Part shown: piece after piece, positions 1-64,000 of the stretch
Layout of the letters: every line of letters starts with the position of its first letter
Numbering within the stretch: the first letter of the stretch is position 1
Virus record (IMG/VR): IMGVR_UViG_3300037722_000745
Coordinates: 32,001 to 96,000 of that record
Source of the DNA: a virus
Taxonomy: Duplodnaviria; Caudoviricetes
DNA length: 64,000 nucleotides
Direction: 5' to 3' (one strand)
The notes under the pieces: model-generated
Database searches by the model: none
Told to the model about the DNA's origin: nothing
The model's input: the letters and a program-made list of their open reading frames with translations, nothing else
Program-made: the position numbers and the translations under genes

Positions 1-77
1 AGGTACAACAGATCAAAAACATCGAATGAACTTCGATGTTGTGCTGACCCTACCCCCGAGAGAAAAATGGACTAGGT

Positions 78-1364
78 TTATTTGGCCTCAATGTCTTGAG
101 AGCCCCGACGGATGCTCCATGCATCGGGCGACTTGTCTTCGTGTATCGTCAATTCAGGGTACAGGGTACGTAGAGCTGACGCCATCTTCTGGGCTACGAC
201 CCGCAAGGTAGGATGCACCATGGCTCCGGAACGCAGTTCGATGAGATACAGCGTGCCAGGAAGTCCGCGTGTGACATGACACGGAACGTTGTAGCCCATT
301 GCGACATAGTGCTGCTTCTCACTGTCTGGAGCAGGTAGGGCTTGGATTGCAGCCGTCTGTCTTTCGAGTAGCCAAGCAGCCTCTTCGACCAGAGCTGGCG
401 CCAAATTATCTAGGTACCACTGATTGAAGCCCCATCTAGTTCTCAGAAGGGGCATCCGACACACACCGTTTCGATGCCTCTGTAAGTCTCTAAAGCTGCC
501 GAAGTCCAGGAGGAACCGATAGGCCACTTGACCCAGAGAGTCGTAACGATGGGGTAGCCGGCAATGCGGTGGTCGGTCTTTGAGGATCGGATCCTCCCAC
601 CATGAGCCTGAAATCAATCGTGCCTCACACACGACGTCGTCATCCAGAGCCTCATTTGGATCGTACAAGTGATCCACGTTAGCCAGAGCTAGGTACTGTT
701 CAGTAGCTTCATAGCGCTTGTGGCCGAAACTGTGAGGGTACTTGTCTTGGAGTTCGAACAGTAACTTGTGAGCGGTTTCTCTCACCTCTCTCACTGGGTA
801 GTACCGCAAGTTAGCTAAGTGATCAGCAGCCTGTCTCAAGTCTGAGTGCCACGACACGTACGTCCTACAGCCCGCGGGCAGGAAACCACGCAACACATCA
901 AAAGCACGGGTTTTGATCGCCTTCGTGTACTCCTTAGAGTCTTCGCCTTGACAAGGATACAACTCAGTTAGATGTTGGATCTGAGGAGCCATAGACGAGC
1001 TGTAGAAGGACATCCAACGATCTTGAACCTCTTTCCCTTCCAATGTGCCCAGGGGGTTCAACGCTCCTTGCCGAGTCATGTCCATGTAGCGAGTAGACGC
1101 CTCTTGGCCCCTATATAGAGGCGTATCCTGGATCGCTTTAGCCACGAGCATCGAGACATTTTCGATGTAGATTGTAGTGCTACCGCAATCCCCAATCGAA
1201 GCGTGGTTATAGCCTACGTAGTACTGGCCCATGAAATTACCAGAGCCTACCTCCCTGACCTTCGCACGATGATCTACAACACTCTTTGGGCTACGAGAGT
1301 ACAACGCCTGCATCATAGCATTGTCCTCAGGGTGCTCATCGTCAATGATGTGGATTTCAGTCAC
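78..1364 (-). CDS. thyX: FAD-dependent thymidylate synthase, long two-domain ThyX form
   Basis: 428 aa; QEASTRY motif in the N-terminal half and FRDLQRHR (RHR motif) in the C-terminal half; GTGA overlap with the upstream gene. Confidence 0.85.
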   Translation of the reverse strand: MTEIHIIDDEHPEDNAMMQALYSRSPKSVVDHRAKVREVGSGNFMGQYYVGYNHASIGDCGSTTIYIENVSMLVAKAIQDTPLYRGQEASTRYMDMTRQGALNPLGTLEGKEVQDRWMSFYSSSMAPQIQHLTELYPCQGEDSKEYTKAIKTRAFDVLRGFLPAGCRTYVSWHSDLRQAADHLANLRYYPVREVRETAHKLLFELQDKYPHSFGHKRYEATEQYLALANVDHLYDPNEALDDDVVCEARLISGSWWEDPILKDRPPHCRLPHRYDSLGQVAYRFLLDFGSFRDLQRHRNGVCRMPLLRTRWGFNQWYLDNLAPALVEEAAWLLERQTAAIQALPAPDSEKQHYVAMGYNVPCHVTRGLPGTLYLIELRSGAMVHPTLRVVAQKMASALRTLYPELTIHEDKSPDAWSIRRGSQDIEAK

Positions 1365-1912
1365 AGGGCTCGTACCTTTCTTAGAACTTCATCCCAGTCC
1401 ATCACCCTAAGATGGTCGTATTGCGTTAGGGTGTGAGTCACCGGCGTATGCCAAACGAGCCCTACACCTGTGGGATGGTGTCGCATCCACTTCGCGACGT
1501 TTTCTGGGTTGTCGTCGAGGAACATATCACCGCTTACGCGATGTTTCGCGGCGGTGTGGATGATCTCCATCTCGTGAAACCCGAAGACGTGGATGAGCCA
1601 CCACGTGCGATCCCAAACCCACGTAGGGCTTGGGAACGGTTGGGTTACAACTGTCACGTCCACGAACCCTCTTAGCTCGGTGATCGCTTCGGTGGCACCT
1701 TCGACAGGCTTGAACTGGCGGCAGAAGCCTGGCTCTTCGAGCACTTTGAAGATCGACTTTCGTTCTTCTTGTTTGAAATCAGCAAAGAGGTCCCACTGAT
1801 CGAAATCTTCGAGAGCCATCTTGCGGCCTAAAGCCTGCCTAATGGCTCTCAAAATCGGGTTGTGGATATCCGCCAGAACCCCGTCAACATCAACAAGAAC
1901 GTGTTTCCGCAT
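1361..1912 (-). CDS. 5'(3')-deoxyribonucleotidase, HAD superfamily (NT5C-like)
   Basis: N-terminal DVDGVLAD (DxD) motif, K at TAAKHRV and the DDNPEN acidic motif; adjacent to thyX. Confidence 0.85.
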   Translation of the reverse strand: MRKHVLVDVDGVLADIHNPILRAIRQALGRKMALEDFDQWDLFADFKQEERKSIFKVLEEPGFCRQFKPVEGATEAITELRGFVDVTVVTQPFPSPTWVWDRTWWLIHVFGFHEMEIIHTAAKHRVSGDMFLDDNPENVAKWMRHHPTGVGLVWHTPVTHTLTQYDHLRVMDWDEVLRKVRAL

Positions 1913-1933
1913 GCGGAGGATCAGTACACCGGT

Positions 1934-2194
1934 TCACCCATCCGTTGGTAGAGAAATCACAACGTATCCGTGCTGAAGTGAGTACGTTTGCAGCTCAGCA
2001 TCTGTAGCCGGACGCAAAACCCCCTCAGCTACTAGACGGTCTAGCAGCTCCTCGGTTCGGCGTAGACTGAACCTACCTCGCAACCACGACGCCACAGGGC
2101 CTACCATGACGATTCGACAAGACTCATAGCGTAGGTATTTCAGGACGCTCTGCCGCCCCTGATCCAACGTGAGAGGTTTCTCCATCCAATGCAT
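1934..2194 (-). CDS. hypothetical protein (possible winged-helix)
   Basis: 86-aa ORF in operon orientation with a GAGG RBS; no recognised motif. Confidence 0.55.
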   Translation of the reverse strand: MHWMEKPLTLDQGRQSVLKYLRYESCRIVMVGPVASWLRGRFSLRRTEELLDRLVAEGVLRPATDAELQTYSLQHGYVVISLPTDG

Positions 2195-2360
2195 TAACAG
2201 CCTCTACACGAATGCCTTCTGCTTCTAGCAGTACTACAAGTGCTTTCACGTTGGTAGTCAAAACTGTGAAGGCATTCATACCCGGCTCGATGAGGATCAA
2301 CGGGTCTTTGACCTGCAAAGACGTGGTCGAGTATGCGCGTATGGAGTAGTAATGAGGCAT
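2124..2360 (-). CDS. hypothetical protein
   Basis: 78-aa ORF with ATGA overlap to the upstream gene; overlaps the next ORF by about 70 nt. Confidence 0.45.
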   Translation of the reverse strand: MPHYYSIRAYSTTSLQVKDPLILIEPGMNAFTVLTTNVKALVVLLEAEGIRVEAVNALDGETSHVGSGAAERPEIPTL

Positions 2361-3481
2361 CAGAGAATTTCAGCTACGTGCTCCTCTGGCACCACACCTA
2401 GGTCGTAAGGCGTCGCCCGCGCTGAATCTACAACCACTAGGCACTTGACATCTGCACCTACTTCCCACCGATCTAGGAACTCTCGAGATCGACAGACGTA
2501 ACTCCCTTCATCGATACAGATACGTACAATCGGAGTCTTCGACTCGTTCAACAACGTGGGCTTAGCTCCAGGTACAGGGAGCACCCTTCTACCCGGCATG
2601 AAGCGCTCCGCTATCCACAGGGACGTCGGCAGCGAATCGTTGGTGGGAACGGGTTCTGCTTCGTGAACCAACTGCGCTACGAGTTGGGCTATACCGCGGA
2701 CCCACTGACCGAGGATCCGATGCTTGAGCGACCCGAGTGTGTCGTGGTCTACATTCATGGCCAACGGATCCGACACCGGAGTCACAATGCGAGCCGAAGC
2801 CGTGTGGTTCGCACTCTGCGACGCAAGCGGCTCGATGGAACACAAGCGTAGGAATTCGGACACGACCCCCTGCTGTTGCTCGCCCCACAACCCTGGAAGA
2901 GTCTGCTCCAGCAACTCCACCAGGTGTTTGCGACCAGCGGCCGTCGCTCGTAGTAGCCTCGGATCCCCTTCTTGTCGTAGCAGTTCCGTCGTTGAGGACC
3001 GCTGAGTCAGCGTTTCGAGAATCCGTTGATCCCGGCCACGGGTGAACTGCCACTGTACGATTAAGCCTTCCAGCTCAGGTTTGAGACGTGGTAAAGGCTG
3101 GGCCATGTGGCCCGTTTCACGTGCAACGGGTTGCGGAACGTAGATGTCGTCCTCCGAAACCTTAGCGATAGCCTTCCCGGTCTCTCGGGACACAATGAGG
3201 ATGTGTTCGCCGACCTGGCGGAACTCGTCGGCGAGGTACTCGCAGGTCTCCCACAGATCCTGTGGGTCGGTCAGGACTTCCTGGAGGGCTGTAAACAACG
3301 TGTCCGCTAGTGCCCCTGCAGGCTTGTCCTGTGCTCGGACGTCGTGGAAGATGGCCTGGAGATTGGGGCTGGCTTGGATGGCCGCACGGGCCGCCAGAAG
3401 CGTGTCTCGGACTGGTTTAGCAAGGCTGTCAACCGTCACTGCAATTTGCGTGGTTTCCAAGGTGCTCATCTGCACGCTCAC
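2360..3481 (-). CDS. hypothetical protein
   Basis: 373-aa ORF translationally coupled at both ends (ATGA overlaps). Confidence 0.75.
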   Translation of the reverse strand: MSVQMSTLETTQIAVTVDSLAKPVRDTLLAARAAIQASPNLQAIFHDVRAQDKPAGALADTLFTALQEVLTDPQDLWETCEYLADEFRQVGEHILIVSRETGKAIAKVSEDDIYVPQPVARETGHMAQPLPRLKPELEGLIVQWQFTRGRDQRILETLTQRSSTTELLRQEGDPRLLRATAAGRKHLVELLEQTLPGLWGEQQQGVVSEFLRLCSIEPLASQSANHTASARIVTPVSDPLAMNVDHDTLGSLKHRILGQWVRGIAQLVAQLVHEAEPVPTNDSLPTSLWIAERFMPGRRVLPVPGAKPTLLNESKTPIVRICIDEGSYVCRSREFLDRWEVGADVKCLVVVDSARATPYDLGVVPEEHVAEIL

Positions 3482-3978
3482 TCGTCCTCATCGACGTCGC
3501 GCAGAATCCTCGCCATAGCCTTGGCAAACTCCACCGGCCGTCCCACCTCCCGCTCAGTGCGAGTCTTTGAGACAACCATCATCTCGATGTCTTGCTTTTG
3601 GCTCATCGTTCTCTCTGGCGCTGCACTACGATGTGGGTACATTGCTGACATGCCTGCTGATGCGACAAAGGCTCGCATCCGCTCGACGGCTGACTCCAGC
3701 TCGCCAGACTCGATCGCCCACGCCTCGTGCATCTTGTCGCTTCGATCGACCAGAAGGCCAACCACTTCGCCTTCCTCGGTTCTGGACAGCCGCGCGTATC
3801 TCGTATGGGAGCCGCTTTCCAGCACTTCCGAGGAAAAGACATAGACTGCTACGCCGCCTTCCGGATCGGAGACGATGCGACTCGGTTCGAGACCATCGGC
3901 CCTCAGGGCCTGCAACAAGCCCACGGCCTCGTCGAGACCGTCCGCCAGCTCTTCAATTTGTGTAGCTTTGCCTAGCAT
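3478..3978 (-). CDS. hypothetical protein
   Basis: ORF track gives 3478..4092; ATG at 3978 (MLGKATQ) chosen to reduce overlap with the cupin gene. Confidence 0.55.
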   Translation of the reverse strand: MLGKATQIEELADGLDEAVGLLQALRADGLEPSRIVSDPEGGVAVYVFSSEVLESGSHTRYARLSRTEEGEVVGLLVDRSDKMHEAWAIESGELESAVERMRAFVASAGMSAMYPHRSAAPERTMSQKQDIEMMVVSKTRTEREVGRPVEFAKAMARILRDVDEDE

Positions 3979-4528
3979 CCCATTCTCGTGCGGCAATGAA
4001 CTCTCGATGTAGCACAGGGGCCGTCCCTCTCTCTGATTCCCAGAAGCTCCAGTCTTGTACCCGCGGGCTCGTAATGAACAGCGTCCAAGCACCCTTCGAT
4101 GGATCCCGTAGATCCACCCGATGGTAGGTGTTCCACCGAAGGATGTTGAACGAGCCAGGCCGGAACGTAGACCGCTGCCGTCCTTGAGCGGTCCAACGCT
4201 CTTCGTGATACCCGTTGGTCAGGATGAGGCTGAAAGCCCATCCCCATGGGTGGTTGTGCAACGCTTGGTCGAGATCTCCTCGATAGAAGTAGTGCAGGTA
4301 GATGCTAGGAAGTGGGGGTCGATCCAACCAGCTCTGCACACCATCCGGCAATCTCCACCAGACGTCCCTAGGGATCGCTTCTCGCACCCACGCCCGCCTG
4401 AAGATGTAGCAACGATCCAGGTAGGGATCGCCTTTCGTATGAAAGACCTGGTGAGGCCGCCACTGCTTGATCCGCTCGCAGACAGCAACGATGAGAGGTT
4501 CAGCAAGCTCAACGGTTCGATGGATCAT
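3953..4528 (-). CDS. cupin-fold protein (phage cupin/dioxygenase-like)
   Basis: LHNHPW...GYHEE and YHRV metal-ligand pattern typical of phage cupins. Confidence 0.65.
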   Translation of the reverse strand: MIHRTVELAEPLIVAVCERIKQWRPHQVFHTKGDPYLDRCYIFRRAWVREAIPRDVWWRLPDGVQSWLDRPPLPSIYLHYFYRGDLDQALHNHPWGWAFSLILTNGYHEERWTAQGRQRSTFRPGSFNILRWNTYHRVDLRDPSKGAWTLFITSPRVQDWSFWESERGTAPVLHREFIAAREWDARQSYTN

Positions 4529-4542
4529 GACGGTATCTACAC

Positions 4543-6090
4543 CTAGCCGATCGCTAGGTCCCGATCCGGCCCTCCTGGGTCCGCTGCAAAGCGAGCCCGC
4601 ACCCCATCGTCGACAAGAGCATCGAATCCGACCCAGTCCAGGGTCTCACGAATTTCATCGGTCATCGTTCGGACAATCCGCGGCTTGCGGTTCAGCTCTG
4701 AGACCAAAAGGGCTTCATCGAGTGCTTCTTTACCCGCTACGAAACTTCGGACCATTGCCGCTTTGATGGCTTGTTCAATCTCCCGACCTACCATATCTTT
4801 CGCTGCCTCAGCCAATCGGTACAGGTCGAAATCGGAGTGGTTCTGTCGCCGCTTCAAGAGATGAATCTTGATGATGTCGATCCGATCTACTGTCGAAGGC
4901 AAGTCAAAGAACCACCTCTCATCCATTCGGTTGGTAAACTCTACCGGAAGAGTCTTCAGAGAGTTGGCTGTTAGTGCCAAGCACACTGGGACTTTAGTCT
5001 CTTGGTGCCAAGTAGACAGCGCACCGATCATTCGAGACGTTGTGCCTGCATCCGTGTAGGACGAAGAATGCCCACCGGAGAGGGACTTCTCGGCTTCGTC
5101 GCACCAGACTACGCAGGGCGCCACCGACTCAATGATCTGTATCGCCTGGTAGGTGTTGCTCTCGGAGTCCCCCACGCCAGATTGTCGGAGCTTACCCAGG
5201 TCCAGCTGGAGCAAAGGTAACCCCCAGGCGTTAGCTAGGCACTTAATCGACAACGACTTACCCGACCCCCAGATCCCTACGGCTAGCACCCCCTTCGGTG
5301 GTTCCAACCCAAACTCACGACCCTCAGGGGACCACGCCACAGCGGTCTCTGCAGCCCATGCTTTGAACCGCCCAACCCCGCCGACTTGATCGAAGTCGTA
5401 CGCAGATGCATCTACATAGTCGATCAAGTTTGTCTTCTTCAGCTGCCGAAAGCGGTACTCCGAAAGCATCTTCTCATCCGCGTTGCCTCGAGTCTTCTTG
5501 TACGTCTGGATCAGAGCTGCTTGAATTTCAAACCCAGTGAGACCGGAAAACAAAGTCGACGTCTCAGACGGGACTTCGATCTTAAGAGCCTCACAGGTAT
5601 TAGAGACGATCTCCTGAATCTCCGAGGAGGACAAACCGGAGTCGTAAACGACCTCGGTGTACCTCGCCAGCTTCCTAGGAATCAGACACTGGTTGCCCAC
5701 GCAAATTAGCACCTTGACCGTGTTCACGTCCTGGTGCCCCTGATGGATGATATTCAGGATGCGACGTTGAATATGAGGATCTTTGAGCCATCGCTCCGGG
5801 TCGGTCAGGATGTAAAACTCTTGGCTCTCCGGCGTTGGCTCTTTGTAGATCTCTATCAGCGCATCATGGATGTTGATCGTCTTCTTGTTCTCCGCGTGGG
5901 CCTTCGTAACCCAGTCCTGAGTTAGATTCGCGAGTGGAAGTAACCCGAGAGCGGCGTTGTAGACCTTGACGTGGTCTACCCTGCTCCGCATCGCCTCTTG
6001 AAGCTGCACGAGGAACCGATCCTCTTCCTCCGTAACGAAGTAGATCAGACGGGTCACCGACTTCAAATGGAGTACTAGTTCGTCATGCAT
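4543..6090 (-). CDS. Ycf46-like AAA+ ATPase
   Basis: Walker A GIWGSGKS, Walker B VVWCDEAEK, TAN sensor, RMDERWFFDLP; preceded by a degenerate N-terminal AAA-like domain as in the Ycf46 family. Confidence 0.8.
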   Translation of the reverse strand: MHDELVLHLKSVTRLIYFVTEEEDRFLVQLQEAMRSRVDHVKVYNAALGLLPLANLTQDWVTKAHAENKKTINIHDALIEIYKEPTPESQEFYILTDPERWLKDPHIQRRILNIIHQGHQDVNTVKVLICVGNQCLIPRKLARYTEVVYDSGLSSSEIQEIVSNTCEALKIEVPSETSTLFSGLTGFEIQAALIQTYKKTRGNADEKMLSEYRFRQLKKTNLIDYVDASAYDFDQVGGVGRFKAWAAETAVAWSPEGREFGLEPPKGVLAVGIWGSGKSLSIKCLANAWGLPLLQLDLGKLRQSGVGDSESNTYQAIQIIESVAPCVVWCDEAEKSLSGGHSSSYTDAGTTSRMIGALSTWHQETKVPVCLALTANSLKTLPVEFTNRMDERWFFDLPSTVDRIDIIKIHLLKRRQNHSDFDLYRLAEAAKDMVGREIEQAIKAAMVRSFVAGKEALDEALLVSELNRKPRIVRTMTDEIRETLDWVGFDALVDDGVRARFAADPGGPDRDLAIG

Positions 6091-6120
6091 GAGCTTCTGT
6101 ACACCTTCACAGGGCCAAAG

Positions 6121-6150
6121 TGACAGGCCCTACGCTTAACGGGCCTGTCA
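6121..6150. terminator. perfect 10-bp hairpin (terminator or operator)
   Basis: TGACAGGCCC-tacgcttaac-GGGCCTGTCA between the DUF1257-like gene and the AAA gene; only a short CTTT tail on the minus strand. Confidence 0.4.
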
Positions 6151-6166
6151 CACACGAACACGGTTG

Positions 6167-6493
6167 TTAGCCCATGCTCCACATGAGGATGACGTTCTCT
6201 TCCTCATCGACCAGACGCTGTTCGATGTGGACACCGTTCTTAGCGTGCTCTGCCCGTGCTTTAGCCTCTCCGTAATATTGACGAAGGAGACCGAATTTCG
6301 ACGAGGTGTGACCGTAGTCACTATCACCTTGAACGCGTCCGGTTCGAAGATCCAGGACAGCATCCCGTAGGTCCCCAGACTTCAAAAAGATCTGGTCTCC
6401 CGCGAGGTCGTACAGGATCCCAGCTTGCTTGAGTGCCTGACACGCAAGATCTGGGTCCGTAATTTCAGTTTGCAGTGTGATTGCCCGTGACAT
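6167..6493 (-). CDS. DUF1257 (Ycf35)-like protein
   Basis: MSRAITLQTEITDPDLACQALKQAG N-terminus and C-terminal E..V.L.W pattern; neighbour of the Ycf46 AAA gene; ATG at 6493 with AAGGA upstream. Confidence 0.6.
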   Translation of the reverse strand: MSRAITLQTEITDPDLACQALKQAGILYDLAGDQIFLKSGDLRDAVLDLRTGRVQGDSDYGHTSSKFGLLRQYYGEAKARAEHAKNGVHIEQRLVDEEENVILMWSMG

Positions 6494-6532
6494 GTTTCCG
6501 TTTTCCTTTCTTTTCACCCTCAGGGGAAGTAC

Positions 6533-6706
6533 TCACTCAAACGTGGTTTCGTGCGCCGTGTCGCAATCAGGACCCGTAACTTCCTCGTTCTTCTGAGTCC
6601 CGATATGCTGTGTGAGCTTGTAAACTTCCCGGCAGTCCTGACCGCCTCTCTCGAGCACTTCGACGATAACTTCGCCGTTTTTCTTAATGATGGTACGTCC
6701 GCGCAT
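6533..6706 (-). CDS. DUF2997-like small protein (57 aa, below the ORF-track cutoff)
   Basis: Translated by hand: MRGRTIIKKNGEVIVEVLERGGQDCREVYKLTQHIGTQKNEEVTGPDCDTAHETTFE; GGAGG RBS; pattern I..G.V.VEV...G..C. Confidence 0.65.
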   Translation of the reverse strand: MRGRTIIKKNGEVIVEVLERGGQDCREVYKLTQHIGTQKNEEVTGPDCDTAHETTFE

Positions 6707-6724
6707 ATGACCTCCTAGCCGCTA

Positions 6725-7378
6725 CTACACCGAATCTCCTCCAACTCGGATCTTCTGCCCAGGTTTAACGATCTTGATGTCAGCGGTATCCGTGGTCGGA
6801 ACGGGCCTGTCCCAATTATTGGACGCAGTAGGTGCCGGCTTTCCGGACCCAATCATCCGTCCCTGTTGTAGGGGGGTGTTGCTGAAAGCGAGGTCAGGGC
6901 CCAACCTACCTGGGGTAGGGGCCTTGACCTCGGATTCCAGTTCGGAAGTTGAAGGCGGCGGTGGAAGCTCAGATCCTTCCACCGCTGACTCGTTTAGGTC
7001 GGATGGTGACGAGGACTCTTGGGGGATTTCCGGCTCTCTCACCTTCAGATCGGGAGTCGGATGAGGAGAAGGTGCTGGCTGAGAAGTTAGAGCTAGTGGA
7101 TCTACCCAACCGGAATTGATCGATGGTTCAAGGCACACAAAACCTTGTGCTGCAAGTTTTGGGTATCTAGGATCCTCCGGCTTGAGACGGGGCACCTCAG
7201 AAAAAAGACGCTCATACCACGTGCTCACACGCGAATCGAAAAGAGACGTGCCGAACTTCGATCTCACGCACTCCGGTTGGATACAATGCTTGCAGCACTC
7301 CTCGGTGAATTGCTGTAACGGTGCCCCCTGAACGTTGCACTCACCGTAAAGATCTCGTCGTTTCTGTGTCACAGTCAA
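6725..7378 (-). CDS. hypothetical protein, Cys-rich N-terminus and Pro/Ser-rich linker
   Basis: 217 aa, CCKHC..PEC cluster; GTGA overlap with the polymerase stop codon. Confidence 0.7.
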   Translation of the reverse strand: MTVTQKRRDLYGECNVQGAPLQQFTEECCKHCIQPECVRSKFGTSLFDSRVSTWYERLFSEVPRLKPEDPRYPKLAAQGFVCLEPSINSGWVDPLALTSQPAPSPHPTPDLKVREPEIPQESSSPSDLNESAVEGSELPPPPSTSELESEVKAPTPGRLGPDLAFSNTPLQQGRMIGSGKPAPTASNNWDRPVPTTDTADIKIVKPGQKIRVGGDSV

Positions 7379-10239
7379 TCCGGGCAGATCAAATTGTACT
7401 CACGTAGAAGAGATACTAATGCTTTCGTATCTACTCGAAGCCCCAACTCAGGTGAGACCAACGTCTCACCTAGAACGTCGGTTACGTGTAACACCGCCCC
7501 GTTCTCACTATCCCCGCTGTCCAACACAAAGCGAACCATCTGATCTACTGTCTGTGAATTGAGTCTCTCTATCCTCAACACCAAGTGCGTCGACTCCTCT
7601 CCCAAAGAAGTTGGCGGAGGCATTGAGGGTCCGTGCTCCTCAGGAGCCCTCACCGCGGTCTCCACAGCGGTAGAGGGCTCCGGCTTCTTCTCTGAGATCA
7701 GCTTCTTCTCTGAGGCCGGCTCCTTAGGAGGGGCTGCAGGTATGTTTGAGAACGGAGCCTCAGGTGTGGTGGGTTCACCACTTCGTGTGCCAGGCTCTTT
7801 TCCCATCAACCATGGAGCGCTCACCACCCGAAAGACGTTGCCTTCAAGTATCTCCTGCTTGTCAGGGGTCTCGACAACCTCACCTTGTTTGTTGACCTTG
7901 GCTTTACGCGTTGTACTGTAAGCGTATCCGTTGAGCACGACCTCTGTGTCCGTGGGCTCGTAGTCCTCCGAAACACGACGTGTCTCGAATCCGGAAGCCC
8001 AGTTGAACCCAATGAGAGGCTCAACGACCAGTGGCACCTTCCATGAGGGATTGCGAGGGATGTGCCACGGAGATTCCATGTACTCCACCAGAACAGGCAC
8101 CACTTCCGCGACTCGATCGTGACGTACTTCCAGCACCACTTCGTCATGCACGGTGAGAAGTAACCGAACTGAGTCGTCCCCCCCGCCGCCTTTGAGCCAA
8201 CCTCGCTTGAAGAACGCTTTGTGTAGCAACACAAGCGCTATCTTCATGATGTCCGCGCCGCAACCTTGGATCGCGTAATTGACCGAGTGCCGTTCGCAAG
8301 CCGCTCGGATCGCACGATCCTCTGAGTTCGCATCCGGAATCGACAGCCAACGACCCATTGCGGTTCGAACCCCCAAGTCCTTCTTGACCGCTCTGTGTTG
8401 GGACTTGAGCCACTTCGAGAAAACGGGCACGGACTTGTCAAACGCCTGCTTCCGACGACGAGCCTCCAAGTCATCGCAATTGGTGGCCCGTACGATGGAC
8501 TGGGGCCCCCCACCGTAAAGCAACGCAAAATTAGCCGTCTTTCCCGCAGAGCGCTCCTCTTTACTGACCTCTTGTTTGCCGAAAAAAGCCCGTGCCGTAA
8601 TAGAGTGGAGATCTCCGGTACCGTGTAGGAACTCGTTGATCCACACAGGCTCCCCAGACACGTTAGCCGCGATCCTAAGCTCTTCGCCCGCGTAGTCCGC
8701 CTTGATCATCGTGAAGCCCTCGCGGGCCTCAAACACTCTACGGATCTCTGAACCGCCGGGGATACCGTGAACCGGGACTCCTGAATAGCCGTGATCGGGG
8801 TTACCCGCAGGAGCTGAAAAACGTCCCGTACCGGCTCCCGTCTGCTTGAAACTGAACCTCAGCTCGTCGTTTTCGTCAGGGTTGTTGGCCAGACTGGTCA
8901 GGTAGGTACTGATGAACTTCTCGACACCACGGAACTCGACAATATCCTTAAGGATGGAAGGGGCATTGTCCTTTGCCGCCAAGGCAGAAAGTGTGGCCTC
9001 ATCCGTTTTGTATTGCTGAGACGCCTCGTTCTTTTCAGGCTTCGGGCTGATGTCCATCCCCTTTGGCGCGGGGGAGAACAAGAACTCCGAAAGTTGCTTC
9101 GGGCTGTTGGGATCTAGACCACGAATCCCCCGCTGCTCAATCGCAAAACGCTGGATGCGCTCCAAAAGCGCCGTACGCTTCAAAGTTTGCTCTTGGAGTT
9201 CTTTACGCACCGCCTCACGAGTGATGCGGACGCGATTACGCTCCATTGGACGAAGAGTGCAAGAAGTTTGCTTCTCCAACTTGTACGTGAAGCTGTAATC
9301 CTTTCCTCTTGCAAACGGCACAAGATCTGGAATCGTGCACAGCTTGTATGTGCAGATCGCGTCGGACCCGGCGTACCTCAACACCCCAGGCTCGTCAGGA
9401 GACAACTTGTCGAACCTGATGTCCTTCTTCTTACCGAAGAACAACTCCTTGAGTTCGATCATCTCGTACGGATTGCCATCCGGATCCCGCAGCAGCTCCT
9501 TGGCCTTGAACTTCAAGCTGAGGCGTTTGTCAGCGGCATACTTCACGAACGCGGCCAACATCCCGTCTTCAAAAGACTCTGGGTGCCACCAGTCTATGCC
9601 GGTGACTGGGAATAGGAACTCTTGATCGAACTGGGCGTTCCAAAACGCGATGACGACTTGTGGCGGTTTGGAGATCTGATACGACAACGGGTCTTTCTGA
9701 ATAGCCTCAGGAGTACCCTCAGGAATCGCGGCATGGCACAAGCGAGTGATGGCAGCGTCGACACCTTCGACCGGTACGTTTAGCTCCTCACCATCGCCCC
9801 CATCAGGACGATGTCTGACAGGAATGTAGAATCCTTCCTCCCCATCATACGAGAGGCAGTATCCCACGATCTTGTCCACCGTCTCAGGCTTACCTTGGTC
9901 GTTGTAGAAGATGCGGTTGTCGAGTCCTTCAGTCTCTAGATCAAGGGAGCAGAAACCGCGCTTGATGCATTCGGTCACAATCGCATCGGCCTGCTCAACG
10001 GAGACGACCCTAGTGAATGTGTGGTACTTCATCCACGGCTTCACAATGTCGGGAACCGATCGATCTAGTTGCAAACCCCCTGTCGTGAACAAAGCTGTGG
10101 GATCGTCGTCTGCACTCTCTTCTAGGAGAGCGGACTTAGAGCTGGGAACCCGAACCGGCTCCCCTGGCTTACCCTCATCCTCGTTCTCGTCCAGCATAGC
10201 GAGGATGCCGTCAAGGTCGTCAAGGTCTTCGTCGCTCAT
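7375..10239 (-). CDS. polA: DNA polymerase family A with 3'-5' exonuclease
   Basis: ExoI DLETEG, ExoII WNAQFD, ExoIII YAGSDA; motif A DYAGEELR, motif B KTANFALLYG, motif C VHDE; no 5'-3' exonuclease domain. Confidence 0.95.
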   Translation of the reverse strand: MSDEDLDDLDGILAMLDENEDEGKPGEPVRVPSSKSALLEESADDDPTALFTTGGLQLDRSVPDIVKPWMKYHTFTRVVSVEQADAIVTECIKRGFCSLDLETEGLDNRIFYNDQGKPETVDKIVGYCLSYDGEEGFYIPVRHRPDGGDGEELNVPVEGVDAAITRLCHAAIPEGTPEAIQKDPLSYQISKPPQVVIAFWNAQFDQEFLFPVTGIDWWHPESFEDGMLAAFVKYAADKRLSLKFKAKELLRDPDGNPYEMIELKELFFGKKKDIRFDKLSPDEPGVLRYAGSDAICTYKLCTIPDLVPFARGKDYSFTYKLEKQTSCTLRPMERNRVRITREAVRKELQEQTLKRTALLERIQRFAIEQRGIRGLDPNSPKQLSEFLFSPAPKGMDISPKPEKNEASQQYKTDEATLSALAAKDNAPSILKDIVEFRGVEKFISTYLTSLANNPDENDELRFSFKQTGAGTGRFSAPAGNPDHGYSGVPVHGIPGGSEIRRVFEAREGFTMIKADYAGEELRIAANVSGEPVWINEFLHGTGDLHSITARAFFGKQEVSKEERSAGKTANFALLYGGGPQSIVRATNCDDLEARRRKQAFDKSVPVFSKWLKSQHRAVKKDLGVRTAMGRWLSIPDANSEDRAIRAACERHSVNYAIQGCGADIMKIALVLLHKAFFKRGWLKGGGGDDSVRLLLTVHDEVVLEVRHDRVAEVVPVLVEYMESPWHIPRNPSWKVPLVVEPLIGFNWASGFETRRVSEDYEPTDTEVVLNGYAYSTTRKAKVNKQGEVVETPDKQEILEGNVFRVVSAPWLMGKEPGTRSGEPTTPEAPFSNIPAAPPKEPASEKKLISEKKPEPSTAVETAVRAPEEHGPSMPPPTSLGEESTHLVLRIERLNSQTVDQMVRFVLDSGDSENGAVLHVTDVLGETLVSPELGLRVDTKALVSLLREYNLICPD

Positions 10240-10648
10240 CTGAAGGGGGCTCCAATACAGCCAACACGTACACCTCCGAACGCCATAGCTTGATCACTTC
10301 CCCCGCTAAGGCCCCAGGTGAGACCCCAGCAGGCTCAAAGCACCACGGCATCTTCGAAGACAACACCAAGCAACGCCGTTTCACGTGGAACGGGCATGAC
10401 TTCTCGTGCTCACACCGTTGGGACGGAAGTTTCCGCAGCATTCCTTCGGGCGGTGGTCCGAGCTGATCTACCAAAAGTCGTGTCCAGCCGTGCAGCGCGT
10501 GGTCCATGACTTCTTTGGTGACCTCAGGTATATCCATCACCCCCTGTAGAGGTCGCCACTCCTCTTCCCAAACGCCATCCTCGTTGTAGATGAGATACAG
10601 CTCGATGCGGCCCATCTCAACGCTTGGTATCGACAGCCGCCGAGGCAC
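10220..10648 (-). CDS. hypothetical Cys-containing protein
   Basis: 142 aa between the primase zinc finger and polA; C..C..HxxxxC...C cluster. Confidence 0.6.
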   Translation of the reverse strand: MPRRLSIPSVEMGRIELYLIYNEDGVWEEEWRPLQGVMDIPEVTKEVMDHALHGWTRLLVDQLGPPPEGMLRKLPSQRCEHEKSCPFHVKRRCLVLSSKMPWCFEPAGVSPGALAGEVIKLWRSEVYVLAVLEPPSDERRRP

Positions 10649-11240
10649 GAACCTTCTCTCCGATCTTGGAGACTACTTGAGTCACCAGCTTCTTGGTCTC
10701 GTCGAGTGTCAGAGAGCCTCGATCCCGCATGGACCGAATCTGGTCCAACAAGGACCCGATTCTCAAGTGAGACCCCATCTCAAAATGATCACGTTCTTCG
10801 CGCAATCGGTGCTCGCACGCATCGAAGAGATCCTCGATCTCTTCCACCAGAGGATCGTACTCGTCGGCTAGCTGAGGGATGCTTGCTTTGGGAGGCGTGA
10901 GGCCAAAAGCACGTTCGATGTTGAACAAGGTCTCGCTGAATTTGGCTTCTCCATTGTACTGCCGCCATAGACTGATCGCGTCCCATCGCTTGTGGCAAGC
11001 GAAACACCAAACGTGCGACTTGCTCTGTGGGTCTTCTGGGAAATAGCGAGCACTGGGGTTCTTGTCTTCGCCATGGAACGGGCACGAGATCTGTTCTTCG
11101 CGTTGACCTCCATAACGCAAAGAAATACCGTGACGAACTAGCACATCACCGGCTGTAACCTCGTCGTGGATATGAGCCACTCGAGCTTTCAACCATTGAT
11201 GCATGAGGTCTCTGCGATCGTTGTCGAAGTACCCCATCAC
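10617..11240 (-). CDS. CHC2 primase zinc-finger protein (no TOPRIM domain)
   Basis: CPFHGEDKNPS...WCFACH is the DnaG zinc-binding-domain signature; only 207 aa. Confidence 0.8.
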   Translation of the reverse strand: MMGYFDNDRRDLMHQWLKARVAHIHDEVTAGDVLVRHGISLRYGGQREEQISCPFHGEDKNPSARYFPEDPQSKSHVWCFACHKRWDAISLWRQYNGEAKFSETLFNIERAFGLTPPKASIPQLADEYDPLVEEIEDLFDACEHRLREERDHFEMGSHLRIGSLLDQIRSMRDRGSLTLDETKKLVTQVVSKIGEKVRASAAVDTKR

Positions 11241-12715
11241 AACCCAACGTCCAGCTCGTTCAAGTAGGTGTCGTGACCGTCAACCGAGAACCCTTTCGGC
11301 TCCATTCGCCTAGAAGACAGGATCCTACGACAAGAGAAATTGACATGGGCTTCGAAGGGTTCAAACAGAGGGTTGTCGCGGTTCTTTAGGTTAGTGAATT
11401 TAGTCCTGCCTTGCTGCCGTAGTTCTGTGTTGAGGTAAGTCGTAGTGATGATGTCCGCAGTTTTCTCACAAGAATTCGCGTACGTGAGGGCGCGCATCCT
11501 GTAGACACCCTCATTTTTGTCTGCCTCGTCCTTACCCATGCGATTAATTTGGAACAGCATCAGCACCGCTACGCCGTTGTTGTGGTCGAAGTTGAGGGCT
11601 AGACGCTTAGAGTCGTTGATCACAGAGTTGAGTTCGATCGTGTAATCACGGTTCCTGCGTGCCTTGCGGGCTTCAATCCACTGCCCGTGATCTAGGACAA
11701 CAAGTCCGACCTCAAACTCTTTGTGTAGCAGCTCAAGGTGCGACCGGACGTCATCCATCGTCCACTCCCGATCTGGAGTGACGACCTCAAACGTTGTGTA
11801 CCCAGGGTTGTCGCGGAAGTCTGGAACGACGAGTTCGTAGTAGAACTCCTTCTCTTGTTTCGTCAAAGTTCCATCTCGAATAGACCGGTAGTCCAAGGGT
11901 TCGTAGCCCATTCGAGCAAACCGAGGATTGGCTGAGTGTAGTGCGAAGATGTTCCGTCGGATCTGCTCCCGTGGCATCTCAAACGAAACGTAGACGACGT
12001 TCTTCCGGAACTTGGTTACCGCGTTGTAGCACCAGTTGATTGCCAATGTGGACTTCAGCTCACCTGGAAAACCAGCGTGGATCCATAGCTCGCTCTTTTT
12101 AGCTCCCTTGCACGCCTCATCAATTTCATCAATCCCAGACAGGGTGCCGAACACCTTTCCTTTGTCCCGCTCCGCTAAGTCGTACTCCTCTTTCATCTTG
12201 TCCGCATCTTCGCGGATGTCTCCATGAATTTGAACGTTGGTGTCTGCGAGACGCAACTCCTGTGACCGCTGGGCGAAGTGTAGGATGGCGTCGTCGACAC
12301 CCTTCTTCACCTCCCCCGACTTCTTGTCCTCAATTCCCTTGTGGAGGATCTCCGCAGTCTCCTTGAGTAAGGTCATGGCGCGGACCCTACCTTGCTCCTC
12401 CTGAAGCTCCCGCAGCAGGCTAGAGAAGCTGGCACGAATGCGAGGCCGCTCAACTTGCAGATCTTTCAGCCGCTCGATCTCTTCGACACCGCCGATCTTC
12501 TCGAAGTGTTCCAACACCGTCTGAGCCGACGGCATCTCGAAATACTGGGTGAAGAAGCTCTCGAGGTATTTGTAGAGACGATCGTCCTCCGGTCGGCCCC
12601 AGGCAAACTGCTCTATCTCGATACAGCGACGTAGGCGCTGGAAGTTCCTGACCAGCTGCTCGGGAGTGACTTCCTTGTCAAATTCTATGATCGACCGCAA
12701 AAGGCGTTTTGGCAT
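11237..12715 (-). CDS. dnaB: DnaB-like replicative helicase (SF4)
   Basis: Deviant Walker A AGFPGELKST, YVSFEMP, Walker B VVLDH, FQINR, EKTADII, KNRD. Confidence 0.85.
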   Translation of the reverse strand: MPKRLLRSIIEFDKEVTPEQLVRNFQRLRRCIEIEQFAWGRPEDDRLYKYLESFFTQYFEMPSAQTVLEHFEKIGGVEEIERLKDLQVERPRIRASFSSLLRELQEEQGRVRAMTLLKETAEILHKGIEDKKSGEVKKGVDDAILHFAQRSQELRLADTNVQIHGDIREDADKMKEEYDLAERDKGKVFGTLSGIDEIDEACKGAKKSELWIHAGFPGELKSTLAINWCYNAVTKFRKNVVYVSFEMPREQIRRNIFALHSANPRFARMGYEPLDYRSIRDGTLTKQEKEFYYELVVPDFRDNPGYTTFEVVTPDREWTMDDVRSHLELLHKEFEVGLVVLDHGQWIEARKARRNRDYTIELNSVINDSKRLALNFDHNNGVAVLMLFQINRMGKDEADKNEGVYRMRALTYANSCEKTADIITTTYLNTELRQQGRTKFTNLKNRDNPLFEPFEAHVNFSCRRILSSRRMEPKGFSVDGHDTYLNELDVGL

Positions 12716-12717
12716 GA

Positions 12718-13593
12718 TTACCAGGGCCCCTTACGCTTCGGATGGTATTTGGAGCCCGATGACCCGGGCGGCAGCAGATCGTCGGAGTTTGATTGGGATG
12801 GCCTCGAAGTTGATTGGGATGACTTAGACTGGTCAAACAAATTGCTTTTCGGTGGGTCGACTCCCATCCCAATTGCATTGTCGTTATCCTCGACTTCCTC
12901 CTGTACCTCTCTGCGCAATCGGTTGACTCTCTCTCTAGCTTCCTCAACCCCCCCACCCAGATCGACTATGTCATAGTTCTCTTGGATGTAGCCCCAAGCA
13001 CCAGGAGTGTAGGCTTCATGCCCTGGGCCAAAGAACTCAACATCCTCCGCAATCCAGGTGGGTTTGCCTGCGCCCATTCGAATCGCCATCGTTTCATGAA
13101 GCACATCCCCAGCAGCTCTGTTCCGGTGGAGAACCCCGAGCCGTATGATGACTAAGCTCGGCGGTAGAAGAAGATCGTTGAGGTTGTTGTAAGTGGCGAT
13201 CGTCTCCCGGTTTTCCTTGGATCTCTTCGTGTAGGCAAAGTCCCCAAGCCATACCCGCACCAGCTCCTGGTCGTCCGTGGTCCGAAACGTGAAACCCTTG
13301 GAGTATTCCCACTTCACCGAAAGGACCCAACGCAAGTGCCGGCAAACCATCTCCCAGGTCCCCCTCAGGAACAGGTTCTCTTGGGTGGCATCCCGGTCTT
13401 CAGTGTAGAGAGGACTCCGAACGTGCTTCACGCCTGAAATGACGGGACCCAGAAATGCATGAAGCTGCTTGCGTTTGAGACAAATGCACGGAATCGGAAT
13501 CAGGTCCTCGCCGTCGGTCTCATAGCGCCAGTGTTTTCCTTTGCACTGTGGGCATATGGTCTCCTCAGGCACGATTGGTAGATACACCGGCAT
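12718..13593 (-). CDS. DnaC/IstB-like helicase-loader homologue with a zinc ribbon and degenerate P-loop
   Basis: CPQC...PCIC zinc ribbon; directly upstream of dnaB; R....KPTWI resembles the DnaC C-terminus; no GK[ST] motif. Confidence 0.5.
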   Translation of the reverse strand: MPVYLPIVPEETICPQCKGKHWRYETDGEDLIPIPCICLKRKQLHAFLGPVISGVKHVRSPLYTEDRDATQENLFLRGTWEMVCRHLRWVLSVKWEYSKGFTFRTTDDQELVRVWLGDFAYTKRSKENRETIATYNNLNDLLLPPSLVIIRLGVLHRNRAAGDVLHETMAIRMGAGKPTWIAEDVEFFGPGHEAYTPGAWGYIQENYDIVDLGGGVEEARERVNRLRREVQEEVEDNDNAIGMGVDPPKSNLFDQSKSSQSTSRPSQSNSDDLLPPGSSGSKYHPKRKGPW

Positions 13594-16429
13594 CCGAGTC
13601 TCGCAGACTCTTCATCAGCTCGTAGGAGAAGCTACCCTCACTCTCGAAATTCAAAGCTCCGACCGCAGCTTCCCCAAGCACTTTGTCGATCAGGTCTTTC
13701 TTGCTTTGAAGGATTTGGAGTGTGTAGTGATCGATCGTCTTTTTTGCTCGACCCGGACGCTCCGCTACTAGGTGGATCGCTACGACGTGTTGGTGAGGAG
13801 AGCCGATACGAATCGGTCGCCCGAGAAGCTGGACGTAGTTCCCCCACGACCAAGGAGCATTGTAGAAGATCATCGCCGCAGCGGCTTGTAGGTTGATCGA
13901 CTCCGAACCCGCATCTGAGATGAAGATGACCCGCACATCGGATTCAGGATCCTGAAACTCCAGCATGGCCCTCTGCCGAGCTGGATTGGTCTTGGTGTCG
14001 ACTACTTTGCCTGTGATCGCCGTGCTCTCCACCCCAGCTTTCTTGCACAACTCCTGAAGACGGGGGATGAGGGACGCGAATCGTGTGTACACAATCACCT
14101 TCTCCCCATCGAACTCCCCGGTGATCAGATCCAACATGGCTTCCTCTTTCGAGGACAAGGATTTCACGTTGTCCGCCTCACCCAACAACTCGAGCCCGAT
14201 AGTGTCCCCCTCTTCGAAGCGAAGTAAGCTCAGAGAATCAACCGTTTGTTGGCAGTAGATGAGCGCAGTCAGCGTTTTGGTCTCTTCGTAGTCCCGCACC
14301 TCTCCGTCCCCCAAAGCGAGCACGCCTGACAGTGCCTCCTCGTACTTCGTGTTCTCCGCTTTAGATAACGTGACCCGAACGTCGCGCGTGAGAAGCTTGG
14401 GAAGCTCGTCCGAAATCTCATGCTTCGGCCGTCCGAGGAAGAACGGATCAATGCGCATCCGGAACAGCTCCAGGTTCTTGTACCCGATGATGATCGGAAT
14501 TTTCCTTCGACCTCCTACAGGTTGCCACTTGACCTCGCAGAACAGGTCGAGGAACTTCGTCTTCGTCGTGAAGACTCTTGGGTAGATGCACTTGTAGATG
14601 GCGTAACCCTCGATCAAGTTGTTCTTGAGCAAGGTAGCTGTGAGCCCGTAACAACGATTTGCATGGCTGGCTAGCTCTGAACACACCTGCCACGTCTTTG
14701 TCGACGGGTTCTTGAACGCGGTGCAGTTAGAAACTAGGGCCCCTCCAGCTATGTAGTTATGGTTACCCTCGACCTCCAAGTCATAGACGTAGTCAAGATG
14801 CTCCCGCACCTTGGGGGCACGCTTCCATGGAGTTTTAGCCAGCACCACATCCCGTACCAAACCAACCGTAGGGTTACGATCCAAACTCTCCAACAGGAGT
14901 GGTTCTTTACCTGGAAACTTGTGCTCCACCCCAGGTAAAGAGCCAGGCAACAGCTCTAGGAACCTGTCGGCCGCCTCTGCGTCCAAGTACAACACCCAAT
15001 GACGACCTGACTTGCTAATCTGCGCCTGAACCCCCCACCGCCACCGAAGCCAACCCGCTAACAATTCGTTCTCGCCGTAGGTGAATCCTTGCGTGTTTAA
15101 AATAATACGACGGCGAACCACCCCTTCTTTGGTTGTGTGCGTCTGCAACGATCCGTCATCCCCATACCAGATCGCAAGACCTAACGGGCCAACGCGGCTC
15201 AACCATTCTACAGAGGGGTGCTTACGGCCTTCTCGATGCGTAGTCAGTGTTGAACACAAATGTGGGTTGGCTCGTAGCCTGAACCGGCAAATGGGAGAAC
15301 CCCCGTACCCGCTAGGGGTTGTGCTAATCTCAGAGGTGCCAAGCGAGGCTAACAAGCCCTTCTTGAAATCCAGGTATCTTCGCTGTGCTTGCCCATGTAC
15401 AAAAGACACCCCCCACAAACTACGCTTGGGGTGGGACACACTAGCATCCCCAAGCAAACCCCCCAGAATAATCTGGAGTTGATCATCAGAAGGTATTGTG
15501 TCCGTAAAGGTAGCTGTCTCGGAGCCCTTCCTAAGACGCCCTGCTTCCGTTGGTTTGCCGTCGCATCTGTAGAATTTATGATTTCTGGTTACGATCACGC
15601 TGTTGGCATACCGAAACTCAAGTTTCACCAACCCCTTCGTGCGCAATGGGTTACGGACCCAACGGATTACCCGGCGTGGTTCCATGGAGTTGGTCGCCCA
15701 GTTCCATGACAACACGGATACAGGTTCTCGCCCGCATACGATCTTGCCTATCAACCGCTCAGAGCCATCAGCTAAGCGTATTGGAGTGTGGTACTCGAAA
15801 CATTCGTCGTACACGACAGTGAGGCCGTCGATCTTCTGCATGAGGCCGTTCAACAACCCGGGGCTCATCGGCTTCTTCATGTCCGGCTGCCCGTTCTTCT
15901 TGAGCGGACGGGTGGCTCCCTGATTCCAGTCGCGGACCAAGGGAGCATACCCCATGACCATCACCGCTTTCGGGTCGTCCGGGCCCGTTGGATGATTCAA
16001 AAAAGCGTCGTAGGTTTCCCGACGCTCATCCGGACCTCCGTTTGCCAAGTAGACTTGAATACCTGTGGCGAACTTGTCGATCTCTGCCGCCCACTGACGC
16101 AGGGCGCTCTTGGGGGTGATCACGACCACTTTGTTCGTCGGTTCTTTCTGCCAGGTGTAGCAAAAAGCTGCAATGCAGGTGGGCGTCTTGCCCGTGCCAG
16201 TGGCGTCCCCGAGCACCATCCTCTTCATCGACATCAGATGGAAGACCGCCTGGACTTGATAGTACCGGAGCTTGAACGGCTGGACTTTGCCGTCGATGCC
16301 CACGATCTCAGATCGCAGCATCGAGATGGGCTTGAGCGCTACCGTCTTGCTCTCCCGGACCTTTTTGAGAAGCTCGTAGACCTTCCTGTGCTTCTCTACC
16401 GGATCTTCTTTAGGTGTTTTCGCGGCCAT
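13565..16429 (-). CDS. SNF2/SWI2-family helicase, intein-containing precursor
   Basis: GDATGTGKT (motif I), DE|CTAFK (motif II, after splicing), GLTAT (III), VYTRF (IV), INLQAA/WSW and GRPIRIG (V-VI). Confidence 0.9.
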   Translation of the reverse strand: MAAKTPKEDPVEKHRKVYELLKKVRESKTVALKPISMLRSEIVGIDGKVQPFKLRYYQVQAVFHLMSMKRMVLGDATGTGKTPTCIAAFCYTWQKEPTNKVVVITPKSALRQWAAEIDKFATGIQVYLANGGPDERRETYDAFLNHPTGPDDPKAVMVMGYAPLVRDWNQGATRPLKKNGQPDMKKPMSPGLLNGLMQKIDGLTVVYDECFEYHTPIRLADGSERLIGKIVCGREPVSVLSWNWATNSMEPRRVIRWVRNPLRTKGLVKLEFRYANSVIVTRNHKFYRCDGKPTEAGRLRKGSETATFTDTIPSDDQLQIILGGLLGDASVSHPKRSLWGVSFVHGQAQRRYLDFKKGLLASLGTSEISTTPSGYGGSPICRFRLRANPHLCSTLTTHREGRKHPSVEWLSRVGPLGLAIWYGDDGSLQTHTTKEGVVRRRIILNTQGFTYGENELLAGWLRWRWGVQAQISKSGRHWVLYLDAEAADRFLELLPGSLPGVEHKFPGKEPLLLESLDRNPTVGLVRDVVLAKTPWKRAPKVREHLDYVYDLEVEGNHNYIAGGALVSNCTAFKNPSTKTWQVCSELASHANRCYGLTATLLKNNLIEGYAIYKCIYPRVFTTKTKFLDLFCEVKWQPVGGRRKIPIIIGYKNLELFRMRIDPFFLGRPKHEISDELPKLLTRDVRVTLSKAENTKYEEALSGVLALGDGEVRDYEETKTLTALIYCQQTVDSLSLLRFEEGDTIGLELLGEADNVKSLSSKEEAMLDLITGEFDGEKVIVYTRFASLIPRLQELCKKAGVESTAITGKVVDTKTNPARQRAMLEFQDPESDVRVIFISDAGSESINLQAAAAMIFYNAPWSWGNYVQLLGRPIRIGSPHQHVVAIHLVAERPGRAKKTIDHYTLQILQSKKDLIDKVLGEAAVGALNFESEGSFSYELMKSLRDSDAGVSTNRA
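14726..15802 (-). mobile_element. intein (359 aa) with LAGLIDADG homing endonuclease
   Basis: Starts CFEYHTPIRLADG; block B VTRNHKF; LAGLIDADG motifs ILGGLLGDAS and LAIWYGDDGS; ends VYDLEVEGNHNYIAGGALVSN followed by Cys+1. Confidence 0.92.
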
Positions 16430-16443
16430 CTTGCGTGGCCAGC

Positions 16444-16508
16444 TACACCAACGGGAAGCTCACACTGAGCTTCCCTACGTCCCACGGCGGATGCGGCCGT
16501 TCGGTGTA
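16444..16508. promoter_or_regulatory. divergent GGTGTA elements upstream of the SNF2 and BCS1 genes
   Basis: GGTGTA on the minus strand at 16449-16444 (14 nt before ATG 16429) and on the plus strand at 16503-16508 (9 nt before ATG 16518). Confidence 0.55.
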
Positions 16509-16517
16509 GCCCCCTGC

Positions 16518-17819
16518 ATGTGGGACTACATCGTCGAAGCTCTTCAACCTCAGCTGAAAAACGAATTCTTTTCGGGTGGCGCCCTTTTGGTGGTGCTCAC
16601 AGCTACCCTGGCCGCTTTACGGAACGTGCCGCGTCGCCTGTGGGCCCTGCTCCAACGTCGATTCGTCACTACGGTCGATATCTCTGATCATGACCCTGCT
16701 TTCTTCTGGGTCCAAAAATGGCTCGGAGATCAGCCTTACACGAAGACCAAAGCCCGCTTGCTAACCGCATCCACTCGAACGGGTCCGGTCAAGGGCGACA
16801 TTGTCTCAAGTCCTTCCGTCGTCGAGCAGTCTGAGCGCAAGCGGCAACTCACCGAGATCGTGTTCAGCCCAGCGCCTGGGGCCCACCTCATCCGTTTCAA
16901 AGGACACTTCATCCTGTTGACCCGTATCCGCCGGGAAGGCGAGAACATTACTGGCGAGGTTGCCTACCATGAGTCGATCGAGTTTCGAGCCCTGTCTCGA
17001 AAGGTCATTCGGGATCTGATCTACGAAGCTCGTGAATACGCCTTTCCGCCTGAGGATGATCGGATTGCGATCATGAAGCCTAACTACCACGGCTGGAGGA
17101 TCTCCCAGCGGCGTCCTCCAAGACCCTTCGACTCAGTGATCCTCTCCGGCGGACAACTCGCGGAGATCAAGGATGACCTCATCTGGTTTTTCGGTGCCAA
17201 GGAGTGGTATTTCGACCACGGGATCCCCTACCAACGGGGCTTCCTCTTCCACAGTCCACCAGGCAACGGCAAAACGTCGGTGGTCGTCGCACTCGCCAGC
17301 CATTTCGATCGAGACATCTACATCATCTCGCTCACAGCGGTTACCGACAACCAGCTTACGAACATCATGGCAGAGCTACCCGAACATTCTATCGTCCTCA
17401 TTGAAGACGTGGATTGCGTCTATCAAGAGCGCAAGAGAGTCGAGGGGCATGAGCAACTAACGTTCGCTGGCTTCCTTAACTCAATTGACGGAGTCAGCGC
17501 TCCCACAGGTCGAGTGCTTGTGATGACCACCAATCACCCCGAACTCCTTGACTCGGCGTTGATTCGACCCGGTCGTATTGATCGGAAATTCGAATTCCGC
17601 AACGCTGATGGGGACATGGCTCAACGGCTGTTCGAACGGTTCTTCCCCCAACACAAAAAACTCGCCACGGAGTTCGGAAAAATCGTGGCTAGCGCCCCAC
17701 GCGAGCTTCCCATGGCCGATTTGCAGGAGCACCTGATCGCGCACCGAAAAGACCCAGAGGCGGCTGTGACCGCTCTGCGTCCAAGTGTGCCCATTGTGGA
17801 TCTGAGACAGTCGGTGTAG
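16518..17819 (+). CDS. BCS1-like AAA ATPase (N-terminal TM + BCS1_N + AAA)
   Basis: TM segment FFSGGALLVVL; RRPPRPFDSVIL; Walker A HSPPGNGKTS; Walker B LIEDVD; LTFAGFLNSIDGV; MTTNHPELLDSALIRPGRID; start moved from 16431 to ATG 16518. Confidence 0.85.
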   Translation: MWDYIVEALQPQLKNEFFSGGALLVVLTATLAALRNVPRRLWALLQRRFVTTVDISDHDPAFFWVQKWLGDQPYTKTKARLLTASTRTGPVKGDIVSSPSVVEQSERKRQLTEIVFSPAPGAHLIRFKGHFILLTRIRREGENITGEVAYHESIEFRALSRKVIRDLIYEAREYAFPPEDDRIAIMKPNYHGWRISQRRPPRPFDSVILSGGQLAEIKDDLIWFFGAKEWYFDHGIPYQRGFLFHSPPGNGKTSVVVALASHFDRDIYIISLTAVTDNQLTNIMAELPEHSIVLIEDVDCVYQERKRVEGHEQLTFAGFLNSIDGVSAPTGRVLVMTTNHPELLDSALIRPGRIDRKFEFRNADGDMAQRLFERFFPQHKKLATEFGKIVASAPRELPMADLQEHLIAHRKDPEAAVTALRPSVPIVDLRQSV

Positions 17820-17925
17820 TGTCGCGCTGTTTTTTGATTTGTCGGACATCCGCGATTCGACGCTGTAACCCTGCGGGCAGCAACCGGAAGCCCACCTCCC
17901 TTGAGTGGGACATAGGAGGAACGAA

Positions 17926-18963
17926 ATGACGAATCAATTGCTGGTCCGGTTGGCCCGCGCTTACCAAACTACAAACACGCCTATCCGCCTATCTTCAGAC
18001 GTCTACACGAATGAGTACCTCGACTGCCGGCAAGCCCTAAGCGACCCTCGGACCCTCCAACTTGCCTGTAGGGCCCTCCTGGAGGCGCTGAGAGACGAGG
18101 GTGTAGACATCGAAGCCCTTGGGGGCATGACGATGGGGGCCGACCCCCTGGCGGTCGGAGCTGCCCTTCTCGACCTCGAACGAGAGGCCCCCAACACTTG
18201 TTGTTGGTTCAGCGTGCGGAAGCTTCCCAAGGAACACGGGACGGGACGCAAGATCGAAGGGTTTGTTCGTCCTGGCTCTCGAGTTGCGGTTCTTGACGAC
18301 GTGATCACCACCGGAAGCTCCTTGACGAGTTCGATTCTCAACTGCCGTGACGCCGGCATGGAGGTTGTCCTAGCTCTGGGGCTTGTCAACCGCGGGGCGC
18401 TCGCTGAGGTCGCCGGGGTCAAAGTCGTGTCGATCCTGGACTTCTCCGACGTGGCGTTCGTGGGGCAGGCTCGCGAATTTGCCTTCAAGGCCCATGATGG
18501 ACAAATGTACGGATCGACTCCGTACAGCGAGCACCTGGAAGAGACGGTCCAGGTGCTCGTGACTACGCTGCCTGATTGCCCGCCCGAATTGCTCGCCGCC
18601 GCTTACCTACACGACGTGTTAGAAGACACCTTCTTGACGACAGACGATCTGCATGAAGCCACCTCGGGGCGTGTCGTCGGCCTTGTGGACGCCTGTACGG
18701 ATGGAAAGGGCCAGAACCGCCGAGAACGAAAAGAGAGGCCCTTCGAGCTGATTCCGAAACGGCCTGACTCCATCCTGGTGAAGCTCGCCGATCGCATCGC
18801 CAATGCCGAACGCTGCCGGGCCACCGGAGACAGTCGACTTAACATGTACCGAAAGGAGCATTCGGTATTCATCGCCCGACTCAACCATGCCCCAACCTCT
18901 CCTGGATTGAGTCCCAAGCCCCTGTGGGAGCGGTTGACAAATGCTCTGTCCAACTCAGGATAG
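17926..18963 (+). CDS. orotate phosphoribosyltransferase (PyrE-like) fused to a RelA/SpoT-type HD hydrolase domain
   Basis: PRTase motifs RK..KEHG and VAVLDDVITTGSS; HD-domain motifs FA.KAH.GQ.Y..PY..H, AYLHDVLED, VKLADRIAN; AGGAGG RBS before ATG 17926. Confidence 0.85.
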   Translation: MTNQLLVRLARAYQTTNTPIRLSSDVYTNEYLDCRQALSDPRTLQLACRALLEALRDEGVDIEALGGMTMGADPLAVGAALLDLEREAPNTCCWFSVRKLPKEHGTGRKIEGFVRPGSRVAVLDDVITTGSSLTSSILNCRDAGMEVVLALGLVNRGALAEVAGVKVVSILDFSDVAFVGQAREFAFKAHDGQMYGSTPYSEHLEETVQVLVTTLPDCPPELLAAAYLHDVLEDTFLTTDDLHEATSGRVVGLVDACTDGKGQNRRERKERPFELIPKRPDSILVKLADRIANAERCRATGDSRLNMYRKEHSVFIARLNHAPTSPGLSPKPLWERLTNALSNSG

Positions 18964-19193
18964 CGAAGCCTAAGCAGGCACTGAGTCCCGCTGCGGCGGG
19001 GCCTCGCTATGGTCGCCGCTGATCGTTCGCGAACGGTCGGACTGTGCGTATGACCTCGGACCTTCCCGACAGATCGCGGAGGCGCGCAAGGCGCCGGTAC
19101 CGAGAAAAGACAGGGCCCGCCTAGCCTCTTTCAACGCAGTTTCAAAGTCCTTCTTTACCTTGGAACCACCTCTCGACTATCCCAAACGGAAGC

Positions 19194-20303
19194 TCACCGG
19201 GCGTCGTTTAGGATCTCGACGAATTCAGGCGCCAGGTCCATCCCAAGCACGTAGTGGGCAAACGCCTCCGCGAAGTTCTCCCGCACATTCGTGGCTCCGT
19301 ACGGTGTGACTGCGAGAGGCTCGCGGATGACCTTGTCCGTCATCACGTCGGCGTCCTTCGAGCCCTTGGCCGTGGCATGAAGCTTCGACTCGTCGATCTT
19401 GCCCGCCAAGTAGTCCGCCATATCGCGCTTGATGTTGAGCGGCCCGTCCACGCTTCTCAACCACGTCTCTAGCTCGGGCGACATCTTCGGCAACGGATGA
19501 CCTAAAGCTCGGGTCTTTGCGAGATCAACCACCTCGTCTGCCACCTGATCGCGTAGCTTCGCATCGAAGTGGATGACCTCGTGCTCGCGCTTCGTCGATA
19601 GGCCCCAGAATTTGTTTCGAAGCTGAGATTCCAGGAATTTGTAGTCGAAGCGGTGCCCTAACTCGTGGATGAGGGTGTAGATGTCGTCGAATCGCTTACG
19701 AGCGTTCACACTTAAGTGGACCGTATCATCCGTGTGGACGTAGTGTGCGGCTGTCTTTCGAGACAAGCTCGTCGCCAGAAACACACGCCCATAGAGCACC
19801 TTCGGGAACTTCAGTCGGATCTTAGCCGCAGCGCTGTCCAGGGCGCTGAGCGAAGTATCCAACTGCTTTTTGGTGATGCCAGGCACGGGGATCACCAAAA
19901 ACGGCCCGTGCTGAATCTCGCGTTCCTTGTCCCCCGCGGCGGTAGCCAGTTCTAGAGTTCGGATCGCACGGCCCCAATCCTTCGCCTCACGCAGGGCCAT
20001 GTCCGACAGGATCTGGTTGGAGAGATCTTGGTGCTCGTAGTTCATCTTGAACACACGGATCGCCTTGCGTAAGGAGTTCAGAGAATTGCGCTTGGTCTTA
20101 CCAAGGGCCCAGAACCAGTCCGGGGGCGTGTTCCCGTCGGGTACGATCAACTCTACGACCCTCTCGCCAAACTCAATGAGGGGTTTGGGATCGCTCTTGG
20201 TCTCCAGCGCTTTTAGGGCTCGATCGTACTCGGGCTTGAGCTTGACGCCTGTGCGTGCCCAAAGATATCGCCCAACAACGTGAGCAGAGCGAGTCCGGAG
20301 CAT
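19194..20303 (-). CDS. HExxH zinc metallopeptidase, lethal-factor/PPEP-like
   Basis: LIHELGHRF plus distal TPYGATNVRENFAEAFAHY. Confidence 0.7.
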   Translation of the reverse strand: MLRTRSAHVVGRYLWARTGVKLKPEYDRALKALETKSDPKPLIEFGERVVELIVPDGNTPPDWFWALGKTKRNSLNSLRKAIRVFKMNYEHQDLSNQILSDMALREAKDWGRAIRTLELATAAGDKEREIQHGPFLVIPVPGITKKQLDTSLSALDSAAAKIRLKFPKVLYGRVFLATSLSRKTAAHYVHTDDTVHLSVNARKRFDDIYTLIHELGHRFDYKFLESQLRNKFWGLSTKREHEVIHFDAKLRDQVADEVVDLAKTRALGHPLPKMSPELETWLRSVDGPLNIKRDMADYLAGKIDESKLHATAKGSKDADVMTDKVIREPLAVTPYGATNVRENFAEAFAHYVLGMDLAPEFVEILNDAR

Positions 20304-20310
20304 TCTCCCG

Positions 20311-21462
20311 TTACCCCTTCATTTGTGCTGCTGCGGCTTCCAGCACCGCTACGGCGTCCTTTGGAAGGTCCTCAAACTTCTCCGTCATCCAAGTCAGGAT
20401 GACCTTGCCCCTCCGAAGCCGAGTTAGGTTCTTCTTCGCTCCGTAGCTATAGTCTCCGAAAATTGCCCTCGGAAGCACCTTTCCGCCCAATCGGGCCCCA
20501 AGATACTTCTGCGTATCCCGCTCACTCAAGTAGTACTGCCTGCCGTTCAGGATCAAGGCGACCTTGTAGTAGTCACCGTGGTATGCGCCATCCCAGAAGT
20601 TGTGACGAGCCTTTGGCTCCGGGTAGTACCCAGGCTTCTCGTTGAACGTCCGCTCCTGGTTGATCTCCACAACCTGTTTCCTACCGGCTACCGCGGGGGA
20701 GTCGCCCGTGACCTCACCGCTGTTGACAAGCCAGTGCTTAATCGAGGTCGGGGCTCCCGTCGGAAGTCTGGTCCCGAGTCTCCAACCCTTGGCGTCGAGC
20801 ACCTTCGAATTGAATCGCCCCGGGAACTTCATCTCCTTAAGCGCCTTGATGACGTTGCGGTATAGCCAGGAGGGATTTGTGCCCTCGTCCTTACTGATCG
20901 TGTGCTCAACTGAACGAAGCGTCCAAACGTCCTCGTTATAGCTACCGCCGATAAAGTGGTCGTGCCGTTGGTGATGGTGCGCTGCTACAAAGACGTGCTG
21001 CCGCTCAGTGCGACCGTATGCCACGAAGTAACGATCACTCAAGCTAGATTCGTCGCCCATCCAGCCCTTACCCCGCTGGTACGGCGTGACGAACTTCCAC
21101 TCCACACCGCCCGGGATCCCTGCCTTGGCTTCAGCTTGCTCGAAAGTGACTTCCTTCTTCGGAGGCGGTGTCCACTGGGTCGTATAGCCTGGATCCTTCG
21201 TAGTCGTACTGGGGCTCGTACTAGGCCCTGAAGGCCGTCGATCGTACGTGGGACGAGCCTTCCCTGTCAGGATGTCGTAGGCCAGGCCGACCGCCTTGAA
21301 GTCCTCTTCCTTCCCCCCTCGGTCAGGATGCATCTGGAGAGCCTTCGCTCGGTAGGCACTCTTGATGTCTCCAGGGCTTGGCGTACTCGTGGGAGGAAAG
21401 CCAAGCACACTCTTGGCCTCTTCCAGAGACATCGCCATCTTTAGGAATTTATGACGATCCAT
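20311..21462 (-). CDS. DnaJ-domain protein
   Basis: N-terminal J domain: EAKSVLG...IKSAYRAKALQMHPDRGG...FKAVGLAYDIL with intact HPD. Confidence 0.85.
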   Translation of the reverse strand: MDRHKFLKMAMSLEEAKSVLGFPPTSTPSPGDIKSAYRAKALQMHPDRGGKEEDFKAVGLAYDILTGKARPTYDRRPSGPSTSPSTTTKDPGYTTQWTPPPKKEVTFEQAEAKAGIPGGVEWKFVTPYQRGKGWMGDESSLSDRYFVAYGRTERQHVFVAAHHHQRHDHFIGGSYNEDVWTLRSVEHTISKDEGTNPSWLYRNVIKALKEMKFPGRFNSKVLDAKGWRLGTRLPTGAPTSIKHWLVNSGEVTGDSPAVAGRKQVVEINQERTFNEKPGYYPEPKARHNFWDGAYHGDYYKVALILNGRQYYLSERDTQKYLGARLGGKVLPRAIFGDYSYGAKKNLTRLRRGKVILTWMTEKFEDLPKDAVAVLEAAAAQMKG

Positions 21463-21507
21463 TTCACTCTAGGGCAGGACACAAGTTGTTCCGTACACGC
21501 CGGGCGC

Positions 21508-21927
21508 TCAGTAGAGCACTGGCTTTCGCCGATTGATAATCTGCACACTCTCGCTTTTGACCCCAAGCTCAGACCTGACTAGAGCGAGCGGAACTTCCGG
21601 ATCATAGTCCCCACAAGAAAATACGTCCATGCTGAAGAATTCTTGCAGAGGCCAACAGTGGATGGCGATGTGGCTTTTGTTGATTACGCAAAGCCCAGTA
21701 ATCCCACCCTCATCTTCAAAAACACCCGTCTCCTGAGAACGCCTAAGCGTGTCTATATCGATGGGGACTTCGATGAAATCCGGACCAATCAAGATCGTCA
21801 TGTTCAGCGCTTCCACAATTCCATGGAAGAGCGCCCTGAGACGATCCGTCCCGAACACTTTGGGGTCGTGCACGAAGGCGTCAATCGTGACATGAACCCC
21901 AGCGCTTTCAATAATTCGACCTCTCAT
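21508..21927 (-). CDS. AdoMet-decarboxylase-family paralogue (divergent)
   Basis: GGITGLCVINKSHIAIHCWP..FFSMDVFSC; start set at ATG 21927 (ATGA overlap with the upstream speD). Confidence 0.75.
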   Translation of the reverse strand: MRGRIIESAGVHVTIDAFVHDPKVFGTDRLRALFHGIVEALNMTILIGPDFIEVPIDIDTLRRSQETGVFEDEGGITGLCVINKSHIAIHCWPLQEFFSMDVFSCGDYDPEVPLALVRSELGVKSESVQIINRRKPVLY

Positions 21928-22376
21928 CCTAGAACTCGCTCCACAACCCGAGAAGCTGCTGGACGGAGAGAGCTGGCTGGCGTTGCAAGATCTCGAGTGT
22001 GCTTCCTGATCCCCATGCAAGGGCCGCCCTCTAACCCACGCCCGCGTTCAACGTAGACCAGTTCAGAGACTGTAGCTTGGAGGCCCGATCGCAGAACGTG
22101 GTGGGCTTGATGCGGGTCCCCTTCCCCGCACGTGTAGAAATCAACCGCAGCGTACCCGTGTTCAGGCCAGGTGTGGATCGATAGATGTGACTCCTCGATC
22201 ACCACAACACCGCTCACTCCTTGTGGATCGAACGGCTGGAACTTCGAGAACACGATGTTGGTCCTAGCCGCCACCGCAGCCTGCTTCATCAGCGCTTGTA
22301 TTTGAAGCACATTGTTGAGGGCCTCGAACGGACACCCCATGTACTCAATGAGCAGATGCTTACCGTGAGTGTCCAC
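21924..22376 (-). CDS. speD: S-adenosylmethionine decarboxylase proenzyme
   Basis: HGKHLLIE; GVSGVVVIEESHLSIHTWPEHGYAAVDFYTCG with the canonical ES cleavage site; GTG start at 22376 with a GGGAG RBS. Confidence 0.9.
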   Translation of the reverse strand: MDTHGKHLLIEYMGCPFEALNNVLQIQALMKQAAVAARTNIVFSKFQPFDPQGVSGVVVIEESHLSIHTWPEHGYAAVDFYTCGEGDPHQAHHVLRSGLQATVSELVYVERGRGLEGGPCMGIRKHTRDLATPASSLRPAASRVVERVLG

Positions 22377-22441
22377 GTCGAGTCTCCCGGGCAACCCAAC
22401 TGCCGCCCCCTAGCCGAGCTGATAAATCGTTCTGCGAGGGC

Positions 22442-22819
22442 CTAGGTTCGGTCGTAGACCTCGACCGGGGGTTTAGGGTCCGGGAGGCCCAGAGCCACCC
22501 GCTCGGCCGCTGAAAGCTTTTTGAGGGCCCGCTCGCGGACTTCCTCGGTCTTCGCATCGACATGCTCGTCTAGCTTAGCGGGCTCCCCATCGAGAATGTA
22601 CGCGTAGACGGTGTTGCTGCCCGGACGAGTCTGATGGACGATAGCTTTCGCGCTAACAACTTTCCCCGAGTCCCCAGGCCCCCTACCGCCTAGATTCTGG
22701 GCCACTAACTGAGCTTTCCCCTCGGTCGAACAGGCCCCCACGCGCTCCACAAGCTGACCATCCATGTTGGTCGAGTAAACCAACCATACCGTCTTCACGT
22801 TCAGAGAAGCTGTCTCCAT
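22442..22819 (-). CDS. hypothetical protein
   Basis: 125 aa, AGGAG RBS and upstream GGTGTA. Confidence 0.65.
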   Translation of the reverse strand: METASLNVKTVWLVYSTNMDGQLVERVGACSTEGKAQLVAQNLGGRGPGDSGKVVSAKAIVHQTRPGSNTVYAYILDGEPAKLDEHVDAKTEEVRERALKKLSAAERVALGLPDPKPPVEVYDRT

Positions 22820-22837
22820 GACTCCTAGTTACACCAA

Positions 22838-23473
22838 CTAGAACGCGAAGAAGACCGAAACAAGCGGGTTGTGACGCCAATCCCCCCAGGTCAGGGCGTA
22901 GCCCGCATAGAGGCCAAAGTTGGTCGTCAGATCGACTCCCAGGCCCGCTCCAATCGAACGAAAGCCAACGTAGGCGTTGACGTTCGCCCAGTCAATGAAG
23001 AAAGGCTCCACCAAGAATCCGCCGTCCAAGGTATCTTGCAACTCATCCGTGTCGTCTTGAAATGCCTCGGCGATCAAGAAGCCGAAGGTTGCCTTGATCC
23101 GCAATCGGAAGCCCCACGTCCGCTCGACCTCCTGGGCTACCTGAAGCTTCACCTGAGACTCGGCTTCGATTTTGTAGTGGCACCACTCTAGATGGACCTT
23201 GAAGGGGTGCTTACCGGTGCCTGAGCCGTATACACGGCCTTCCTTATCGACGATGACCGTAACCGAGTCTGCAGTGGCCTTAGGCGTGTTCTCATCCAGA
23301 CACTTACGCTCTTGCAGAAGCTGGACGAACGTCTCCATGTCCGCATCCGGGACGCACGTGTGGCCCTCCGGACACGGAGGTTCGGGGTTCTCTACCGGTG
23401 GAGGGGGCGGTTCCTGTCCCCATGTCATCTGGACAGGAACTAGCAGGAGTAGAAGTAGAGTTGGGATCGTCAT
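22838..23473 (-). CDS. secreted, probable outer-membrane beta-strand protein
   Basis: Hydrophobic signal LLLLLLVP..TWG; C-terminal amphipathic strands ending in Phe (PLVSVFFAF). Confidence 0.55.
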   Translation of the reverse strand: MTIPTLLLLLLVPVQMTWGQEPPPPPVENPEPPCPEGHTCVPDADMETFVQLLQERKCLDENTPKATADSVTVIVDKEGRVYGSGTGKHPFKVHLEWCHYKIEAESQVKLQVAQEVERTWGFRLRIKATFGFLIAEAFQDDTDELQDTLDGGFLVEPFFIDWANVNAYVGFRSIGAGLGVDLTTNFGLYAGYALTWGDWRHNPLVSVFFAF

Positions 23474-24045
23474 CCGCCGTATTTCGCAAGCAGATCGTCT
23501 ACGGATTTGGCTGGCACCTTCGACTCGCTCTTCACAGTGATCACGAACTTCTCAGGCTTCACCACGACTACTTTGTCGACATCCCGAGCCTTGACCCCAA
23601 CCGGCAATTGGATCTCGACAGGCTTGGGTTCATCAGGAGGCTGAAACACCACTGTATCGGGATTTGAAAAAACGCCTGGGTCCTTGATGGGCACAACAAC
23701 CGCCTGCGTCATACCCTTAGAATCCGGCTTTCCCTGAGGGATGAGTTTCCCCTTGGCGTCAACCCGATCCTCAGGCACGCTGTTCGCCACATCGATAGCT
23801 TTCTTCTCCGGGTTCTTCTTGCCGAACAGCTTACCCAACACCCCGCCGACCTGGACGTTTTTGACCCCGATGGCAACTAGAACGATGGCCACGACAACAA
23901 CGACAAGAGCCGCACCCGGTCCAAGGAGCCAGCGAAGTGCCGCCTTCCCGATCCAAACGAGCTTCTCCCACAGGCTTCTCCACAAGCTGCCCTCAGGCTG
24001 TGAAGGCAGCTGCGGTTCAACTGGGGGTGTTGGAATTGGCTTCAT
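23470..24045 (-). CDS. single-TM membrane protein (i-spanin candidate)
   Basis: TM segment ALVVVVVAIVLVAIGV followed by a Lys/Pro-rich soluble domain. Confidence 0.5.
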   Translation of the reverse strand: MKPIPTPPVEPQLPSQPEGSLWRSLWEKLVWIGKAALRWLLGPGAALVVVVVAIVLVAIGVKNVQVGGVLGKLFGKKNPEKKAIDVANSVPEDRVDAKGKLIPQGKPDSKGMTQAVVVPIKDPGVFSNPDTVVFQPPDEPKPVEIQLPVGVKARDVDKVVVVKPEKFVITVKSESKVPAKSVDDLLAKYGG

Positions 24046-24446
24046 TAACCGGTTGACTCTTCTGAAGGCGTGCCCATGGGCTTACTTAGATCGACCCCAC
24101 GCTTCTTGAGCATCTTGTAGACCATAGCCGAACAGCCACCGATAACGATGCCGTTGAAGATACGACCTCCCAACTCCGCGGGGCCAGACTCACCATGCAG
24201 GTAGCTGACGTTCATCAACGCGATCAGCATCCCTACGGTAGGCGGCAAGACATAGAGAATGACCTGGTTCCAGTACCGCCCGAAGGTAGTCGCATAGGTC
24301 ACCTCTGGGTCATTCTCATCGGCCTTCTTTTTGACTGACGGGATGGCCGTCTCAACGATCTTCCGAACTGTAAACGTGAGTATGATGACAGCAACACCGT
24401 AGACCAGACTACCGATATGCCACAACTGATTTAATGCGTTGTCCAT
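24045..24446 (-). CDS. holin-like three-TM protein
   Basis: Three hydrophobic helices and a basic C-terminal KMLKKRG; located at the end of the structural operon. Confidence 0.5.
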   Translation of the reverse strand: MDNALNQLWHIGSLVYGVAVIILTFTVRKIVETAIPSVKKKADENDPEVTYATTFGRYWNQVILYVLPPTVGMLIALMNVSYLHGESGPAELGGRIFNGIVIGGCSAMVYKMLKKRGVDLSKPMGTPSEESTG

Positions 24447-24461
24447 AGCTGCCTCCTAGCA

Positions 24462-24740
24462 CTAGTTATTCACACGTTCTTTGTCATCACTTACCCCCCT
24501 ACGAACACACCTCTCAAGTCTCTGAGTCAGCGCAGAACGATCCGAAACCTCATCTACCTTGTGTAATGTCCCCGCTTCCCACCGTTCGATCTTGCTGAGC
24601 TGCTGCCGAAGTTGCGTTGCCTGTGAGGAGACCAACCCAGGAGTCGCAAGAGTCGCTTTGATCCTCGCCCTAGCCGTTCTGGCACCTTCACGGCGTTGGC
24701 TGACGGAGAGATCAAGGTAGCTTCGTTGAATCAAGGGCAT
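24462..24740 (-). CDS. hypothetical protein
   Basis: 92-aa ORF coupled to the upstream structural gene. Confidence 0.55.
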   Translation of the reverse strand: MPLIQRSYLDLSVSQRREGARTARARIKATLATPGLVSSQATQLRQQLSKIERWEAGTLHKVDEVSDRSALTQRLERCVRRGVSDDKERVNN

Positions 24741-24742
24741 GG

Positions 24743-27700
24743 CTACGCCTTACGGGTCAACGGGATTGCCGACGAGTCAATGAGCATCCGAGTGTTGTTG
24801 CGCACAAGCGGATGCCCCTCAATTCGATAGAGGTCCGCAGCCGCATACCCCTCTCCGGTGCCATTCGTACCAATACGGATGGGCGTCGGGGCTGAGGACC
24901 CAATGGGCGCATCGTAAACGCTGGTCAGAATCAGCATCATCAGCTCACTGCCAGCCGATGCCTCATTTGAACCCACGTTGGTAACGGAGTTCCGAACCAA
25001 CATGGCCCGTCCTTGAAGCGTACGAACATGATCCGTAGTGGCCGTGGCTACCGAGTTGTTCAGAGATACTGAGCCTCCGGGCCTCGGCCCGGAAGCCACA
25101 AACACGGAGCCACCACGATGCGTGCGGAAGTTCGTGTCCAGAGCGAAGTTGTTGGCCTCCCCATCTACATGGACCAAAACATCTCCAGGAGACCCAACTC
25201 CAGAGGTCGCGGTGCTCAGACGCACCTCGTGATGCTCGAGAGCCGGCGATGCAAGACCTGTGGATTGCCCTGATCCCACGGTATTTCGGTAGACGAGAGG
25301 AGCCATCACGTCCGTGTACCCGAAGTGCTGACCTCGGAAATCCTTGTCACGAAACAACGCTCCTAGAGGCAGCCGCTCCGTGCACCCGAGATACTCGGTA
25401 CCGATGTCCGGCCCGTCTCCAGCGAAGTTCGTAGGGAGAGCCTTGGGTCGTGGGTCCACACCAGAAGACGGCGGGTAGACGGACGGATCCTCGTAGGCCA
25501 CATTGGTGAACACCAAATCAGCGTCCGAAGCGTCTCCTGAATAGCGGCCCGTACCCAACGAGGTCGCGAAACTCAAGGAAGCTAGCACCTCCAACGCCTT
25601 CTCATTAGGCCGAGTCAGGTTGTCCGCATCCAATTCAGTCGACACCACATCAAAGGCATCGTCTGACATGAGCGGTCCAGGGACGTACGGGAGATCGATG
25701 TAGCTGTTCTGAGATCCCCAAGCATCCCCTTGGTACGGGGTGCGACTGTAGTTCACCAGGATCTGATCGGAGGCCGTAGCGGGTCCTGGGAGAAGCGCCG
25801 AAGGACCCGTAACACGCTTGTTGATGTTGTCTTCTCGGCTACCCGCAGCTCCCGGGTCTCCTCCGCTGCCCACATCGTCCCACGCGTTAACATTGCCAGG
25901 GCGGGTCAGTATGAGACGAGCCTCTGAATTCAGATCGAATGTGCCACGGTCAAACCCAAACACGGCCGCCTCTACCACATAGGTGCCCGAGGCGAAGTCC
26001 GCGATGGGGTTCGGCGACCGGGTGATATCGATCGCGTTGGCGTTCAAGATGAAAGTCGAGTCCCCATCCGAGTCAATTTCAATCCACATGGGCGGCCCAT
26101 CGCCCGACCTCATAGCCTGTCGCAGGAGATTCGTTGCGGTGCCGCCTCCGCCTGGCCCGCGCTCATCGGTGAAAGGGGTGCTCGAACTGATGTAGTCCTG
26201 GGCCTCGTAGACACCGAACAGGCGAGCAGCGCCATAGAAGGGCGGCAATTCCAGCCCCTCTCGACCTAGCCCTCGGGAGTCAGTGAAAAAACGCATCCCA
26301 GCAGTCTGATTCCCACTGATAACTCCCGCTGTGTTGAAACTGAGGGGGTTCGACGCAAAATCAATCTGGCTGAATACAGAGTATCGAAAAGAGGTGTTGC
26401 TATACGCAATGTAGTTGAATTGGTTCTCAACCACAGCGCCTGGAGTGCTCCGGATCATGTAGTTGATGCCGCTAGCAAAGTCGCCATCCTCCGCAATCAT
26501 TGGCACGTTCAACTCGCCCCAGCCCGGGACAAGGTGCCGGGGTAGGCTGACATAGATGTTGTTGAACGCGGGGTCCCCCGCTGATTGACTACAAAACAAC
26601 CCAAGGGGGTCTGTCTGTGTCCACTTCGGCGTGACGCCATCGACTGCGTTGAGGGGCATGACTCCTTGGGCGCTGTGAGTCGTGTAGCTGATGCCCACAG
26701 TAGCCTGGGCTCGAACAGGACGGTCGAGGGTGTAGCTAGTGGCTCCAACACTGAGGATCGTATAACGACCGGCGCCGGGTCCAGACGGAATCACCAAGGC
26801 ATCCCCGCCAACCGTAGTCCCTACACCACTCGCGTCCTCAAACACCGGCGTGTTAGCGCTGCTTGTGAAGCCTGTCGCACTGGTCAGTTTGGGAGTTGGA
26901 ACAGGGTTCGCTGCGTCCCCATCCACTGTCAGAAGATTGGGGAATTCGATTCGACGGAAAGGCGTAGCAATCACGGTCTTGCTGCCAAGATCCGCGTACA
27001 TCTCCGTGATCGACGGTAGCAAGCCGTTGAACTCTGCCGTCCGGTACTTCGCCCACAGAGGAGCCCACGCGACACGTGCTACGTGGTTGGTGTCAGGGAT
27101 GCCTCGCTCCTGCACCATCAGCAGCGACGACGGGTTGAGATAGGTGATGTTGTGCAGCGAGTCGGGGCGACGTGCGAGACCGCGTCCCGGACCATAGACT
27201 GCATGCACCCGGATGTGGAGCTGACGCGGAGACGCCGTCGTCGTAAGCTGGCTCGGGAAGCTTCCCGATAGCGTGATGATCAGGTTGTCCGCAGGCCCTG
27301 GGACCGCTGGCGTCACTGTGTACATGGTCGACGGTAGGTCGCCCGTCTCGCCAGCAAGACGCAGTTGAACAGCGCCCGTAACGCTGTCATTCAGCCACCG
27401 GATCTGATCCGTAGCACCCGCTTGAAGCCCCGTTTTGAGTTGGTTGACGGGGATCTCAATGATGTCGCCGGCTGTGAATTGGTTGCCGACCGTCTGGTTC
27501 GTCGTGTTAACGGTCAGAGATAACGACCACGGCTCGTTGATCGCCACACCAGGGCCCGGCGGCACAACACCCGAGTTGGGTCGAACCACGCACTCGATTG
27601 GTTGGATCGTCGCCGCATCAGAGAAGACCGTACGGATGTTGTCTGGAGCGTCGAGTTGCGTCACGCCCAATGACACCGCGGCCGACTGAATCGCATCCTG

Positions 27701-29062
27701 GTAATGGACGAAGGTCCCTTGGGGCCCACCGCCGGAGCGCTTCCAGTTGGCTCGCAGCTCACCCCTCAGCAGCTTGTCGACGTTGTTCTGAAGCAGCGCC
27801 GTGTAGTCCATCCCGTTAGGATTGACCGAGTGCCGTAAGTCGAGAATATCAGTGAGAGCGATCTGGTCTGAAAACAGCTCGTCGGGGCGCCCAGAAATGA
27901 CACGGATCTCAGACCCCGCCAAGTGAGCTTCCCCGATCGTTCCGTTGGTGCCTCGAGTCAGACCATTCAGCGTCGTACCGGTGATCGATGTGTAGGTCAG
28001 GATCTCGTCGCCGATTTGAATCGTCACCGCCGTCGCCGGGGAGGCGGGGAGCGGAATATTCGTGACTGAAGCAAGCGTCGCCGAAGTGGCCGTTGCGTTG
28101 AGATCCGCCGCAAGGGTTGGAACGGTAGAGAACGTCTTAACGCCTGTGCGATCGACTGCCGTCGGGTTGCGGTCGAACCCCCCATTCAAGTTCTGCGATG
28201 GGTTTCCATTCCAACCAATCGAGTTCCTACGGAACACCACCGCGATCGGAACGGCATAGCTATAGCCATCCACGGTCCCTAGCGAGGAACTAGTCCCATC
28301 ACCCGCACGCCACAACCCAGGGTCCCCCAGCTCCTCCCGCATGTTTTCAAACGTGAACGCAGTCACAGCCGAAGCCGCACCCTGCGCTTTGACAACCACA
28401 GGATCGAAGCCATCCGGGTATGTCGTCAGACCTACCAAGCCCTTGACCACACGGATGCGGTACTGGATTTGAACTCGCTGCTCTGTCTCAAACCCAAGAG
28501 CAGGATCGAGCAAATCATCTGGGAGAAAAGAGCTGCCAGACTCGACATTACCGTAGCGGTAGATGCCACTAGCAGACGGCTTGTTTGTAGTTGACGGGTT
28601 AGGCTGAATCCTGGCCTTCCACACCTCCAAAAAGACGAAGTCAATCCGGAAGTCCCCTGAATTGGAGGGAGGGGGATCAAGCGCAATGACGTTCGTCGTG
28701 TCGGTGTCATTAGGACTCCCGGGAGGAGTGCCCGTCCGTGTGCCTGTCACCGGGATCAACCACCCGTTGACGTTCGCCCACATGATAGATCGCTGCTCAC
28801 CGGCTCGCTGCGGACCGAACTTGAACCAGTTCGACCATGTGGAGTGGGTTTGGTAACTTGCCTGGGGGTTGGTCTCGTTACCCAAAAACCCAGAAGGTGT
28901 GCCGCGCAAAACCGCAGACTGCAAAGCTTCGTGAGCCAACTGCTGTTGCAGTATCAGAGCTGCGTCGGTTGGAGGCTTGCCCTGCTGCCAAATAGTGGTG
29001 ATGTACTGCGTGTCTGCCGATTGCAGGACACGGGACACTCCGGGACCTAGATTGTCGCTCAT
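24743..29062 (-). CDS. large virion structural protein (baseplate/tail associated)
   Basis: 1439 aa, G/T/S/P-rich; N-terminal part paralogous to 37771..40353; lies in the tail-fibre module. Confidence 0.75.
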   Translation of the reverse strand: MSDNLGPGVSRVLQSADTQYITTIWQQGKPPTDAALILQQQLAHEALQSAVLRGTPSGFLGNETNPQASYQTHSTWSNWFKFGPQRAGEQRSIMWANVNGWLIPVTGTRTGTPPGSPNDTDTTNVIALDPPPSNSGDFRIDFVFLEVWKARIQPNPSTTNKPSASGIYRYGNVESGSSFLPDDLLDPALGFETEQRVQIQYRIRVVKGLVGLTTYPDGFDPVVVKAQGAASAVTAFTFENMREELGDPGLWRAGDGTSSSLGTVDGYSYAVPIAVVFRRNSIGWNGNPSQNLNGGFDRNPTAVDRTGVKTFSTVPTLAADLNATATSATLASVTNIPLPASPATAVTIQIGDEILTYTSITGTTLNGLTRGTNGTIGEAHLAGSEIRVISGRPDELFSDQIALTDILDLRHSVNPNGMDYTALLQNNVDKLLRGELRANWKRSGGGPQGTFVHYQDAIQSAAVSLGVTQLDAPDNIRTVFSDAATIQPIECVVRPNSGVVPPGPGVAINEPWSLSLTVNTTNQTVGNQFTAGDIIEIPVNQLKTGLQAGATDQIRWLNDSVTGAVQLRLAGETGDLPSTMYTVTPAVPGPADNLIITLSGSFPSQLTTTASPRQLHIRVHAVYGPGRGLARRPDSLHNITYLNPSSLLMVQERGIPDTNHVARVAWAPLWAKYRTAEFNGLLPSITEMYADLGSKTVIATPFRRIEFPNLLTVDGDAANPVPTPKLTSATGFTSSANTPVFEDASGVGTTVGGDALVIPSGPGAGRYTILSVGATSYTLDRPVRAQATVGISYTTHSAQGVMPLNAVDGVTPKWTQTDPLGLFCSQSAGDPAFNNIYVSLPRHLVPGWGELNVPMIAEDGDFASGINYMIRSTPGAVVENQFNYIAYSNTSFRYSVFSQIDFASNPLSFNTAGVISGNQTAGMRFFTDSRGLGREGLELPPFYGAARLFGVYEAQDYISSSTPFTDERGPGGGGTATNLLRQAMRSGDGPPMWIEIDSDGDSTFILNANAIDITRSPNPIADFASGTYVVEAAVFGFDRGTFDLNSEARLILTRPGNVNAWDDVGSGGDPGAAGSREDNINKRVTGPSALLPGPATASDQILVNYSRTPYQGDAWGSQNSYIDLPYVPGPLMSDDAFDVVSTELDADNLTRPNEKALEVLASLSFATSLGTGRYSGDASDADLVFTNVAYEDPSVYPPSSGVDPRPKALPTNFAGDGPDIGTEYLGCTERLPLGALFRDKDFRGQHFGYTDVMAPLVYRNTVGSGQSTGLASPALEHHEVRLSTATSGVGSPGDVLVHVDGEANNFALDTNFRTHRGGSVFVASGPRPGGSVSLNNSVATATTDHVRTLQGRAMLVRNSVTNVGSNEASAGSELMMLILTSVYDAPIGSSAPTPIRIGTNGTGEGYAAADLYRIEGHPLVRNNTRMLIDSSAIPLTRKA

Positions 29063-29137
29063 CCCTGTTACCTTCTGATCCGATTTGCAAGCCCACTAGA
29101 CAGGCTGTCAAATGGGCCGGCTTATAGGGAGTTTCTC

Positions 29138-29333
29138 GGTTTTCGAGAGGCCCGGTGGTGTGTTACCCTCGGGAGTCTCTCGCATTCTGCGGGTTCTCTG
29201 AGAATTCAATAGGTTAGAAAGATCCGGATCCCGATCGGCCTCTGGATCCAAGGGGTCCCAACCCATGATCCCACAGGGGGGTCTCGCAAACCGCCTTGTG
29301 AACCTCCGAATTCACACGGTTTCTCAGAATCCC
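29138..29333 (+). promoter_or_regulatory. CRISPR leader 1
   Basis: Non-coding 196 bp abutting repeat 1; about 93% identical by hand alignment to 32402..32597; IHF-like ATTCAATAGGTTA at 29204-29216. Confidence 0.75.
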
Positions 29334-29884
29334 CTTGAGGGAGGTGAAAGCCTCCCTCGTAATTGAAACAAGACGGCGAAGGGCAACGCAACCTCGGAAC
29401 CTACGGGCTTGAGGGAGGTGAAAGCCTCCCTCGTAATTGAAACTGCTCGCTGAGTGATCGATCGAGATTGGTGGTGAAGCTTGAGGGAGGTGAAAGCCTC
29501 CCTCGTAATTGAAACCTGGAGCTGGGTAGCCGCTGCCTCCGCTGCCATGGCCCTGCTTGAGGGAGGTGAAAGCCTCCCTCGTAATTGAAACCAGGAAGCC
29601 CAGGCCGTCTACGCGTCGCAGAGCGACCCTTGAGGGAGGTGAAAGCCTCCCTCGTAATTGAAACCAGACAACTGAGTTCCTACGGAACACCACCGCGATC
29701 GGGCTTGAGGGAGGTGAAAGCCTCCCTCGTAATTGAAACGACGGGCGACGTCGTCGCTGGCCTGCCGGGATTCGGCTTGAGGGAGGTGAAAGCCTCCCTC
29801 GTAATTGAAACCAGGCGGCTGCGCTCCTTGACGGCGGCGACGAATCCGCTTGAGGTAGGCGGATGCCTACCTCGTAATTGAAAA
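29334..29884 (+). CRISPR. CRISPR array 1: 8 repeats, 7 spacers (36-40 nt)
   Basis: Repeat CTTGAGGGAGGTGAAAGCCTCCCTCGTAATTGAAAC (36 nt; usually preceded by G) at 29334, 29408, 29480, 29556, 29629, 29704 and 29776; variant terminal repeat at 29849; 8-bp hairpin and ATTGAAAC 3' handle. Confidence 0.97.
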
Positions 29885-29938
29885 CTTTAAGATTTACCGA
29901 CCTTGAACTGTAATACTCTAGAGGGGGCCTAAAAAACC

Positions 29939-32380
29939 ATGACCAGATCCATTTTCGTTTTCTCTCTGATTCTAACCGCCTGTAGTACCGGGGGCCCTAT
30001 CGAACTACCCTCCTCCAAGGAAGGGTTCTCAGATGGAGGGGCTAGTTTCGTTGGCTCTGAACTTAGCGATGACGGGGGTAATAACCCAACGATCTCCGAC
30101 TCCAGCGTCACAGCCGACGGATCGTCTACAGCAGCCGACGGATCGTCTACAGACGCACACAAGCCAGAAGAAGCGGACGGGGGGGCCCCACCAGTCGATG
30201 CTGGGTCTCCCGCCGATGCGGACGCGGAGACAGACACCGAAGACGGAGGGGACTCCGATCTTCGTACTCCTGATGGGGGCGAAACAGAAACGGACGCGAC
30301 TCCCGACGACGATTGCCCAGGCTCTGGCCCGGGAGTAAAGTGTGAAGGTCGGGACAGATTCGCGTGCGTCTCCGGACAGTGGGTCATACAAGAGACTTGT
30401 GACCACACGTGTCAAGCAGGGGCTTGTGTAGGGGAGTGTGACCCGGGAAGCACGGACTGTTTGAACGAGCACCCGCGGACTTGTAACTCCAACGGGCTAT
30501 GGGACGTGGGTTTGGCTTGCTCGTTTGTATGCTCGGAAGGTTCCTGCGTAGGCGAGTGTGACCCCGGGGCCACCGACTGCCAAGGCGATGTGCCTCGAAC
30601 CTGCAACTCGCAAGGGCAGTGGGTAGAGAGTTCGGCCTGCGCGTTTGTATGCTCCGACGGAGCCTGCGTGGGGGTGTGTGAACCAGGCGATCGAAATTGC
30701 TCGGGAGACACTCCTCGTCAGTGCGATGCTTCGGGCCAGTGGGTCAACGAAGCCGCTTGTCCCTTCGTTTGCAGTGAAGGTGTGTGCTCCGGTGCATGCG
30801 ACCCAGGAGCAACAAGCTGCGCAGGGGACACCCCCCGTACGTGCAATGATTCCGGTGTGTGGGTCAACGGAACGACGTGTCCTTTCACATGCTCGGGAGG
30901 TTCGTGTACCGGGGTGTGTGAGCCTGGCGACCGTGATTGCTCGGGCCTGACACCCCGAAGCTGCAATGCCGCGGGGCAGTGGGTCAACGAGACCGCTTGT
31001 CCCTTCGTTTGTTCGGGAGAGGGCGTCTGTATCGGAAGCTGCACTCCGAACGACACTGATTGCCAGGGAGATGTCCCCCGGACTTGCAATTCGCAGGGTC
31101 AATGGGTGAGCGGTTCTGCCTGCCAGTTCGTGTGCTCTGACGGTGCCTGTACCGGCGTGTGCGAACCTGGCGATGTCCAGTGCTCGGGGAGCCAGATTCA
31201 AACCTGCAACTCGCAGGGCCAATGGGGCACTGCGGCCAACTGCCCAAGCGTGGCCGGTGCCAATGCTTACTGCCTGAACGACGCCTGCACCTTCGACTGC
31301 CAGCTCGACTACGACGATTGCGACGGCAACCCTGCCAACGGCTGCGAAGCCCACCTGGAGACCGACAGCAACAACTGCGGGAGCTGCGGACACTCTTGCT
31401 GCGGGGGTGCTTGTGGCAGCGGGACATGCGAGGTCTACGATTCCGGACTCCGCACCGTTTCCACCTGGGAGGTAGACTCCAACAGCATTTATACGACCGC
31501 CGTTAACGGTCAGACGGTGACCATCCAGCAGACACCACGTGAAGGGGGCGCCACATCGGCGATGGCCTCAATCACTGGCGACACAACATCCCCCCGGGTC
31601 ACCGATTTGGCCTCAAACGGAACCAACCTGTTTTGGAGCCTTCGAGAAGGGGGGGTGTTGTCGGTGCCGCTCGACGGTTCTGGACAGTACGAGTCCTGGT
31701 ACATAAACACCATCGACACATTCACCGTCAGTTCCAATCACGGGGCGTACACGTGGTACAACCTCTCAGCCACCGGAGAGCTATTGTTGGATGCTACTCG
31801 GGTTTACTGGTTCGGGACCAGCTCCGGTTTCGTCAACTGGAAGTGGCTGGTGACCCCCACACAGACCGGCGGGTCATTCGTGCTACCTGACGCTCCGACC
31901 CATCTAGTCTCAGATGGGGATTATATCTACGCGACGCCCCATACGGCACTGAATCCAATCAGCCGTCACAACCTTGCGTTCGACAACAACGAGAGCTTCG
32001 TCACATCAACCTCGACGAACTACGTCTTCGGACGAACCAGCGCCAGCGACGGTGTCTACCTCTACTACGTGTACTATGACGGCCCCAACCCCGCAGATGG
32101 GGGCATTTGGAAGAAGCCCCTGAACGGCGGATCCGCTACCCAGATCGTAGCTGACCCCCGAGTGCAAGCATACGTCGCTACCGACGGCTTGAACGTCTAT
32201 TACATCTCGGATCCAAACACATCCAACCCGGTCATCCGCAAGGTTCCAGTGACCGGTGGTAGCTCCGCCCCGCTTGTGACGTACGACCTACCCACCTGGA
32301 ACTCCGAGCTGAAGGTCGTGGACGAGTGCCTCTACTGGCATCGGAGCACGGGGATCAAGGCCATCGCCGTCAATCCCTAG
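29939..32380 (+). CDS. Cys-rich repeat lipoprotein with a C-terminal beta-propeller-like domain (myxobacterial type)
   Basis: Lipobox LTAC at residues 12-15; acidic linker; eight ~40-aa Cys-rich repeats (about six Cys each); CDGNPANGCE..TD.NNCG.CG motif; YW/SDG-containing blade-like repeats. Confidence 0.8.
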   Translation: MTRSIFVFSLILTACSTGGPIELPSSKEGFSDGGASFVGSELSDDGGNNPTISDSSVTADGSSTAADGSSTDAHKPEEADGGAPPVDAGSPADADAETDTEDGGDSDLRTPDGGETETDATPDDDCPGSGPGVKCEGRDRFACVSGQWVIQETCDHTCQAGACVGECDPGSTDCLNEHPRTCNSNGLWDVGLACSFVCSEGSCVGECDPGATDCQGDVPRTCNSQGQWVESSACAFVCSDGACVGVCEPGDRNCSGDTPRQCDASGQWVNEAACPFVCSEGVCSGACDPGATSCAGDTPRTCNDSGVWVNGTTCPFTCSGGSCTGVCEPGDRDCSGLTPRSCNAAGQWVNETACPFVCSGEGVCIGSCTPNDTDCQGDVPRTCNSQGQWVSGSACQFVCSDGACTGVCEPGDVQCSGSQIQTCNSQGQWGTAANCPSVAGANAYCLNDACTFDCQLDYDDCDGNPANGCEAHLETDSNNCGSCGHSCCGGACGSGTCEVYDSGLRTVSTWEVDSNSIYTTAVNGQTVTIQQTPREGGATSAMASITGDTTSPRVTDLASNGTNLFWSLREGGVLSVPLDGSGQYESWYINTIDTFTVSSNHGAYTWYNLSATGELLLDATRVYWFGTSSGFVNWKWLVTPTQTGGSFVLPDAPTHLVSDGDYIYATPHTALNPISRHNLAFDNNESFVTSTSTNYVFGRTSASDGVYLYYVYYDGPNPADGGIWKKPLNGGSATQIVADPRVQAYVATDGLNVYYISDPNTSNPVIRKVPVTGGSSAPLVTYDLPTWNSELKVVDECLYWHRSTGIKAIAVNP
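30314..31290 (+). repeat. eight tandem ~120-bp Cys-rich coding repeats
   Basis: Consensus C[DE]PG.T.C.G..PR.CN..GQWV....C.FVCS.G.C.G; end coordinate approximate. Confidence 0.85.
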
Positions 32381-32401
32381 ATGGTGCGCGTGACCTCAGC
32401 A

Positions 32402-32597
32402 GGTTTTCGAGAGCCTCAGTGGTGTGTTACCCTCGGGAGTCTCTCGCATTCTGCGGGTTCTCTGAAAATTCAATAGGTTAGATGGATCCGGATCCCGATC
32501 GGCTTCTGGATCCAAGGGGTTCCGGCACATGATCCCACAGGGGGTCTCGCAAACCGCCTTGTGAACCTCCGAATTCACACGGTTTCTCAGACTCCCC
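32402..32597 (+). promoter_or_regulatory. CRISPR leader 2 (duplicate of leader 1)
   Basis: 196-bp near-copy of 29138..29333; IHF-like site at 32468-32480. Confidence 0.75.
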
Positions 32598-33586
32598 CCT
32601 GAGGGAGGTACCCGCCTCCCTCGTAATTGAAACGACGATGTCGATTTTCTGCGCCTCAGTTGCAGGCTTCCCCTGAGGGAGGTACCCGCCTCCCTCGTAA
32701 TTGAAACGACGCGGCTGAGATCTACGAGCGGATCTGTGATCCCCTGAGGGAGGTACCCGCCTCCCTCGTAATTGAAACAAACAACCCCTCGCCGACAACG
32801 TAGGACTTGCTACTGCGGTCCTGAGGGAGGTACCCGCCTCCCTCGTAATTGAAACGACGCGGCTGAGATCTACGAGCGGATCTGTGATCCCCTGAGGGAG
32901 GTACCCGCCTCCCTCGTAATTGAAACTAGTGGGCGAAGTGGAGTGCAGTCGCTGCGATGTGGTCCCTGAGGGAGGTACCCGCCTCCCTCGTAATTGAAAC
33001 TCATGACGACGTGGGGCGTATCGCCCAGCGCTTCGGCCCCCTGAGGGAGGTACCCGCCTCCCTCGTAATTGAAACAAACAACCCCTCGCCGACAACGTAG
33101 GACTTGCTACTGCGGTCCTGAGGGAGGTACCCGCCTCCCTCGTAATTGAAACGGTCTAACTGACGGCGGCATCGCGTCCGTGCTCTGGCCCTGAGGGAGG
33201 TGAAAGCCTCCCTCGTAATTGAAACCACACGATCGCGTCCAGCGGGAGATCGTACCCCCCTCCCTGAGGGAGGTGAAAGCCTCCCTCGTAATTGAAACTA
33301 ATTGAAACAGATCGTCTCGCAGCAAGTTCAGGTCGAAAGATGCTGGCCCTGAGGGAGGTGAAAGCCTCCCTCGTAATTGAAACACCGTGGCGCACGAGGT
33401 CGGGCACTGGCAGCTGCACCGGCCTGAGGGAGGTGAAAGCCTCCCTCGTAATTGAAATGTAGGGAGAGATCCGACCCATGGCCCGTGAGCCCTGAGGAAG
33501 GTGAAAGCCTCCCTCGTAATTGAAACTAGAGCTGCGTGGTGCGGGTGGAGGCGTGGCCGGCGTCCTGAGGGAGGTGAAAGCCTCCC
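32598..33586 (+). CRISPR. CRISPR array 2: 13 full repeats + 1 truncated repeat, 13 spacers (11 unique)
   Basis: Repeats CCTGAGGGAGG-TACCCG-CCTCCCTCGTAATTGAAAC (first 8: 32598, 32672, 32743, 32820, 32891, 32965, 33040, 33117), then loop TGAAAG (33190, 33263, 33348, 33423, 33491, truncated 33564). Confidence 0.97.
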
Positions 33587-33590
33587 CGGG

Positions 33591-34211
33591 TCAGAAGATC
33601 AACGCCCAAGACCCTAGGTACACCCGGTTCGATGACGTATTGCCGAACGCCAGGATGAAATCAGAACCTTGATCCGACACGGGAATGTTGAGCACTTCAC
33701 CGTTATTGATCGGGTTCGTGTTCAGCCCGTTATCGAACGAGACGATACAATCCAAATCGCTGCCGGAGCCCTCCACGTACGTGTGTTGGTACCTACCCGT
33801 TTTATCATCCGAGACTTGGAATGAGTACTCCTCCCAAACCAAAACACATACGGTAGGGGTCGAGATCAAGCTTACAGCGGCTGAAGTGGCGATCGAACCA
33901 AGACCCAAGAAACAGTGGTTCACCAAACCCGAGCTGAGTGACACCTTGAATGACTGCGCTGTGTCGAACGTAAGTACGTCCAGGCAGGGATCTGCGACGA
34001 TATTGGTGAACCCAGGGTAGGTGGCCAGCAGCCCATCGTACTTCTCAGTGAGTAACGTAGCGCGGTCTACCGGATTGCTTTGGATCGCCACACCATCTGG
34101 GATCCTGACAACCGTAGACCCCGTGGAGTCGGTTTGGCCGTTGGTCGCTGTGGCGACGTCGATGATGTCACCTGAGACCGTGTACGGGTCGATGAGGTAG
34201 TGGATGCTCAT
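33591..34211 (-). CDS. virion structural protein (tail-fibre associated)
   Basis: 206 aa, coupled to the tail-fibre gene; its stop codon abuts the truncated last CRISPR repeat. Confidence 0.6.
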   Translation of the reverse strand: MSIHYLIDPYTVSGDIIDVATATNGQTDSTGSTVVRIPDGVAIQSNPVDRATLLTEKYDGLLATYPGFTNIVADPCLDVLTFDTAQSFKVSLSSGLVNHCFLGLGSIATSAAVSLISTPTVCVLVWEEYSFQVSDDKTGRYQHTYVEGSGSDLDCIVSFDNGLNTNPINNGEVLNIPVSDQGSDFILAFGNTSSNRVYLGSWALIF

Positions 34212-34213
34212 AG

Positions 34214-37200
34214 TTACTTGACCCTGGGCCCTCTGAAGATCTGACCACCGTCACCAACAACCCAAACAGACCGATCCGCTACAATAGCGTGAGCCGGAAC
34301 CATCGCAGACACCACATGATCGACAGCGTAGTCGGGCGTGCCAAACCCCTTATACGCACCAGTGATGCCCAACATCGCAGTATCTGGATCCCCGCCAAAG
34401 ACGGATATTGTGCGATCCATCAAGAGAGGCACAGCATAGAAGAAGTCCCCTCCGGGTTCATGCCAAGTGATCCCATCCGCTGAGTACAACATCCGATTCG
34501 TCAGAGGAGTGCCAATTCCGATCACGACAAATCCGTGAAGAGGGTGGTATCGGATCCTGTCCAGATCTAAGACCGTTCCGGATGTTCGAATGGTCCATGT
34601 GACACCGGTGGGAGATGTTTGGATTTCCCCCCCGTCTCCGACAGCCACAAACAACCCTGCACCAAACGCCACATCTCGGATAGAGGTCGTCCCCGCGCTC
34701 GTCCGAGATGTCCACGTGGCCAACGCAGTGGAGGAGAAGATGGTGGATGTGTTCCCGACAGCCACAAACGTACCTGCACCGTTCGAAGCTATTCCGTTCA
34801 GATTGGCACCCCCGGTGTTTCGCTGCGTCCACGTGGCGCCAGTTGGGGACGTTTGGATCTCTCCAGACGTCCCCACCGCCGCAAACGCCGTCAAGGTTGG
34901 ATCCCACACCACAGCATTGAAATCCCCCGCATAGGCAGCGTCGGCGGTTTGAGAAGCGAAAGCGGTCTCGGGATCTAGAGCGGCGGTGATCGTTGCAGAG
35001 AGTCCAACGGCTACCAAGCTTCTATTTGCTGGGTCGTACGTGATACCGGTGAGATCATTGGCGACACCTGAAGTCACATCCCTGAGTGCGGATAGAGCGA
35101 CCACTTCAATGGCCTCACTCGGGTTCCCGTCAATGATGTTGCCGAGTCCAGTGTCTACAACTGAACCCCCGCCTTCCACATCAGCGTTGATGAACACAGA
35201 GTCATTGACCCGGTTGTAGTCACCGCTCACCTCAATCGTGAGCGCGTCTCCTGCCCCATCGCCAAGGAGAGTGGTGCCCGTTACGATCCCATAGTCCCCA
35301 GCCAGCAGTAAAGCCGCCGTGTCGCCATTGGAGTCCACACGGGTGTTCGAAATGTAAACCCGGCTCGATCCAGAGTCAGTCACAATCGCTTCGTAGGGCC
35401 CTCCCGTAGTGCGAGAGAAACGGTTGGACTCCAATACGACATCGTCAGAAGTGGTGACTTGAATCCCTGTGCCTGTACCCGCCCCACCAAGAAGAAAGTT
35501 GTTGCTTCGGGCCTCAAAGAAGTCGGCGTTCGTCAGTTCGATGAACGGAGCCGATACGTTAGGACGGCTCAACGTGCAATTCTCCACGACAGTAGCCCCG
35601 GATGCTGTCAGGACTGGCTGGCTGATACTGGCGCTCAATTCCAAGATGCAGTCAGTGACCCGACCCTTACCCAACGAATCAATCAAAGCTCCCGTCGATC
35701 CGTCGAGCATCAACACCCGTATGTTCTTTACCGTCGGGTAGGATTCCCCAGAAGCAGTCATCCGAACCAACGAGCTAGCGGAGACTGCAGAGAGATTGCA
35801 AACGACTAGGCTGCTGTCCAACACACTACGGCGGAACACGTCTACGTAGGCAGCGGTTGATTTGTAGATCACACCCCGACCGACGTAGACATTACGGCTG
35901 TAGCAGTTGTATAACTGCACTCCGGTCTCGCCAGAGAAGCTGGATGTCCCATGAGATCCTGACGAAGGACCTTCGACTTGGATCCCGTAGAAATCCACAC
36001 CCGTAGCCTTGACAATACCGCGGGCATCCAAGCCAAAGTCGGGTTCCTTGATGTTCAGGACCTGCAGGTTGCGAACAACACACATCTGCGAGTTCGGATC
36101 TTCGTCGTCAGGAGGGTTGATCAACCCTCCTCGGATTTCGACGATCATGGCCCGCGCAGATCCAGAGGTGAAGATCGTGGCCCGACCGTTTCCCGAGGCC
36201 GCCCATTGGACCTCCCCCAGGTCGATGGTCACATCGTTGAAAGTCGATGCAGTCCCCTCAAATCCACCGTAGGAATCGATCACTAGGAGACTGTCTTGAT
36301 GTTGGTTCACCACGGTGCTGGAGGGTTGAATTCTCAACCCATGAACTTCACAGGCACCATGGTCGGTCGTAACCGTAGTAAGAGCCCCACCAAAGAAGAC
36401 GACTGGTTGCCCTGTTCCAACCCCACCGGTCGTCCGTGTGTTCGATTGCCCATACTCCATGCGAACATCACGCAACACGAGAGATTGGGCTGGAAGCCCA
36501 AAAGAATTGGTCCTAGGCGTTCCCCATCCATAGAACAGCTGATTACCAGCACCCGCAGATCCATCCCCTCCTTGGAACACGACGTTACTCAACACCCCAC
36601 CCGAATTGCTGAAGCCTCCAGCCTGACCGTCGTCCGACAACACAACCCCGTCATGGATCCCCAATCCGTAGCAGTCTACCCCTGCCATAGCCGAAATCAC
36701 ACCACCGGTGCTCTCGATCCGGAAGTTCCTCAACGTGGCTCCAAGTGCTCCATTATAGGCAATCGCAGGAGCCGGGATCGATGTAGCAACGAAATTCAGA
36801 ATTGTGTTTTGCCGCCCTGTGTCTGCCACCCCTGAGACCCCGCCCGCGGGGATCACGTAGTTCGACAAAGTCAGACCATCCACAGTGTTGTGATCCCCTG
36901 AAAGATCCACTGTGACTGAGTTGTAAGCCGACAGACTGTCAACCACAACGTCTCGAATCATGTTGTAGTCGCCGGAAACGTCCAGGACCGGATCAGTCAG
37001 ACCGTTCACCGAAGTTACGATCCCGTCTTCGATGAGGTTCCTACTACCTGTGACTTCGAACTGACTGTTGTTGAAGCCTCGCACTTCGTTGTCCGTGCTC
37101 GAGATCACGAACTTAGCAGGGGAGCTGGCTGTGATGTGCTCGAACACATTACGTGTGGTGGAAACGTTGATGTCCCCTGTTACAGCAAGTGCGACTTCCC

Positions 37201-37771
37201 GAACTACACTACCACCACCCGCGGCCTGGAGGTTGTTGGAGAGCGTGAGGATCAGATTCTCAAAGCGGCTTCGCGCTCCCAGACGCAGGTTGCCCGCCAA
37301 GTTTTGGATGTTCACATCACTTCGGCGCGAACCAATCACGGTGCAGTTATCAAACACTGCAGAGTCGTCCCAGGTGTACGTTCCTGGCCTTAGGAACAAC
37401 ACTGGCTGTCGAGTCGAGAGTAGACCCGAGGCCATAGCATCGATCAAAGCACTAGCACCCGCGAAGTCAGCCACACCAGCAGGGTTAGCGTCCAAGACCC
37501 AGAAGGCCCGGGAGTTAACCGCGGCTAGAAGCTCGACTAGCCCTGTGTCGACCGACCCAGCTGTGATGGCGAGATCCGTGTCTCCAGAATGGCTTCCCTG
37601 TCCAATCGCCGTCGACTGGTGGGCGTCAATCGTGTCAGTGATGTGAGCTTCTAGAGCGGCGCCGGAGCTTCCTGACGAAGGAAACACAAGGGCTCCCGCC
37701 GGCACCGTGTTAGAGGGCAGCCTACCCGGTCCAGGTTGCACCGTAGCGACAGGATCTTTGGTGGATGGCAT
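34214..37771 (-). CDS. tail fibre / receptor-binding protein (beta-helix + BNR-type propeller)
   Basis: AHITD..DAHQSTAI fibre-base motif; long pectin-lyase-like beta-helix; C-terminal repeats VAVG..GEIQTSPTG.TWT.R. Confidence 0.7.
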   Translation of the reverse strand: MPSTKDPVATVQPGPGRLPSNTVPAGALVFPSSGSSGAALEAHITDTIDAHQSTAIGQGSHSGDTDLAITAGSVDTGLVELLAAVNSRAFWVLDANPAGVADFAGASALIDAMASGLLSTRQPVLFLRPGTYTWDDSAVFDNCTVIGSRRSDVNIQNLAGNLRLGARSRFENLILTLSNNLQAAGGGSVVREVALAVTGDINVSTTRNVFEHITASSPAKFVISSTDNEVRGFNNSQFEVTGSRNLIEDGIVTSVNGLTDPVLDVSGDYNMIRDVVVDSLSAYNSVTVDLSGDHNTVDGLTLSNYVIPAGGVSGVADTGRQNTILNFVATSIPAPAIAYNGALGATLRNFRIESTGGVISAMAGVDCYGLGIHDGVVLSDDGQAGGFSNSGGVLSNVVFQGGDGSAGAGNQLFYGWGTPRTNSFGLPAQSLVLRDVRMEYGQSNTRTTGGVGTGQPVVFFGGALTTVTTDHGACEVHGLRIQPSSTVVNQHQDSLLVIDSYGGFEGTASTFNDVTIDLGEVQWAASGNGRATIFTSGSARAMIVEIRGGLINPPDDEDPNSQMCVVRNLQVLNIKEPDFGLDARGIVKATGVDFYGIQVEGPSSGSHGTSSFSGETGVQLYNCYSRNVYVGRGVIYKSTAAYVDVFRRSVLDSSLVVCNLSAVSASSLVRMTASGESYPTVKNIRVLMLDGSTGALIDSLGKGRVTDCILELSASISQPVLTASGATVVENCTLSRPNVSAPFIELTNADFFEARSNNFLLGGAGTGTGIQVTTSDDVVLESNRFSRTTGGPYEAIVTDSGSSRVYISNTRVDSNGDTAALLLAGDYGIVTGTTLLGDGAGDALTIEVSGDYNRVNDSVFINADVEGGGSVVDTGLGNIIDGNPSEAIEVVALSALRDVTSGVANDLTGITYDPANRSLVAVGLSATITAALDPETAFASQTADAAYAGDFNAVVWDPTLTAFAAVGTSGEIQTSPTGATWTQRNTGGANLNGIASNGAGTFVAVGNTSTIFSSTALATWTSRTSAGTTSIRDVAFGAGLFVAVGDGGEIQTSPTGVTWTIRTSGTVLDLDRIRYHPLHGFVVIGIGTPLTNRMLYSADGITWHEPGGDFFYAVPLLMDRTISVFGGDPDTAMLGITGAYKGFGTPDYAVDHVVSAMVPAHAIVADRSVWVVGDGGQIFRGPRVK

Positions 37772-40353
37772 TAGCTAGCCCTCTTGCTGAGGAGATTCCC
37801 CTTAAGCCTGAACACAGCAGCTGTTGTGGTGTTGGTGTCCAAGTCTGCATCAAAAAACACACCGTTCGTCGCATCGAACAATGCGTACCGAATCAGCAAA
37901 ACCAGCACGAGTTGTCCTCGATACCCAAGTGCGCTATCCGCAGCTAGCTCCACGATCAGAGGGTAGATGTCCTTGTGCCGATCGGGGTTGCTGAGATCTT
38001 GAGCGTAGGCGTTCGGGATGTACCCTGCGGGCACTTCCTTGAAAAACGTCCTGCCCTCTACGTCGATATCCCCACCGCCGCGGTTTAGCGTCAGGGCATC
38101 AGGCTCTGCGACCATCGGCACATAGACCGGCAACCGTAGAAGTCCCGTTTGAGCATCAAAGTCCGCCACAGAAACTTCGGATCTCCCGGACAACTCACTC
38201 TCACCGGAGTACGTGGCCAAGTTGCTGGGAAAGATCCCACCCGTCTGAACATACGCTCCTTCAAAGGGGTAACCTTCGTCCTGAGACCCGGAACCAGTTG
38301 TCAACGAGTACAGGAAATCACTCGTAACCCTTGGTATCACGTCCAAGCTTGCACCCAAGAGAGCGGCCCTTGCTGTTTGGGGCGCTGCCGTGCGGAAATA
38401 GATCGTGAGTTGTTCGTCATTCTGTGGAAGGGGACGTCGGGCTGAGTAGGTGACCACGATCGTGTCGCCCGGACTGGCTGCCGCTGTGAAAGACACGATT
38501 CGACCCGTCACGTCGACACCGGACGTCGCCGTAGGCACCGCATTGACCGTCACGCTCACGAGAGATTCGATCCTCTCCGGCATGTACACAGTCGAAGTCG
38601 ACCCTACAGGGAACGCCGCCAAGGTATGCGTAAGGATGTCGACTGTCTCGTACTCGAGATGCACCTCTCGATGGGGGTAATCAAAGTCAGGAGACAAAAG
38701 CTGGTCATAGGAGACAGGGGCTCCAGCCGGAAGCTGTGCAGGGTTGTTGAGGAAGAAGCTGTTGGCCCCGTAGTCCGCAACCGGAGTGTGAGACATTCCA
38801 ACGCCCGTTGGGTATCCAACCAAGAGGGTCACGTGCAGCGGTTCGTCTGTGACCGCTGCGTCCACCGTGAGGAATAGAACCGTGAGGGAGGTGATGGGAA
38901 CCGCGCCCATCCCGGTGATCGTTTGGATATGGGGTATTGCGTCAGCAGTCACTTTCGGAGGAACGTCTACCCACCGAGCATCGAGCACATCCATGAACCG
39001 GACGTCCGCCGGAGCGTGGGAAGCCCAGTTGAAAGTGTAAACCCCTGTTCCGGGGTACACAGCCATCGCCGTGGGATCAATCACGACGGAGGACCCGGCC
39101 ATCCAACCACCTCCGGGTGCCGGAATGATCACAGTGACCGTCTCCAAGACGGATCGATCAGAGAACCTTCGTCGGACCGCATCGAATTGACCGATGAACT
39201 CGCCCGCAGTTGTATCACCGGTTGTGACCCCATCCCCGGGTAGGACTCCGATCTCATTCGCTGTAAAGACTGTCGAGCCTGAGTACCCACCACCCGTGGG
39301 GGATGTGTCCATGAACTCAGATCGCAGAGCGTTGTCGAACAAGAAGTTCACGTTGCGTTCGAGCAGCTCCCGCATGTCCCATCCAGTTGGGGACACACCG
39401 GAACGAAGATCCAGGACGTCTTCCGCTACGAGGAGATCGTAGAACAACCCGTCGGGACGATCCGAAGGGCCCGGCGTGGCTACTCCCCCATTGTGATTGA
39501 GGCGACGATCGAAAGCCGCTGTGTTACGCCGAAACACCGCCAGCAGGGGAACCGCGTACATATAGCCGTCCACAGTGCCCAAGGTGTTGGCCGGATTGCC
39601 ATCACCAGCCAACCAAAGGCCAGGATCTCCACTGGCTGATTGGTTTGCATAGGCGAACAACGTAGCGGACCCATCTGGGGCCGCAGCACTGGCGGGCACC
39701 GTGTTCGCGACCACGGTCGGGTCATCCAACGCATAGGGGTAGGTGGCAAGATCTACTCCCTGCACGACCCGCAGCCGGTATTGGATCTGCACTCTCTTTG
39801 TGGTCTCTGATCCGACGTTCGCGTCGAGGATATCATCGGCGTAGTTCAGGACCAGATCGTTAGCCGGATCCGTAGAGACGTTACCCTCTTGCCAAATACG
39901 GCCCGTAACGCTCTTGCCATCGACGTCCGGGGAAGCAGACAGAAGTTTCCTCCATACCTCCAAGAAGACGAGGTCCGTGCGCTGAACACCCTGTCCAGCG
40001 GGCGCCGCTCCCAAATCGATCTGGTTGGTGCCCGTGGCGTAGGAATGCCGAACCTTGATCAACCAACCATTGACGTGGGCCAGGATGTCGTTGGGGATTT
40101 CAATGGTGTCGACAACGGCCGATGCGCTGAAGATGGCGCCAACCGGATCTGTTTGCTGCAGGAAATCATCCGACACCCAGCCCGAGGGCGTAGAACGCCG
40201 CAGGACGGCTTGAGCCGCGCCCCCGTCCACATCCTGGAGAAGATTGTACTCTCTGTCTAGTACCGGGACCCCGGCTTTGTAGACGACCGTTTCCCAGGCC
40301 CTCCCCTCGGGCACGTTGTAACCACTGGTCCCAGGCCCAAAATTCTTTGCCAT
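37771..40353 (-). CDS. virion structural protein, paralogue of 24743..29062
   Basis: Shared motifs D.VFLEVW, ET..RVQIQYR.RVV, DPGLW.AGDG, LGTVDGY.YAVP..VFRRN. Confidence 0.75.
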   Translation of the reverse strand: MAKNFGPGTSGYNVPEGRAWETVVYKAGVPVLDREYNLLQDVDGGAAQAVLRRSTPSGWVSDDFLQQTDPVGAIFSASAVVDTIEIPNDILAHVNGWLIKVRHSYATGTNQIDLGAAPAGQGVQRTDLVFLEVWRKLLSASPDVDGKSVTGRIWQEGNVSTDPANDLVLNYADDILDANVGSETTKRVQIQYRLRVVQGVDLATYPYALDDPTVVANTVPASAAAPDGSATLFAYANQSASGDPGLWLAGDGNPANTLGTVDGYMYAVPLLAVFRRNTAAFDRRLNHNGGVATPGPSDRPDGLFYDLLVAEDVLDLRSGVSPTGWDMRELLERNVNFLFDNALRSEFMDTSPTGGGYSGSTVFTANEIGVLPGDGVTTGDTTAGEFIGQFDAVRRRFSDRSVLETVTVIIPAPGGGWMAGSSVVIDPTAMAVYPGTGVYTFNWASHAPADVRFMDVLDARWVDVPPKVTADAIPHIQTITGMGAVPITSLTVLFLTVDAAVTDEPLHVTLLVGYPTGVGMSHTPVADYGANSFFLNNPAQLPAGAPVSYDQLLSPDFDYPHREVHLEYETVDILTHTLAAFPVGSTSTVYMPERIESLVSVTVNAVPTATSGVDVTGRIVSFTAAASPGDTIVVTYSARRPLPQNDEQLTIYFRTAAPQTARAALLGASLDVIPRVTSDFLYSLTTGSGSQDEGYPFEGAYVQTGGIFPSNLATYSGESELSGRSEVSVADFDAQTGLLRLPVYVPMVAEPDALTLNRGGGDIDVEGRTFFKEVPAGYIPNAYAQDLSNPDRHKDIYPLIVELAADSALGYRGQLVLVLLIRYALFDATNGVFFDADLDTNTTTAAVFRLKGNLLSKRAS

Positions 40354-40356
40354 GGA

Positions 40357-40674
40357 TTACGCCGCTTCCTTCATTGAAGATCTGTACGAAGGAATACCGC
40401 GACTGCTTCTGATCGCCGCCACGCGCCCATATGTCAGACCTACAATTTTAGCAAGTTGGGAATCTGGCATAGTCCCCGCCAAACTCAACCAAGGGTAGGT
40501 TTTAACCTTAGTTGGTCCTTTGAAACGAGGGATACCCATTTTCTTGCGGTATACACAGACACTTGCCTTACTGATCCCAGTACGCTCGCTAACTTGGGAG
40601 TCCGGCATAGTACCGGCTAGAGCATGCCCAGCTCGAAACTCTCCTTCTTGACCGCACTTTGAGCAAGTTTTCAT
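40357..40674 (-). CDS. small protein with a CxxC knuckle and two GTMPD-type HTH repeats
   Basis: MKTCSKCG...EF, then LAGTMPDSQ....G......R...GIP twice; visibly more AT-rich than its neighbours. Confidence 0.65.
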   Translation of the reverse strand: MKTCSKCGQEGEFRAGHALAGTMPDSQVSERTGISKASVCVYRKKMGIPRFKGPTKVKTYPWLSLAGTMPDSQLAKIVGLTYGRVAAIRSSRGIPSYRSSMKEAA

Positions 40675-40693
40675 GCCTCGTCCCTCACCCCGC

Positions 40694-41344
40694 CTAGAAG
40701 CTCAATCGCCAGACAATAGTGAAGGTGGATGTAGGCGGCTTGTTCACAACAGCGAACGTGAGGTAATTCACCTGAGTGTCGAAAGCCGTCAGGTCCACCG
40801 CTGGATCGTAGGGACCGTTGGGTGGCAGCACCGGGTTCTGCACCGAGAGGTTGGTCGAGACGTTGCCACCGATGAGGCCCATCTCGACCAGGGGCCCCAC
40901 CGCCTCGGCCTCAGCAAACGTCGTAGTGAAGTCGACAACGTTCGTCGGGATAGCCGTCGGAACACCAACACCATCGATAAACTGGGTGTCGGCGAACGTC
41001 TTGCGAGCCAGCTCCGAATACAGCGAGCGCTGCGTGTTGGTCGGGGCCGGAGGGTTCATAGGATCCCAACCCACGTCTCCGGTGCCGATCGCTAGGGCGA
41101 AGATACCATGCGGAGGTTCAACACTGTTCTTCATCAACCGAGCTATCAAGATCGAAGCGTCGAGAACAACCAAGTTCCGCAGTTCGCGGTGATCCTGAAT
41201 TTCCCCAGTCTCACCGTCGCGGAGCGTCATGAAAACGTCGCCTCGGATGTTATAGCGGAAATCCTCTTCCCCTACTGTCCGCACTGCGAACGCCAAGTCT
41301 CTTTCCTTCGGTAGGTCGAACGCCTCAATCCTTTTCATCTTCAT
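40694..41344 (-). CDS. tail-fibre base / tail-collar-like baseplate protein
   Basis: NLVV...AIGTG...SELARK...FAEAEA.GPL.EMGL.GG...KP.TSTF..VWRLSF pattern seen in phage fibre-attachment proteins. Confidence 0.55.
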   Translation of the reverse strand: MKMKRIEAFDLPKERDLAFAVRTVGEEDFRYNIRGDVFMTLRDGETGEIQDHRELRNLVVLDASILIARLMKNSVEPPHGIFALAIGTGDVGWDPMNPPAPTNTQRSLYSELARKTFADTQFIDGVGVPTAIPTNVVDFTTTFAEAEAVGPLVEMGLIGGNVSTNLSVQNPVLPPNGPYDPAVDLTAFDTQVNYLTFAVVNKPPTSTFTIVWRLSF

Positions 41345-41471
41345 CTCCTCGGCAAAGGGTCCCTTGCCCTCTCAGAGCTGCCGTGTAGGGGTGTATACGG
41401 AACAAAGGAAGCTCTCCTCCTTCCAAGTGTGACCCAAACCAGGCAACCCATAAGAGAAAAACGACCACCAC

Positions 41472-42683
41472 TCAGGTCGGCGTGGCCTCCAACCCAGACG
41501 AACCCTCGAAGGGCAGCTTGAGAATGATGTACGTCGTGTTCCCCGAAGGGATCGGAGCGAGATTGTCCGCCGTTTTGAAGTAGGTTGGCGGCTCGCCAGC
41601 GTTGTCGAACAACTTCCAGGCCACGTTGTTCAACAGAGAAACATAGGTCAGATCCCATGCCTCCCGGAGTGTGGCCTCACAACTCCCGTCCGTTGGGGCC
41701 GGCATGGTGTCTTCTTGGAGATCGGCAATCTCAAACCGCGCCTCTGCTAAACGAGGGAATTTGGCCCACAACACTGCCGACGAGTTCAATGTCGTCGGGG
41801 ATACAACAACACCATGAGTGTACAACACAGGAGGGTCAATGGGCTGCGGTAGCTCATAGGAGTCGTAGGCTTTGGTGCAGACATCTACCGAGTCAACTTG
41901 GAGAACCGAATTGGCAGCCGCGGTCTCCAAAGCCGGAGAGAAGAACACCAAACCCCCATGGATGCCGTACAGACCATTCTGCACCTCCCCCGAAAAACGG
42001 TTGAGTGGGATTCTTGTTTGGAGAGCATTCTCCACCCATTGGAAAAGCGACCTGTTCGGGTCAAGTGGGGTGCCTTCTTCTGTGACTACTCCGCTGAGGA
42101 TCGTGAGCACATAGTGGCGCTCATCGCTGAGATCTTCAGCAGTAGTCACAACAACTGAGCGTACTGTACTGCTTTGCTCAGCTTCTACAGACGCAAGGGA
42201 CACAACGTTCCCAGAGAGATCTGTGAGACTGTATTGAGCTGTATCCGTGAGAGCTGCATTCTGCAGCATGGTAGAGCTGAAAGTGGCCCGAACTCTCCTG
42301 TTCGAAGTCGCCGTTGCAAAGAAGGTGGGGGTCTGAAGGAGACCATTGAACGTTGCGAAATCAAGGTCAGGGTCAAGGGGTTGGCCAAAGTACCCCAACG
42401 CCTGATCAATGGTTAGTGTGTAAACGACTGCGTCCTGCGGATTAGTCGTCACCAACACGGTCTGAGCAGTCTCGATTACAATCGAGTTGATCGTGAGGGC
42501 CGGAAAGAGAGAGTAGTTACCCAGCGCAACTAACGGACCGAACGCCGCGTCAAACAACGCCGTGTAACGAACTCGGAAGAGCGTGGGGGTGAGGGGAATA
42601 ACCGCCTCGATCCCGAACGCAGGGTACTGGCCTCCATACGGACTCGATCCGTACTCATCACTGCCGTAGTTACCGTCGACCAT
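41472..42683 (-). CDS. structural protein with Ig-like (Big_5-type) repeats
   Basis: V.V.F...M.....Y.L pattern occurs twice. Confidence 0.55.
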   Translation of the reverse strand: MVDGNYGSDEYGSSPYGGQYPAFGIEAVIPLTPTLFRVRYTALFDAAFGPLVALGNYSLFPALTINSIVIETAQTVLVTTNPQDAVVYTLTIDQALGYFGQPLDPDLDFATFNGLLQTPTFFATATSNRRVRATFSSTMLQNAALTDTAQYSLTDLSGNVVSLASVEAEQSSTVRSVVVTTAEDLSDERHYVLTILSGVVTEEGTPLDPNRSLFQWVENALQTRIPLNRFSGEVQNGLYGIHGGLVFFSPALETAAANSVLQVDSVDVCTKAYDSYELPQPIDPPVLYTHGVVVSPTTLNSSAVLWAKFPRLAEARFEIADLQEDTMPAPTDGSCEATLREAWDLTYVSLLNNVAWKLFDNAGEPPTYFKTADNLAPIPSGNTTYIILKLPFEGSSGLEATPT

Positions 42684-42691
42684 ACCCGTGA

Positions 42692-45600
42692 TTAGCCATC
42701 AATGAAGATTTGAACGGAAGCCGAACTTGGATCGCGAACGAGGCGATAGTCATGGAACGAGCCGTCGTAGAAATCAAACGGTATGCCTCCGACCGTGATC
42801 CCACTATTGAGGTCAATAGCCAGAACGTAGCGCTCTCCCAAAGGAGATGTGATGAAAGCCAGACCCAACGTCATACCGGGCGATGAGAACCCAAACCGCA
42901 CTTGGCTATCCCCTAGACCGCCAGAGGAGTCTTGTAGCAATCTCAACCGATACCGGATCTCCGTCTGCAAGCTGATCGAATCCGGTAACGGTGTGTTGTT
43001 ACGGTAGATCGTGCGAGTGCCCACCCCATCTGTGCTATAGGTCAGGACTCCTGCAAAAGCCGAAGCCGAGACGTGGGATGGATCATCACTCTGCAGACTC
43101 CAAGGAGTTGCTGCTAGGACGTCGTTCTCAGGTAAGACCGAACCGTCGTAGCTGAGACACACCTCGTTTTGGTAGTAGAGGGTCCCCAAAGATGGTTGAC
43201 ACTCATCGTTAAAGGGCGCGATCAGATCGGTCGAACCGGTTTGAGCCTCAATGACTTCCAAACAATTGTAGAGCACGTCATCTGGGACCAGGATCTGGAT
43301 GCGCTGCTCTGCATTGTTGAGCAAGAAGCCTTGATCATTGAGAATATCCTCCGGTCGATTCAGACCGACGACGGATGTGAGGACCGATTGCGGGCTTCGA
43401 ACCTCGTACGTCTGAGTGGAGGGGACCAACGGGGTCCCTTCGTTGAGTAACGTAAAGGCGGTGAGACCGGGGTCCTGTAGAAAATCTGGATCCGTTTGCG
43501 GTGGGATCCCTTCGGACTCACTCCAGTAATTCGTGTGCGAGTGCGGAAGAACTGTCCGATGGTGCTCGAACGAAGCCATGATGTTCCGCTGGTTGAGGAC
43601 CTGGTGGTGCGGAACGATGCCCTGCTCAGTAATGGATCGCACCGCCCCAAGACGAACGTAGTCCCAGTACGTTTGCGAGATGTTGGTCGGATCAAAAGCG
43701 CCCCAGAGAATTGAGGGTAAACCACCGGCAATCGTCCGAGCGATGCCATCACTGGGCACCGGCAAGTCCAGACTGCTGTAGTCCGCATGGATCCAAGCCT
43801 CGGTCATCGCATCCAAGAAGACCGATACACCTCCCGAGGGGTCCTTCACGATCCGATAGCGATGCAGCGTGGTCCAGTCAGTTTCCAAGACGATGCGGTA
43901 GTCCACCTCAGAGGGTTGCACGGGGAACGAGCCCACGATGGTCAGCTTCGTCACGTCCAGGGCAGGCGCCACGGATGCAACTTCGTAGACTCCCTTATTA
44001 CCCCCCGCGTCGATGATCAACTGATCTCCAACGAGAACGCCGCTTACCGTGAAGTCCGCCTGAGGGTCTGTAAGGACGTTGCCAGCGACGCTGGCACCGC
44101 CAGCGACACGAATCGGCAGATGATACCCCGTCAGCGAATCGGGATCCCGCCCCTTCCAAAGGCCAACGAACTTCCGAACGGTGTTGTCAACCCGCCAGTA
44201 GTTTGCGTAGGCCCAGAGCACATTCGATTGGGACTGTACGCTCAACGGAGTCGCAGAGCCAAAAGACACCAAACCTGTCAGTGACGCCGCCGGCACCGAG
44301 AAAGCGCTGTACGCCACGGAACCAATGAAGACCCCGTCAATGAACAAGCTCACCAAGTCCCCGGCAGTGGCCTTGGTCGCCCGATACGTGTGGAACGCAG
44401 GCGCCCCCGCATCGAACCAGTCGAATGCGAACTGGCCGCCAGCCACCGCGACGCCATCCGAGTGCAGCGTCACGTACCGCGTGCCTGCGATTTCCTCGAA
44501 CATCATCCCGACAGACCGAAGACTATCGTAGACCGAAGTCATGACTCCGCAGAAACCGCCCAGGTCCGCCGTGTAGCTCTGGACCTGGACCCGGAACTCA
44601 AACATGTAGTCGGTCGTATTGCCCACGACACGGGCTGGGTCCCCTACAATGGCGGTGTCTTCGAGCGAGTAGACCAATCCGTCCGCATTGGTGGTGTCGT
44701 CGATTGCCAGGTACTGGCCCACCATGGAGGGCACAACCCCACCCGAGACATCCCACAGGTATGGCTCGAACTCATCCGGCAGGGCTCGTCCGCCGTAGCT
44801 AAACTTCGGGGCCTCGGTCTCGGGAAAGAGGCAGAGTTGGATCAACCGCTTACCGTCGTCGACCGCGGCCATGCAGGCGTTGGGTGTGATGCCGTGCGTG
44901 TGGGTCAGCATCGACATGTTCACGTCCAAAACGATGTTGAACGCCTTGGATAACAGGGGCTCGATGCGGGAGTAACCTCGGAAGTCGCCACTGATGAGCC
45001 CGGCCGCAGACGACGAAGGCAGGTCTGTGGCGCTCGTCGAATCCAACAACAGGAAATCGTTCGCTAGGATCGTGTCGGTCCCATGGAATCCGACCGGGGT
45101 CCAAGGTTGGGACGACTCTTCTGGAGGTGTGGTGCCCTCGTACGAGACAAACACCGAAGGCTTTGTCTGGAGAGGGTTAATCGGAATGCTTGTGTAACGG
45201 ACGAAGCTCCAGGTGGACTCGTTTTGCGCCTCCCGTGAAAGGGAACCGAAGAACGCTCCTTGGAGTTCATTGAAGGGCGCGTTGAGTTCCTCGAGATATG
45301 GCAAATCCTCTGGAGCGGCCACGAGTGTCGGTGTGACCGCCCCGTCGATGAACACTGAAATCGTACCGCCTTGATTTCGAAAGATGCGATAGCTACGAAG
45401 TACCGTCCAATCTAGATCAGCCGGTAACCCAGTAGGGTCTCCCACGCCATCCAAACCTCCAGTCCACGCACTTAGACTTGAAGGGTCGTTACCAAAACCG
45501 GCCTTCAGAATTCCGCACTTCGTCGTACCCCCGTCGTCTAGAAACCCAACCACGATGGCCTTTTGGTCATCAGCGTAGCCCGCTGCGATCCCAGTGAAGA

Positions 45601-47659
45601 CCCCATCCGGTGTGGTCACCGTATCGATCATCATCCGCCACGCGATGGCGAAGACGTGTGGGAAGGTCAAGTCGACCGGCTGTGTCCAGAAAAATGGATC
45701 GCCGCCTGGGAAAGGACCCGTCGTGGTGTCCTCAACCACTAGGTCGCTACTCACGATAGAAGCGTTCCCAGTGCCCAGGCGCTCCCACGGGGCGGTTGGG
45801 TCCGACTCGGGTAGAACCGTAGGCTGGTAGTTGACGAAGGTAGACTCTACCGTGCGGGACAAGCTCGGGAACGCAATTCTGTGTACCGGAGAGTTGAGGA
45901 GCAGCAAATTGGGGTCATTGAGCGCTACCGAATAGGCACGTTCATAGGCTCGGTACTTGAGATCCCGCTGAAGGGGCTGCTCGAGCGTGGCCTGTATATC
46001 CAACGGCATGTATGTCTGGGGTTGGATCAGCGTGTTGTTGTAGCGGTACTTGTGCTGCGTCGAGTCAACCGGGCGTCCGGTGTCTCGGTTCCAGTTGTTG
46101 AGCCGAAATTCCTGCGAGTTCAACCGACGGAAATCCACCACCGGGTTACAGACCCAGCAGTAGTCGACCTCCACATCGTCCGCCGGATCGGGCACCGAAG
46201 TCAGGACGATCTGGCCGAGGAGACCGATGACAGCTTCCGGGACCACTGGTAGCCCGTTGACCCGCACGGTCACATCTGACGGATCATCGGCGATCACACC
46301 GTCCCGCGGGTCATACAACTCCCAGCCGATACTACCGTTGGAAGCGTCAGGCAGAGAGAAGCTCGCAACGACACGCACTACGGTTGACGAGACCCGCGTG
46401 ACAATGCGGAAGTCACCGTCATTAGCCGCCGATCCTGTCAGGCGGAGGTAGAGCCCCACGTGAGAAGGGTCAAACACCGCCGAAGGAATGGTGAGCTGTG
46501 TGGGGCTGTCGATCGTGGCGTCCGCTCCCGTCTGTAGGGACAACTCAGGCTTGGTAATGGGACCCTTGTCGACGAATATGCTACGCGTCGTGATGGCCGG
46601 CGTGGCCGTGAAGATCGCTGTGTTGAACACTGGGTCGATGGGATTGCCGGCCACATCGTGCGGGGTGCCAGTTGCGTTGACCGTGAGCGTGTAGTCGCCG
46701 TCGGCGAGGCCCACGGTGTCGAGCAACACCTGTGTGTCGGACAAGGTCCGGACCCCTCGGACACGCACGGTCGAGCCGCCTGTGATGCTGTATTCAGTTG
46801 GGTTGGTAAGTGCCGACTCTACCCGCATCGGTTCATTGAACGTCACGATCACGTCCCCGTCGGGAAGCTGTTCTGCCGATGCGACCTGTGGCGGGGACGA
46901 CACCGCGGTAAAGTCGGAAGAATCCGCGAACGTGGCCCCCGTCTTGTTGCCGAGACCGGACACAAACAGCGTATAGAGTTGACCGTTTGTGGGCTCGTTG
47001 ATCTCCAGCCGCACGCCTTCCAAGCCCCGTGTGTGGGACCATGGGACAGACCCCTCTGGGTCGAGCCGCAACAGCTCCTGGTCGAGCAGGACAGCACCAT
47101 CACTGAAGACGGCTACGACTTGCGCGAATGAGATGTTGTTCGCAGCACTCTGGAGACTGATAAAATCGCCCACTTGGATTGGGGCCGTAGCTCCAACAGG
47201 CAAGAACCGTGAGGTGGTCGACCGCTGGACATAGGTCAGGTCCGCAGCGAAGGACGATTCACCGCCCAGACCCACATCCGCGTTATCCCCAGTTGAGTTT
47301 AGAGTAGCTTGGACATCAGAGCTGCCGTTGAAGGTGGCCTGAGCCTCGCGGGTCCGTCCGGCGTTGGCCGTCATGGAGGACGACCCGTTGAAATCGACGT
47401 AATTCCCCACCCGGGTCAAGTTCGCAGTCATGGAGGACGACCCGTCCATGCTGACTGCGGTCGTGCCGGGAGGCAGGCCAACGAAGCCTCGCCCCGACTG
47501 CACGATCGTGTACACAGGGGTCGCAGCCTGCGCCACAATGGGGACGCCAGTTGTTCGGGACAGCCTGTACTTGGTCAGATCCGACACCCCGCGGAAACTC
47601 AATAGGGTGTCGAATGTAACCTCAAGCAGAGTGTTGTCGCTGTTGACCGTAAGCGCCAT
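42692..47659 (-). CDS. very large virion protein with Ig-like and lectin/LamG-like repeats
   Basis: 1655 aa; PPQVASA...VIVTFNEPM...DVAGNPI Ig-like domain; repeated DW...[RH].YR...V.VF.DG modules. Confidence 0.7.
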   Translation of the reverse strand: MALTVNSDNTLLEVTFDTLLSFRGVSDLTKYRLSRTTGVPIVAQAATPVYTIVQSGRGFVGLPPGTTAVSMDGSSSMTANLTRVGNYVDFNGSSSMTANAGRTREAQATFNGSSDVQATLNSTGDNADVGLGGESSFAADLTYVQRSTTSRFLPVGATAPIQVGDFISLQSAANNISFAQVVAVFSDGAVLLDQELLRLDPEGSVPWSHTRGLEGVRLEINEPTNGQLYTLFVSGLGNKTGATFADSSDFTAVSSPPQVASAEQLPDGDVIVTFNEPMRVESALTNPTEYSITGGSTVRVRGVRTLSDTQVLLDTVGLADGDYTLTVNATGTPHDVAGNPIDPVFNTAIFTATPAITTRSIFVDKGPITKPELSLQTGADATIDSPTQLTIPSAVFDPSHVGLYLRLTGSAANDGDFRIVTRVSSTVVRVVASFSLPDASNGSIGWELYDPRDGVIADDPSDVTVRVNGLPVVPEAVIGLLGQIVLTSVPDPADDVEVDYCWVCNPVVDFRRLNSQEFRLNNWNRDTGRPVDSTQHKYRYNNTLIQPQTYMPLDIQATLEQPLQRDLKYRAYERAYSVALNDPNLLLLNSPVHRIAFPSLSRTVESTFVNYQPTVLPESDPTAPWERLGTGNASIVSSDLVVEDTTTGPFPGGDPFFWTQPVDLTFPHVFAIAWRMMIDTVTTPDGVFTGIAAGYADDQKAIVVGFLDDGGTTKCGILKAGFGNDPSSLSAWTGGLDGVGDPTGLPADLDWTVLRSYRIFRNQGGTISVFIDGAVTPTLVAAPEDLPYLEELNAPFNELQGAFFGSLSREAQNESTWSFVRYTSIPINPLQTKPSVFVSYEGTTPPEESSQPWTPVGFHGTDTILANDFLLLDSTSATDLPSSSAAGLISGDFRGYSRIEPLLSKAFNIVLDVNMSMLTHTHGITPNACMAAVDDGKRLIQLCLFPETEAPKFSYGGRALPDEFEPYLWDVSGGVVPSMVGQYLAIDDTTNADGLVYSLEDTAIVGDPARVVGNTTDYMFEFRVQVQSYTADLGGFCGVMTSVYDSLRSVGMMFEEIAGTRYVTLHSDGVAVAGGQFAFDWFDAGAPAFHTYRATKATAGDLVSLFIDGVFIGSVAYSAFSVPAASLTGLVSFGSATPLSVQSQSNVLWAYANYWRVDNTVRKFVGLWKGRDPDSLTGYHLPIRVAGGASVAGNVLTDPQADFTVSGVLVGDQLIIDAGGNKGVYEVASVAPALDVTKLTIVGSFPVQPSEVDYRIVLETDWTTLHRYRIVKDPSGGVSVFLDAMTEAWIHADYSSLDLPVPSDGIARTIAGGLPSILWGAFDPTNISQTYWDYVRLGAVRSITEQGIVPHHQVLNQRNIMASFEHHRTVLPHSHTNYWSESEGIPPQTDPDFLQDPGLTAFTLLNEGTPLVPSTQTYEVRSPQSVLTSVVGLNRPEDILNDQGFLLNNAEQRIQILVPDDVLYNCLEVIEAQTGSTDLIAPFNDECQPSLGTLYYQNEVCLSYDGSVLPENDVLAATPWSLQSDDPSHVSASAFAGVLTYSTDGVGTRTIYRNNTPLPDSISLQTEIRYRLRLLQDSSGGLGDSQVRFGFSSPGMTLGLAFITSPLGERYVLAIDLNSGITVGGIPFDFYDGSFHDYRLVRDPSSASVQIFIDG

Positions 47660-49301
47660 GGAGGTACCGGCTCACCACTAGCGGGGCTAGAGAAGCATTC
47701 TTGAGGACCGAGCGGAAAGACTCGATCTGATCACGCGACATATCCCGACCGTACACGTACCAGGTGTACGCCTCGGCGAACGCCTCCTGGATGTGCGACT
47801 TGCCATAACCCGACACCGGCAGGACAGTTCGGGGGTCGTTTTTGTCCTCCTTCTCGATCCGATCGCGTTGAGCAGTCTCGAACGCTTGAACCACTTCATA
47901 GGCCAACCCTTCCGTGCCCATCAGAGTCGCGTCCATGCCCATGAGCCAGTCACGCTTCCACATGTCGAAACGACGCCGGAAGTGGTCGGGATCAGCTTCT
48001 ACCTCCCCACTGAAACTGGACACGAACGCGTTCAAAGTGCGGATACGTTCTTCCAACAGCTTGATCTGAGCCACGGCTCGGCCCAACGTCTGTCGGATCC
48101 ACGGATCAGCCTCCGGCTTGATATAGGCCCGCAACTCGACAGGGTCTAGGATCAAGATTTTGAGGGCCTGCAAGCCGCCGTTCAAGCGGCTGTAGGCTTC
48201 GTCGAAAGCGTACTGGATCCCTTTAGGGTCGTAGAAGCGGTCATCCTTTTTGACCAGCTCCATGCCCCGATCTACTCGCTGGCGAGCTTCATGAACACTG
48301 TCCTGAAGACTGGAGACCACACGCTCCGGGATGGGCTGTAGCTCATCCTGTGGCGCACGGTTGACCTTGACCAAGCTCTCGAAGCGAGCCCGCTGCGAGC
48401 CCTTCATGAACTTGGACCAGTAGCGGTGCCCCAGCTCGTGCACGATGGACTCGGCTACCCACTGCCCCGGAGGCTGCGTCAGAACGAAGATGTCTTCGCC
48501 TGCGTGGTACCGACCGGCGCGGCTCCGTAGACCCTTGTACCCCAGGGCTTCATAAGCCGCGATCTGCGACTTATTCAGCTTGTCGTAGTCGACCGACTCG
48601 ATGAACATCACGCCGTACCACAGTTTCTCGAACCCACGACGACGAAGGAGCTGGTACGCCTTGTCGATGAAGCGGACGTAAGCCCGAACGAGATTCCCGT
48701 TGGCCTTCATATCCTGAACGATGACCTTCATTCGACCGTAGCTGAACTCTCGGAAGACGGCCTCGGACCACTCCCGCTCGGTCTCCCGGCTCCCCTGATC
48801 GTGCTCTGTGTCGATGTGCTTTTTCAGTAGCACTGCTTCCTGCCGTAGGATGGCGAGGATCTTGTCGAGGAGGTCCGTGAGAGGACGCTCGCGGCCCTGC
48901 CAGTAGGTCATTACCTCATCGAACTTGTTCCGGTACAGGTCGAGCATCTTCTCGGCTTCCTCAACCGTGAAAGTGCCGGCAGGCATACCCGTTGTGCCCG
49001 TGTGGACCTGCATCCAATGCTTTGCAGTGCTTTGTTTGTCCTTGATCTCGGATTTCAGCGTGGTAAACAGGCCAGACAGCTTCGTCTTACCTGCGTCCGA
49101 CAACGGGGCACGTCGCACAAACGCGACCTGTTCCTGCAAGTTGGTGACGAAGTCTTCGAGCGCGTCGATGGCTCGAAACACACCGTTCCAGTCGCGGATA
49201 CTGGGCTTCATCAAGGACAGCCAACCGCGGCGAACCCCCATGAGCCAGGACTTCGTAAGCAGCTCAGCGCGTTTGTCGTAGCTGTAGCGCTCAGAAGTCA
49301 T
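47622..49301 (-). CDS. HExxH zinc metallopeptidase, paralogue of 19194..20303
   Basis: IVHELGHRY plus distal VSGYGKSHIQEAFAEAYTWY; inserted in the baseplate operon. Confidence 0.7.
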   Translation of the reverse strand: MTSERYSYDKRAELLTKSWLMGVRRGWLSLMKPSIRDWNGVFRAIDALEDFVTNLQEQVAFVRRAPLSDAGKTKLSGLFTTLKSEIKDKQSTAKHWMQVHTGTTGMPAGTFTVEEAEKMLDLYRNKFDEVMTYWQGRERPLTDLLDKILAILRQEAVLLKKHIDTEHDQGSRETEREWSEAVFREFSYGRMKVIVQDMKANGNLVRAYVRFIDKAYQLLRRRGFEKLWYGVMFIESVDYDKLNKSQIAAYEALGYKGLRSRAGRYHAGEDIFVLTQPPGQWVAESIVHELGHRYWSKFMKGSQRARFESLVKVNRAPQDELQPIPERVVSSLQDSVHEARQRVDRGMELVKKDDRFYDPKGIQYAFDEAYSRLNGGLQALKILILDPVELRAYIKPEADPWIRQTLGRAVAQIKLLEERIRTLNAFVSSFSGEVEADPDHFRRRFDMWKRDWLMGMDATLMGTEGLAYEVVQAFETAQRDRIEKEDKNDPRTVLPVSGYGKSHIQEAFAEAYTWYVYGRDMSRDQIESFRSVLKNASLAPLVVSRYLHGAYGQQRQHSA

Positions 49302-50106
49302 CCGAGTGGTCCTCCGCCGTCACACACTGGTTGACCTTCTTGCCCAACCGATCCCGGTCCCGGATGCCTTGCCAATACGAGCGGTAGTCCTCGTAGTAGT
49401 AGACCCCCAACTTCCATCGCATCGCATCTAGAATTTGACCTAGACCGTCCCCTGGCAAGTAGGTATCTGTGAAGATATAGCGAATGCGGAAAAGCGTGTG
49501 TGCCGGTCGCACTAGATCCAGGATCTGACGAATCGCCGAGTCCGCCTCAAAGATGTCCGGAGGGAATCCGCCGCCCGGCGGTGCGATGTAGTCGATGTTG
49601 AAGACAAACTCGTCAGAGATGTCGAGACCGCTGGCCCCTTGCCGGAGCAAGATGAACGCCTCGGTGACCTCAATATCGCCAGAGATAAACAACCTCACCA
49701 CATCGGACATCGACTCCGGGATCGATCCCTGGAAGTAGATTCGGATCAGGTTGAGAAAGAAGTTGCGGAACTCCTCATCCGAGAATCCTAAGTTCGGGAG
49801 TTTGCTGTTGACAAGAACGAGATACCCCACGATCGACCAGAGAAAATCTGAACGGGTTGTCGAGAACTCGCGGTCTCGATCCACATCCTCGAGAGCCAAT
49901 TCGAGACGAGCCAACTCCACCGCTGCCGCCTTGAGCGCCTGAGTGTAGTTAGGGCCCTGGACGGATGAGATGTAGTTGGAAGGCAGCAAATTAAGTAGAG
50001 TAGAGAAGATCGTCTGAGCCCGTTGGATCAGCCTTAAATTGTACTCCTTCCCCTTCTGGACCACCGTCGAGTTGAGACGGTTCTCTCCGAAGACAAACCG
50101 TGCCAT
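49291..50106 (-). CDS. baseplate wedge protein (gp7/tail protein I-like)
   Basis: Position after the baseplate J-like gene; D.E.R.....I.YF.GS and I...RPAHT motifs. Confidence 0.6.
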   Translation of the reverse strand: MARFVFGENRLNSTVVQKGKEYNLRLIQRAQTIFSTLLNLLPSNYISSVQGPNYTQALKAAAVELARLELALEDVDRDREFSTTRSDFLWSIVGYLVLVNSKLPNLGFSDEEFRNFFLNLIRIYFQGSIPESMSDVVRLFISGDIEVTEAFILLRQGASGLDISDEFVFNIDYIAPPGGGFPPDIFEADSAIRQILDLVRPAHTLFRIRYIFTDTYLPGDGLGQILDAMRWKLGVYYYEDYRSYWQGIRDRDRLGKKVNQCVTAEDHSDDF

Positions 50107-53100
50107 CAGTTCTCCGTAAACTCTCGGTAGGTGACCGTGAACACTCCAAGCTCTACCACTTCCATCGCGGCCACGGTGATGTCATGTGAGTCCTCATCTC
50201 CACGGACAACATAGCTCGCAGCGTAAGCGTGACTCTCTGGGTTGTCCGTAGGGACGCCAGAACCATCCAACGACACCACCACATGGTTGGCCGTGCGTCG
50301 AAGGCGCTCCTCTTCGTACTCGTTAACCAAGAACCCCTCAAGAGCTAACGTAGCGTCATCAGAATACCCCGCAATGATGGCTCCACCCGATCCGATGATG
50401 AACGCTTGGTTGGCGGAAGAACACACGAGCGCGAGTGTCTCCGAAATGGTCATGGACTCGTCGTCCTGGAACACCCCCTTGTGCTCGGTATCTTCACCCC
50501 CACCGTCCGTCGTGGGGTATTCCAGGGGGTTCGTCAGGATGAACGCCTGGTTGCCTCCAATATCAAGCGAGGCCACACGATTGTTTGTAGGCAGCACAGA
50601 CTCCCGAAGCCGGCGGCTACCGTCTGCGTACGCCATCCGAGCCATCGGGAGAACATTGAACTGCACTCCGCTACTGTTGTTGATCGCTGCGTCCACATTT
50701 GACTGAGCCACATCCTCGCCGATGAGCTTCTTGTTCAGATTCAGCGAGACGTTGTTACGGACCGCAGGATCAGTCTTGTCCTTCGAAGCGCCACGGGCGA
50801 GCTGAACAGTCGTCTCGATGTCGATTGAGTTCAGGATGGCCTGCTTGACGAGCACATCGGCAGTCACATGCCGCTTGTTGTTGAGAATGGCCTGAAGCTG
50901 TTGCAGCAGGTCATTGATCACGTAGGTGACCGTGAAGTTCTCATCGTGAATATAGTCCACCGAGACTTCCTCGCCGTTCGCAATCTGAGATGCCGAGGTC
51001 CGCACGATACGGGCCGGCGTCGTGGCCGTACCCGCGATGATGTCGTAATCAGGGGCCACAGCCCCTGGCGGCTCGTATTCAATGGTGCGAGATTCGTTGA
51101 AGACCCGGATTGTAGCCGTGTTGATGCCGATGGAGTCCAAAGGCTCCTGCTCGAAGCCGATCATCACGTGCAGCTCGTCATTGACCGTGATCGTATCTCC
51201 GCTCGGGACCCCACCCGAGGGGACAATCGCCACATAGTCCCGAGCAATCGTGCTCTCGCCCTCCAGGAGGGGGTCATCGACCTTGAACAGTTCGTAGTGG
51301 ACGGACGGGTCCAAGGCGCCCGACACTTCGCCTACGACTGACACAACGCGACGCACAGGCTGAAGGGTCATGAAGAACTGGTTGACGACCCGGAAGCGGT
51401 AGTCCGCTGTGACGATGTCGTCGATAGCCGTTGCAGGCTGCGCGATGGCTGTGTTGACCTGAAACGTCTGATAGTCGAGAATGGCGACGCCCGTTAAGTC
51501 GTAGTCAGAGCCAAGGGTGATGTTCCGAACCCCGAGCCCCTGGACCGGGTTGTTTAGGATCTCGATGATGGGTGTCGCCGGGGTCACGCGGGAATCGAGC
51601 ACCCGGAAGATCAGATTGGTCGCGTCAATGATCTGACACTGAATATCACGAGCAACCTCGAAGGTGAAGGCGAACGTGTCCTGCACCTGGCGCTCCTGAA
51701 CACCCTGCACCCAAACATCGACCTTGCCTCCGATGTGCTTCTTACGAACATCGTCGTAGTCCCGCATCATGAGGGCGTCGCCTGACTTGATGATCTTGGA
51801 CTTGATGATACCGATCTTGGCAGCCGATTCTGCGGCATAGCCTCCTTCGGTACCAGTGTCGACCGAAGCGAACCCCAACATCGCTCGAGCCGCCAGATTC
51901 GCATTAGACTCTACATCATCTCCAAAAACCGTCGCGCTCTCGTTGATGGCTTGCAGACCGCTAATCCCCACCAGAGTCCGGATCGCACCGGCCGGGACAT
52001 TGCCTGCAGAACCCGCCAGCTCCGCCACAATGGACACCCGCAGCTCGTATCGACGTTCATCAAAGTTGTAGTAAGCCTCAGCATTCGTTGTGGGTAGGAC
52101 GAAAGACCCTCCAATACGATACCTCTGAGAAGTGACACCTGTTGTTGCGTCTGCAGAGGAGGTGGCAAACGACCCAGCGGGTACTGGGATGTCCTGAGTA
52201 GGACGGGTCGCTGTGTACAACGTCAAGGTGCCGACCGCCTGCCGCCCTCCAAGGCGGGTCTTGTTCACGTTGGCTGCCAGCTTGTCGAACTGCTGATCTA
52301 CAAGGGACTGAACCGAAGTGTCGCTGGTGAGCCCGATGGCCGCCTTAAGAGCCTGCTTGTAAGCACTGCTGGCAACCGGGTCACTGACACCACTGCCGCT
52401 CACATTATCGATCGCTAGCAAGGTCAGGAAACTCTGACTCCGGTGCACGAAGTCAAGCAAGAACCAGATCCGCTCCGCCTCAGATGCAAACGGGTCAATC
52501 GCTACGTCTCGATAGACCGAACCAGGAACGAGCGAGACCTCTGAATTCACCCTTCCAACCGCATTGATGTAGTCCGTGACGATCTGTGTTTGAGTCCGTC
52601 CCGGAAGGTCGCGAATCGTGGTGTCAATCACCAACGGAGATCCCAACACCTCTTGGGAGAATGGGGTCTCCACTTCGGTGTTGGTGGTCGGGTCGAAGTA
52701 GACTCCTGTCACCACATAGTAGAGGGGGTCAGAATCTGAAATGCTGACAAACTGGTCTGAGTTGACGAGCCCAGTCCCCCCGGATCGCACGTGGTTGAAG
52801 ACTACGAACTCGTTCAGCTCGTAGTTCTGAAGAGCGCTAGCAAACCGAAGCTGGCCGGCGATCGAAGCATTGTCATGGAAGGAGTCCAACCTGACGGCCA
52901 CTTCATTGCCGAACTCGTCTTCCTCTGACACACGAACTCTCAAATTCTTGTTGCTGCTAACATCCCACTGCGCAATGTCTTCGTACTCTGTGACGTCATC
53001 TTCCTCAAACTCGGTCGGGGCTGTGATCGGCTTTTCGTTGACTCGATAGTAGCCACTGACACCTGCAGGCTCCACCGAGGCGTAGAAGTTGAACCCTAGA

Positions 53101-53585
53101 AAAGTCGCTGTGTCCGTGGTGACAATGACAAAGTTGCCACTCTCATCTTGAACTACGTCTGTGAGAGGTTGTGGCTTAGCTACCAAGATGTCGACTGAGT
53201 TTCGGTTACGTCTCAACCGAATCCCGGTGGGAATCTGTGTCCCCGTGACGTCCGCATCGCTCACTCTGGTCACAACGACAGTGGAAGGGGCTGACACACC
53301 GCCTACAACGTCGATCGTGCGGATCAAGATCGTGTTCACACCGAATTCGAGTGGGAGTCCTGTTGGGTAGACTGTTAGGTTCGGGATCGTGAACGTTTGA
53401 AGTACGAAGCTGACCAGATTAGGATCGGAGACATAAGCTCCGCCGTTGATCGAGATTTGGATCGAGACCGTGTTGACATCCACCGTCCCTTCAAGAATGA
53501 CAGCGTTCTTGTTTGTGGTGAAGACAAGGTTTGTAGTGAACCCGCCGCCACCTCGAAGTTGGATTTGCGGAGCTGTAGCCATCAA
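50106..53585 (-). CDS. baseplate wedge subunit (baseplate J/gp6-like)
   Basis: AIDPFASE, G.LTLYT, V.IVAELAGSAGNVPAGAI, G.D.ESNA.L..R, GTEGGY motifs. Confidence 0.8.
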   Translation of the reverse strand: MMATAPQIQLRGGGGFTTNLVFTTNKNAVILEGTVDVNTVSIQISINGGAYVSDPNLVSFVLQTFTIPNLTVYPTGLPLEFGVNTILIRTIDVVGGVSAPSTVVVTRVSDADVTGTQIPTGIRLRRNRNSVDILVAKPQPLTDVVQDESGNFVIVTTDTATFLGFNFYASVEPAGVSGYYRVNEKPITAPTEFEEDDVTEYEDIAQWDVSSNKNLRVRVSEEDEFGNEVAVRLDSFHDNASIAGQLRFASALQNYELNEFVVFNHVRSGGTGLVNSDQFVSISDSDPLYYVVTGVYFDPTTNTEVETPFSQEVLGSPLVIDTTIRDLPGRTQTQIVTDYINAVGRVNSEVSLVPGSVYRDVAIDPFASEAERIWFLLDFVHRSQSFLTLLAIDNVSGSGVSDPVASSAYKQALKAAIGLTSDTSVQSLVDQQFDKLAANVNKTRLGGRQAVGTLTLYTATRPTQDIPVPAGSFATSSADATTGVTSQRYRIGGSFVLPTTNAEAYYNFDERRYELRVSIVAELAGSAGNVPAGAIRTLVGISGLQAINESATVFGDDVESNANLAARAMLGFASVDTGTEGGYAAESAAKIGIIKSKIIKSGDALMMRDYDDVRKKHIGGKVDVWVQGVQERQVQDTFAFTFEVARDIQCQIIDATNLIFRVLDSRVTPATPIIEILNNPVQGLGVRNITLGSDYDLTGVAILDYQTFQVNTAIAQPATAIDDIVTADYRFRVVNQFFMTLQPVRRVVSVVGEVSGALDPSVHYELFKVDDPLLEGESTIARDYVAIVPSGGVPSGDTITVNDELHVMIGFEQEPLDSIGINTATIRVFNESRTIEYEPPGAVAPDYDIIAGTATTPARIVRTSASQIANGEEVSVDYIHDENFTVTYVINDLLQQLQAILNNKRHVTADVLVKQAILNSIDIETTVQLARGASKDKTDPAVRNNVSLNLNKKLIGEDVAQSNVDAAINNSSGVQFNVLPMARMAYADGSRRLRESVLPTNNRVASLDIGGNQAFILTNPLEYPTTDGGGEDTEHKGVFQDDESMTISETLALVCSSANQAFIIGSGGAIIAGYSDDATLALEGFLVNEYEEERLRRTANHVVVSLDGSGVPTDNPESHAYAASYVVRGDEDSHDITVAAMEVVELGVFTVTYREFTEN

Positions 53586-53589
53586 TGCC

Positions 53590-54720
53590 TCAACCCGAGA
53601 GAACTGTGCTGCTCAATGATTGCCGGATAGTTCCGGTAGATCCTGACAACTCGAGCGCCTCTGGGACTTTCAAACCCCGTGTTAACTGAATCGGCTCATT
53701 GGATCGATTCTGAACCGTTACCGTGATGAACACTACAGTCGGGTCCTGACTGCTTTGCTCCAAATTAACGGACAATAACCGAAAAGGGAATTCCCGATCC
53801 GAGACGAACTGACCAACATCATCTTCCTGTTGTCGTTTGATCGACTGCCAACGATTGAACGCTTGATGGATGTCCGACACCACAAGATTCTGAGCAAAGC
53901 CGCCGGCTGCGATCTTCTTTCCGATTGAGTCGATGATTTGCGTGCCGTACCAGGTGTGGAACTGGTTGCTACCTCGAATGGTGTAGAAGTTCTTCTGTAG
54001 TTCCTGGAGCAGCAACGCCTCATCCCTGACCTCGATCAACGACCCCTTGATATCGTGTCTCCAATCATTCTCGTACCCCGTGCCTCCACACCGACGACAC
54101 TCCTCACGTCGTGTCACATACGAAATCTCCACGAAGTCAGAACCGCTTCTTAGCGGCTCATCGAACACGATTAGCCGTGTAGGACGGTCCGCAAGAGTCG
54201 CAGGGTCGCTGACAAGTGTCCAACCCGGCACACGTTGCTGACCACGATACTCTCGATTCGTCGTAAACCCAAAGACAGAAGCCGCTGTACTAGTGTCCTG
54301 TAGAAAGACACTTGCTTGAGGCCCTTTGGCTCGTGTCGCAAAGGTCAGTCGCTCGTTTTGCACCGAGAAGAACACCCCAGTGAACATCTGACTGAGTAAG
54401 GCAGCTACCCTGCTTACTCCCATCTGGTGCGAAGTAGGTAACGTAGCCGTCTGGACAGCTCCCTGATCCACCGTCAACTCAATGACATTGTTCACTCCGG
54501 CCGTGAAACTAAACGGGCCACGTCGAGTCCCTGAAGACTTAGCCGGCAAATAGGTTCCCTCGGACGGCACTGGGATGGCGTTATCTAGCAACACCTGGAC
54601 CGAGGTTGAAGACGAGATCGGACGCAAAGGACGCACCGTCTGTCGATCCGATGCTACAAACAGCGCTTCCTCAGTCACGCGATGCTGACACACTTGGTCA
54701 ATTTGAAGATCGAACGACAT
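53590..54720 (-). CDS. baseplate protein with a C-terminal gp25/W-like domain
   Basis: LLQELQK..YT.RGS..FH.WYGT.I...IG pattern; located upstream of the J-like gene. Confidence 0.65.
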   Translation of the reverse strand: MSFDLQIDQVCQHRVTEEALFVASDRQTVRPLRPISSSTSVQVLLDNAIPVPSEGTYLPAKSSGTRRGPFSFTAGVNNVIELTVDQGAVQTATLPTSHQMGVSRVAALLSQMFTGVFFSVQNERLTFATRAKGPQASVFLQDTSTAASVFGFTTNREYRGQQRVPGWTLVSDPATLADRPTRLIVFDEPLRSGSDFVEISYVTRREECRRCGGTGYENDWRHDIKGSLIEVRDEALLLQELQKNFYTIRGSNQFHTWYGTQIIDSIGKKIAAGGFAQNLVVSDIHQAFNRWQSIKRQQEDDVGQFVSDREFPFRLLSVNLEQSSQDPTVVFITVTVQNRSNEPIQLTRGLKVPEALELSGSTGTIRQSLSSTVLSG

Positions 54721-55454
54721 TACTCCTCCGGCTTAACAAGCCCATCCAGCGTTCGCTGGTAGCTCGTCACCGGGGCCCCCTTAGGTCCTGGCATGTAGCC
54801 AGCCACCGGGGCCCGTGCGAACTTTCCGTGCGGGTCTGGGGAGCCGCTGTCGTCTGTGATGGCGGTATACCCTCGGTTTGAAGATAGAGCCTCCATTTCG
54901 GTGATCAAGAACTCCAGCGAACCATCCGTATCCACACTGGACTTCAAAGTCTCCAGTTCGCTAATCTCAGCCGAGAGCTGCTCGGAGTAGTCCAGAGCAC
55001 GACGGATTTTTCTCTCCAGGTAGTCCCGACGACGGTGGAGGTCACCCTGAACCCAACCCCGCATCCGCTGCATGAGGATCGCAGATTCAGCATCGGATAG
55101 CCCTAGCACACTGATGACCTCTCCATTGCTCATCAGTTGGCTATCCTGAACCTCATCACCCTCGAGTTGGAACACAGGCTGGTTGGTGCTTCGAACCTGA
55201 AGATCGAACTCTGCATTCCCACCCAGCGCAACATAAGCCCCATAGAGCTTGCCACAGTACGTGGTGGGAGGGTCGTCCGTGAGGGCCGTAGGAACCCCTC
55301 CCGCGTCGTACGCAAACGCAAGGTTACCAATCCGATCCCGCTCCGCCTTGAGATGCGCGATGCGACCATCGATGAGCTGCACCTGATCTCGAACGTAGGA
55401 TTTGAAGCGTTCGAACTGGCTACGAGTAAGTGTGCCTTGGAAATCGTAGGCCAA
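54720..55454 (-). CDS. hypothetical virion protein (coiled coil)
   Basis: 244-aa ORF in the structural operon. Confidence 0.65.
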   Translation of the reverse strand: MAYDFQGTLTRSQFERFKSYVRDQVQLIDGRIAHLKAERDRIGNLAFAYDAGGVPTALTDDPPTTYCGKLYGAYVALGGNAEFDLQVRSTNQPVFQLEGDEVQDSQLMSNGEVISVLGLSDAESAILMQRMRGWVQGDLHRRRDYLERKIRRALDYSEQLSAEISELETLKSSVDTDGSLEFLITEMEALSSNRGYTAITDDSGSPDPHGKFARAPVAGYMPGPKGAPVTSYQRTLDGLVKPEE

Positions 55455-55534
55455 CGTGCGTTCCGATCTACATTTTCTGGTGTGGCCACCAACAGAGATT
55501 GCTCACTGAGGTGAGACTACAAGAGAAAACGGGC

Positions 55535-57709
55535 CTAGAAAATCAAACCAAAGGCTTCTTCGAACGGTCCCACATCTGGGGCCACATAGGCCAGAGCCAC
55601 CCCTCCGGTATACCCTCCTGGACCGCTAGGGGGCAGAGTTCCGCCTGCGTTCTCGATCAGCGATACCCATTCGTTCACATCGCCACCCGTGCTAGGCACA
55701 CTGAGAATGTAGTAGCCCAGAGACAAACCTTCGATGAAGTCCAGAATCGAGATCAAGTATTGGAGGAACTGCTCCAGGGTGTCGATCTTACGGATGATGA
55801 GATCGATGAACGCATTCAGCTCATCAATCACGCCCGAGTAAGCGTCCAGCAACGCCTGCATCTTTGCCAACAAGTCGTACAAGAGCTGTCCAGACCAAGG
55901 CACGATATCCCGGAGGAAACTGACTTGGATCCAGTCCGGAGGACTACCCCCCAACGTGAACGACTTGCAGAAATTGACCGCAGCTAAAACATTCAGACGA
56001 ACCGTAGGGTCCGCCCAAACAGTACCGTATAGAACACCCGCATCCTGCACTCCCCCTTGACCGGCGATGTCGGGATTCTGAACCTCCGTGATCTCAAAGA
56101 CTAGATTGGCAAGGTTCGTCGCATCCAAACCTTCCACATTGGGTGTTCCGTTAGGATACACACCCTCCATGAGAGCTTTGAATGGGACCGCCGAGTTGGC
56201 TTCCAACATCGCGCCGGCAACCATCGTTGCGAGCCTTGTCGAATTTCGTCTCACGTTCGTGTTATTCCAGGGAAGCTCCGGTAGAAGCCCCGTCGCTGGG
56301 TCCCGTTGGAAGGCCGCCGTCACATCTGTGATCCCCGACACTGCGTCCCCCACAAGCGGAATTGCTTGGAACGATGTGAGAGGCCCCGCAAGCGATGTGA
56401 GAGACCCCCTACCAATATCCGAACTAGTGGCTGAGGGTTCAATTGCAGTGCCATCCGGATTGAACTTGGCGCCTTCCGGTAACGGTAGGTGGAAGTTCAG
56501 CGAGAAGGCCACTTGGAACAAACGCTTGAGAGTCTCGATCACATCGAAGTCCGGTGGGTAGATCGGAATCCGAATGGGAACCGTGGGGCTCGCCTTACCC
56601 ATCACCAGGTTATCCCCTGGCCACTCAATGTACGGATTGGAGTCGATGACGTTCGTCTTCGGTTGCTCGAACACTACCGTAGTTCCCGAAACGTCCAGAT
56701 CCCCGCTGTACGCACGAACACGGTAGTAGTAGGTCTTTCCAACCTCAACGTCGTCGTCTAAATAACGAAACGTACCGAGCTGACCTAGCAAGAAAGTGCT
56801 AGTATTCGTACTCGCATCGATGACAATGTACTGCTGAAATTTCAGAAAAGGGTCGTTGTAGTTGTCGTGCAGTCGGACCTTACGCTCAATGACAGCTCCA
56901 GGCTTACCGCGACTCTCAAATCGAGTCGGAATCGTAGCTACAACAGGGCCAGCAGCGTCCACATCACCCAACGCCGAAACATCGACTTCCCCAACCGCAG
57001 GATTGGTTTCTACACACTTCTCGATGAGAAACCTAGGAGGGATGAAGCCAACAGTGTTGGCAAGATCCGAGAATCCTGGATCACCTGACACCGAAGTTTG
57101 AGGTGAAGACCACTCTACTACGACCGACTCAGGTTGATCTTGAAACAACTTGACGACCGAAAGAACCGGATCCCCATCCCCTCCAAGCGGGAGCACTTTG
57201 AAGTCTGGCGGAGCCTGATACTGGGGACTCAGGAACTCCTTCCCAAGAAACTGAAGCAGAATCTCGATCAGCCGTACAAGGCCATGGGCATTCTCCGCAT
57301 CAGCTACGATGATCGTAAAACCGCTGTTGCTTAGTCCCGCGAGGGGTTGTGGGCGGTTAGGATCTCTGGAGTCATACAGGCCAGCCTTGAAGCGGGTTAG
57401 GAATGCCTCGAACCCACCTACGTGGCGGTTGAAGTTAGGGTCTACTAAGGGGTTGGGAACATCGAACCACCCGTAGATCCCAGAGCGCCGTAGAGACTCA
57501 AACAGTTGCAGGATCCTTTGAATCAACGCTTCGACAATAGCTTTGATCGGGTTCCCGAAATCAACCAAGAACACCTTCACCGTCTCTAGGATGGTCTTCA
57601 GCACCTCAAGGAACACGACAAGCGTCTCCAGGACATTCCGGGCCCCTTCCAACAAATCCTGCCCCGGGATCTGGATCGAAAGGGATTCCCAATCTGGATT
57701 CGCAGCCAT
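55535..57709 (-). CDS. hypothetical baseplate-region protein
   Basis: 724 aa; amphipathic helical termini and a central FnIII-like YYYRVRAY segment. Confidence 0.7.
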   Translation of the reverse strand: MAANPDWESLSIQIPGQDLLEGARNVLETLVVFLEVLKTILETVKVFLVDFGNPIKAIVEALIQRILQLFESLRRSGIYGWFDVPNPLVDPNFNRHVGGFEAFLTRFKAGLYDSRDPNRPQPLAGLSNSGFTIIVADAENAHGLVRLIEILLQFLGKEFLSPQYQAPPDFKVLPLGGDGDPVLSVVKLFQDQPESVVVEWSSPQTSVSGDPGFSDLANTVGFIPPRFLIEKCVETNPAVGEVDVSALGDVDAAGPVVATIPTRFESRGKPGAVIERKVRLHDNYNDPFLKFQQYIVIDASTNTSTFLLGQLGTFRYLDDDVEVGKTYYYRVRAYSGDLDVSGTTVVFEQPKTNVIDSNPYIEWPGDNLVMGKASPTVPIRIPIYPPDFDVIETLKRLFQVAFSLNFHLPLPEGAKFNPDGTAIEPSATSSDIGRGSLTSLAGPLTSFQAIPLVGDAVSGITDVTAAFQRDPATGLLPELPWNNTNVRRNSTRLATMVAGAMLEANSAVPFKALMEGVYPNGTPNVEGLDATNLANLVFEITEVQNPDIAGQGGVQDAGVLYGTVWADPTVRLNVLAAVNFCKSFTLGGSPPDWIQVSFLRDIVPWSGQLLYDLLAKMQALLDAYSGVIDELNAFIDLIIRKIDTLEQFLQYLISILDFIEGLSLGYYILSVPSTGGDVNEWVSLIENAGGTLPPSGPGGYTGGVALAYVAPDVGPFEEAFGLIF

Positions 57710-57716
57710 CTAGAAC

Positions 57717-57902
57717 TCAGCCTCGCCCATACTGAATCTTGTGGAGTTTCCGCTTAAGACTAGCAATCTCAGACTCAGTGGCTTTCGCCGTCGCTGAGAC
57801 AACGTCTTTCATATGCTCATTGAGGCGGAAGTTTCTGTGCTCCCACTTCGGTACGTCCGGCGCGGAGTCGTCCCCTTCTAGCTCTTCAGTCTCATTCATC
57901 AT
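57717..57902 (-). CDS. small hypothetical protein
   Basis: 61 aa, ATGA-coupled to the upstream gene. Confidence 0.55.
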   Translation of the reverse strand: MMNETEELEGDDSAPDVPKWEHRNFRLNEHMKDVVSATAKATESEIASLKRKLHKIQYGRG

Positions 57903-60900
57903 GTTACTTCTTCTACTGCCAACAGCTTGATCAGCTCATTCAGGAACTCCTGCTGAGCTTTCACCCGGTTCTCCGCGGCAATGGCTTGTTGTGCAACCAA
58001 GCCATTTTCCAAGTTGATTCTCGCGTCGATCCAAGCGTAACGCTTGTCATAGAGTTTGTCGGTATTGGCGAGTATCTCTTCTACAGTCTCAACAGTCGCA
58101 GGGATGGCAGCAAGACGGCTGTCAACCAAAACGTCCCGAGCATCCAAGATAGAAGTAGTCAAACCCGTCGCGAAGTTACCCGCGAACCCTGCTACCGGAA
58201 CCGAAGCAAGGGACGATAGGAACGAATTCGCAGAGGTTTGAAGGGTAGTGATGCTCAGATACAGAGAAAACAGGGCGTCTACAGATTCAGGCGAAGCTCC
58301 GAAGAGCTTCACCACACGATAACTGACCCCCACAAGAGTAGCTGGGAACGGTGGGTTCACCTCGAGCTGAGTCTCCGAATTGACCGAGGTGATCTGGTAG
58401 AACCCCGCGTCCGCCCCTGTCTGAATGAAAACGTAATGGGTCGTAGATACCCCATCCGTCAGAAAAGTTGCCGAGGCGTCATCTAAGACTGTGTCACTGT
58501 TCGTTTCACCTGACCCGCTTGTAGCGACATCCGTGAAAACAATGTCCAAGAAGTTGAGAATGTGTGCTTGCTCATTCGGGTACAGCGAGAACTGCCCTGC
58601 CACCGCTGCGCTAAGATCCGTGAGGTAGTCGTTGACCGTGTCTCCGTAGGTTGCTAGGGAATTGTCGACGCGGTAGGCCGCTCCGGCAAGAGGCGCCGCA
58701 AACGCTGGAGACACGGTCAGTTGTGTATTGCTGTTGATCCCAGTGATCTGACGCCGCTCCCCCGTACCTGTCTTGACCAAGGTGTGCCCTACCGCCACGT
58801 CAGACAGGAAAGTAGCCACAGCGTCGTCAAGAATGGCATCCGTGCTCGTTATATCCCCTGTGCCCGTAACACTGAGATCGCTCACCGTGACCACGAAAGA
58901 GAAACCTGTGTCATTGCTGCCAAGAGCGGTATCGATGTCGAGGGTGTCTGCTCCCACGGCTACGATGCGATAGAAATCTGAAGGGCCGTGGGTCCCTGTC
59001 AAAATTCGAACCATGTCGTTGACCTCGGGAAGAGGTGCCGGCCAGTTACCTCCAGAATTGGTGATCCTCTGCAAACCGTCGTCGTAGTCCCCCGCGCCCT
59101 CGAAAGTCGGCGTGGTAAGAGTGCGAATGAGCCCCGTCGAGTCGTGTATGATCTTGTCTTCAGTCGCGAGATACCCATTCTGCTCACTGTCCGGATCTGG
59201 AGTCTGAATAGGGAAGCTCAACTCTCCATCGTCATCCTCAATCCCACCGTAAAGGGCCGGGAACTTGTCAGGAGCCGTCAGAGTGTTGTTGCGATTGACC
59301 GAGCCTGACAGAGCCTCCCCCTCGACTAGAGGTGTGTTCGACAGAACAGCGATTTCTGGGACGTAGGTGATCTGCCCATTGTCGCTATTGAAGCCGAAGT
59401 CCCGCCCAAGCAAGTAGTACGTTGGAGCCTCGCCGGATGTGTCAATGAGCGACTGGTAGATGGTCGAGCCGACACCCGCCACACCAGACAGGCCCGAAAT
59501 ACCTAGCTCGTAATCCGACACTGACGTGATGGTCACCGGGGAAGAAGAACCATTAATGAAGCTCCCATCCCGATCCTGGACCACACATTCCATCCCCGTG
59601 GCAAACGGCGGTCGGGCGTACTTCGCTGCTTGATCCGCGAATTCCGCTTCCACACCCGAAGCCAGATCCACCTTCAGCACGCTCGACCCCGAGAACTCAG
59701 TGGATTCCGTAACGACAGCCCACGGAAGGCGGGTGTGGAGTCGAGTTACGGCCGTAATGCTCTCCGACTTCGTATCCACTACCTCATCACCCGGTTGGGT
59801 AGCAAGGATCACTGCCGAGACCGCGAAGAAGTCACGCTGAGTGGGGTAGAATCGACTACGAGAGCCAGGGAGATAGTATTTGCGGAAGGTACCTATCGAG
59901 GACACGGCGAATGGTGGGTAGGTGACCTCATAAGGAGCCGGTGAGACCTGTATGATGTCGTCGATTTGGTTGGCCGTCCCGTTCAACGTTCCTGTGGTGC
60001 CGTCGAATAGGAACCGGCCATCGTTGTTGCCCACCACTCGACCATCAAGAGCTTGAAGGTAGTCCTCAAGACTATTGACAGCGTCATTGTAGAACAGAAG
60101 GCTTGACCTGGCGATAATGTCCTGGTTCGCAAGATGCCGCTCGTCGAAGTATACGGACGTGCGTCCCTGTTCGAATATCTGAGGTTGAGACGCATTATCC
60201 GTTTGGGGTCCAGAGGACCCGCTGCTGGCGTTCCCGGCAATCTCTTGAGCGTACTCCCCACGAAAGTTGGTCATCGTCTCGACACGGTAGTAGAACGAGT
60301 CGGGCGAAAAGATGAAGTGATCGGCCAACAGGATCTGCCCCTCAAGACCATTGGATCCGTTAGGGACAACCTGGCATGTGTAGGTCGCCCGTAAATTAAT
60401 CCCGATCGACACGGGAACCTGCAGACCTGTGTAGAAGATTGAGAACTCTTCGTTGGGCAAGAGCGGGGTTGTGAAAAGAACGCGCCCTGACTCGTCGATC
60501 GTGTAGTCCTGCGGAGTCGTCAGTAGAGCCCCAGGTTCCCCCATCAACTTGCGGTAGATCGTGTAGGGCTGCGTGAGAACCGGCACCTGACTCGTTCTGA
60601 CCTCTACCGTGGGGGGCTCGAACAACGGACGTACTGAGTACAACAGAAGTTGAGACCCCGGCAGGTACTGTCTGGCAGCGCCCGACGCAAGCTTGATCTC
60701 GGTACGATCTGTGTTGCCATCGTAGCTAGCACCCAACACCTGTAGAAAGTCCGTGAAGGTAGAACCTCCATCGGTAAACAACACTACCGTGCCAACACGG
60801 TACGACGTGAGACGATCGCCCGTGACCCGGAACGTCTTGCTGCCTCGAGCCACTGCCTCGAAGGAGGATAGCTCTGGAACGAAATACGAGGGATCTAGAG

Positions 60901-63823
60901 GAGCGCTTACGATCGGGGTCGTTCCGGACGACACGTAGACCAGAGGATCAGTGAATGTATCTTGGAACGTCTGTGAACCCGCAAGAGCCACTGTCGTTGT
61001 GTTGGCCCCACTATCATAGACGGCACTTCCGATGAGATAGATCTCTTCGTTCTCGATCCGCAGCAAGCGTTCGGGCGGGAAATTAGACGTGTAATCACCA
61101 TTCCGAATGACGAACTGGTTGTTTGGGTCCCCGTTGGCATCCAGCTCGTTGATGTTAACTAACGCAGTGAGCATGGGCGGGGTGAGAACCGTGATCGTAT
61201 TCTCACCACCAACCGCCTGCGTCACGTAGTAGTCAATATAGACCCTCTCCTCGGGAGCTATCGTCGCTCCGTGAGGTAATGCGTCCGTGACCTGTGAATC
61301 CGCCAGAAAGGTGATGGTGGATAACTCTGTGTCCACTACGCATTGAATACCCAGTCGCTGCGGCCTCCCCCCACGAAAAACAGTCGGAGGAGGTGTGCTT
61401 GCTACAGTCAACCCGTTCGGGTTGAAAAACAGGGTCGAAGTTGGGATAGGATGTGGTTGCGTGATCTCTTTGCGGATCAGAAATCGGCCGTACTCCGTAA
61501 TCGGTGAGCCAGGAGCAGTCGGTGGATCGGTCGTCGGAGGCTCAGTCGTGTAGGTGACCCGGACTTCCTCCAGACCCAGCATACGATCCGTGAATTGGAT
61601 CAGACCCAAACCCGGAGAGAGGATGTAATCCACTCGGGGAACCAACTCGTTAACCCAGAATGCTTCAATCCCGAGATCCGCCGTAGCGAAATTCACGTTG
61701 CCAGTATCTTGGCTGATCTCAACAGTCCCAGCGGGTGGACTTGTGAAGGACCCGTCATCAGGCACTAGCACGGTAGTCGTAAACGTTCCTGAGTCGGACG
61801 GGCCAAGACGAAAGCTTGAAGTCTCAACGTACGCCAAAGGGACGTTCAACCTAGGCGCATTCGTGGCACTTCCAAGAGAGCGAATACGCTCGACCTTCGT
61901 AGAGGGATCGAGGAGGACCACTTCTTCAAAGAAACGGTCGGCCAACACTTCACGACCCTCATGGATACGATAGGCCACCCCTGTTTCAGCCGATGGGAAC
62001 GTCTCTACCGTCGTAATCCCAGTCGGGCCTGTGATATTCACCACCGTATAGACACCCGAAACAGAGAGCGGAGAGAGGACTTCAACAAGATGCCCGGAGG
62101 ACACCCCAGACGCTACAAAGTCAGCGTTGGTGTCAGTCAATGAGGTGCCGACCACATCCGCTCCCGAGCCGATCGTAAGACTCGAGCCGTGAAGTGTTGT
62201 GATCGAGACGACTCCAGAAATAGAGTCGAACAAGGCATCTTGTCCAAGCGTGAGCGGAACGTACGTTCCAGAGCCCGGAGCTAGTTCCAGTTCCAGCGCG
62301 AGGTTACTGGAAAGCACCAACGGGTCCGGAAGAATCACATCCGGCGAGAGCTGCACAATCGGGACAAGGACTTGCTCTTTGCGTTCAGCGTAGTAAAGCA
62401 CACCCTCGTCAAAGTCGATGAAGTACCCCAAACCAGCTGGGGGCGAAGACACATCCAGCCGCGGTAAGTTGTCTGTGATAAACGTACCTTGACCCTGAGC
62501 AACCTTCACCACAAGGGGGTAGCTCAAGTCATCGATCGGAGTTGAAGGTAGGAACACCTGAGGGGACTGGATGATCGGGTCGGCCCACACAGCGTTTGTC
62601 ACTGTGTAGATCGCCGTGACATCCTTGATGATTGACTGCGAAGCGTCCAGATTCACTGGCGTTCGAAACAAGCGAATCGTGATCCCACGCTCGATGGGTA
62701 GATCCCCCAAGTAGACCGTGACGCCTTCACCCGCATAGGTAGATTGATCTGACGCCGAAAACTGCACGTCACCTGTCACTGGATCTACCTGGACGACGCC
62801 CACCGAGCCCGACGAGAACAGTGCATTGTCGAGGAAAGTGAACTGCGGGAACTGGTAGTACGGGGACGCTCCAGGTAGGGCAAAGATCAAATCCATACCT
62901 GCCGTCATTGGCAGGGTCACTTGGCTTGGAGAGGAGATGTCGCCGAGTACCTGAGAGGGCACCTGAAGGTCCCAACCGAACAGGACGCCGTCATAGTAAA
63001 CCGGGATACCGGCGTTGTTGGCAGCGTCGGTGGTGTTGAGATTGACCCGCCCAGTGTCTGCCGCCCACTCAAAGGTCCCCGTGATGGGAGACCCGAAGGC
63101 CCCTTCAGTGGCCACCTCCACCGCCGTCAAATAGAACCCAAAACCGAACCGGAGCAAAGGAAACTGCCCCGAGCCGGGCAGTGGGTTCAGCATTAGCAGA
63201 GGGTCATCCGCAAGGCCGATTCGACCGGTCGACTCCGTGAATGTGTAGAACTGCTGTCGCTGGAATCGCACCGGCTGCCCAGCAAAGGTTGTGAGGTCCG
63301 AGGTATTCCAATGTAGGTTTCCAGTCTCCAGGGACAGTTCTACGGTTCCAGAGACGGGGCTCCCGAACGAGCTGTCGAGAGCGACGATCGTCACCACCCA
63401 GGTCATTCCGCTGCCTGTGGGCCCCACAGAGAGGCGATAGGGCGCATCCGATAGGACAGCGGCTTGAGCCGGCGCTCGGACCTTCAGGCGGTTTGTGTTG
63501 GAATCTGCGGCCAGAGTGCCTACATCGATCGGACTTGATCCTGGCAAAGTGCGAAACCGTCCCGCCCTCGCATCGTAGTCGAAACGCCGGATGACCTCAT
63601 TTTTGGTGAAACCGAACTCCGCTTGAACCAAGAGACCGTCGAGCGCTCCCTCGGACATGAGCGTGACGAGGTAATCCGTACGAGGCTCCGATTCGTCGCT
63701 TGGGTAAGCAGCATCGAAGCCCCCCTGATTCGAGATGAAATTATCTGGAGTTTGCGTGAAAGGCGAGTTCGCCTGCCCCACGCGAATTGGCTCAAGTACG
63801 TATCCAGAGATCTCAAAGGGCAT
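57899..63823 (-). CDS. very large baseplate/tail structural protein
   Basis: 1974 aa; repeated DY.ID...G.I.F-type modules; lies in the contractile-tail module. Confidence 0.75.
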   Translation of the reverse strand: MPFEISGYVLEPIRVGQANSPFTQTPDNFISNQGGFDAAYPSDESEPRTDYLVTLMSEGALDGLLVQAEFGFTKNEVIRRFDYDARAGRFRTLPGSSPIDVGTLAADSNTNRLKVRAPAQAAVLSDAPYRLSVGPTGSGMTWVVTIVALDSSFGSPVSGTVELSLETGNLHWNTSDLTTFAGQPVRFQRQQFYTFTESTGRIGLADDPLLMLNPLPGSGQFPLLRFGFGFYLTAVEVATEGAFGSPITGTFEWAADTGRVNLNTTDAANNAGIPVYYDGVLFGWDLQVPSQVLGDISSPSQVTLPMTAGMDLIFALPGASPYYQFPQFTFLDNALFSSGSVGVVQVDPVTGDVQFSASDQSTYAGEGVTVYLGDLPIERGITIRLFRTPVNLDASQSIIKDVTAIYTVTNAVWADPIIQSPQVFLPSTPIDDLSYPLVVKVAQGQGTFITDNLPRLDVSSPPAGLGYFIDFDEGVLYYAERKEQVLVPIVQLSPDVILPDPLVLSSNLALELELAPGSGTYVPLTLGQDALFDSISGVVSITTLHGSSLTIGSGADVVGTSLTDTNADFVASGVSSGHLVEVLSPLSVSGVYTVVNITGPTGITTVETFPSAETGVAYRIHEGREVLADRFFEEVVLLDPSTKVERIRSLGSATNAPRLNVPLAYVETSSFRLGPSDSGTFTTTVLVPDDGSFTSPPAGTVEISQDTGNVNFATADLGIEAFWVNELVPRVDYILSPGLGLIQFTDRMLGLEEVRVTYTTEPPTTDPPTAPGSPITEYGRFLIRKEITQPHPIPTSTLFFNPNGLTVASTPPPTVFRGGRPQRLGIQCVVDTELSTITFLADSQVTDALPHGATIAPEERVYIDYYVTQAVGGENTITVLTPPMLTALVNINELDANGDPNNQFVIRNGDYTSNFPPERLLRIENEEIYLIGSAVYDSGANTTTVALAGSQTFQDTFTDPLVYVSSGTTPIVSAPLDPSYFVPELSSFEAVARGSKTFRVTGDRLTSYRVGTVVLFTDGGSTFTDFLQVLGASYDGNTDRTEIKLASGAARQYLPGSQLLLYSVRPLFEPPTVEVRTSQVPVLTQPYTIYRKLMGEPGALLTTPQDYTIDESGRVLFTTPLLPNEEFSIFYTGLQVPVSIGINLRATYTCQVVPNGSNGLEGQILLADHFIFSPDSFYYRVETMTNFRGEYAQEIAGNASSGSSGPQTDNASQPQIFEQGRTSVYFDERHLANQDIIARSSLLFYNDAVNSLEDYLQALDGRVVGNNDGRFLFDGTTGTLNGTANQIDDIIQVSPAPYEVTYPPFAVSSIGTFRKYYLPGSRSRFYPTQRDFFAVSAVILATQPGDEVVDTKSESITAVTRLHTRLPWAVVTESTEFSGSSVLKVDLASGVEAEFADQAAKYARPPFATGMECVVQDRDGSFINGSSSPVTITSVSDYELGISGLSGVAGVGSTIYQSLIDTSGEAPTYYLLGRDFGFNSDNGQITYVPEIAVLSNTPLVEGEALSGSVNRNNTLTAPDKFPALYGGIEDDDGELSFPIQTPDPDSEQNGYLATEDKIIHDSTGLIRTLTTPTFEGAGDYDDGLQRITNSGGNWPAPLPEVNDMVRILTGTHGPSDFYRIVAVGADTLDIDTALGSNDTGFSFVVTVSDLSVTGTGDITSTDAILDDAVATFLSDVAVGHTLVKTGTGERRQITGINSNTQLTVSPAFAAPLAGAAYRVDNSLATYGDTVNDYLTDLSAAVAGQFSLYPNEQAHILNFLDIVFTDVATSGSGETNSDTVLDDASATFLTDGVSTTHYVFIQTGADAGFYQITSVNSETQLEVNPPFPATLVGVSYRVVKLFGASPESVDALFSLYLSITTLQTSANSFLSSLASVPVAGFAGNFATGLTTSILDARDVLVDSRLAAIPATVETVEEILANTDKLYDKRYAWIDARINLENGLVAQQAIAAENRVKAQQEFLNELIKLLAVEEVT

Positions 63824-64000
63824 TCAAATCACTACCCCAAAGCCAGTGCCAGCCCCACCAGACGGTGACGCTGAACCCACGATGGGCACGGGCTCTACGA
63901 AACCTGAGAACGTCGTGTCGAGACCAATGCCAATCGCCCTAGCCGTTCTTACCGGTCCTTCCCCTACCATCCCCATCGCAGCAAAACCGGCGATCATAGC
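63824..64000 (-). CDS. partial structural protein (5' end outside the window)
   Basis: Open frame ending ...FVEPVPIVGSASPSGGAGTGFGVVI-TGA directly before ATG 63823. Confidence 0.55.
   Translation of the reverse strand, partial: AMIAGFAAMGMVGEGPVRTARAIGIGLDTTFSGFVEPVPIVGSASPSGGAGTGFGVVI

Follow-up and report, generated by a model that had tools for sequence, protein, structure and literature searches.

The target gene and its CRISPR neighbourhood

The window analysed here, a stretch of 64,000 nucleotides, belongs to the genome of a huge phage (323,174 bp) that shows phage hallmarks and encodes a CasPhi (Cas12j) protein (E 2e-159 to 7LYS). The sequence is a metagenomic contig which is ∼68% complete; it starts within a CRISPR array and its ends break in repeats.

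The gene under study (24743–29062, minus strand) codes for a protein of 1439 aa. No Pfam match was obtained for this protein, and a lead to DUF4815 was not confirmed. Weak PHROG matches to a tail protein (E 1e-7) and to a tail fibre (E 6e-6) were found, and the gene is located within a block containing Baseplate_J. At least 977 homologues exist on contigs of up to ∼620 kb, the best of them with 82–83% identity. We suggest that the gene product is probably a tail or baseplate-associated protein which is conserved in huge phages. A paralogue of 860 aa is encoded at position 37771–40353 (minus strand) and has the N-terminal domain of the target protein including the VFRRN motif.

On the plus strand a leader (29138–29333) precedes CRISPR array 1 (29334–29884), which consists of eight 36-nt repeats and seven spacers. 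Its terminal repeat is degenerate, with the hairpin preserved by a compensatory change. A copy of the leader (32402–32597) with 92–98% identity precedes array 2 (32598–33586, plus strand), which has the repeat family of array 1 in two loop variants and comprises 13 full repeats and one truncated repeat; two of its spacers are duplicated. In the 323-kb genome four arrays with at least 34 spacers share one I-C-like repeat, which is distinct from the CasPhi repeat. As the leader is upstream and the degenerate repeat is at the far end of array 1, transcription of the plus strand is expected, and this places the TTC described below on the PAM side. Between arrays 1 and 2 lies the gene of a Cys-rich repeat lipoprotein (29939–32380, plus strand), whose homologues adjoin the target gene in relatives without arrays at this place. 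For the lipoprotein there is a weak lead to Myxococcota.

A near match of spacer 5 to the phage's own gene

When the 34 extracted spacers were compared with the whole 323,174-bp genome (blastn-short), spacer 5 of array 1 was the only one to match the phage itself (E = 3e-11); all others gave only chance 12–17-mers. This spacer (29665–29702, plus strand) is identical at 34 of 38 positions to the stretch 28212–28249 (plus strand) within the target gene, which corresponds to residues 272–284 of the protein and is 1.45 kb away on the same molecule. Positions 10–38 of the spacer match exactly over 29 nt, and all four mismatches (positions 3, 4, 8, and 9) are within the first nine positions of the protospacer-like site. 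The translated spacer reads PIAVVFRRNSVVW and the phage gene in the same frame PIAVVFRRNSIGW. Directly 5′ of the site, in the PAM position for an I-C-like crRNA, is the trinucleotide TTC (28209–28211, plus strand), which is complementary to the third base of codon Trp284 together with bases 1 and 2 of codon Asn285; eight of 23 relatives have TTC at the same position. By realignment we could confirm what the preliminary description of this DNA had stated on the match, namely the 34 of 38 identities, the identical last 29 nt, the mismatches at positions 3, 4, 8, and 9, and the 5′ flank TTC.

The end of the spacer needs some correction. The spacer had been taken to end at 29702, in line with the 38-nt alignment, but ahead of the individual repeats G, C, or A can stand, which gives a repeat of 36 nt and for spacer 5 a probable length of 39 nt, up to 29703. 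A spacer of 39 nt would have a fifth mismatch at the PAM-distal end (G at 29703 versus A at 28250). The mismatches are clustered PAM-proximally beyond chance, with p ∼0.002 for uniform rates and p ∼0.01 once weighted by the variability of the sites among the relatives.

That chance similarity or an assembly artefact accounts for the match appears hardly credible to us. The metagenomic origin of the contig and its ends in repeats are all that speaks in favour, whereas an exact match of 29 nt with the above E value in the phage genome argues against both. Moreover, independent contigs from six other sequencing runs reproduce the protospacer region without differences, and the contigs of two runs span from this region to the edge of the leader.

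The matched site had also been placed in the motif with the highest conservation in the gene. This is not the case: ranked by conservation, the matched stretch of 13 residues is number 233 of the 507 windows in the N-terminal 520 residues. Next to the invariant FRRN is a variable dipeptide, and it is here that the mismatches fall; three of the four substitutions are in this dipeptide, which varies across the family anyway. Among 121 homologues the allele encoded by the spacer, SVVW, is common and the phage's own SIGW is rare, with V282 present in 78%, the phage's I282 in 15%, and G283 in 3%. This comparison of homologous sequences shows the polarity of the two alleles: the spacer has the common form and the change from VV to IG in the phage's own gene is derived.

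Repeat type, putative PAM, and search for a Cas effector

The repeat of array 1 folds into a hairpin of 9–10 bp with a 4-nt loop, followed by a tail of 10–11 nt ending in ATTGAAAC (MFE −18.2 kcal/mol, z = −5.7). The copy at 29629–29664 (plus strand; stem 9–10 bp, loop 4 nt) would form the 5′ handle of the crRNA with spacer 5. Judged by this build, which is the form of a Cas5c substrate, the repeat is I-C-like. Type I-C repeats usually are ∼32 nt long; here the repeat has 36 nt and, in contrast to canonical I-C, there are no cas genes in cis. On the other hand, a hairpin followed by ∼11 nt with the ending ATTGAAAC and a 5′ TTC are shared with the canonical I-C systems of D. vulgaris and L. pneumophila. 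The spacer length is variable in both cases, 34–40 nt for the repeat family of array 1 and 33–37 nt for Legionella I-C (PMC5602111; 10.1101/2022.06.15.496202).

The related huge phage G010 encodes cas5c (E 2e-40), cas8c (E 3e-23), and cas7c (E 7e-54) together with an SF2 helicase, and these genes adjoin arrays whose repeats share the I-C-like build. According to Al-Shayeb et al. (2020; PMC7162821), a type I-C variant co-occurs with CasPhi in huge phages, and the cas locus of G010 fits this "type I-C variant" of CasPhi phages. The present phage likewise resembles the huge phages of that study in the combination of CasPhi and I-C-like arrays without Cas1 and Cas2. The genes listed there for the variant (Cas5d-like, Cas8, Cas7, helicase) are, however, absent on our contig and present in G010. 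The type I-C variant of huge phages is poorly known. The spacers of G010 had no targets among the relatives.

Given the I-C repeat build and the cas5c–cas8c–cas7c genes of G010, TTC is a sensible PAM, and TTC is indeed the canonical PAM of type I-C (PMC5602111; 10.1101/2022.06.15.496202). The earlier reading of TTC as a type I PAM agrees with the repeat and the G010 genes but is based on the sole known protospacer-like site (n = 1), where TTC has a probability of 1/64 by chance.

Within the 323 kb of the ∼68% complete contig, no gene for Cas1, Cas3, Cas5, Cas7, or Cas8 was detected with the Pfam and NCBIfam profiles DevR, Cas5d, Cas1, cas3_core, Csd2, and Cas5d-TIGR. Searches of the contig with the Cas7c and Cas8c proteins of G010 and a tblastx search with the G010 locus gave nothing, and the ORFs adjoining the arrays had no PADLOC matches. 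Neither the full repeat nor its 18–19-nt 3′ half was found in the GTDB species representatives, the JGI contigs, or IMG/VR; the sole match in these databases is a chance similarity within a coding region. In Rfam no CRISPR-DR family matched the repeat. Thus, neither on the 323-kb contig nor, via the repeat, in GTDB, JGI, and IMG/VR could a phage or host Cas effector be found for the I-C-like repeat. Two candidates were rejected. The closest other contig with Cas7c (L038) is unrelated to the phage and is not the missing genome piece; a gene close to the start of our contig, by which this piece might be traced, had no identical counterpart either. Cas12j is not a suitable user of the I-C-like arrays, as the repeats of the array adjoining cas12j are unrelated, with a hairpin plus GAC at their end.

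Source of the spacer and possible roles

In 23 relatives from IMG/VR the corresponding site matches the spacer at only 16–29 of 38 positions, with differences at wobble sites, and four relative loci that were fetched reach at most 29 of 38. In the phage's own copy, on the contrary, no wobble position of the 29-nt tail differs from the spacer. Since the own gene matches at 34 of 38 positions and the relatives at 16–29, spacer 5 is derived from the phage's own lineage or from a very close sibling. The preliminary description had named a very close relative as the source; the number of identities and the wobble sites agree with this, but the own lineage is a candidate as well.

A check proposed earlier is the search for a sibling with a perfect protospacer next to TTC. 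IMG/VR contained no match to the 29-nt core, be it exact or with wobble differences allowed, and the JGI metagenome contigs none to an allele-tolerant 27-nt pattern. We also compared contigs from eight of the 16 runs containing the DNA of this phage; six of them cover the protospacer site and have only the phage's own allele, at a depth of 2–6× and in contigs, which drop rare variants. The 90% protein cluster consists of the target protein and an identical fragment, and a search with short fragments gave no variant. Hence no perfect or near-perfect match to a co-occurring close virus was found in IMG/VR, JGI, the contigs of the eight runs, or the protein collections, which at this low coverage is weak evidence. 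The other spacers had no targets in 15 related phage records, the fetched loci, INPHARED, or IMG/VR. A derivation of spacer 1 of array 2 from the baseplate J gene was considered and rejected: the alignment scores no better than alignments to unrelated sites and would imply two extra residues that are present in no relative.

The substitutions in the phage's gene are concentrated PAM-proximally as in mutants that escape type I immunity by changes in the seed or PAM. For such an escape a single change is usually enough. Unlike the usual escape mutants, the present allele has four substitutions and an intact PAM, and the spacer resides in the genome of the escaper itself.

We suggest, although we would put the chances at about even, that the phage has a seed-escape allele which gives it tolerance towards its own spacer and possibly allows it to exclude close kin. 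Spacer 5 would be a copy of the phage's tail-protein gene in its ancestral form or in that of a sibling (NSVVW), and the four substitutions of the resident gene beside the intact TTC, from VV to the rare IG, would mark an escape from type I interference. A type I-C-like Cascade, encoded either, as in G010, by the phage itself in the third of the genome that is missing, or by the host, might load the spacer-5 crRNA, whose handle of 10–11 nt would end in AUUGAAAC, and use TTC as PAM. As the R-loop of type I systems starts PAM-proximally, a crRNA with mismatches in the seed should spare its carrier. The orthologous site of the carrier is in fact mutated, with four substitutions that presumably block targeting. 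Co-infecting close relatives, i.e. presumed siblings which have kept the ancestral allele and TTC, would be hit, and the outcome would be heterotypic superinfection exclusion among kin.

A strategy of this kind has precedents. The portogloboviruses SPV1 and SPV2 as well as other viruses carry mini-CRISPR arrays (Medvedeva et al. 2019, PMC6858448). Arrays carried by viruses are directed against close relatives, and mutations in the orthologous locus of the carrier prevent self-targeting (PMC6858448; PMC7099407); the mini-array system has been modelled by Iranzo et al. (2020, PMC7099407), who cite Faure et al. (2019). As in SPV1 and SPV2, we find leader-bearing arrays on a viral genome without adjacent cas genes (class 1 cas, 323 kb), a spacer aimed at a gene near the array, and point mutations in the own orthologous site, and the proposed role is in both cases superinfection exclusion of close kin. 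However, for SPV1 and SPV2 sibling targets were observed, the targeting is reciprocal, and the repeats match host arrays, whereas the databases searched here yielded neither a sibling nor a host repeat. The scale differs as well, as the mini-arrays of SPV1 and SPV2 have 1–2 spacers, and here four arrays with at least 34 spacers are present in a phage of more than 323 kb. For huge phages, spacers against structural genes of other phages are reported by Al-Shayeb et al. (PMC7162821); in the accessible part of that paper a near-self spacer with mismatches only in the seed is not described. The present case fits a strategy known from viruses, in which close relatives are attacked and the carrier is spared.

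The preliminary description went as far as kin-discriminating warfare between phages. Seed clustering and the source of the spacer are in agreement with this proposal; against it stand the searches, which yielded no sibling, no effector, and no further match between a spacer and a relative. We therefore treat kin-discriminating warfare as an inference by analogy.

A relic of escape from a once-matching spacer would explain the pattern equally well. In this case the spacer would once have matched the phage lineage, having entered either in a host array that was later captured by the phage or as the phage's own DNA that adaptation machinery inserted into a phage-borne array. Selection would then have favoured the seed substitutions as a rescue of the phage, and the spacer would simply have stayed at its inner position without a present role against kin. 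We consider this possible but somewhat doubtful. The signature, with the PAM intact, the changes clustered in the seed, and the derived allele on the side of the phage, is the same as for a seed-escape allele with kin exclusion, and no sibling was found in IMG/VR, the JGI contigs, the six runs covering the site, or the protein collection. In addition, spacer 5 is the fifth of seven from the leader and hence not recent, and as there is no Cas1 on the contig, acquisition depends on another genome; during such acquisition in trans, DNA of the phage itself would presumably be the donor in greatest supply. On the contrary, spacer 5 is intact between perfect repeats although spacers of array 2 are duplicated and reshuffled, and near-self spacers in published virus-borne arrays are directed at relatives that occur together with the carrier (PMC6858448). 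Relatives with the ancestral allele would be hit by the crRNA irrespective of where the spacer came from, so that a relic differs from the seed-escape allele with kin exclusion in history and selection and not in mechanism.

It is also conceivable, but in our opinion unlikely, that the phage acquired the spacer from itself with adaptation proteins provided in trans and was thereby forced to fix a seed-escape allele with several substitutions in a conserved motif of the tail protein, which would drive diversification and the reproductive isolation of siblings. If true, phage-borne CRISPR would be a self-inflicted driver of diversification among sibling huge phages, and a datable record of a sibling split would be kept in the genome.

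As a further alternative the crRNA or the unprocessed array transcript could regulate the tail gene as antisense, either by RNA–RNA pairing or by a nuclease-free Cascade acting as a roadblock. Repression without cleavage is raised as a possibility by Al-Shayeb et al. (PMC7162821), according to whom the phage I-C variant has no Cas3. With the crRNA in plus sense and the gene on the minus strand, the crRNA is complementary to the mRNA over 29 uninterrupted nt, but an antisense orientation is a chance outcome in 50% of the cases, and only one of the 34 spacers has a self match. Known crRNA-like regulators keep the PAM-proximal pairing and lose the distal pairing. A broken seed should, moreover, stop Cascade from binding to the DNA (for the effects of seed mismatches in type I see PMC5602111). 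We therefore regard regulation as quite improbable.

The concept of kin-targeting arrays has already been published, and the value of the locus is that of a well-defined test case and not of a new principle. If the seed-escape reading with kin exclusion holds, the locus would be a clean natural example of a CasPhi huge phage that directs a guide against its own kind without being harmed, and it would support the notion that virus-borne CRISPR promotes the divergence of sibling viruses. The own allele and the allele encoded by the spacer are a ready target pair for the PAM and seed rules of the huge-phage I-C variant. With the guide and the putative escape allele so close together on one molecule, the ancestral and the derived state would both be recorded.

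The match of spacer 5 to the target gene

The fifth spacer (spacer 5, 29665–29702) of array 1 (29334–29884, plus strand; eight 36-nt repeats and seven spacers) aligns without gaps to positions 28212–28249, and 34 of the 38 nucleotides are identical. Spacer positions 10–38 equal the phage's own gene, the mismatches are confined to positions 3, 4, 8, and 9, and a TTC (28209–28211) is located directly 5′ of the matched site. As the base preceding the repeats is not constant (G, C, or A), spacer 5 is probably 39 nt long with one further mismatch at its far end. When all 34 spacers found between copies of the repeat in the whole genome were compared with the genome, this pair reached E = 3e-11, and the other spacers gave nothing beyond chance 12–17-mers. 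A chance origin of the match is thus excluded, and the near-perfect self match next to TTC reported in the preliminary description is borne out.

The matched site lies in frame within a minus-strand open reading frame of 1439 amino acids (24743–29062), here called the target gene. It has no Pfam match, weak PHROG matches to a tail protein and a tail fibre, and at least 977 homologues, of which the best has 82–83% identity, on contigs reaching about 620 kb. The weak tail matches make its earlier designation as a virion gene plausible but do not prove it. A paralogue of 860 amino acids (37771–40353, minus strand) shares the N-terminal domain of the target (about 37% identity), and both contain the motif GTVDGY...VFRRN.

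We recovered the DNA of the homologous site from 23 relatives. These sequences share 16–29 of the 38 positions with spacer 5 and deviate at numerous wobble sites, whereas the phage's own gene is identical to the spacer at every wobble site across the 29-nt tail. Judged by this comparison, the donor of spacer 5 is this lineage itself or a sibling much closer than any database entry, in agreement with the very close source proposed before. Among 121 homologues FRRN is invariant, and the dipeptide separating NS from W is variable: its first residue is V in 78% and I, as in the phage itself, in 15%, and the G of the phage occurs at the second in 3%. The spacer reading SVVW is common among the closest relatives. 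By parsimony, the spacer would keep the ancestral state, the allele of the resident gene being derived.

One of the four changes is synonymous (TCA to TCG) and three are non-synonymous in two adjacent codons. With uniform rates, the probability that all four differences fall into positions 1–9 of 38 is 126/73815 = 0.0017; these positions hold 32% of the variability in the 23 relatives, and weighting by site variability raises the probability to about 0.011. The variable dipeptide thus accounts for part, not all, of the clustering. Four changes within 7 nt, against no synonymous change in the nine other codons, are better explained by escape selection, or by a local event of multi-nucleotide change or conversion, than by neutral drift between siblings.

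Proposed self-tolerance and targeting of kin

Type I R-loops nucleate in the seed. We suggest that spacer 5, as a type I-C-like crRNA, would recognize TTC together with the ancestral allele, that the carrier would escape by the mismatches 3, 4, and 8 in the seed and a fourth mismatch at position 9 beside it, and that any relative keeping the ancestral allele would be hit. Self-tolerance by seed escape with targeting of such kin is the best-supported reading. The chief competing explanation takes the pair as a fossil of escape: the spacer, acquired by a host or inserted into the array of the phage itself, would once have matched this phage and would not be maintained for the exclusion of kin. 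Both explanations have the mechanism in common and differ in the history. Regulation of the target gene is less probable: the crRNA of spacer 5 would indeed be antisense to its mRNA, but the mismatches disrupt just the seed that DNA binding requires, and only one of the 34 spacers has a self match.

The targeting of kin has a parallel in the mini-arrays of portogloboviruses, where the targets are near the array and the orthologous locus of the carrier is mutated against self-targeting (PMC6858448); the same logic, including the priming cost of imperfect self-matches, has been discussed for virus arrays (PMC7099407). In our case, an effector that reads TTC and a sibling that is susceptible are the key predictions. 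Neither the 29-nt core itself nor a wobble-tolerant form of it was found in IMG/VR, and an allele-tolerant pattern had no match in JGI contigs. Sixteen public runs hold this stretch; contigs from eight were examined, and the six that cover the protospacer show the phage's own allele and no other, which is weak negative evidence, as the depth is only 2–6x and rare variants are lost in contigs. The target protein's cluster at 90% identity comprises only itself and an identical C-terminal fragment, and a short-fragment protein search for the variant allele returned nothing. Thus, the sibling with a perfect protospacer and TTC was not encountered in any of these collections. The interpretation in the preliminary description is upheld in part, namely for the very close donor and the I-C-like build of the repeat, and not for the sibling allele or a cognate effector on the contig; the inter-phage warfare proposed there is inferred by analogy.

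The other spacers of these arrays have no match in related phage records, INPHARED, or IMG/VR. An origin of the newest spacer of array 2 (spacer 1, 32634–32670) from a relative's baseplate-J gene was rejected as unsupported: the spacer shares two 10-mers with the phage's own copy of this gene (51411–51439), a similarity that does not exceed the background, and the length variant implied by this origin is present in no relative.

Virus-borne arrays with near-self spacers as well as CRISPR arrays and a I-C variant in huge phages have already been published. What is notable here is the seed-only mismatch pattern beside an intact putative PAM, the setting of several arrays, and a CasPhi phage as carrier.

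Organization of the arrays

One repeat family builds four arrays: array 1, array 2 (32598–33586), an array at genome positions 1–257 (numbered on the whole contig; L008), and a fourth array of 13 repeats at genome 120213–121201 (L009:4213–5201). Five solitary copies exist besides, on the plus strand at genome 10711–10747, 223771–223807, and 286130–286166 and on the minus strand at 285970–286003 and 322376–322409. A solitary copy is likewise present in the related huge phage G010, distant from the arrays of that genome (298020–298058).

The repeat folds into a hairpin of 9–10 bp that closes a 4-nt loop, and a tail of 10–11 nt ending ATTGAAAC comes after it. In type I-C repeats Cas5c cuts at the hairpin base, and by its predicted fold our repeat has the build of this type. 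The leaders of arrays 1 and 2 are located on the 5′ side and are 92–98% identical, and the final repeat of array 1 is degenerate, its hairpin being kept by a compensatory change; therefore transcription proceeds on the plus strand and TTC is on the PAM side. Spacer lengths in this genome range from 34 to 40 nt, and variable lengths are also known from I-C systems (PMC5602111).

In array 2 the repeat occurs with two loop variants, TACCCG towards the leader and TGAAAG distally. Two of its spacers are duplicated (34 nt, at 32708 and 32856; 40 nt, at 32779 and 33076), a sign of recombination within the array. The fourth array contains two over-long "spacers" of 72 and 64 nt, one with a truncated repeat inside. 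Between arrays 1 and 2 a Cys-rich lipoprotein with repeats of roughly 40 amino acids (120 nt) is encoded (29939–32380). As its homologues adjoin the target gene in the related phages G002 and G003, which lack arrays there, the arrays look inserted around a pre-existing lipoprotein gene.

Effector candidates and genome context

No class 1 cas genes were detectable on the contig with the profiles DevR, Cas5d, Cas1, cas3_core, Csd2, and Cas5d-TIGR. The genome encodes a CasPhi/Cas12j of 718 amino acids (E = 2e-159 to PDB 7LYS) outside the window (genome 218308–220464, minus strand; L007:3309–5465). The array adjoining it (L007:2702–3188, 7 repeats) has a repeat unrelated to that of the window, and this rules out Cas12j as the user of the window's arrays.

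One of 15 related huge-phage records, G010, whose homologue of the target protein is 65% identical, carries cas5c (E 2e-40), cas8c (E 3e-23), and cas7c (E 7e-54) with an SF2 helicase of 793 amino acids. These genes are directly upstream of arrays with a 36-nt repeat of the same hairpin-plus-11-nt-tail build. About 30 repeats adjoin the locus (L037:8524–10870); many are stem variants with pairing kept by changes on both sides, and the 11-nt tail is constant. The G010 locus is the I-C variant known from phages that have CasPhi as well (Al-Shayeb et al., PMC7162821). Since no homologue of the G010 Cas proteins or locus is found on the present contig, the effector for the window's repeat either lies on the third of the genome that is missing or comes from the host.

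The window comprises bases 32001–96000 of a single contig of 323,174 bp, classed as linear virus by IMG/VR with a CheckV completeness of about 68%. The contig starts inside an array, so that the leader and upstream DNA, possibly with cas genes, are missing from the assembly; its other end is a different tandem repeat. Searches for the repeat sequence in GTDB species representatives, JGI metagenome contigs, and IMG/VR were negative, and an Atlas search with the lipoprotein gave a weak lead to Myxococcota as host. Phage hallmarks of the genome are a family A DNA polymerase, a DnaB-like helicase, ThyX, Baseplate_J, Ig-like tail components, and an SNF2-family helicase. The gene of the latter (13565–16429, minus strand) is interrupted by an intein with a LAGLIDADG endonuclease, and some relatives have the same helicase without the intein.

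Follow-up and report, generated by a model that had tools for sequence, protein, structure and literature searches.

Among viruses that turn adaptive immunity on each other, huge phages with CRISPR arrays are a main example. Virus-borne orphan arrays and mini-arrays, such as the mini-arrays of the archaeal viruses SPV1 and SPV2, reportedly serve in virus-virus conflict (a view associated with Medvedeva 2019 and Faure 2019). Such arrays are also treated in PMC11656645 and PMC7099407, and phage arrays with repeats common to the host were described by Al-Shayeb 2020 (PMC7162821). The same study found a type I-C variant together with CasPhi in huge phages related to the one analyzed here (Al-Shayeb 2020, PMC7162821). 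In type I-C systems Cas5d cuts the repeat at the base of its hairpin, and the resulting 5' tag is 11 nt long; the I-C repeat of B. halodurans terminates in GGATTGAAAT (PMC3890593). We analyzed a 64-kb stretch of DNA (the window) that is part of a 323-kb huge-phage contig about 68% complete; the phage encodes CasPhi and is of the Biggiephage kind. We think it probable that this phage has at least four genuine arrays of the type I-C class, arrays A and B of the window among them, and that these supply guides against competitors to a Cascade whose genes are absent from the 323 kb.

Anatomy of the arrays and architecture of the repeat

Arrays A and B are located in the tail-fibre region, around a gene encoding an 813-aa lipoprotein, and both lie on the plus strand. 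Upstream of the block, and divergent from it, the minus strand encodes a tail-fibre-like protein of 1439 aa (24743-29062) with weak PHROG matches to tail and tail-fibre families; its N-terminal ~290 aa are common to an 860-aa protein encoded at 37771-40353. The 3' side of array B adjoins a minus-strand gene for a 206-aa protein (33591-34211), a gene that directly adjoins the fibre gene in five more distant relatives. Beyond it the minus strand encodes an 1185-aa beta-helix, tailspike-like protein (34214-37771; PF13229, with a score just under the cut-off). Leader A (29138-29333, plus strand, ~196 nt) precedes array A (29334-29884, plus strand), in which 7 spacers of 36-40 nt separate 8 repeats of 36 nt (CTTGAGGGAGGTGAAAGCCTCCCTCGTAATTGAAAC). 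Leader B (32402-32597, plus strand), 92-98% identical to leader A, precedes array B (32598-33586, plus strand), with 13 full repeats, a truncated 14th and 13 spacers. This is exactly the layout given in the initial annotation, namely a plus-strand block between two minus-strand genes with two leaders, one gene and 20 spacers, 18 of them unique because spacers 2 and 4 of array B are identical, as are spacers 3 and 7.

In all, the two arrays contain 22 repeats of 36 nt, and their unique spacers are mostly 35-41 nt long, with outliers of 32 and 49 nt. Each array has its leader at one end and degenerate or truncated repeats at the other. The last repeat of array A carries 6 substitutions, two of which keep the stem paired. 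In array B the loop reads TACCCG in the 8 leader-proximal repeats and TGAAAG in the 5 distal ones, and the newer loop variant lies beside the leader in array B and also in array C, a third array found elsewhere in the genome. An alignment of leaders A, B and C shows that all three are conserved, so that the intact leaders and leader-to-trailer polarity claimed initially are borne out by this alignment and by the degenerate distal repeats. A sigma-70-like promoter was sought in the leader and none was found. The junctions between fibre gene and leader A, from array A through the lipoprotein gene to leader B, and between array B and the downstream genes are all present in contigs that were independently built from 3-4 public runs of sediment and soil. 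This shows that the block is no assembly chimera, a concern that had been raised at the outset. These observations confirm that both arrays in the window are genuine CRISPR arrays, leader-bearing, polar and phage-borne.

It is very unlikely that the arrays are decaying relics that came from the host or another phage and have lost their function. Such an origin would fit the irregularities that we observed (the duplicated spacers, the truncated last repeat, one unit of array C that is fused, and a 10-nt duplication of a repeat end in one unit). No Cas partner was found and, apart from the one match described below, no targets. However, the stem is perfectly paired and the tail exact in 19 of the 22 repeats of the window, and the degenerate terminal repeat of array A preserves its stem by compensatory change. 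In addition, the three 196-nt leaders are conserved and several independent metagenomes contain the same sequence. It turned up in no RNA run.

The repeat consists of an 8-9-bp hairpin followed by an 11-nt unpaired tail ending in ATTGAAAC, and folding of the hairpin gives -18 kcal/mol (z = -5.7 against shuffles). Since a hairpin, an 11-nt 3' tail and an ATTGAAAC-like end are the marks of a type I-C or I-C variant repeat, its architecture is of the type I-C class. The same layout of hairpin plus 11-nt tail is found in the relative G004, where the array follows a cas5d-csd1-csd2-helicase operon, and in GWF2_PHAGE_CIR_41_11, where an array with the tail AGTATTGAAAC adjoins Csd1/Csd2. The arrays could conversely be read from the minus strand, co-directionally with the structural genes, for a Cas12-type effector (CasPhi or other). 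The reverse complement of the repeat is GTTTCAATTAC-hairpin-AAG, which leaves 3 nt between the hairpin and the 3' end, the arrangement of type V repeats; the minus strand also carries the surrounding genes, and the genome does encode Cas12j/CasPhi, about 153 kb from arrays A and B. However, such a reading would begin with the degenerate or truncated repeats and have the leader downstream, the array beside cas12j has a repeat unrelated to that of arrays A and B, and relatives carry the same architecture co-directionally after I-C genes. The spacer match in the fibre gene described below also has no TBN PAM, and its mismatches would be mostly PAM-distal in a type V reading. We consequently give minus-strand use only a very slight chance and keep the plus-strand, type I-C reading.

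The lipoprotein gene and the dispersed repeat family

The gene between the two arrays (29939-32380, plus strand, 813 aa) encodes a protein with a lipobox (LTAC), an acidic linker, about 8 cysteine-rich repeats of 40 aa and a C-terminal beta-propeller, an architecture that resembles the EGF repeats and YWTD propeller of LRP/LDL receptors. Family searches gave no family match and no similarity to known exclusion lipoproteins of the Llp/Cor type; the 7 homologues found are all on metagenome contigs, the longest of 291 kb. The two closest relatives have a homologue at the same divergent position beside the fibre gene, without any array. This indicates that the gene is not cargo, as first proposed, but a resident, lineage-specific gene for a putative envelope protein; it belongs to the receptor-binding region of the phage lineage and is not a passenger of the CRISPR block. 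The arrays were inserted around the lipoprotein gene, which is probably co-transcribed with array A, and together they do not form a mobile unit.

The repeat family extends well beyond the window. A leader-array module of the same family (array C) is present at genome 120 kb, a fourth, leaderless array at genome position 1 is cut by the contig start, and solitary repeats and leader fragments occur at five other, intergenic sites of the 323-kb contig. Arrays A and B are thus copies of a repeat family scattered over the phage genome and not a self-contained mobile island, as the initial annotation had it. In its full form that proposal, which we consider unlikely, is that of a mobile Cas-less island relying on host Cas, with continuing spacer acquisition and with the lipoprotein as exchangeable, entry-blocking cargo. 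It can draw on the intact leaders and clear polarity, on the leader-proximal repeat variant, which implies past addition of units at the leader end, on the directly repeated leaders on both sides of the lipoprotein gene, on the lipobox of the 813-aa protein and on the lack of a cas gene nearby. Against it stand the array-free relatives and the dispersed modules and solitary repeats just described, the difference between this lipoprotein and known exclusion lipoproteins, and the failure to find a host with this repeat. Gain or loss of the whole block as one unit was not seen among relatives or strains. Cas1, Cas2 and Cas4 are absent from the 323 kb, which speaks against autonomous spacer acquisition, and the contigs contain no deletion joint between leaders of the kind that excision of the gene by leader-leader recombination would leave.

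The position of some repeats suggests another role, in which they act mainly as RNA-processing or expression signals and Cas5d-type cutting just upstream of start codons defines mRNA ends. A repeat lies 9 nt before the ATG of an RNase HII gene, another 54 nt before that of the lipoprotein gene, and others 19-34 nt and 25 nt before two further ORFs. Additional repeat-to-ATG junctions occur on metagenome contigs and are missing from the phage contig, and the array of GWF2_PHAGE_CIR_41_11 likewise runs straight into an ATG. However, this would leave the unique spacers and the leaders unexplained, and only 4 of the 9 repeat ends are close upstream of an ORF. As the main function of the repeats we find it quite improbable. 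Marginally less so, though still rather unlikely, is a combination of the two roles, in which one I-C-class repeat serves as genome-wide punctuation: the arrays would provide guides against kin, and the repeats before the start codons of the lipoprotein, RNase HII and other genes would tie accessory-gene expression or mRNA 5' ends to one Cas5d-type cleavage. If this were true, anti-competitor immunity and phage gene expression would be coupled to a single RNA-processing activity, perhaps one that the phage does not encode.

A kin-type spacer and the presumed Cascade

Spacer A5 (29665-29703, plus strand) is kin- or self-like and matches positions 28212-28250, within the fibre gene, at 34 of 39 nucleotides. 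The protospacer-like site (28209-28250, plus strand) has 5'-TTC at 28209-28211, directly upstream of the match; this flank is seen at one such site only (n = 1), with a chance of 1 in 64. The mismatches are at spacer positions 3, 4, 8, 9 and 39, so four of the five fall within positions 1-9 (p about 0.01 by our estimate). Spacer A5 encodes ...NSVVW, the consensus of the relatives, and the phage's own fibre gene encodes ...NSIGW. The putative TTC PAM, the seed mismatches to the own copy and the consensus residues together point to a spacer aimed at kin phages. The own fibre gene would be expected to escape because its copy differs at seed positions. A5 is the only one of the 32 unique spacers with any match. 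All other spacers gave chance-level matches to the phage genome, and no other spacer target was found in the whole records of five relatives, in INPHARED or, with six spacer words, in IMG/VR. One spacer, with its match to the kin allele of the neighbouring fibre gene, agrees with the anti-competitor role initially assigned to the arrays; the remaining spacers add no target to it.

The arrays and solitary repeats might instead be RNA decoys, resembling RNA anti-CRISPRs (Racrs) or crRNA-like regulators, that soak up or misdirect host I-C Cas5/Cas7 and guide no interference against other phages. The solitary repeats dispersed in the genome, the lack of an encoded cognate Cas and the scarcity of spacer targets would agree with this, and prophage type I-C Racrs are documented (PMC10651486). 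However, a decoy does not need over 30 diverse spacers of regular length, nor conserved leaders or growth at the leader end; these are traits of guide arrays. Real interference pressure is indicated by the kin-allele spacer, its putative TTC PAM and the seed changes by which the own copy would escape, and no known host I-C system has this repeat. We regard decoys as improbable and retain guide arrays as the preferred reading.

How these guides would work can be outlined from the sequence features. Each array would be transcribed on the plus strand from its conserved leader, as the leader position and the degenerate distal repeats suggest. A Cas5d-type enzyme would cut the pre-crRNA hairpin at the 3' base of the stem, giving the 11-nt handle GUAAUUGAAAC. 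The guides would then load a Cascade of type I-C or of the huge-phage I-C variant, encoded outside the 323 kb at hand, and would be directed at competing phages, close kin included; one of the spacers matches a conserved motif of the adjacent fibre gene in its consensus form, alongside a putative TTC PAM.

The initial annotation called the locus Cas-less. No cas gene was found within the 64-kb window and none adjoins arrays A and B, as had been stated. Scanning the whole 323-kb contig returned Cas12j, with its different repeat, as the only cas gene. No Cas5d, Csd1, Csd2, helicase homologue, Cas6 or RAMP and no cas1, cas2 or cas4 is encoded in these 323 kb of a record about 68% complete. The absence of cognate cas genes thus extends to the whole contig, but three things keep the term Cas-less unproven: part of the genome is missing, an array of the same family is cut by the contig start, and a matching I-C variant operon is present in a relative. 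The repeat of arrays A and B has no match in 185,579 species genomes of prokaryotes or in JGI metagenome contigs, so that matching the repeat to host arrays did not yield a host, which may be unsampled, and the borrowing of host Cas gained no backing. As the 323 kb likewise lack cognate cas genes, host and phage are both only candidate sources of Cas. We put the chance that the matching Cascade is encoded in the unassembled part of the phage genome at a little under one half and the chance that the host supplies it slightly lower, leaving a small remainder for an unknown source.

Comparison with known systems

Exclusion lipoproteins such as Llp of T5 and Cor are small proteins. The lipoprotein described here resembles them as a phage-encoded lipobox protein beside receptor-binding genes, but it is 813 aa long, combines EGF-like cysteine repeats with a beta-propeller and has no sequence similarity to them. 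With virus-borne orphan arrays the locus shares the lack of cognate cas genes nearby and a spacer against a conserved structural gene of close kin, to which the carrier's own copy is mismatched. It differs from them in the far greater size of its arrays (7 + 13 + 13 + at least 3 spacers) and in their long leaders; moreover, no host with the same repeat was found and the carrier genome is incomplete. As in Racrs (Camara-Wilpert et al. 2023, PMC10651486), of which type I-C examples exist, there are solitary intergenic repeat copies, five in this genome, whereas arrays A and B are full arrays with spacers and leaders and not single repeat units. Canonical bacterial type I-C systems (B. halodurans, D. 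vulgaris; PMC3890593) have in common with this locus the hairpin, the 11-nt tail ending ATTGAAA(C/T) and the TTC, seen here at a single protospacer-like site. Their repeats are 32 nt long and not 36 nt, however, their spacers are slightly shorter and less variable, and the adjacent cas3-cas5-cas8c-cas7-cas4-cas1-cas2 operon has no counterpart here.

The closest system is the type I-C variant of huge phages that also carry CasPhi (PMC7162821; G004, GWF2_PHAGE_CIR_41_11), which shares the CasPhi huge-phage setting, the 36-nt repeat with its 8-9-bp hairpin and 11-nt tail, spacers of about 35-40 nt, the absence of Cas1/Cas2 and arrays that run into downstream genes. Unlike that system, the 323 kb at hand lack the cas5d-csd1-csd2-helicase operon, the single array beside the operon is replaced by arrays at three or more dispersed sites, each with its own leader copy, and the repeat sequence is unique to this phage. 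Phage-borne arrays without their own Cas genes nearby are already known, and this is no new kind of system. What the case adds is a CasPhi phage that also has a second repeat family, of class 1 type, in several dispersed arrays with a leader each, and a concrete kin-directed spacer whose target motif has seed changes in the fibre gene of the carrier itself.

Two leader-preceded arrays around a lipoprotein gene

Repeat finding and direct reading delimited leader A (29138-29333, + strand, 196 nt) and array A (29334-29884, +), which consists of eight 36-nt repeats and seven spacers. These are followed on the same strand by an ORF encoding an 813-aa lipoprotein (29939-32380), leader B (32402-32597; 92-98% identity to leader A) and array B (32598-33586), where 13 spacers are set among 13 full repeats and a truncated one. 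Since two of the array B spacers each occur twice, the two arrays total 20 spacers, 18 of them unique, as the initial annotation had counted. The duplication is internal to array B (32672-33153), spacers 2 and 3 being seen again as spacers 4 and 7, which points to recombination among the repeats, not to acquisition of new spacers. Array B also contains an irregular unit in which a repeat end is duplicated in tandem (33299-33308, 10 nt, TAATTGAAAC) and opens one spacer.

The block has the GC content of its surroundings and the large genes adjoining it lie on the minus strand. The 1439-aa product of the neighbouring fibre gene has weak PHROG matches to tail and tail-fibre families, and the 1185-aa neighbour is a beta-helix protein. 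The fibre protein (24743-29062) and an 860-aa protein (37771-40353) have their first ~290 residues in common (36% identity) and diverge beyond, as expected of alternative receptor-binding proteins on one anchor. Together the PHROG matches, the beta-helix and this common N-terminal module make "tail-fibre region", the location first proposed, a reasonable description. The genes lying between the 860-aa and 1439-aa genes are swapped among relatives. Three junctions (fibre gene to leader A, array A across the lipoprotein gene to leader B, and array B to the downstream genes) are spanned by contigs that were assembled independently from several public runs on sediment and soil, some of them perhaps the sample of origin. 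The block is thus no chimera, a possibility that the initial annotation had raised.

The 813-aa protein has a lipobox (LTAC), an acidic linker, about eight cysteine-rich repeats of 40 residues and a C-terminal all-beta domain. It matched no family in Pfam, PHROG or NCBIfam, and only seven homologues were found among 5.8 billion proteins, all on metagenome contigs (longest 291 kb). The structural model (mean pLDDT 60 overall, 70-90 in the propeller) and a fold search suggest with moderate confidence EGF-like repeats and a YWTD-type propeller, like LRP/LDL-receptor ectodomains; our guess is that the protein acts at the cell surface and may serve exclusion. The gene had been read as cargo of the arrays, but the two closest relatives of the phage (fibre protein 70% identical) carry a 38%-identical homologue at the same divergent position by the fibre gene, where no array flanks it. 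This indicates that the lipoprotein gene is resident in a receptor-binding hotspot, itself variable, and that the arrays were added around it. In more distant relatives the 206-aa gene (33591-34211 in the window) directly adjoins the fibre gene. On the huge-phage-like contig (40% GC) carrying the closest lipoprotein homologue, a 604-aa TnpB/Cas12f-like gene (4839-6653 of locus L087) lies ~2.3 kb downstream of that homologue.

Repeat architecture and huge-phage relatives

Both loop variants of the repeat, and also the degenerate terminal repeat of array A, fold into an 8-9-bp hairpin, the degenerate copy retaining its stem via paired G-to-T and C-to-A changes. Pure decay of the arrays is contradicted by this conservation of the stem and by that of the leader. 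The hairpin is followed by 11 unpaired bases, GTAATTGAAAC. Type I-C repeats are cleaved by Cas5d at the hairpin base to leave an 11-nt 5' tag (PMC3890593), and the hairpin with its 11-nt tail has this type I-C layout. A crRNA transcribed from the plus strand would carry the 5' 11-nt handle GUAAUUGAAAC and end with the hairpin. An Rfam scan of the window at gathering thresholds returned no CRISPR-DR family and no other RNA, and no sigma-70 promoter was detected in the leaders.

The window spans bases 32001-96000 of a single 323,174-bp IMG/VR virus record (G000), classed as linear and ~68% complete. Outside the window it encodes a full-length, 718-aa Cas12j/CasPhi (218,308-220,464, - strand; L012:15682-17835; E = 2e-159 to PDB 7LYS, CasPhi-2), which makes it a phage of the Biggiephage kind. 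Related huge phages with CasPhi and a "type I-C variant" have been described, the variant being without Cas1 and Cas2 and having a helicase in place of Cas3 (Al-Shayeb et al. 2020, PMC7162821). In one genome of that study, GWF2_PHAGE_CIR_41_11, an array with the tail AGTATTGAAAC adjoins Csd1 and Csd2. Among the relatives found via the fibre protein, G004 carries cas5d-csd1-csd2-helicase and then a long array, whose repeat is like ours in having a hairpin and an 11-nt tail. This array (L085:8524-10870) opens with 11 identical repeats; in the ~20 units that follow, the stems are all different yet paired (CAGGAGCC/GGCTCCTG, CAGGTGC/GCACCTG and others) and the 11-nt tail ATGATTTCAAC is retained, so that a single array holds many compensatory stem variants. 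Csd2 is absent from four of five relatives' records, including one rated 100% complete by CheckV, indicating that the I-C operon is variable within the group. No synteny was observed between the G004 cas region and G000, none of five relatives has ATTGAAAC-type arrays, and neither the GWF2 repeat nor the whole island matched INPHARED phages. Arrays A and B are genuine and well preserved, and belong to the I-C class of huge-phage arrays.

Repeat copies across the genome and the source of Cas proteins

The repeat was also found far outside the window. A further array occupies G000 1-257, the contig beginning within a repeat, and a full array of 13 repeats, array C (120,214-121,201), has a leader as in arrays A and B and contains an irregular fused unit with a 5'-truncated repeat (120323-120395). 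Five solitary copies lie at 10,712, 223,772, 285,970 (-), 286,131 and 322,376 (-), and leader fragments at 223.7 kb and 286.0 kb. Leaders B and C are closer to each other than either is to leader A. Arrays B and C both have the loop TACCCG near the leader and TGAAAG farther off, with no spacer in common, a pattern consistent with units having been added at the leader end and with arrays having exchanged the leader and first repeat. The self-contained island with cargo originally envisaged is not supported, since the repeat family occurs at other G000 sites and the lipoprotein gene is resident.

The solitary repeat at 10712-10747 (L001) fills the gap between the stop of an 83-aa ORF (4 nt before) and the ATG of RNase HII (9 nt after); the 10 nt 3' of it (AAACGACCTA) also follow the last repeat of the contig-start array. 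The stretch 285970-286166 (L016:5282-5478) separates a 5'-nucleotidase-like gene from an M10 metallopeptidase gene; in it, two inverted repeat copies flank the initial ~105 nt of an array leader, and it resembles a leader module that was rearranged or inverted. Products adjoining the other arrays and solitary repeats (RNase HII, NT5C nucleotidase, M10 peptidase, a DHH-like fold, unknowns) include nothing Cas-like. Metagenome contigs show extra repeat contexts not in G000, for example a repeat running directly into an ATG. The position of repeats 9-54 nt ahead of several start codons suggests a role in RNA processing, which however leaves the spacers unexplained. A Racr-like decoy role suits arrays A and B less well than it does the solitary repeats.

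HMM searches covering all six frames of the 323 kb detected no Cas6, Cas5d, Cas7 (Csd2), RAMP, Cas1, Cas2 or Cas4, and tblastn with the four G004 proteins found nothing. The scan of the rest of the genome proposed initially thus yielded Cas12j only, and the small array beside its gene (217852-218109) has an unrelated ~36-nt repeat. Arrays A and B are orphan within the available DNA; "Cas-less" holds for cognate cas genes in these 323 kb and is unproven for the whole genome, of which a quarter to a third is missing, the contig starting inside an array. A tandem repeat (323000-323174, ~50-nt unit) closes the record and a CRISPR repeat is cut by its start, indicating that both ends are places where assembly broke at repeats and not genome termini; an exact-protein look-up to extend the contig start had nothing on record.

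Matching the repeat to host arrays, as had been suggested, gave no host: no species genome or JGI metagenome contig carries it, and its exact 19-mer had no match in genome_contigs, viral_contigs or metagenome_contigs. A two-repeat tail pattern hit just unrelated arrays, cyanobacterial and other, in genome_contigs, and a relaxed stem-plus-tail pattern hit two single hairpins, by chance, in metagenome contigs. With G004's Cas7 as the query for a Cas7 of this phage, the nearest protein was P0003 (50% identity), whose contig is unrelated, has 61% GC and does not carry the repeat. The database used seemingly does not show the phage's own proteins (P0001 did not match itself), so this route is not decisive. 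The missing part of the phage genome and the host are about equally probable sources of the cognate Cascade.

A spacer matching the fibre gene

Only one spacer gave an above-chance match. Spacer A5 (29665-29703) agrees with the fibre gene (28212-28250) at 34 of 39 positions, compared with 20-28 for shuffled controls and other spacers. The site, a single one, has TTC, the type I-C PAM, directly 5'. Mismatches fall at spacer positions 3, 4, 8, 9 and 39, four of the five in the seed. Reading the repeats on the minus strand, as type V, is contradicted by the PAM and the mismatch position, as well as by leader position and repeat decay. In the fibre-gene frame the spacer reads ...RRNSVVW, whereas the phage's own gene reads ...RRNSIGW; the motif is conserved, reading SVVW, TVVW, SVAW or TVSW in relatives. 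The spacer thus preserves the allele prevalent among kin phages or one carried by an ancestor. The carrier's own fibre gene is altered exactly where interference would be most sensitive, a putative signature of interference pressure and of targeting inside the kin group. No variant allele with a perfect A5 protospacer was seen in four metagenomes, whose contigs drop rare variants. Comparison of the spacers with 14 relatives' loci and five relatives' whole records, and of six spacer words with IMG/VR, gave zero or chance-level matches.

In all, arrays A and B probably served against kin phages. Phages are on record as carrying arrays that lack adaptation or effector genes (PMC7162821), and to this known kind arrays A and B add some instructive details.
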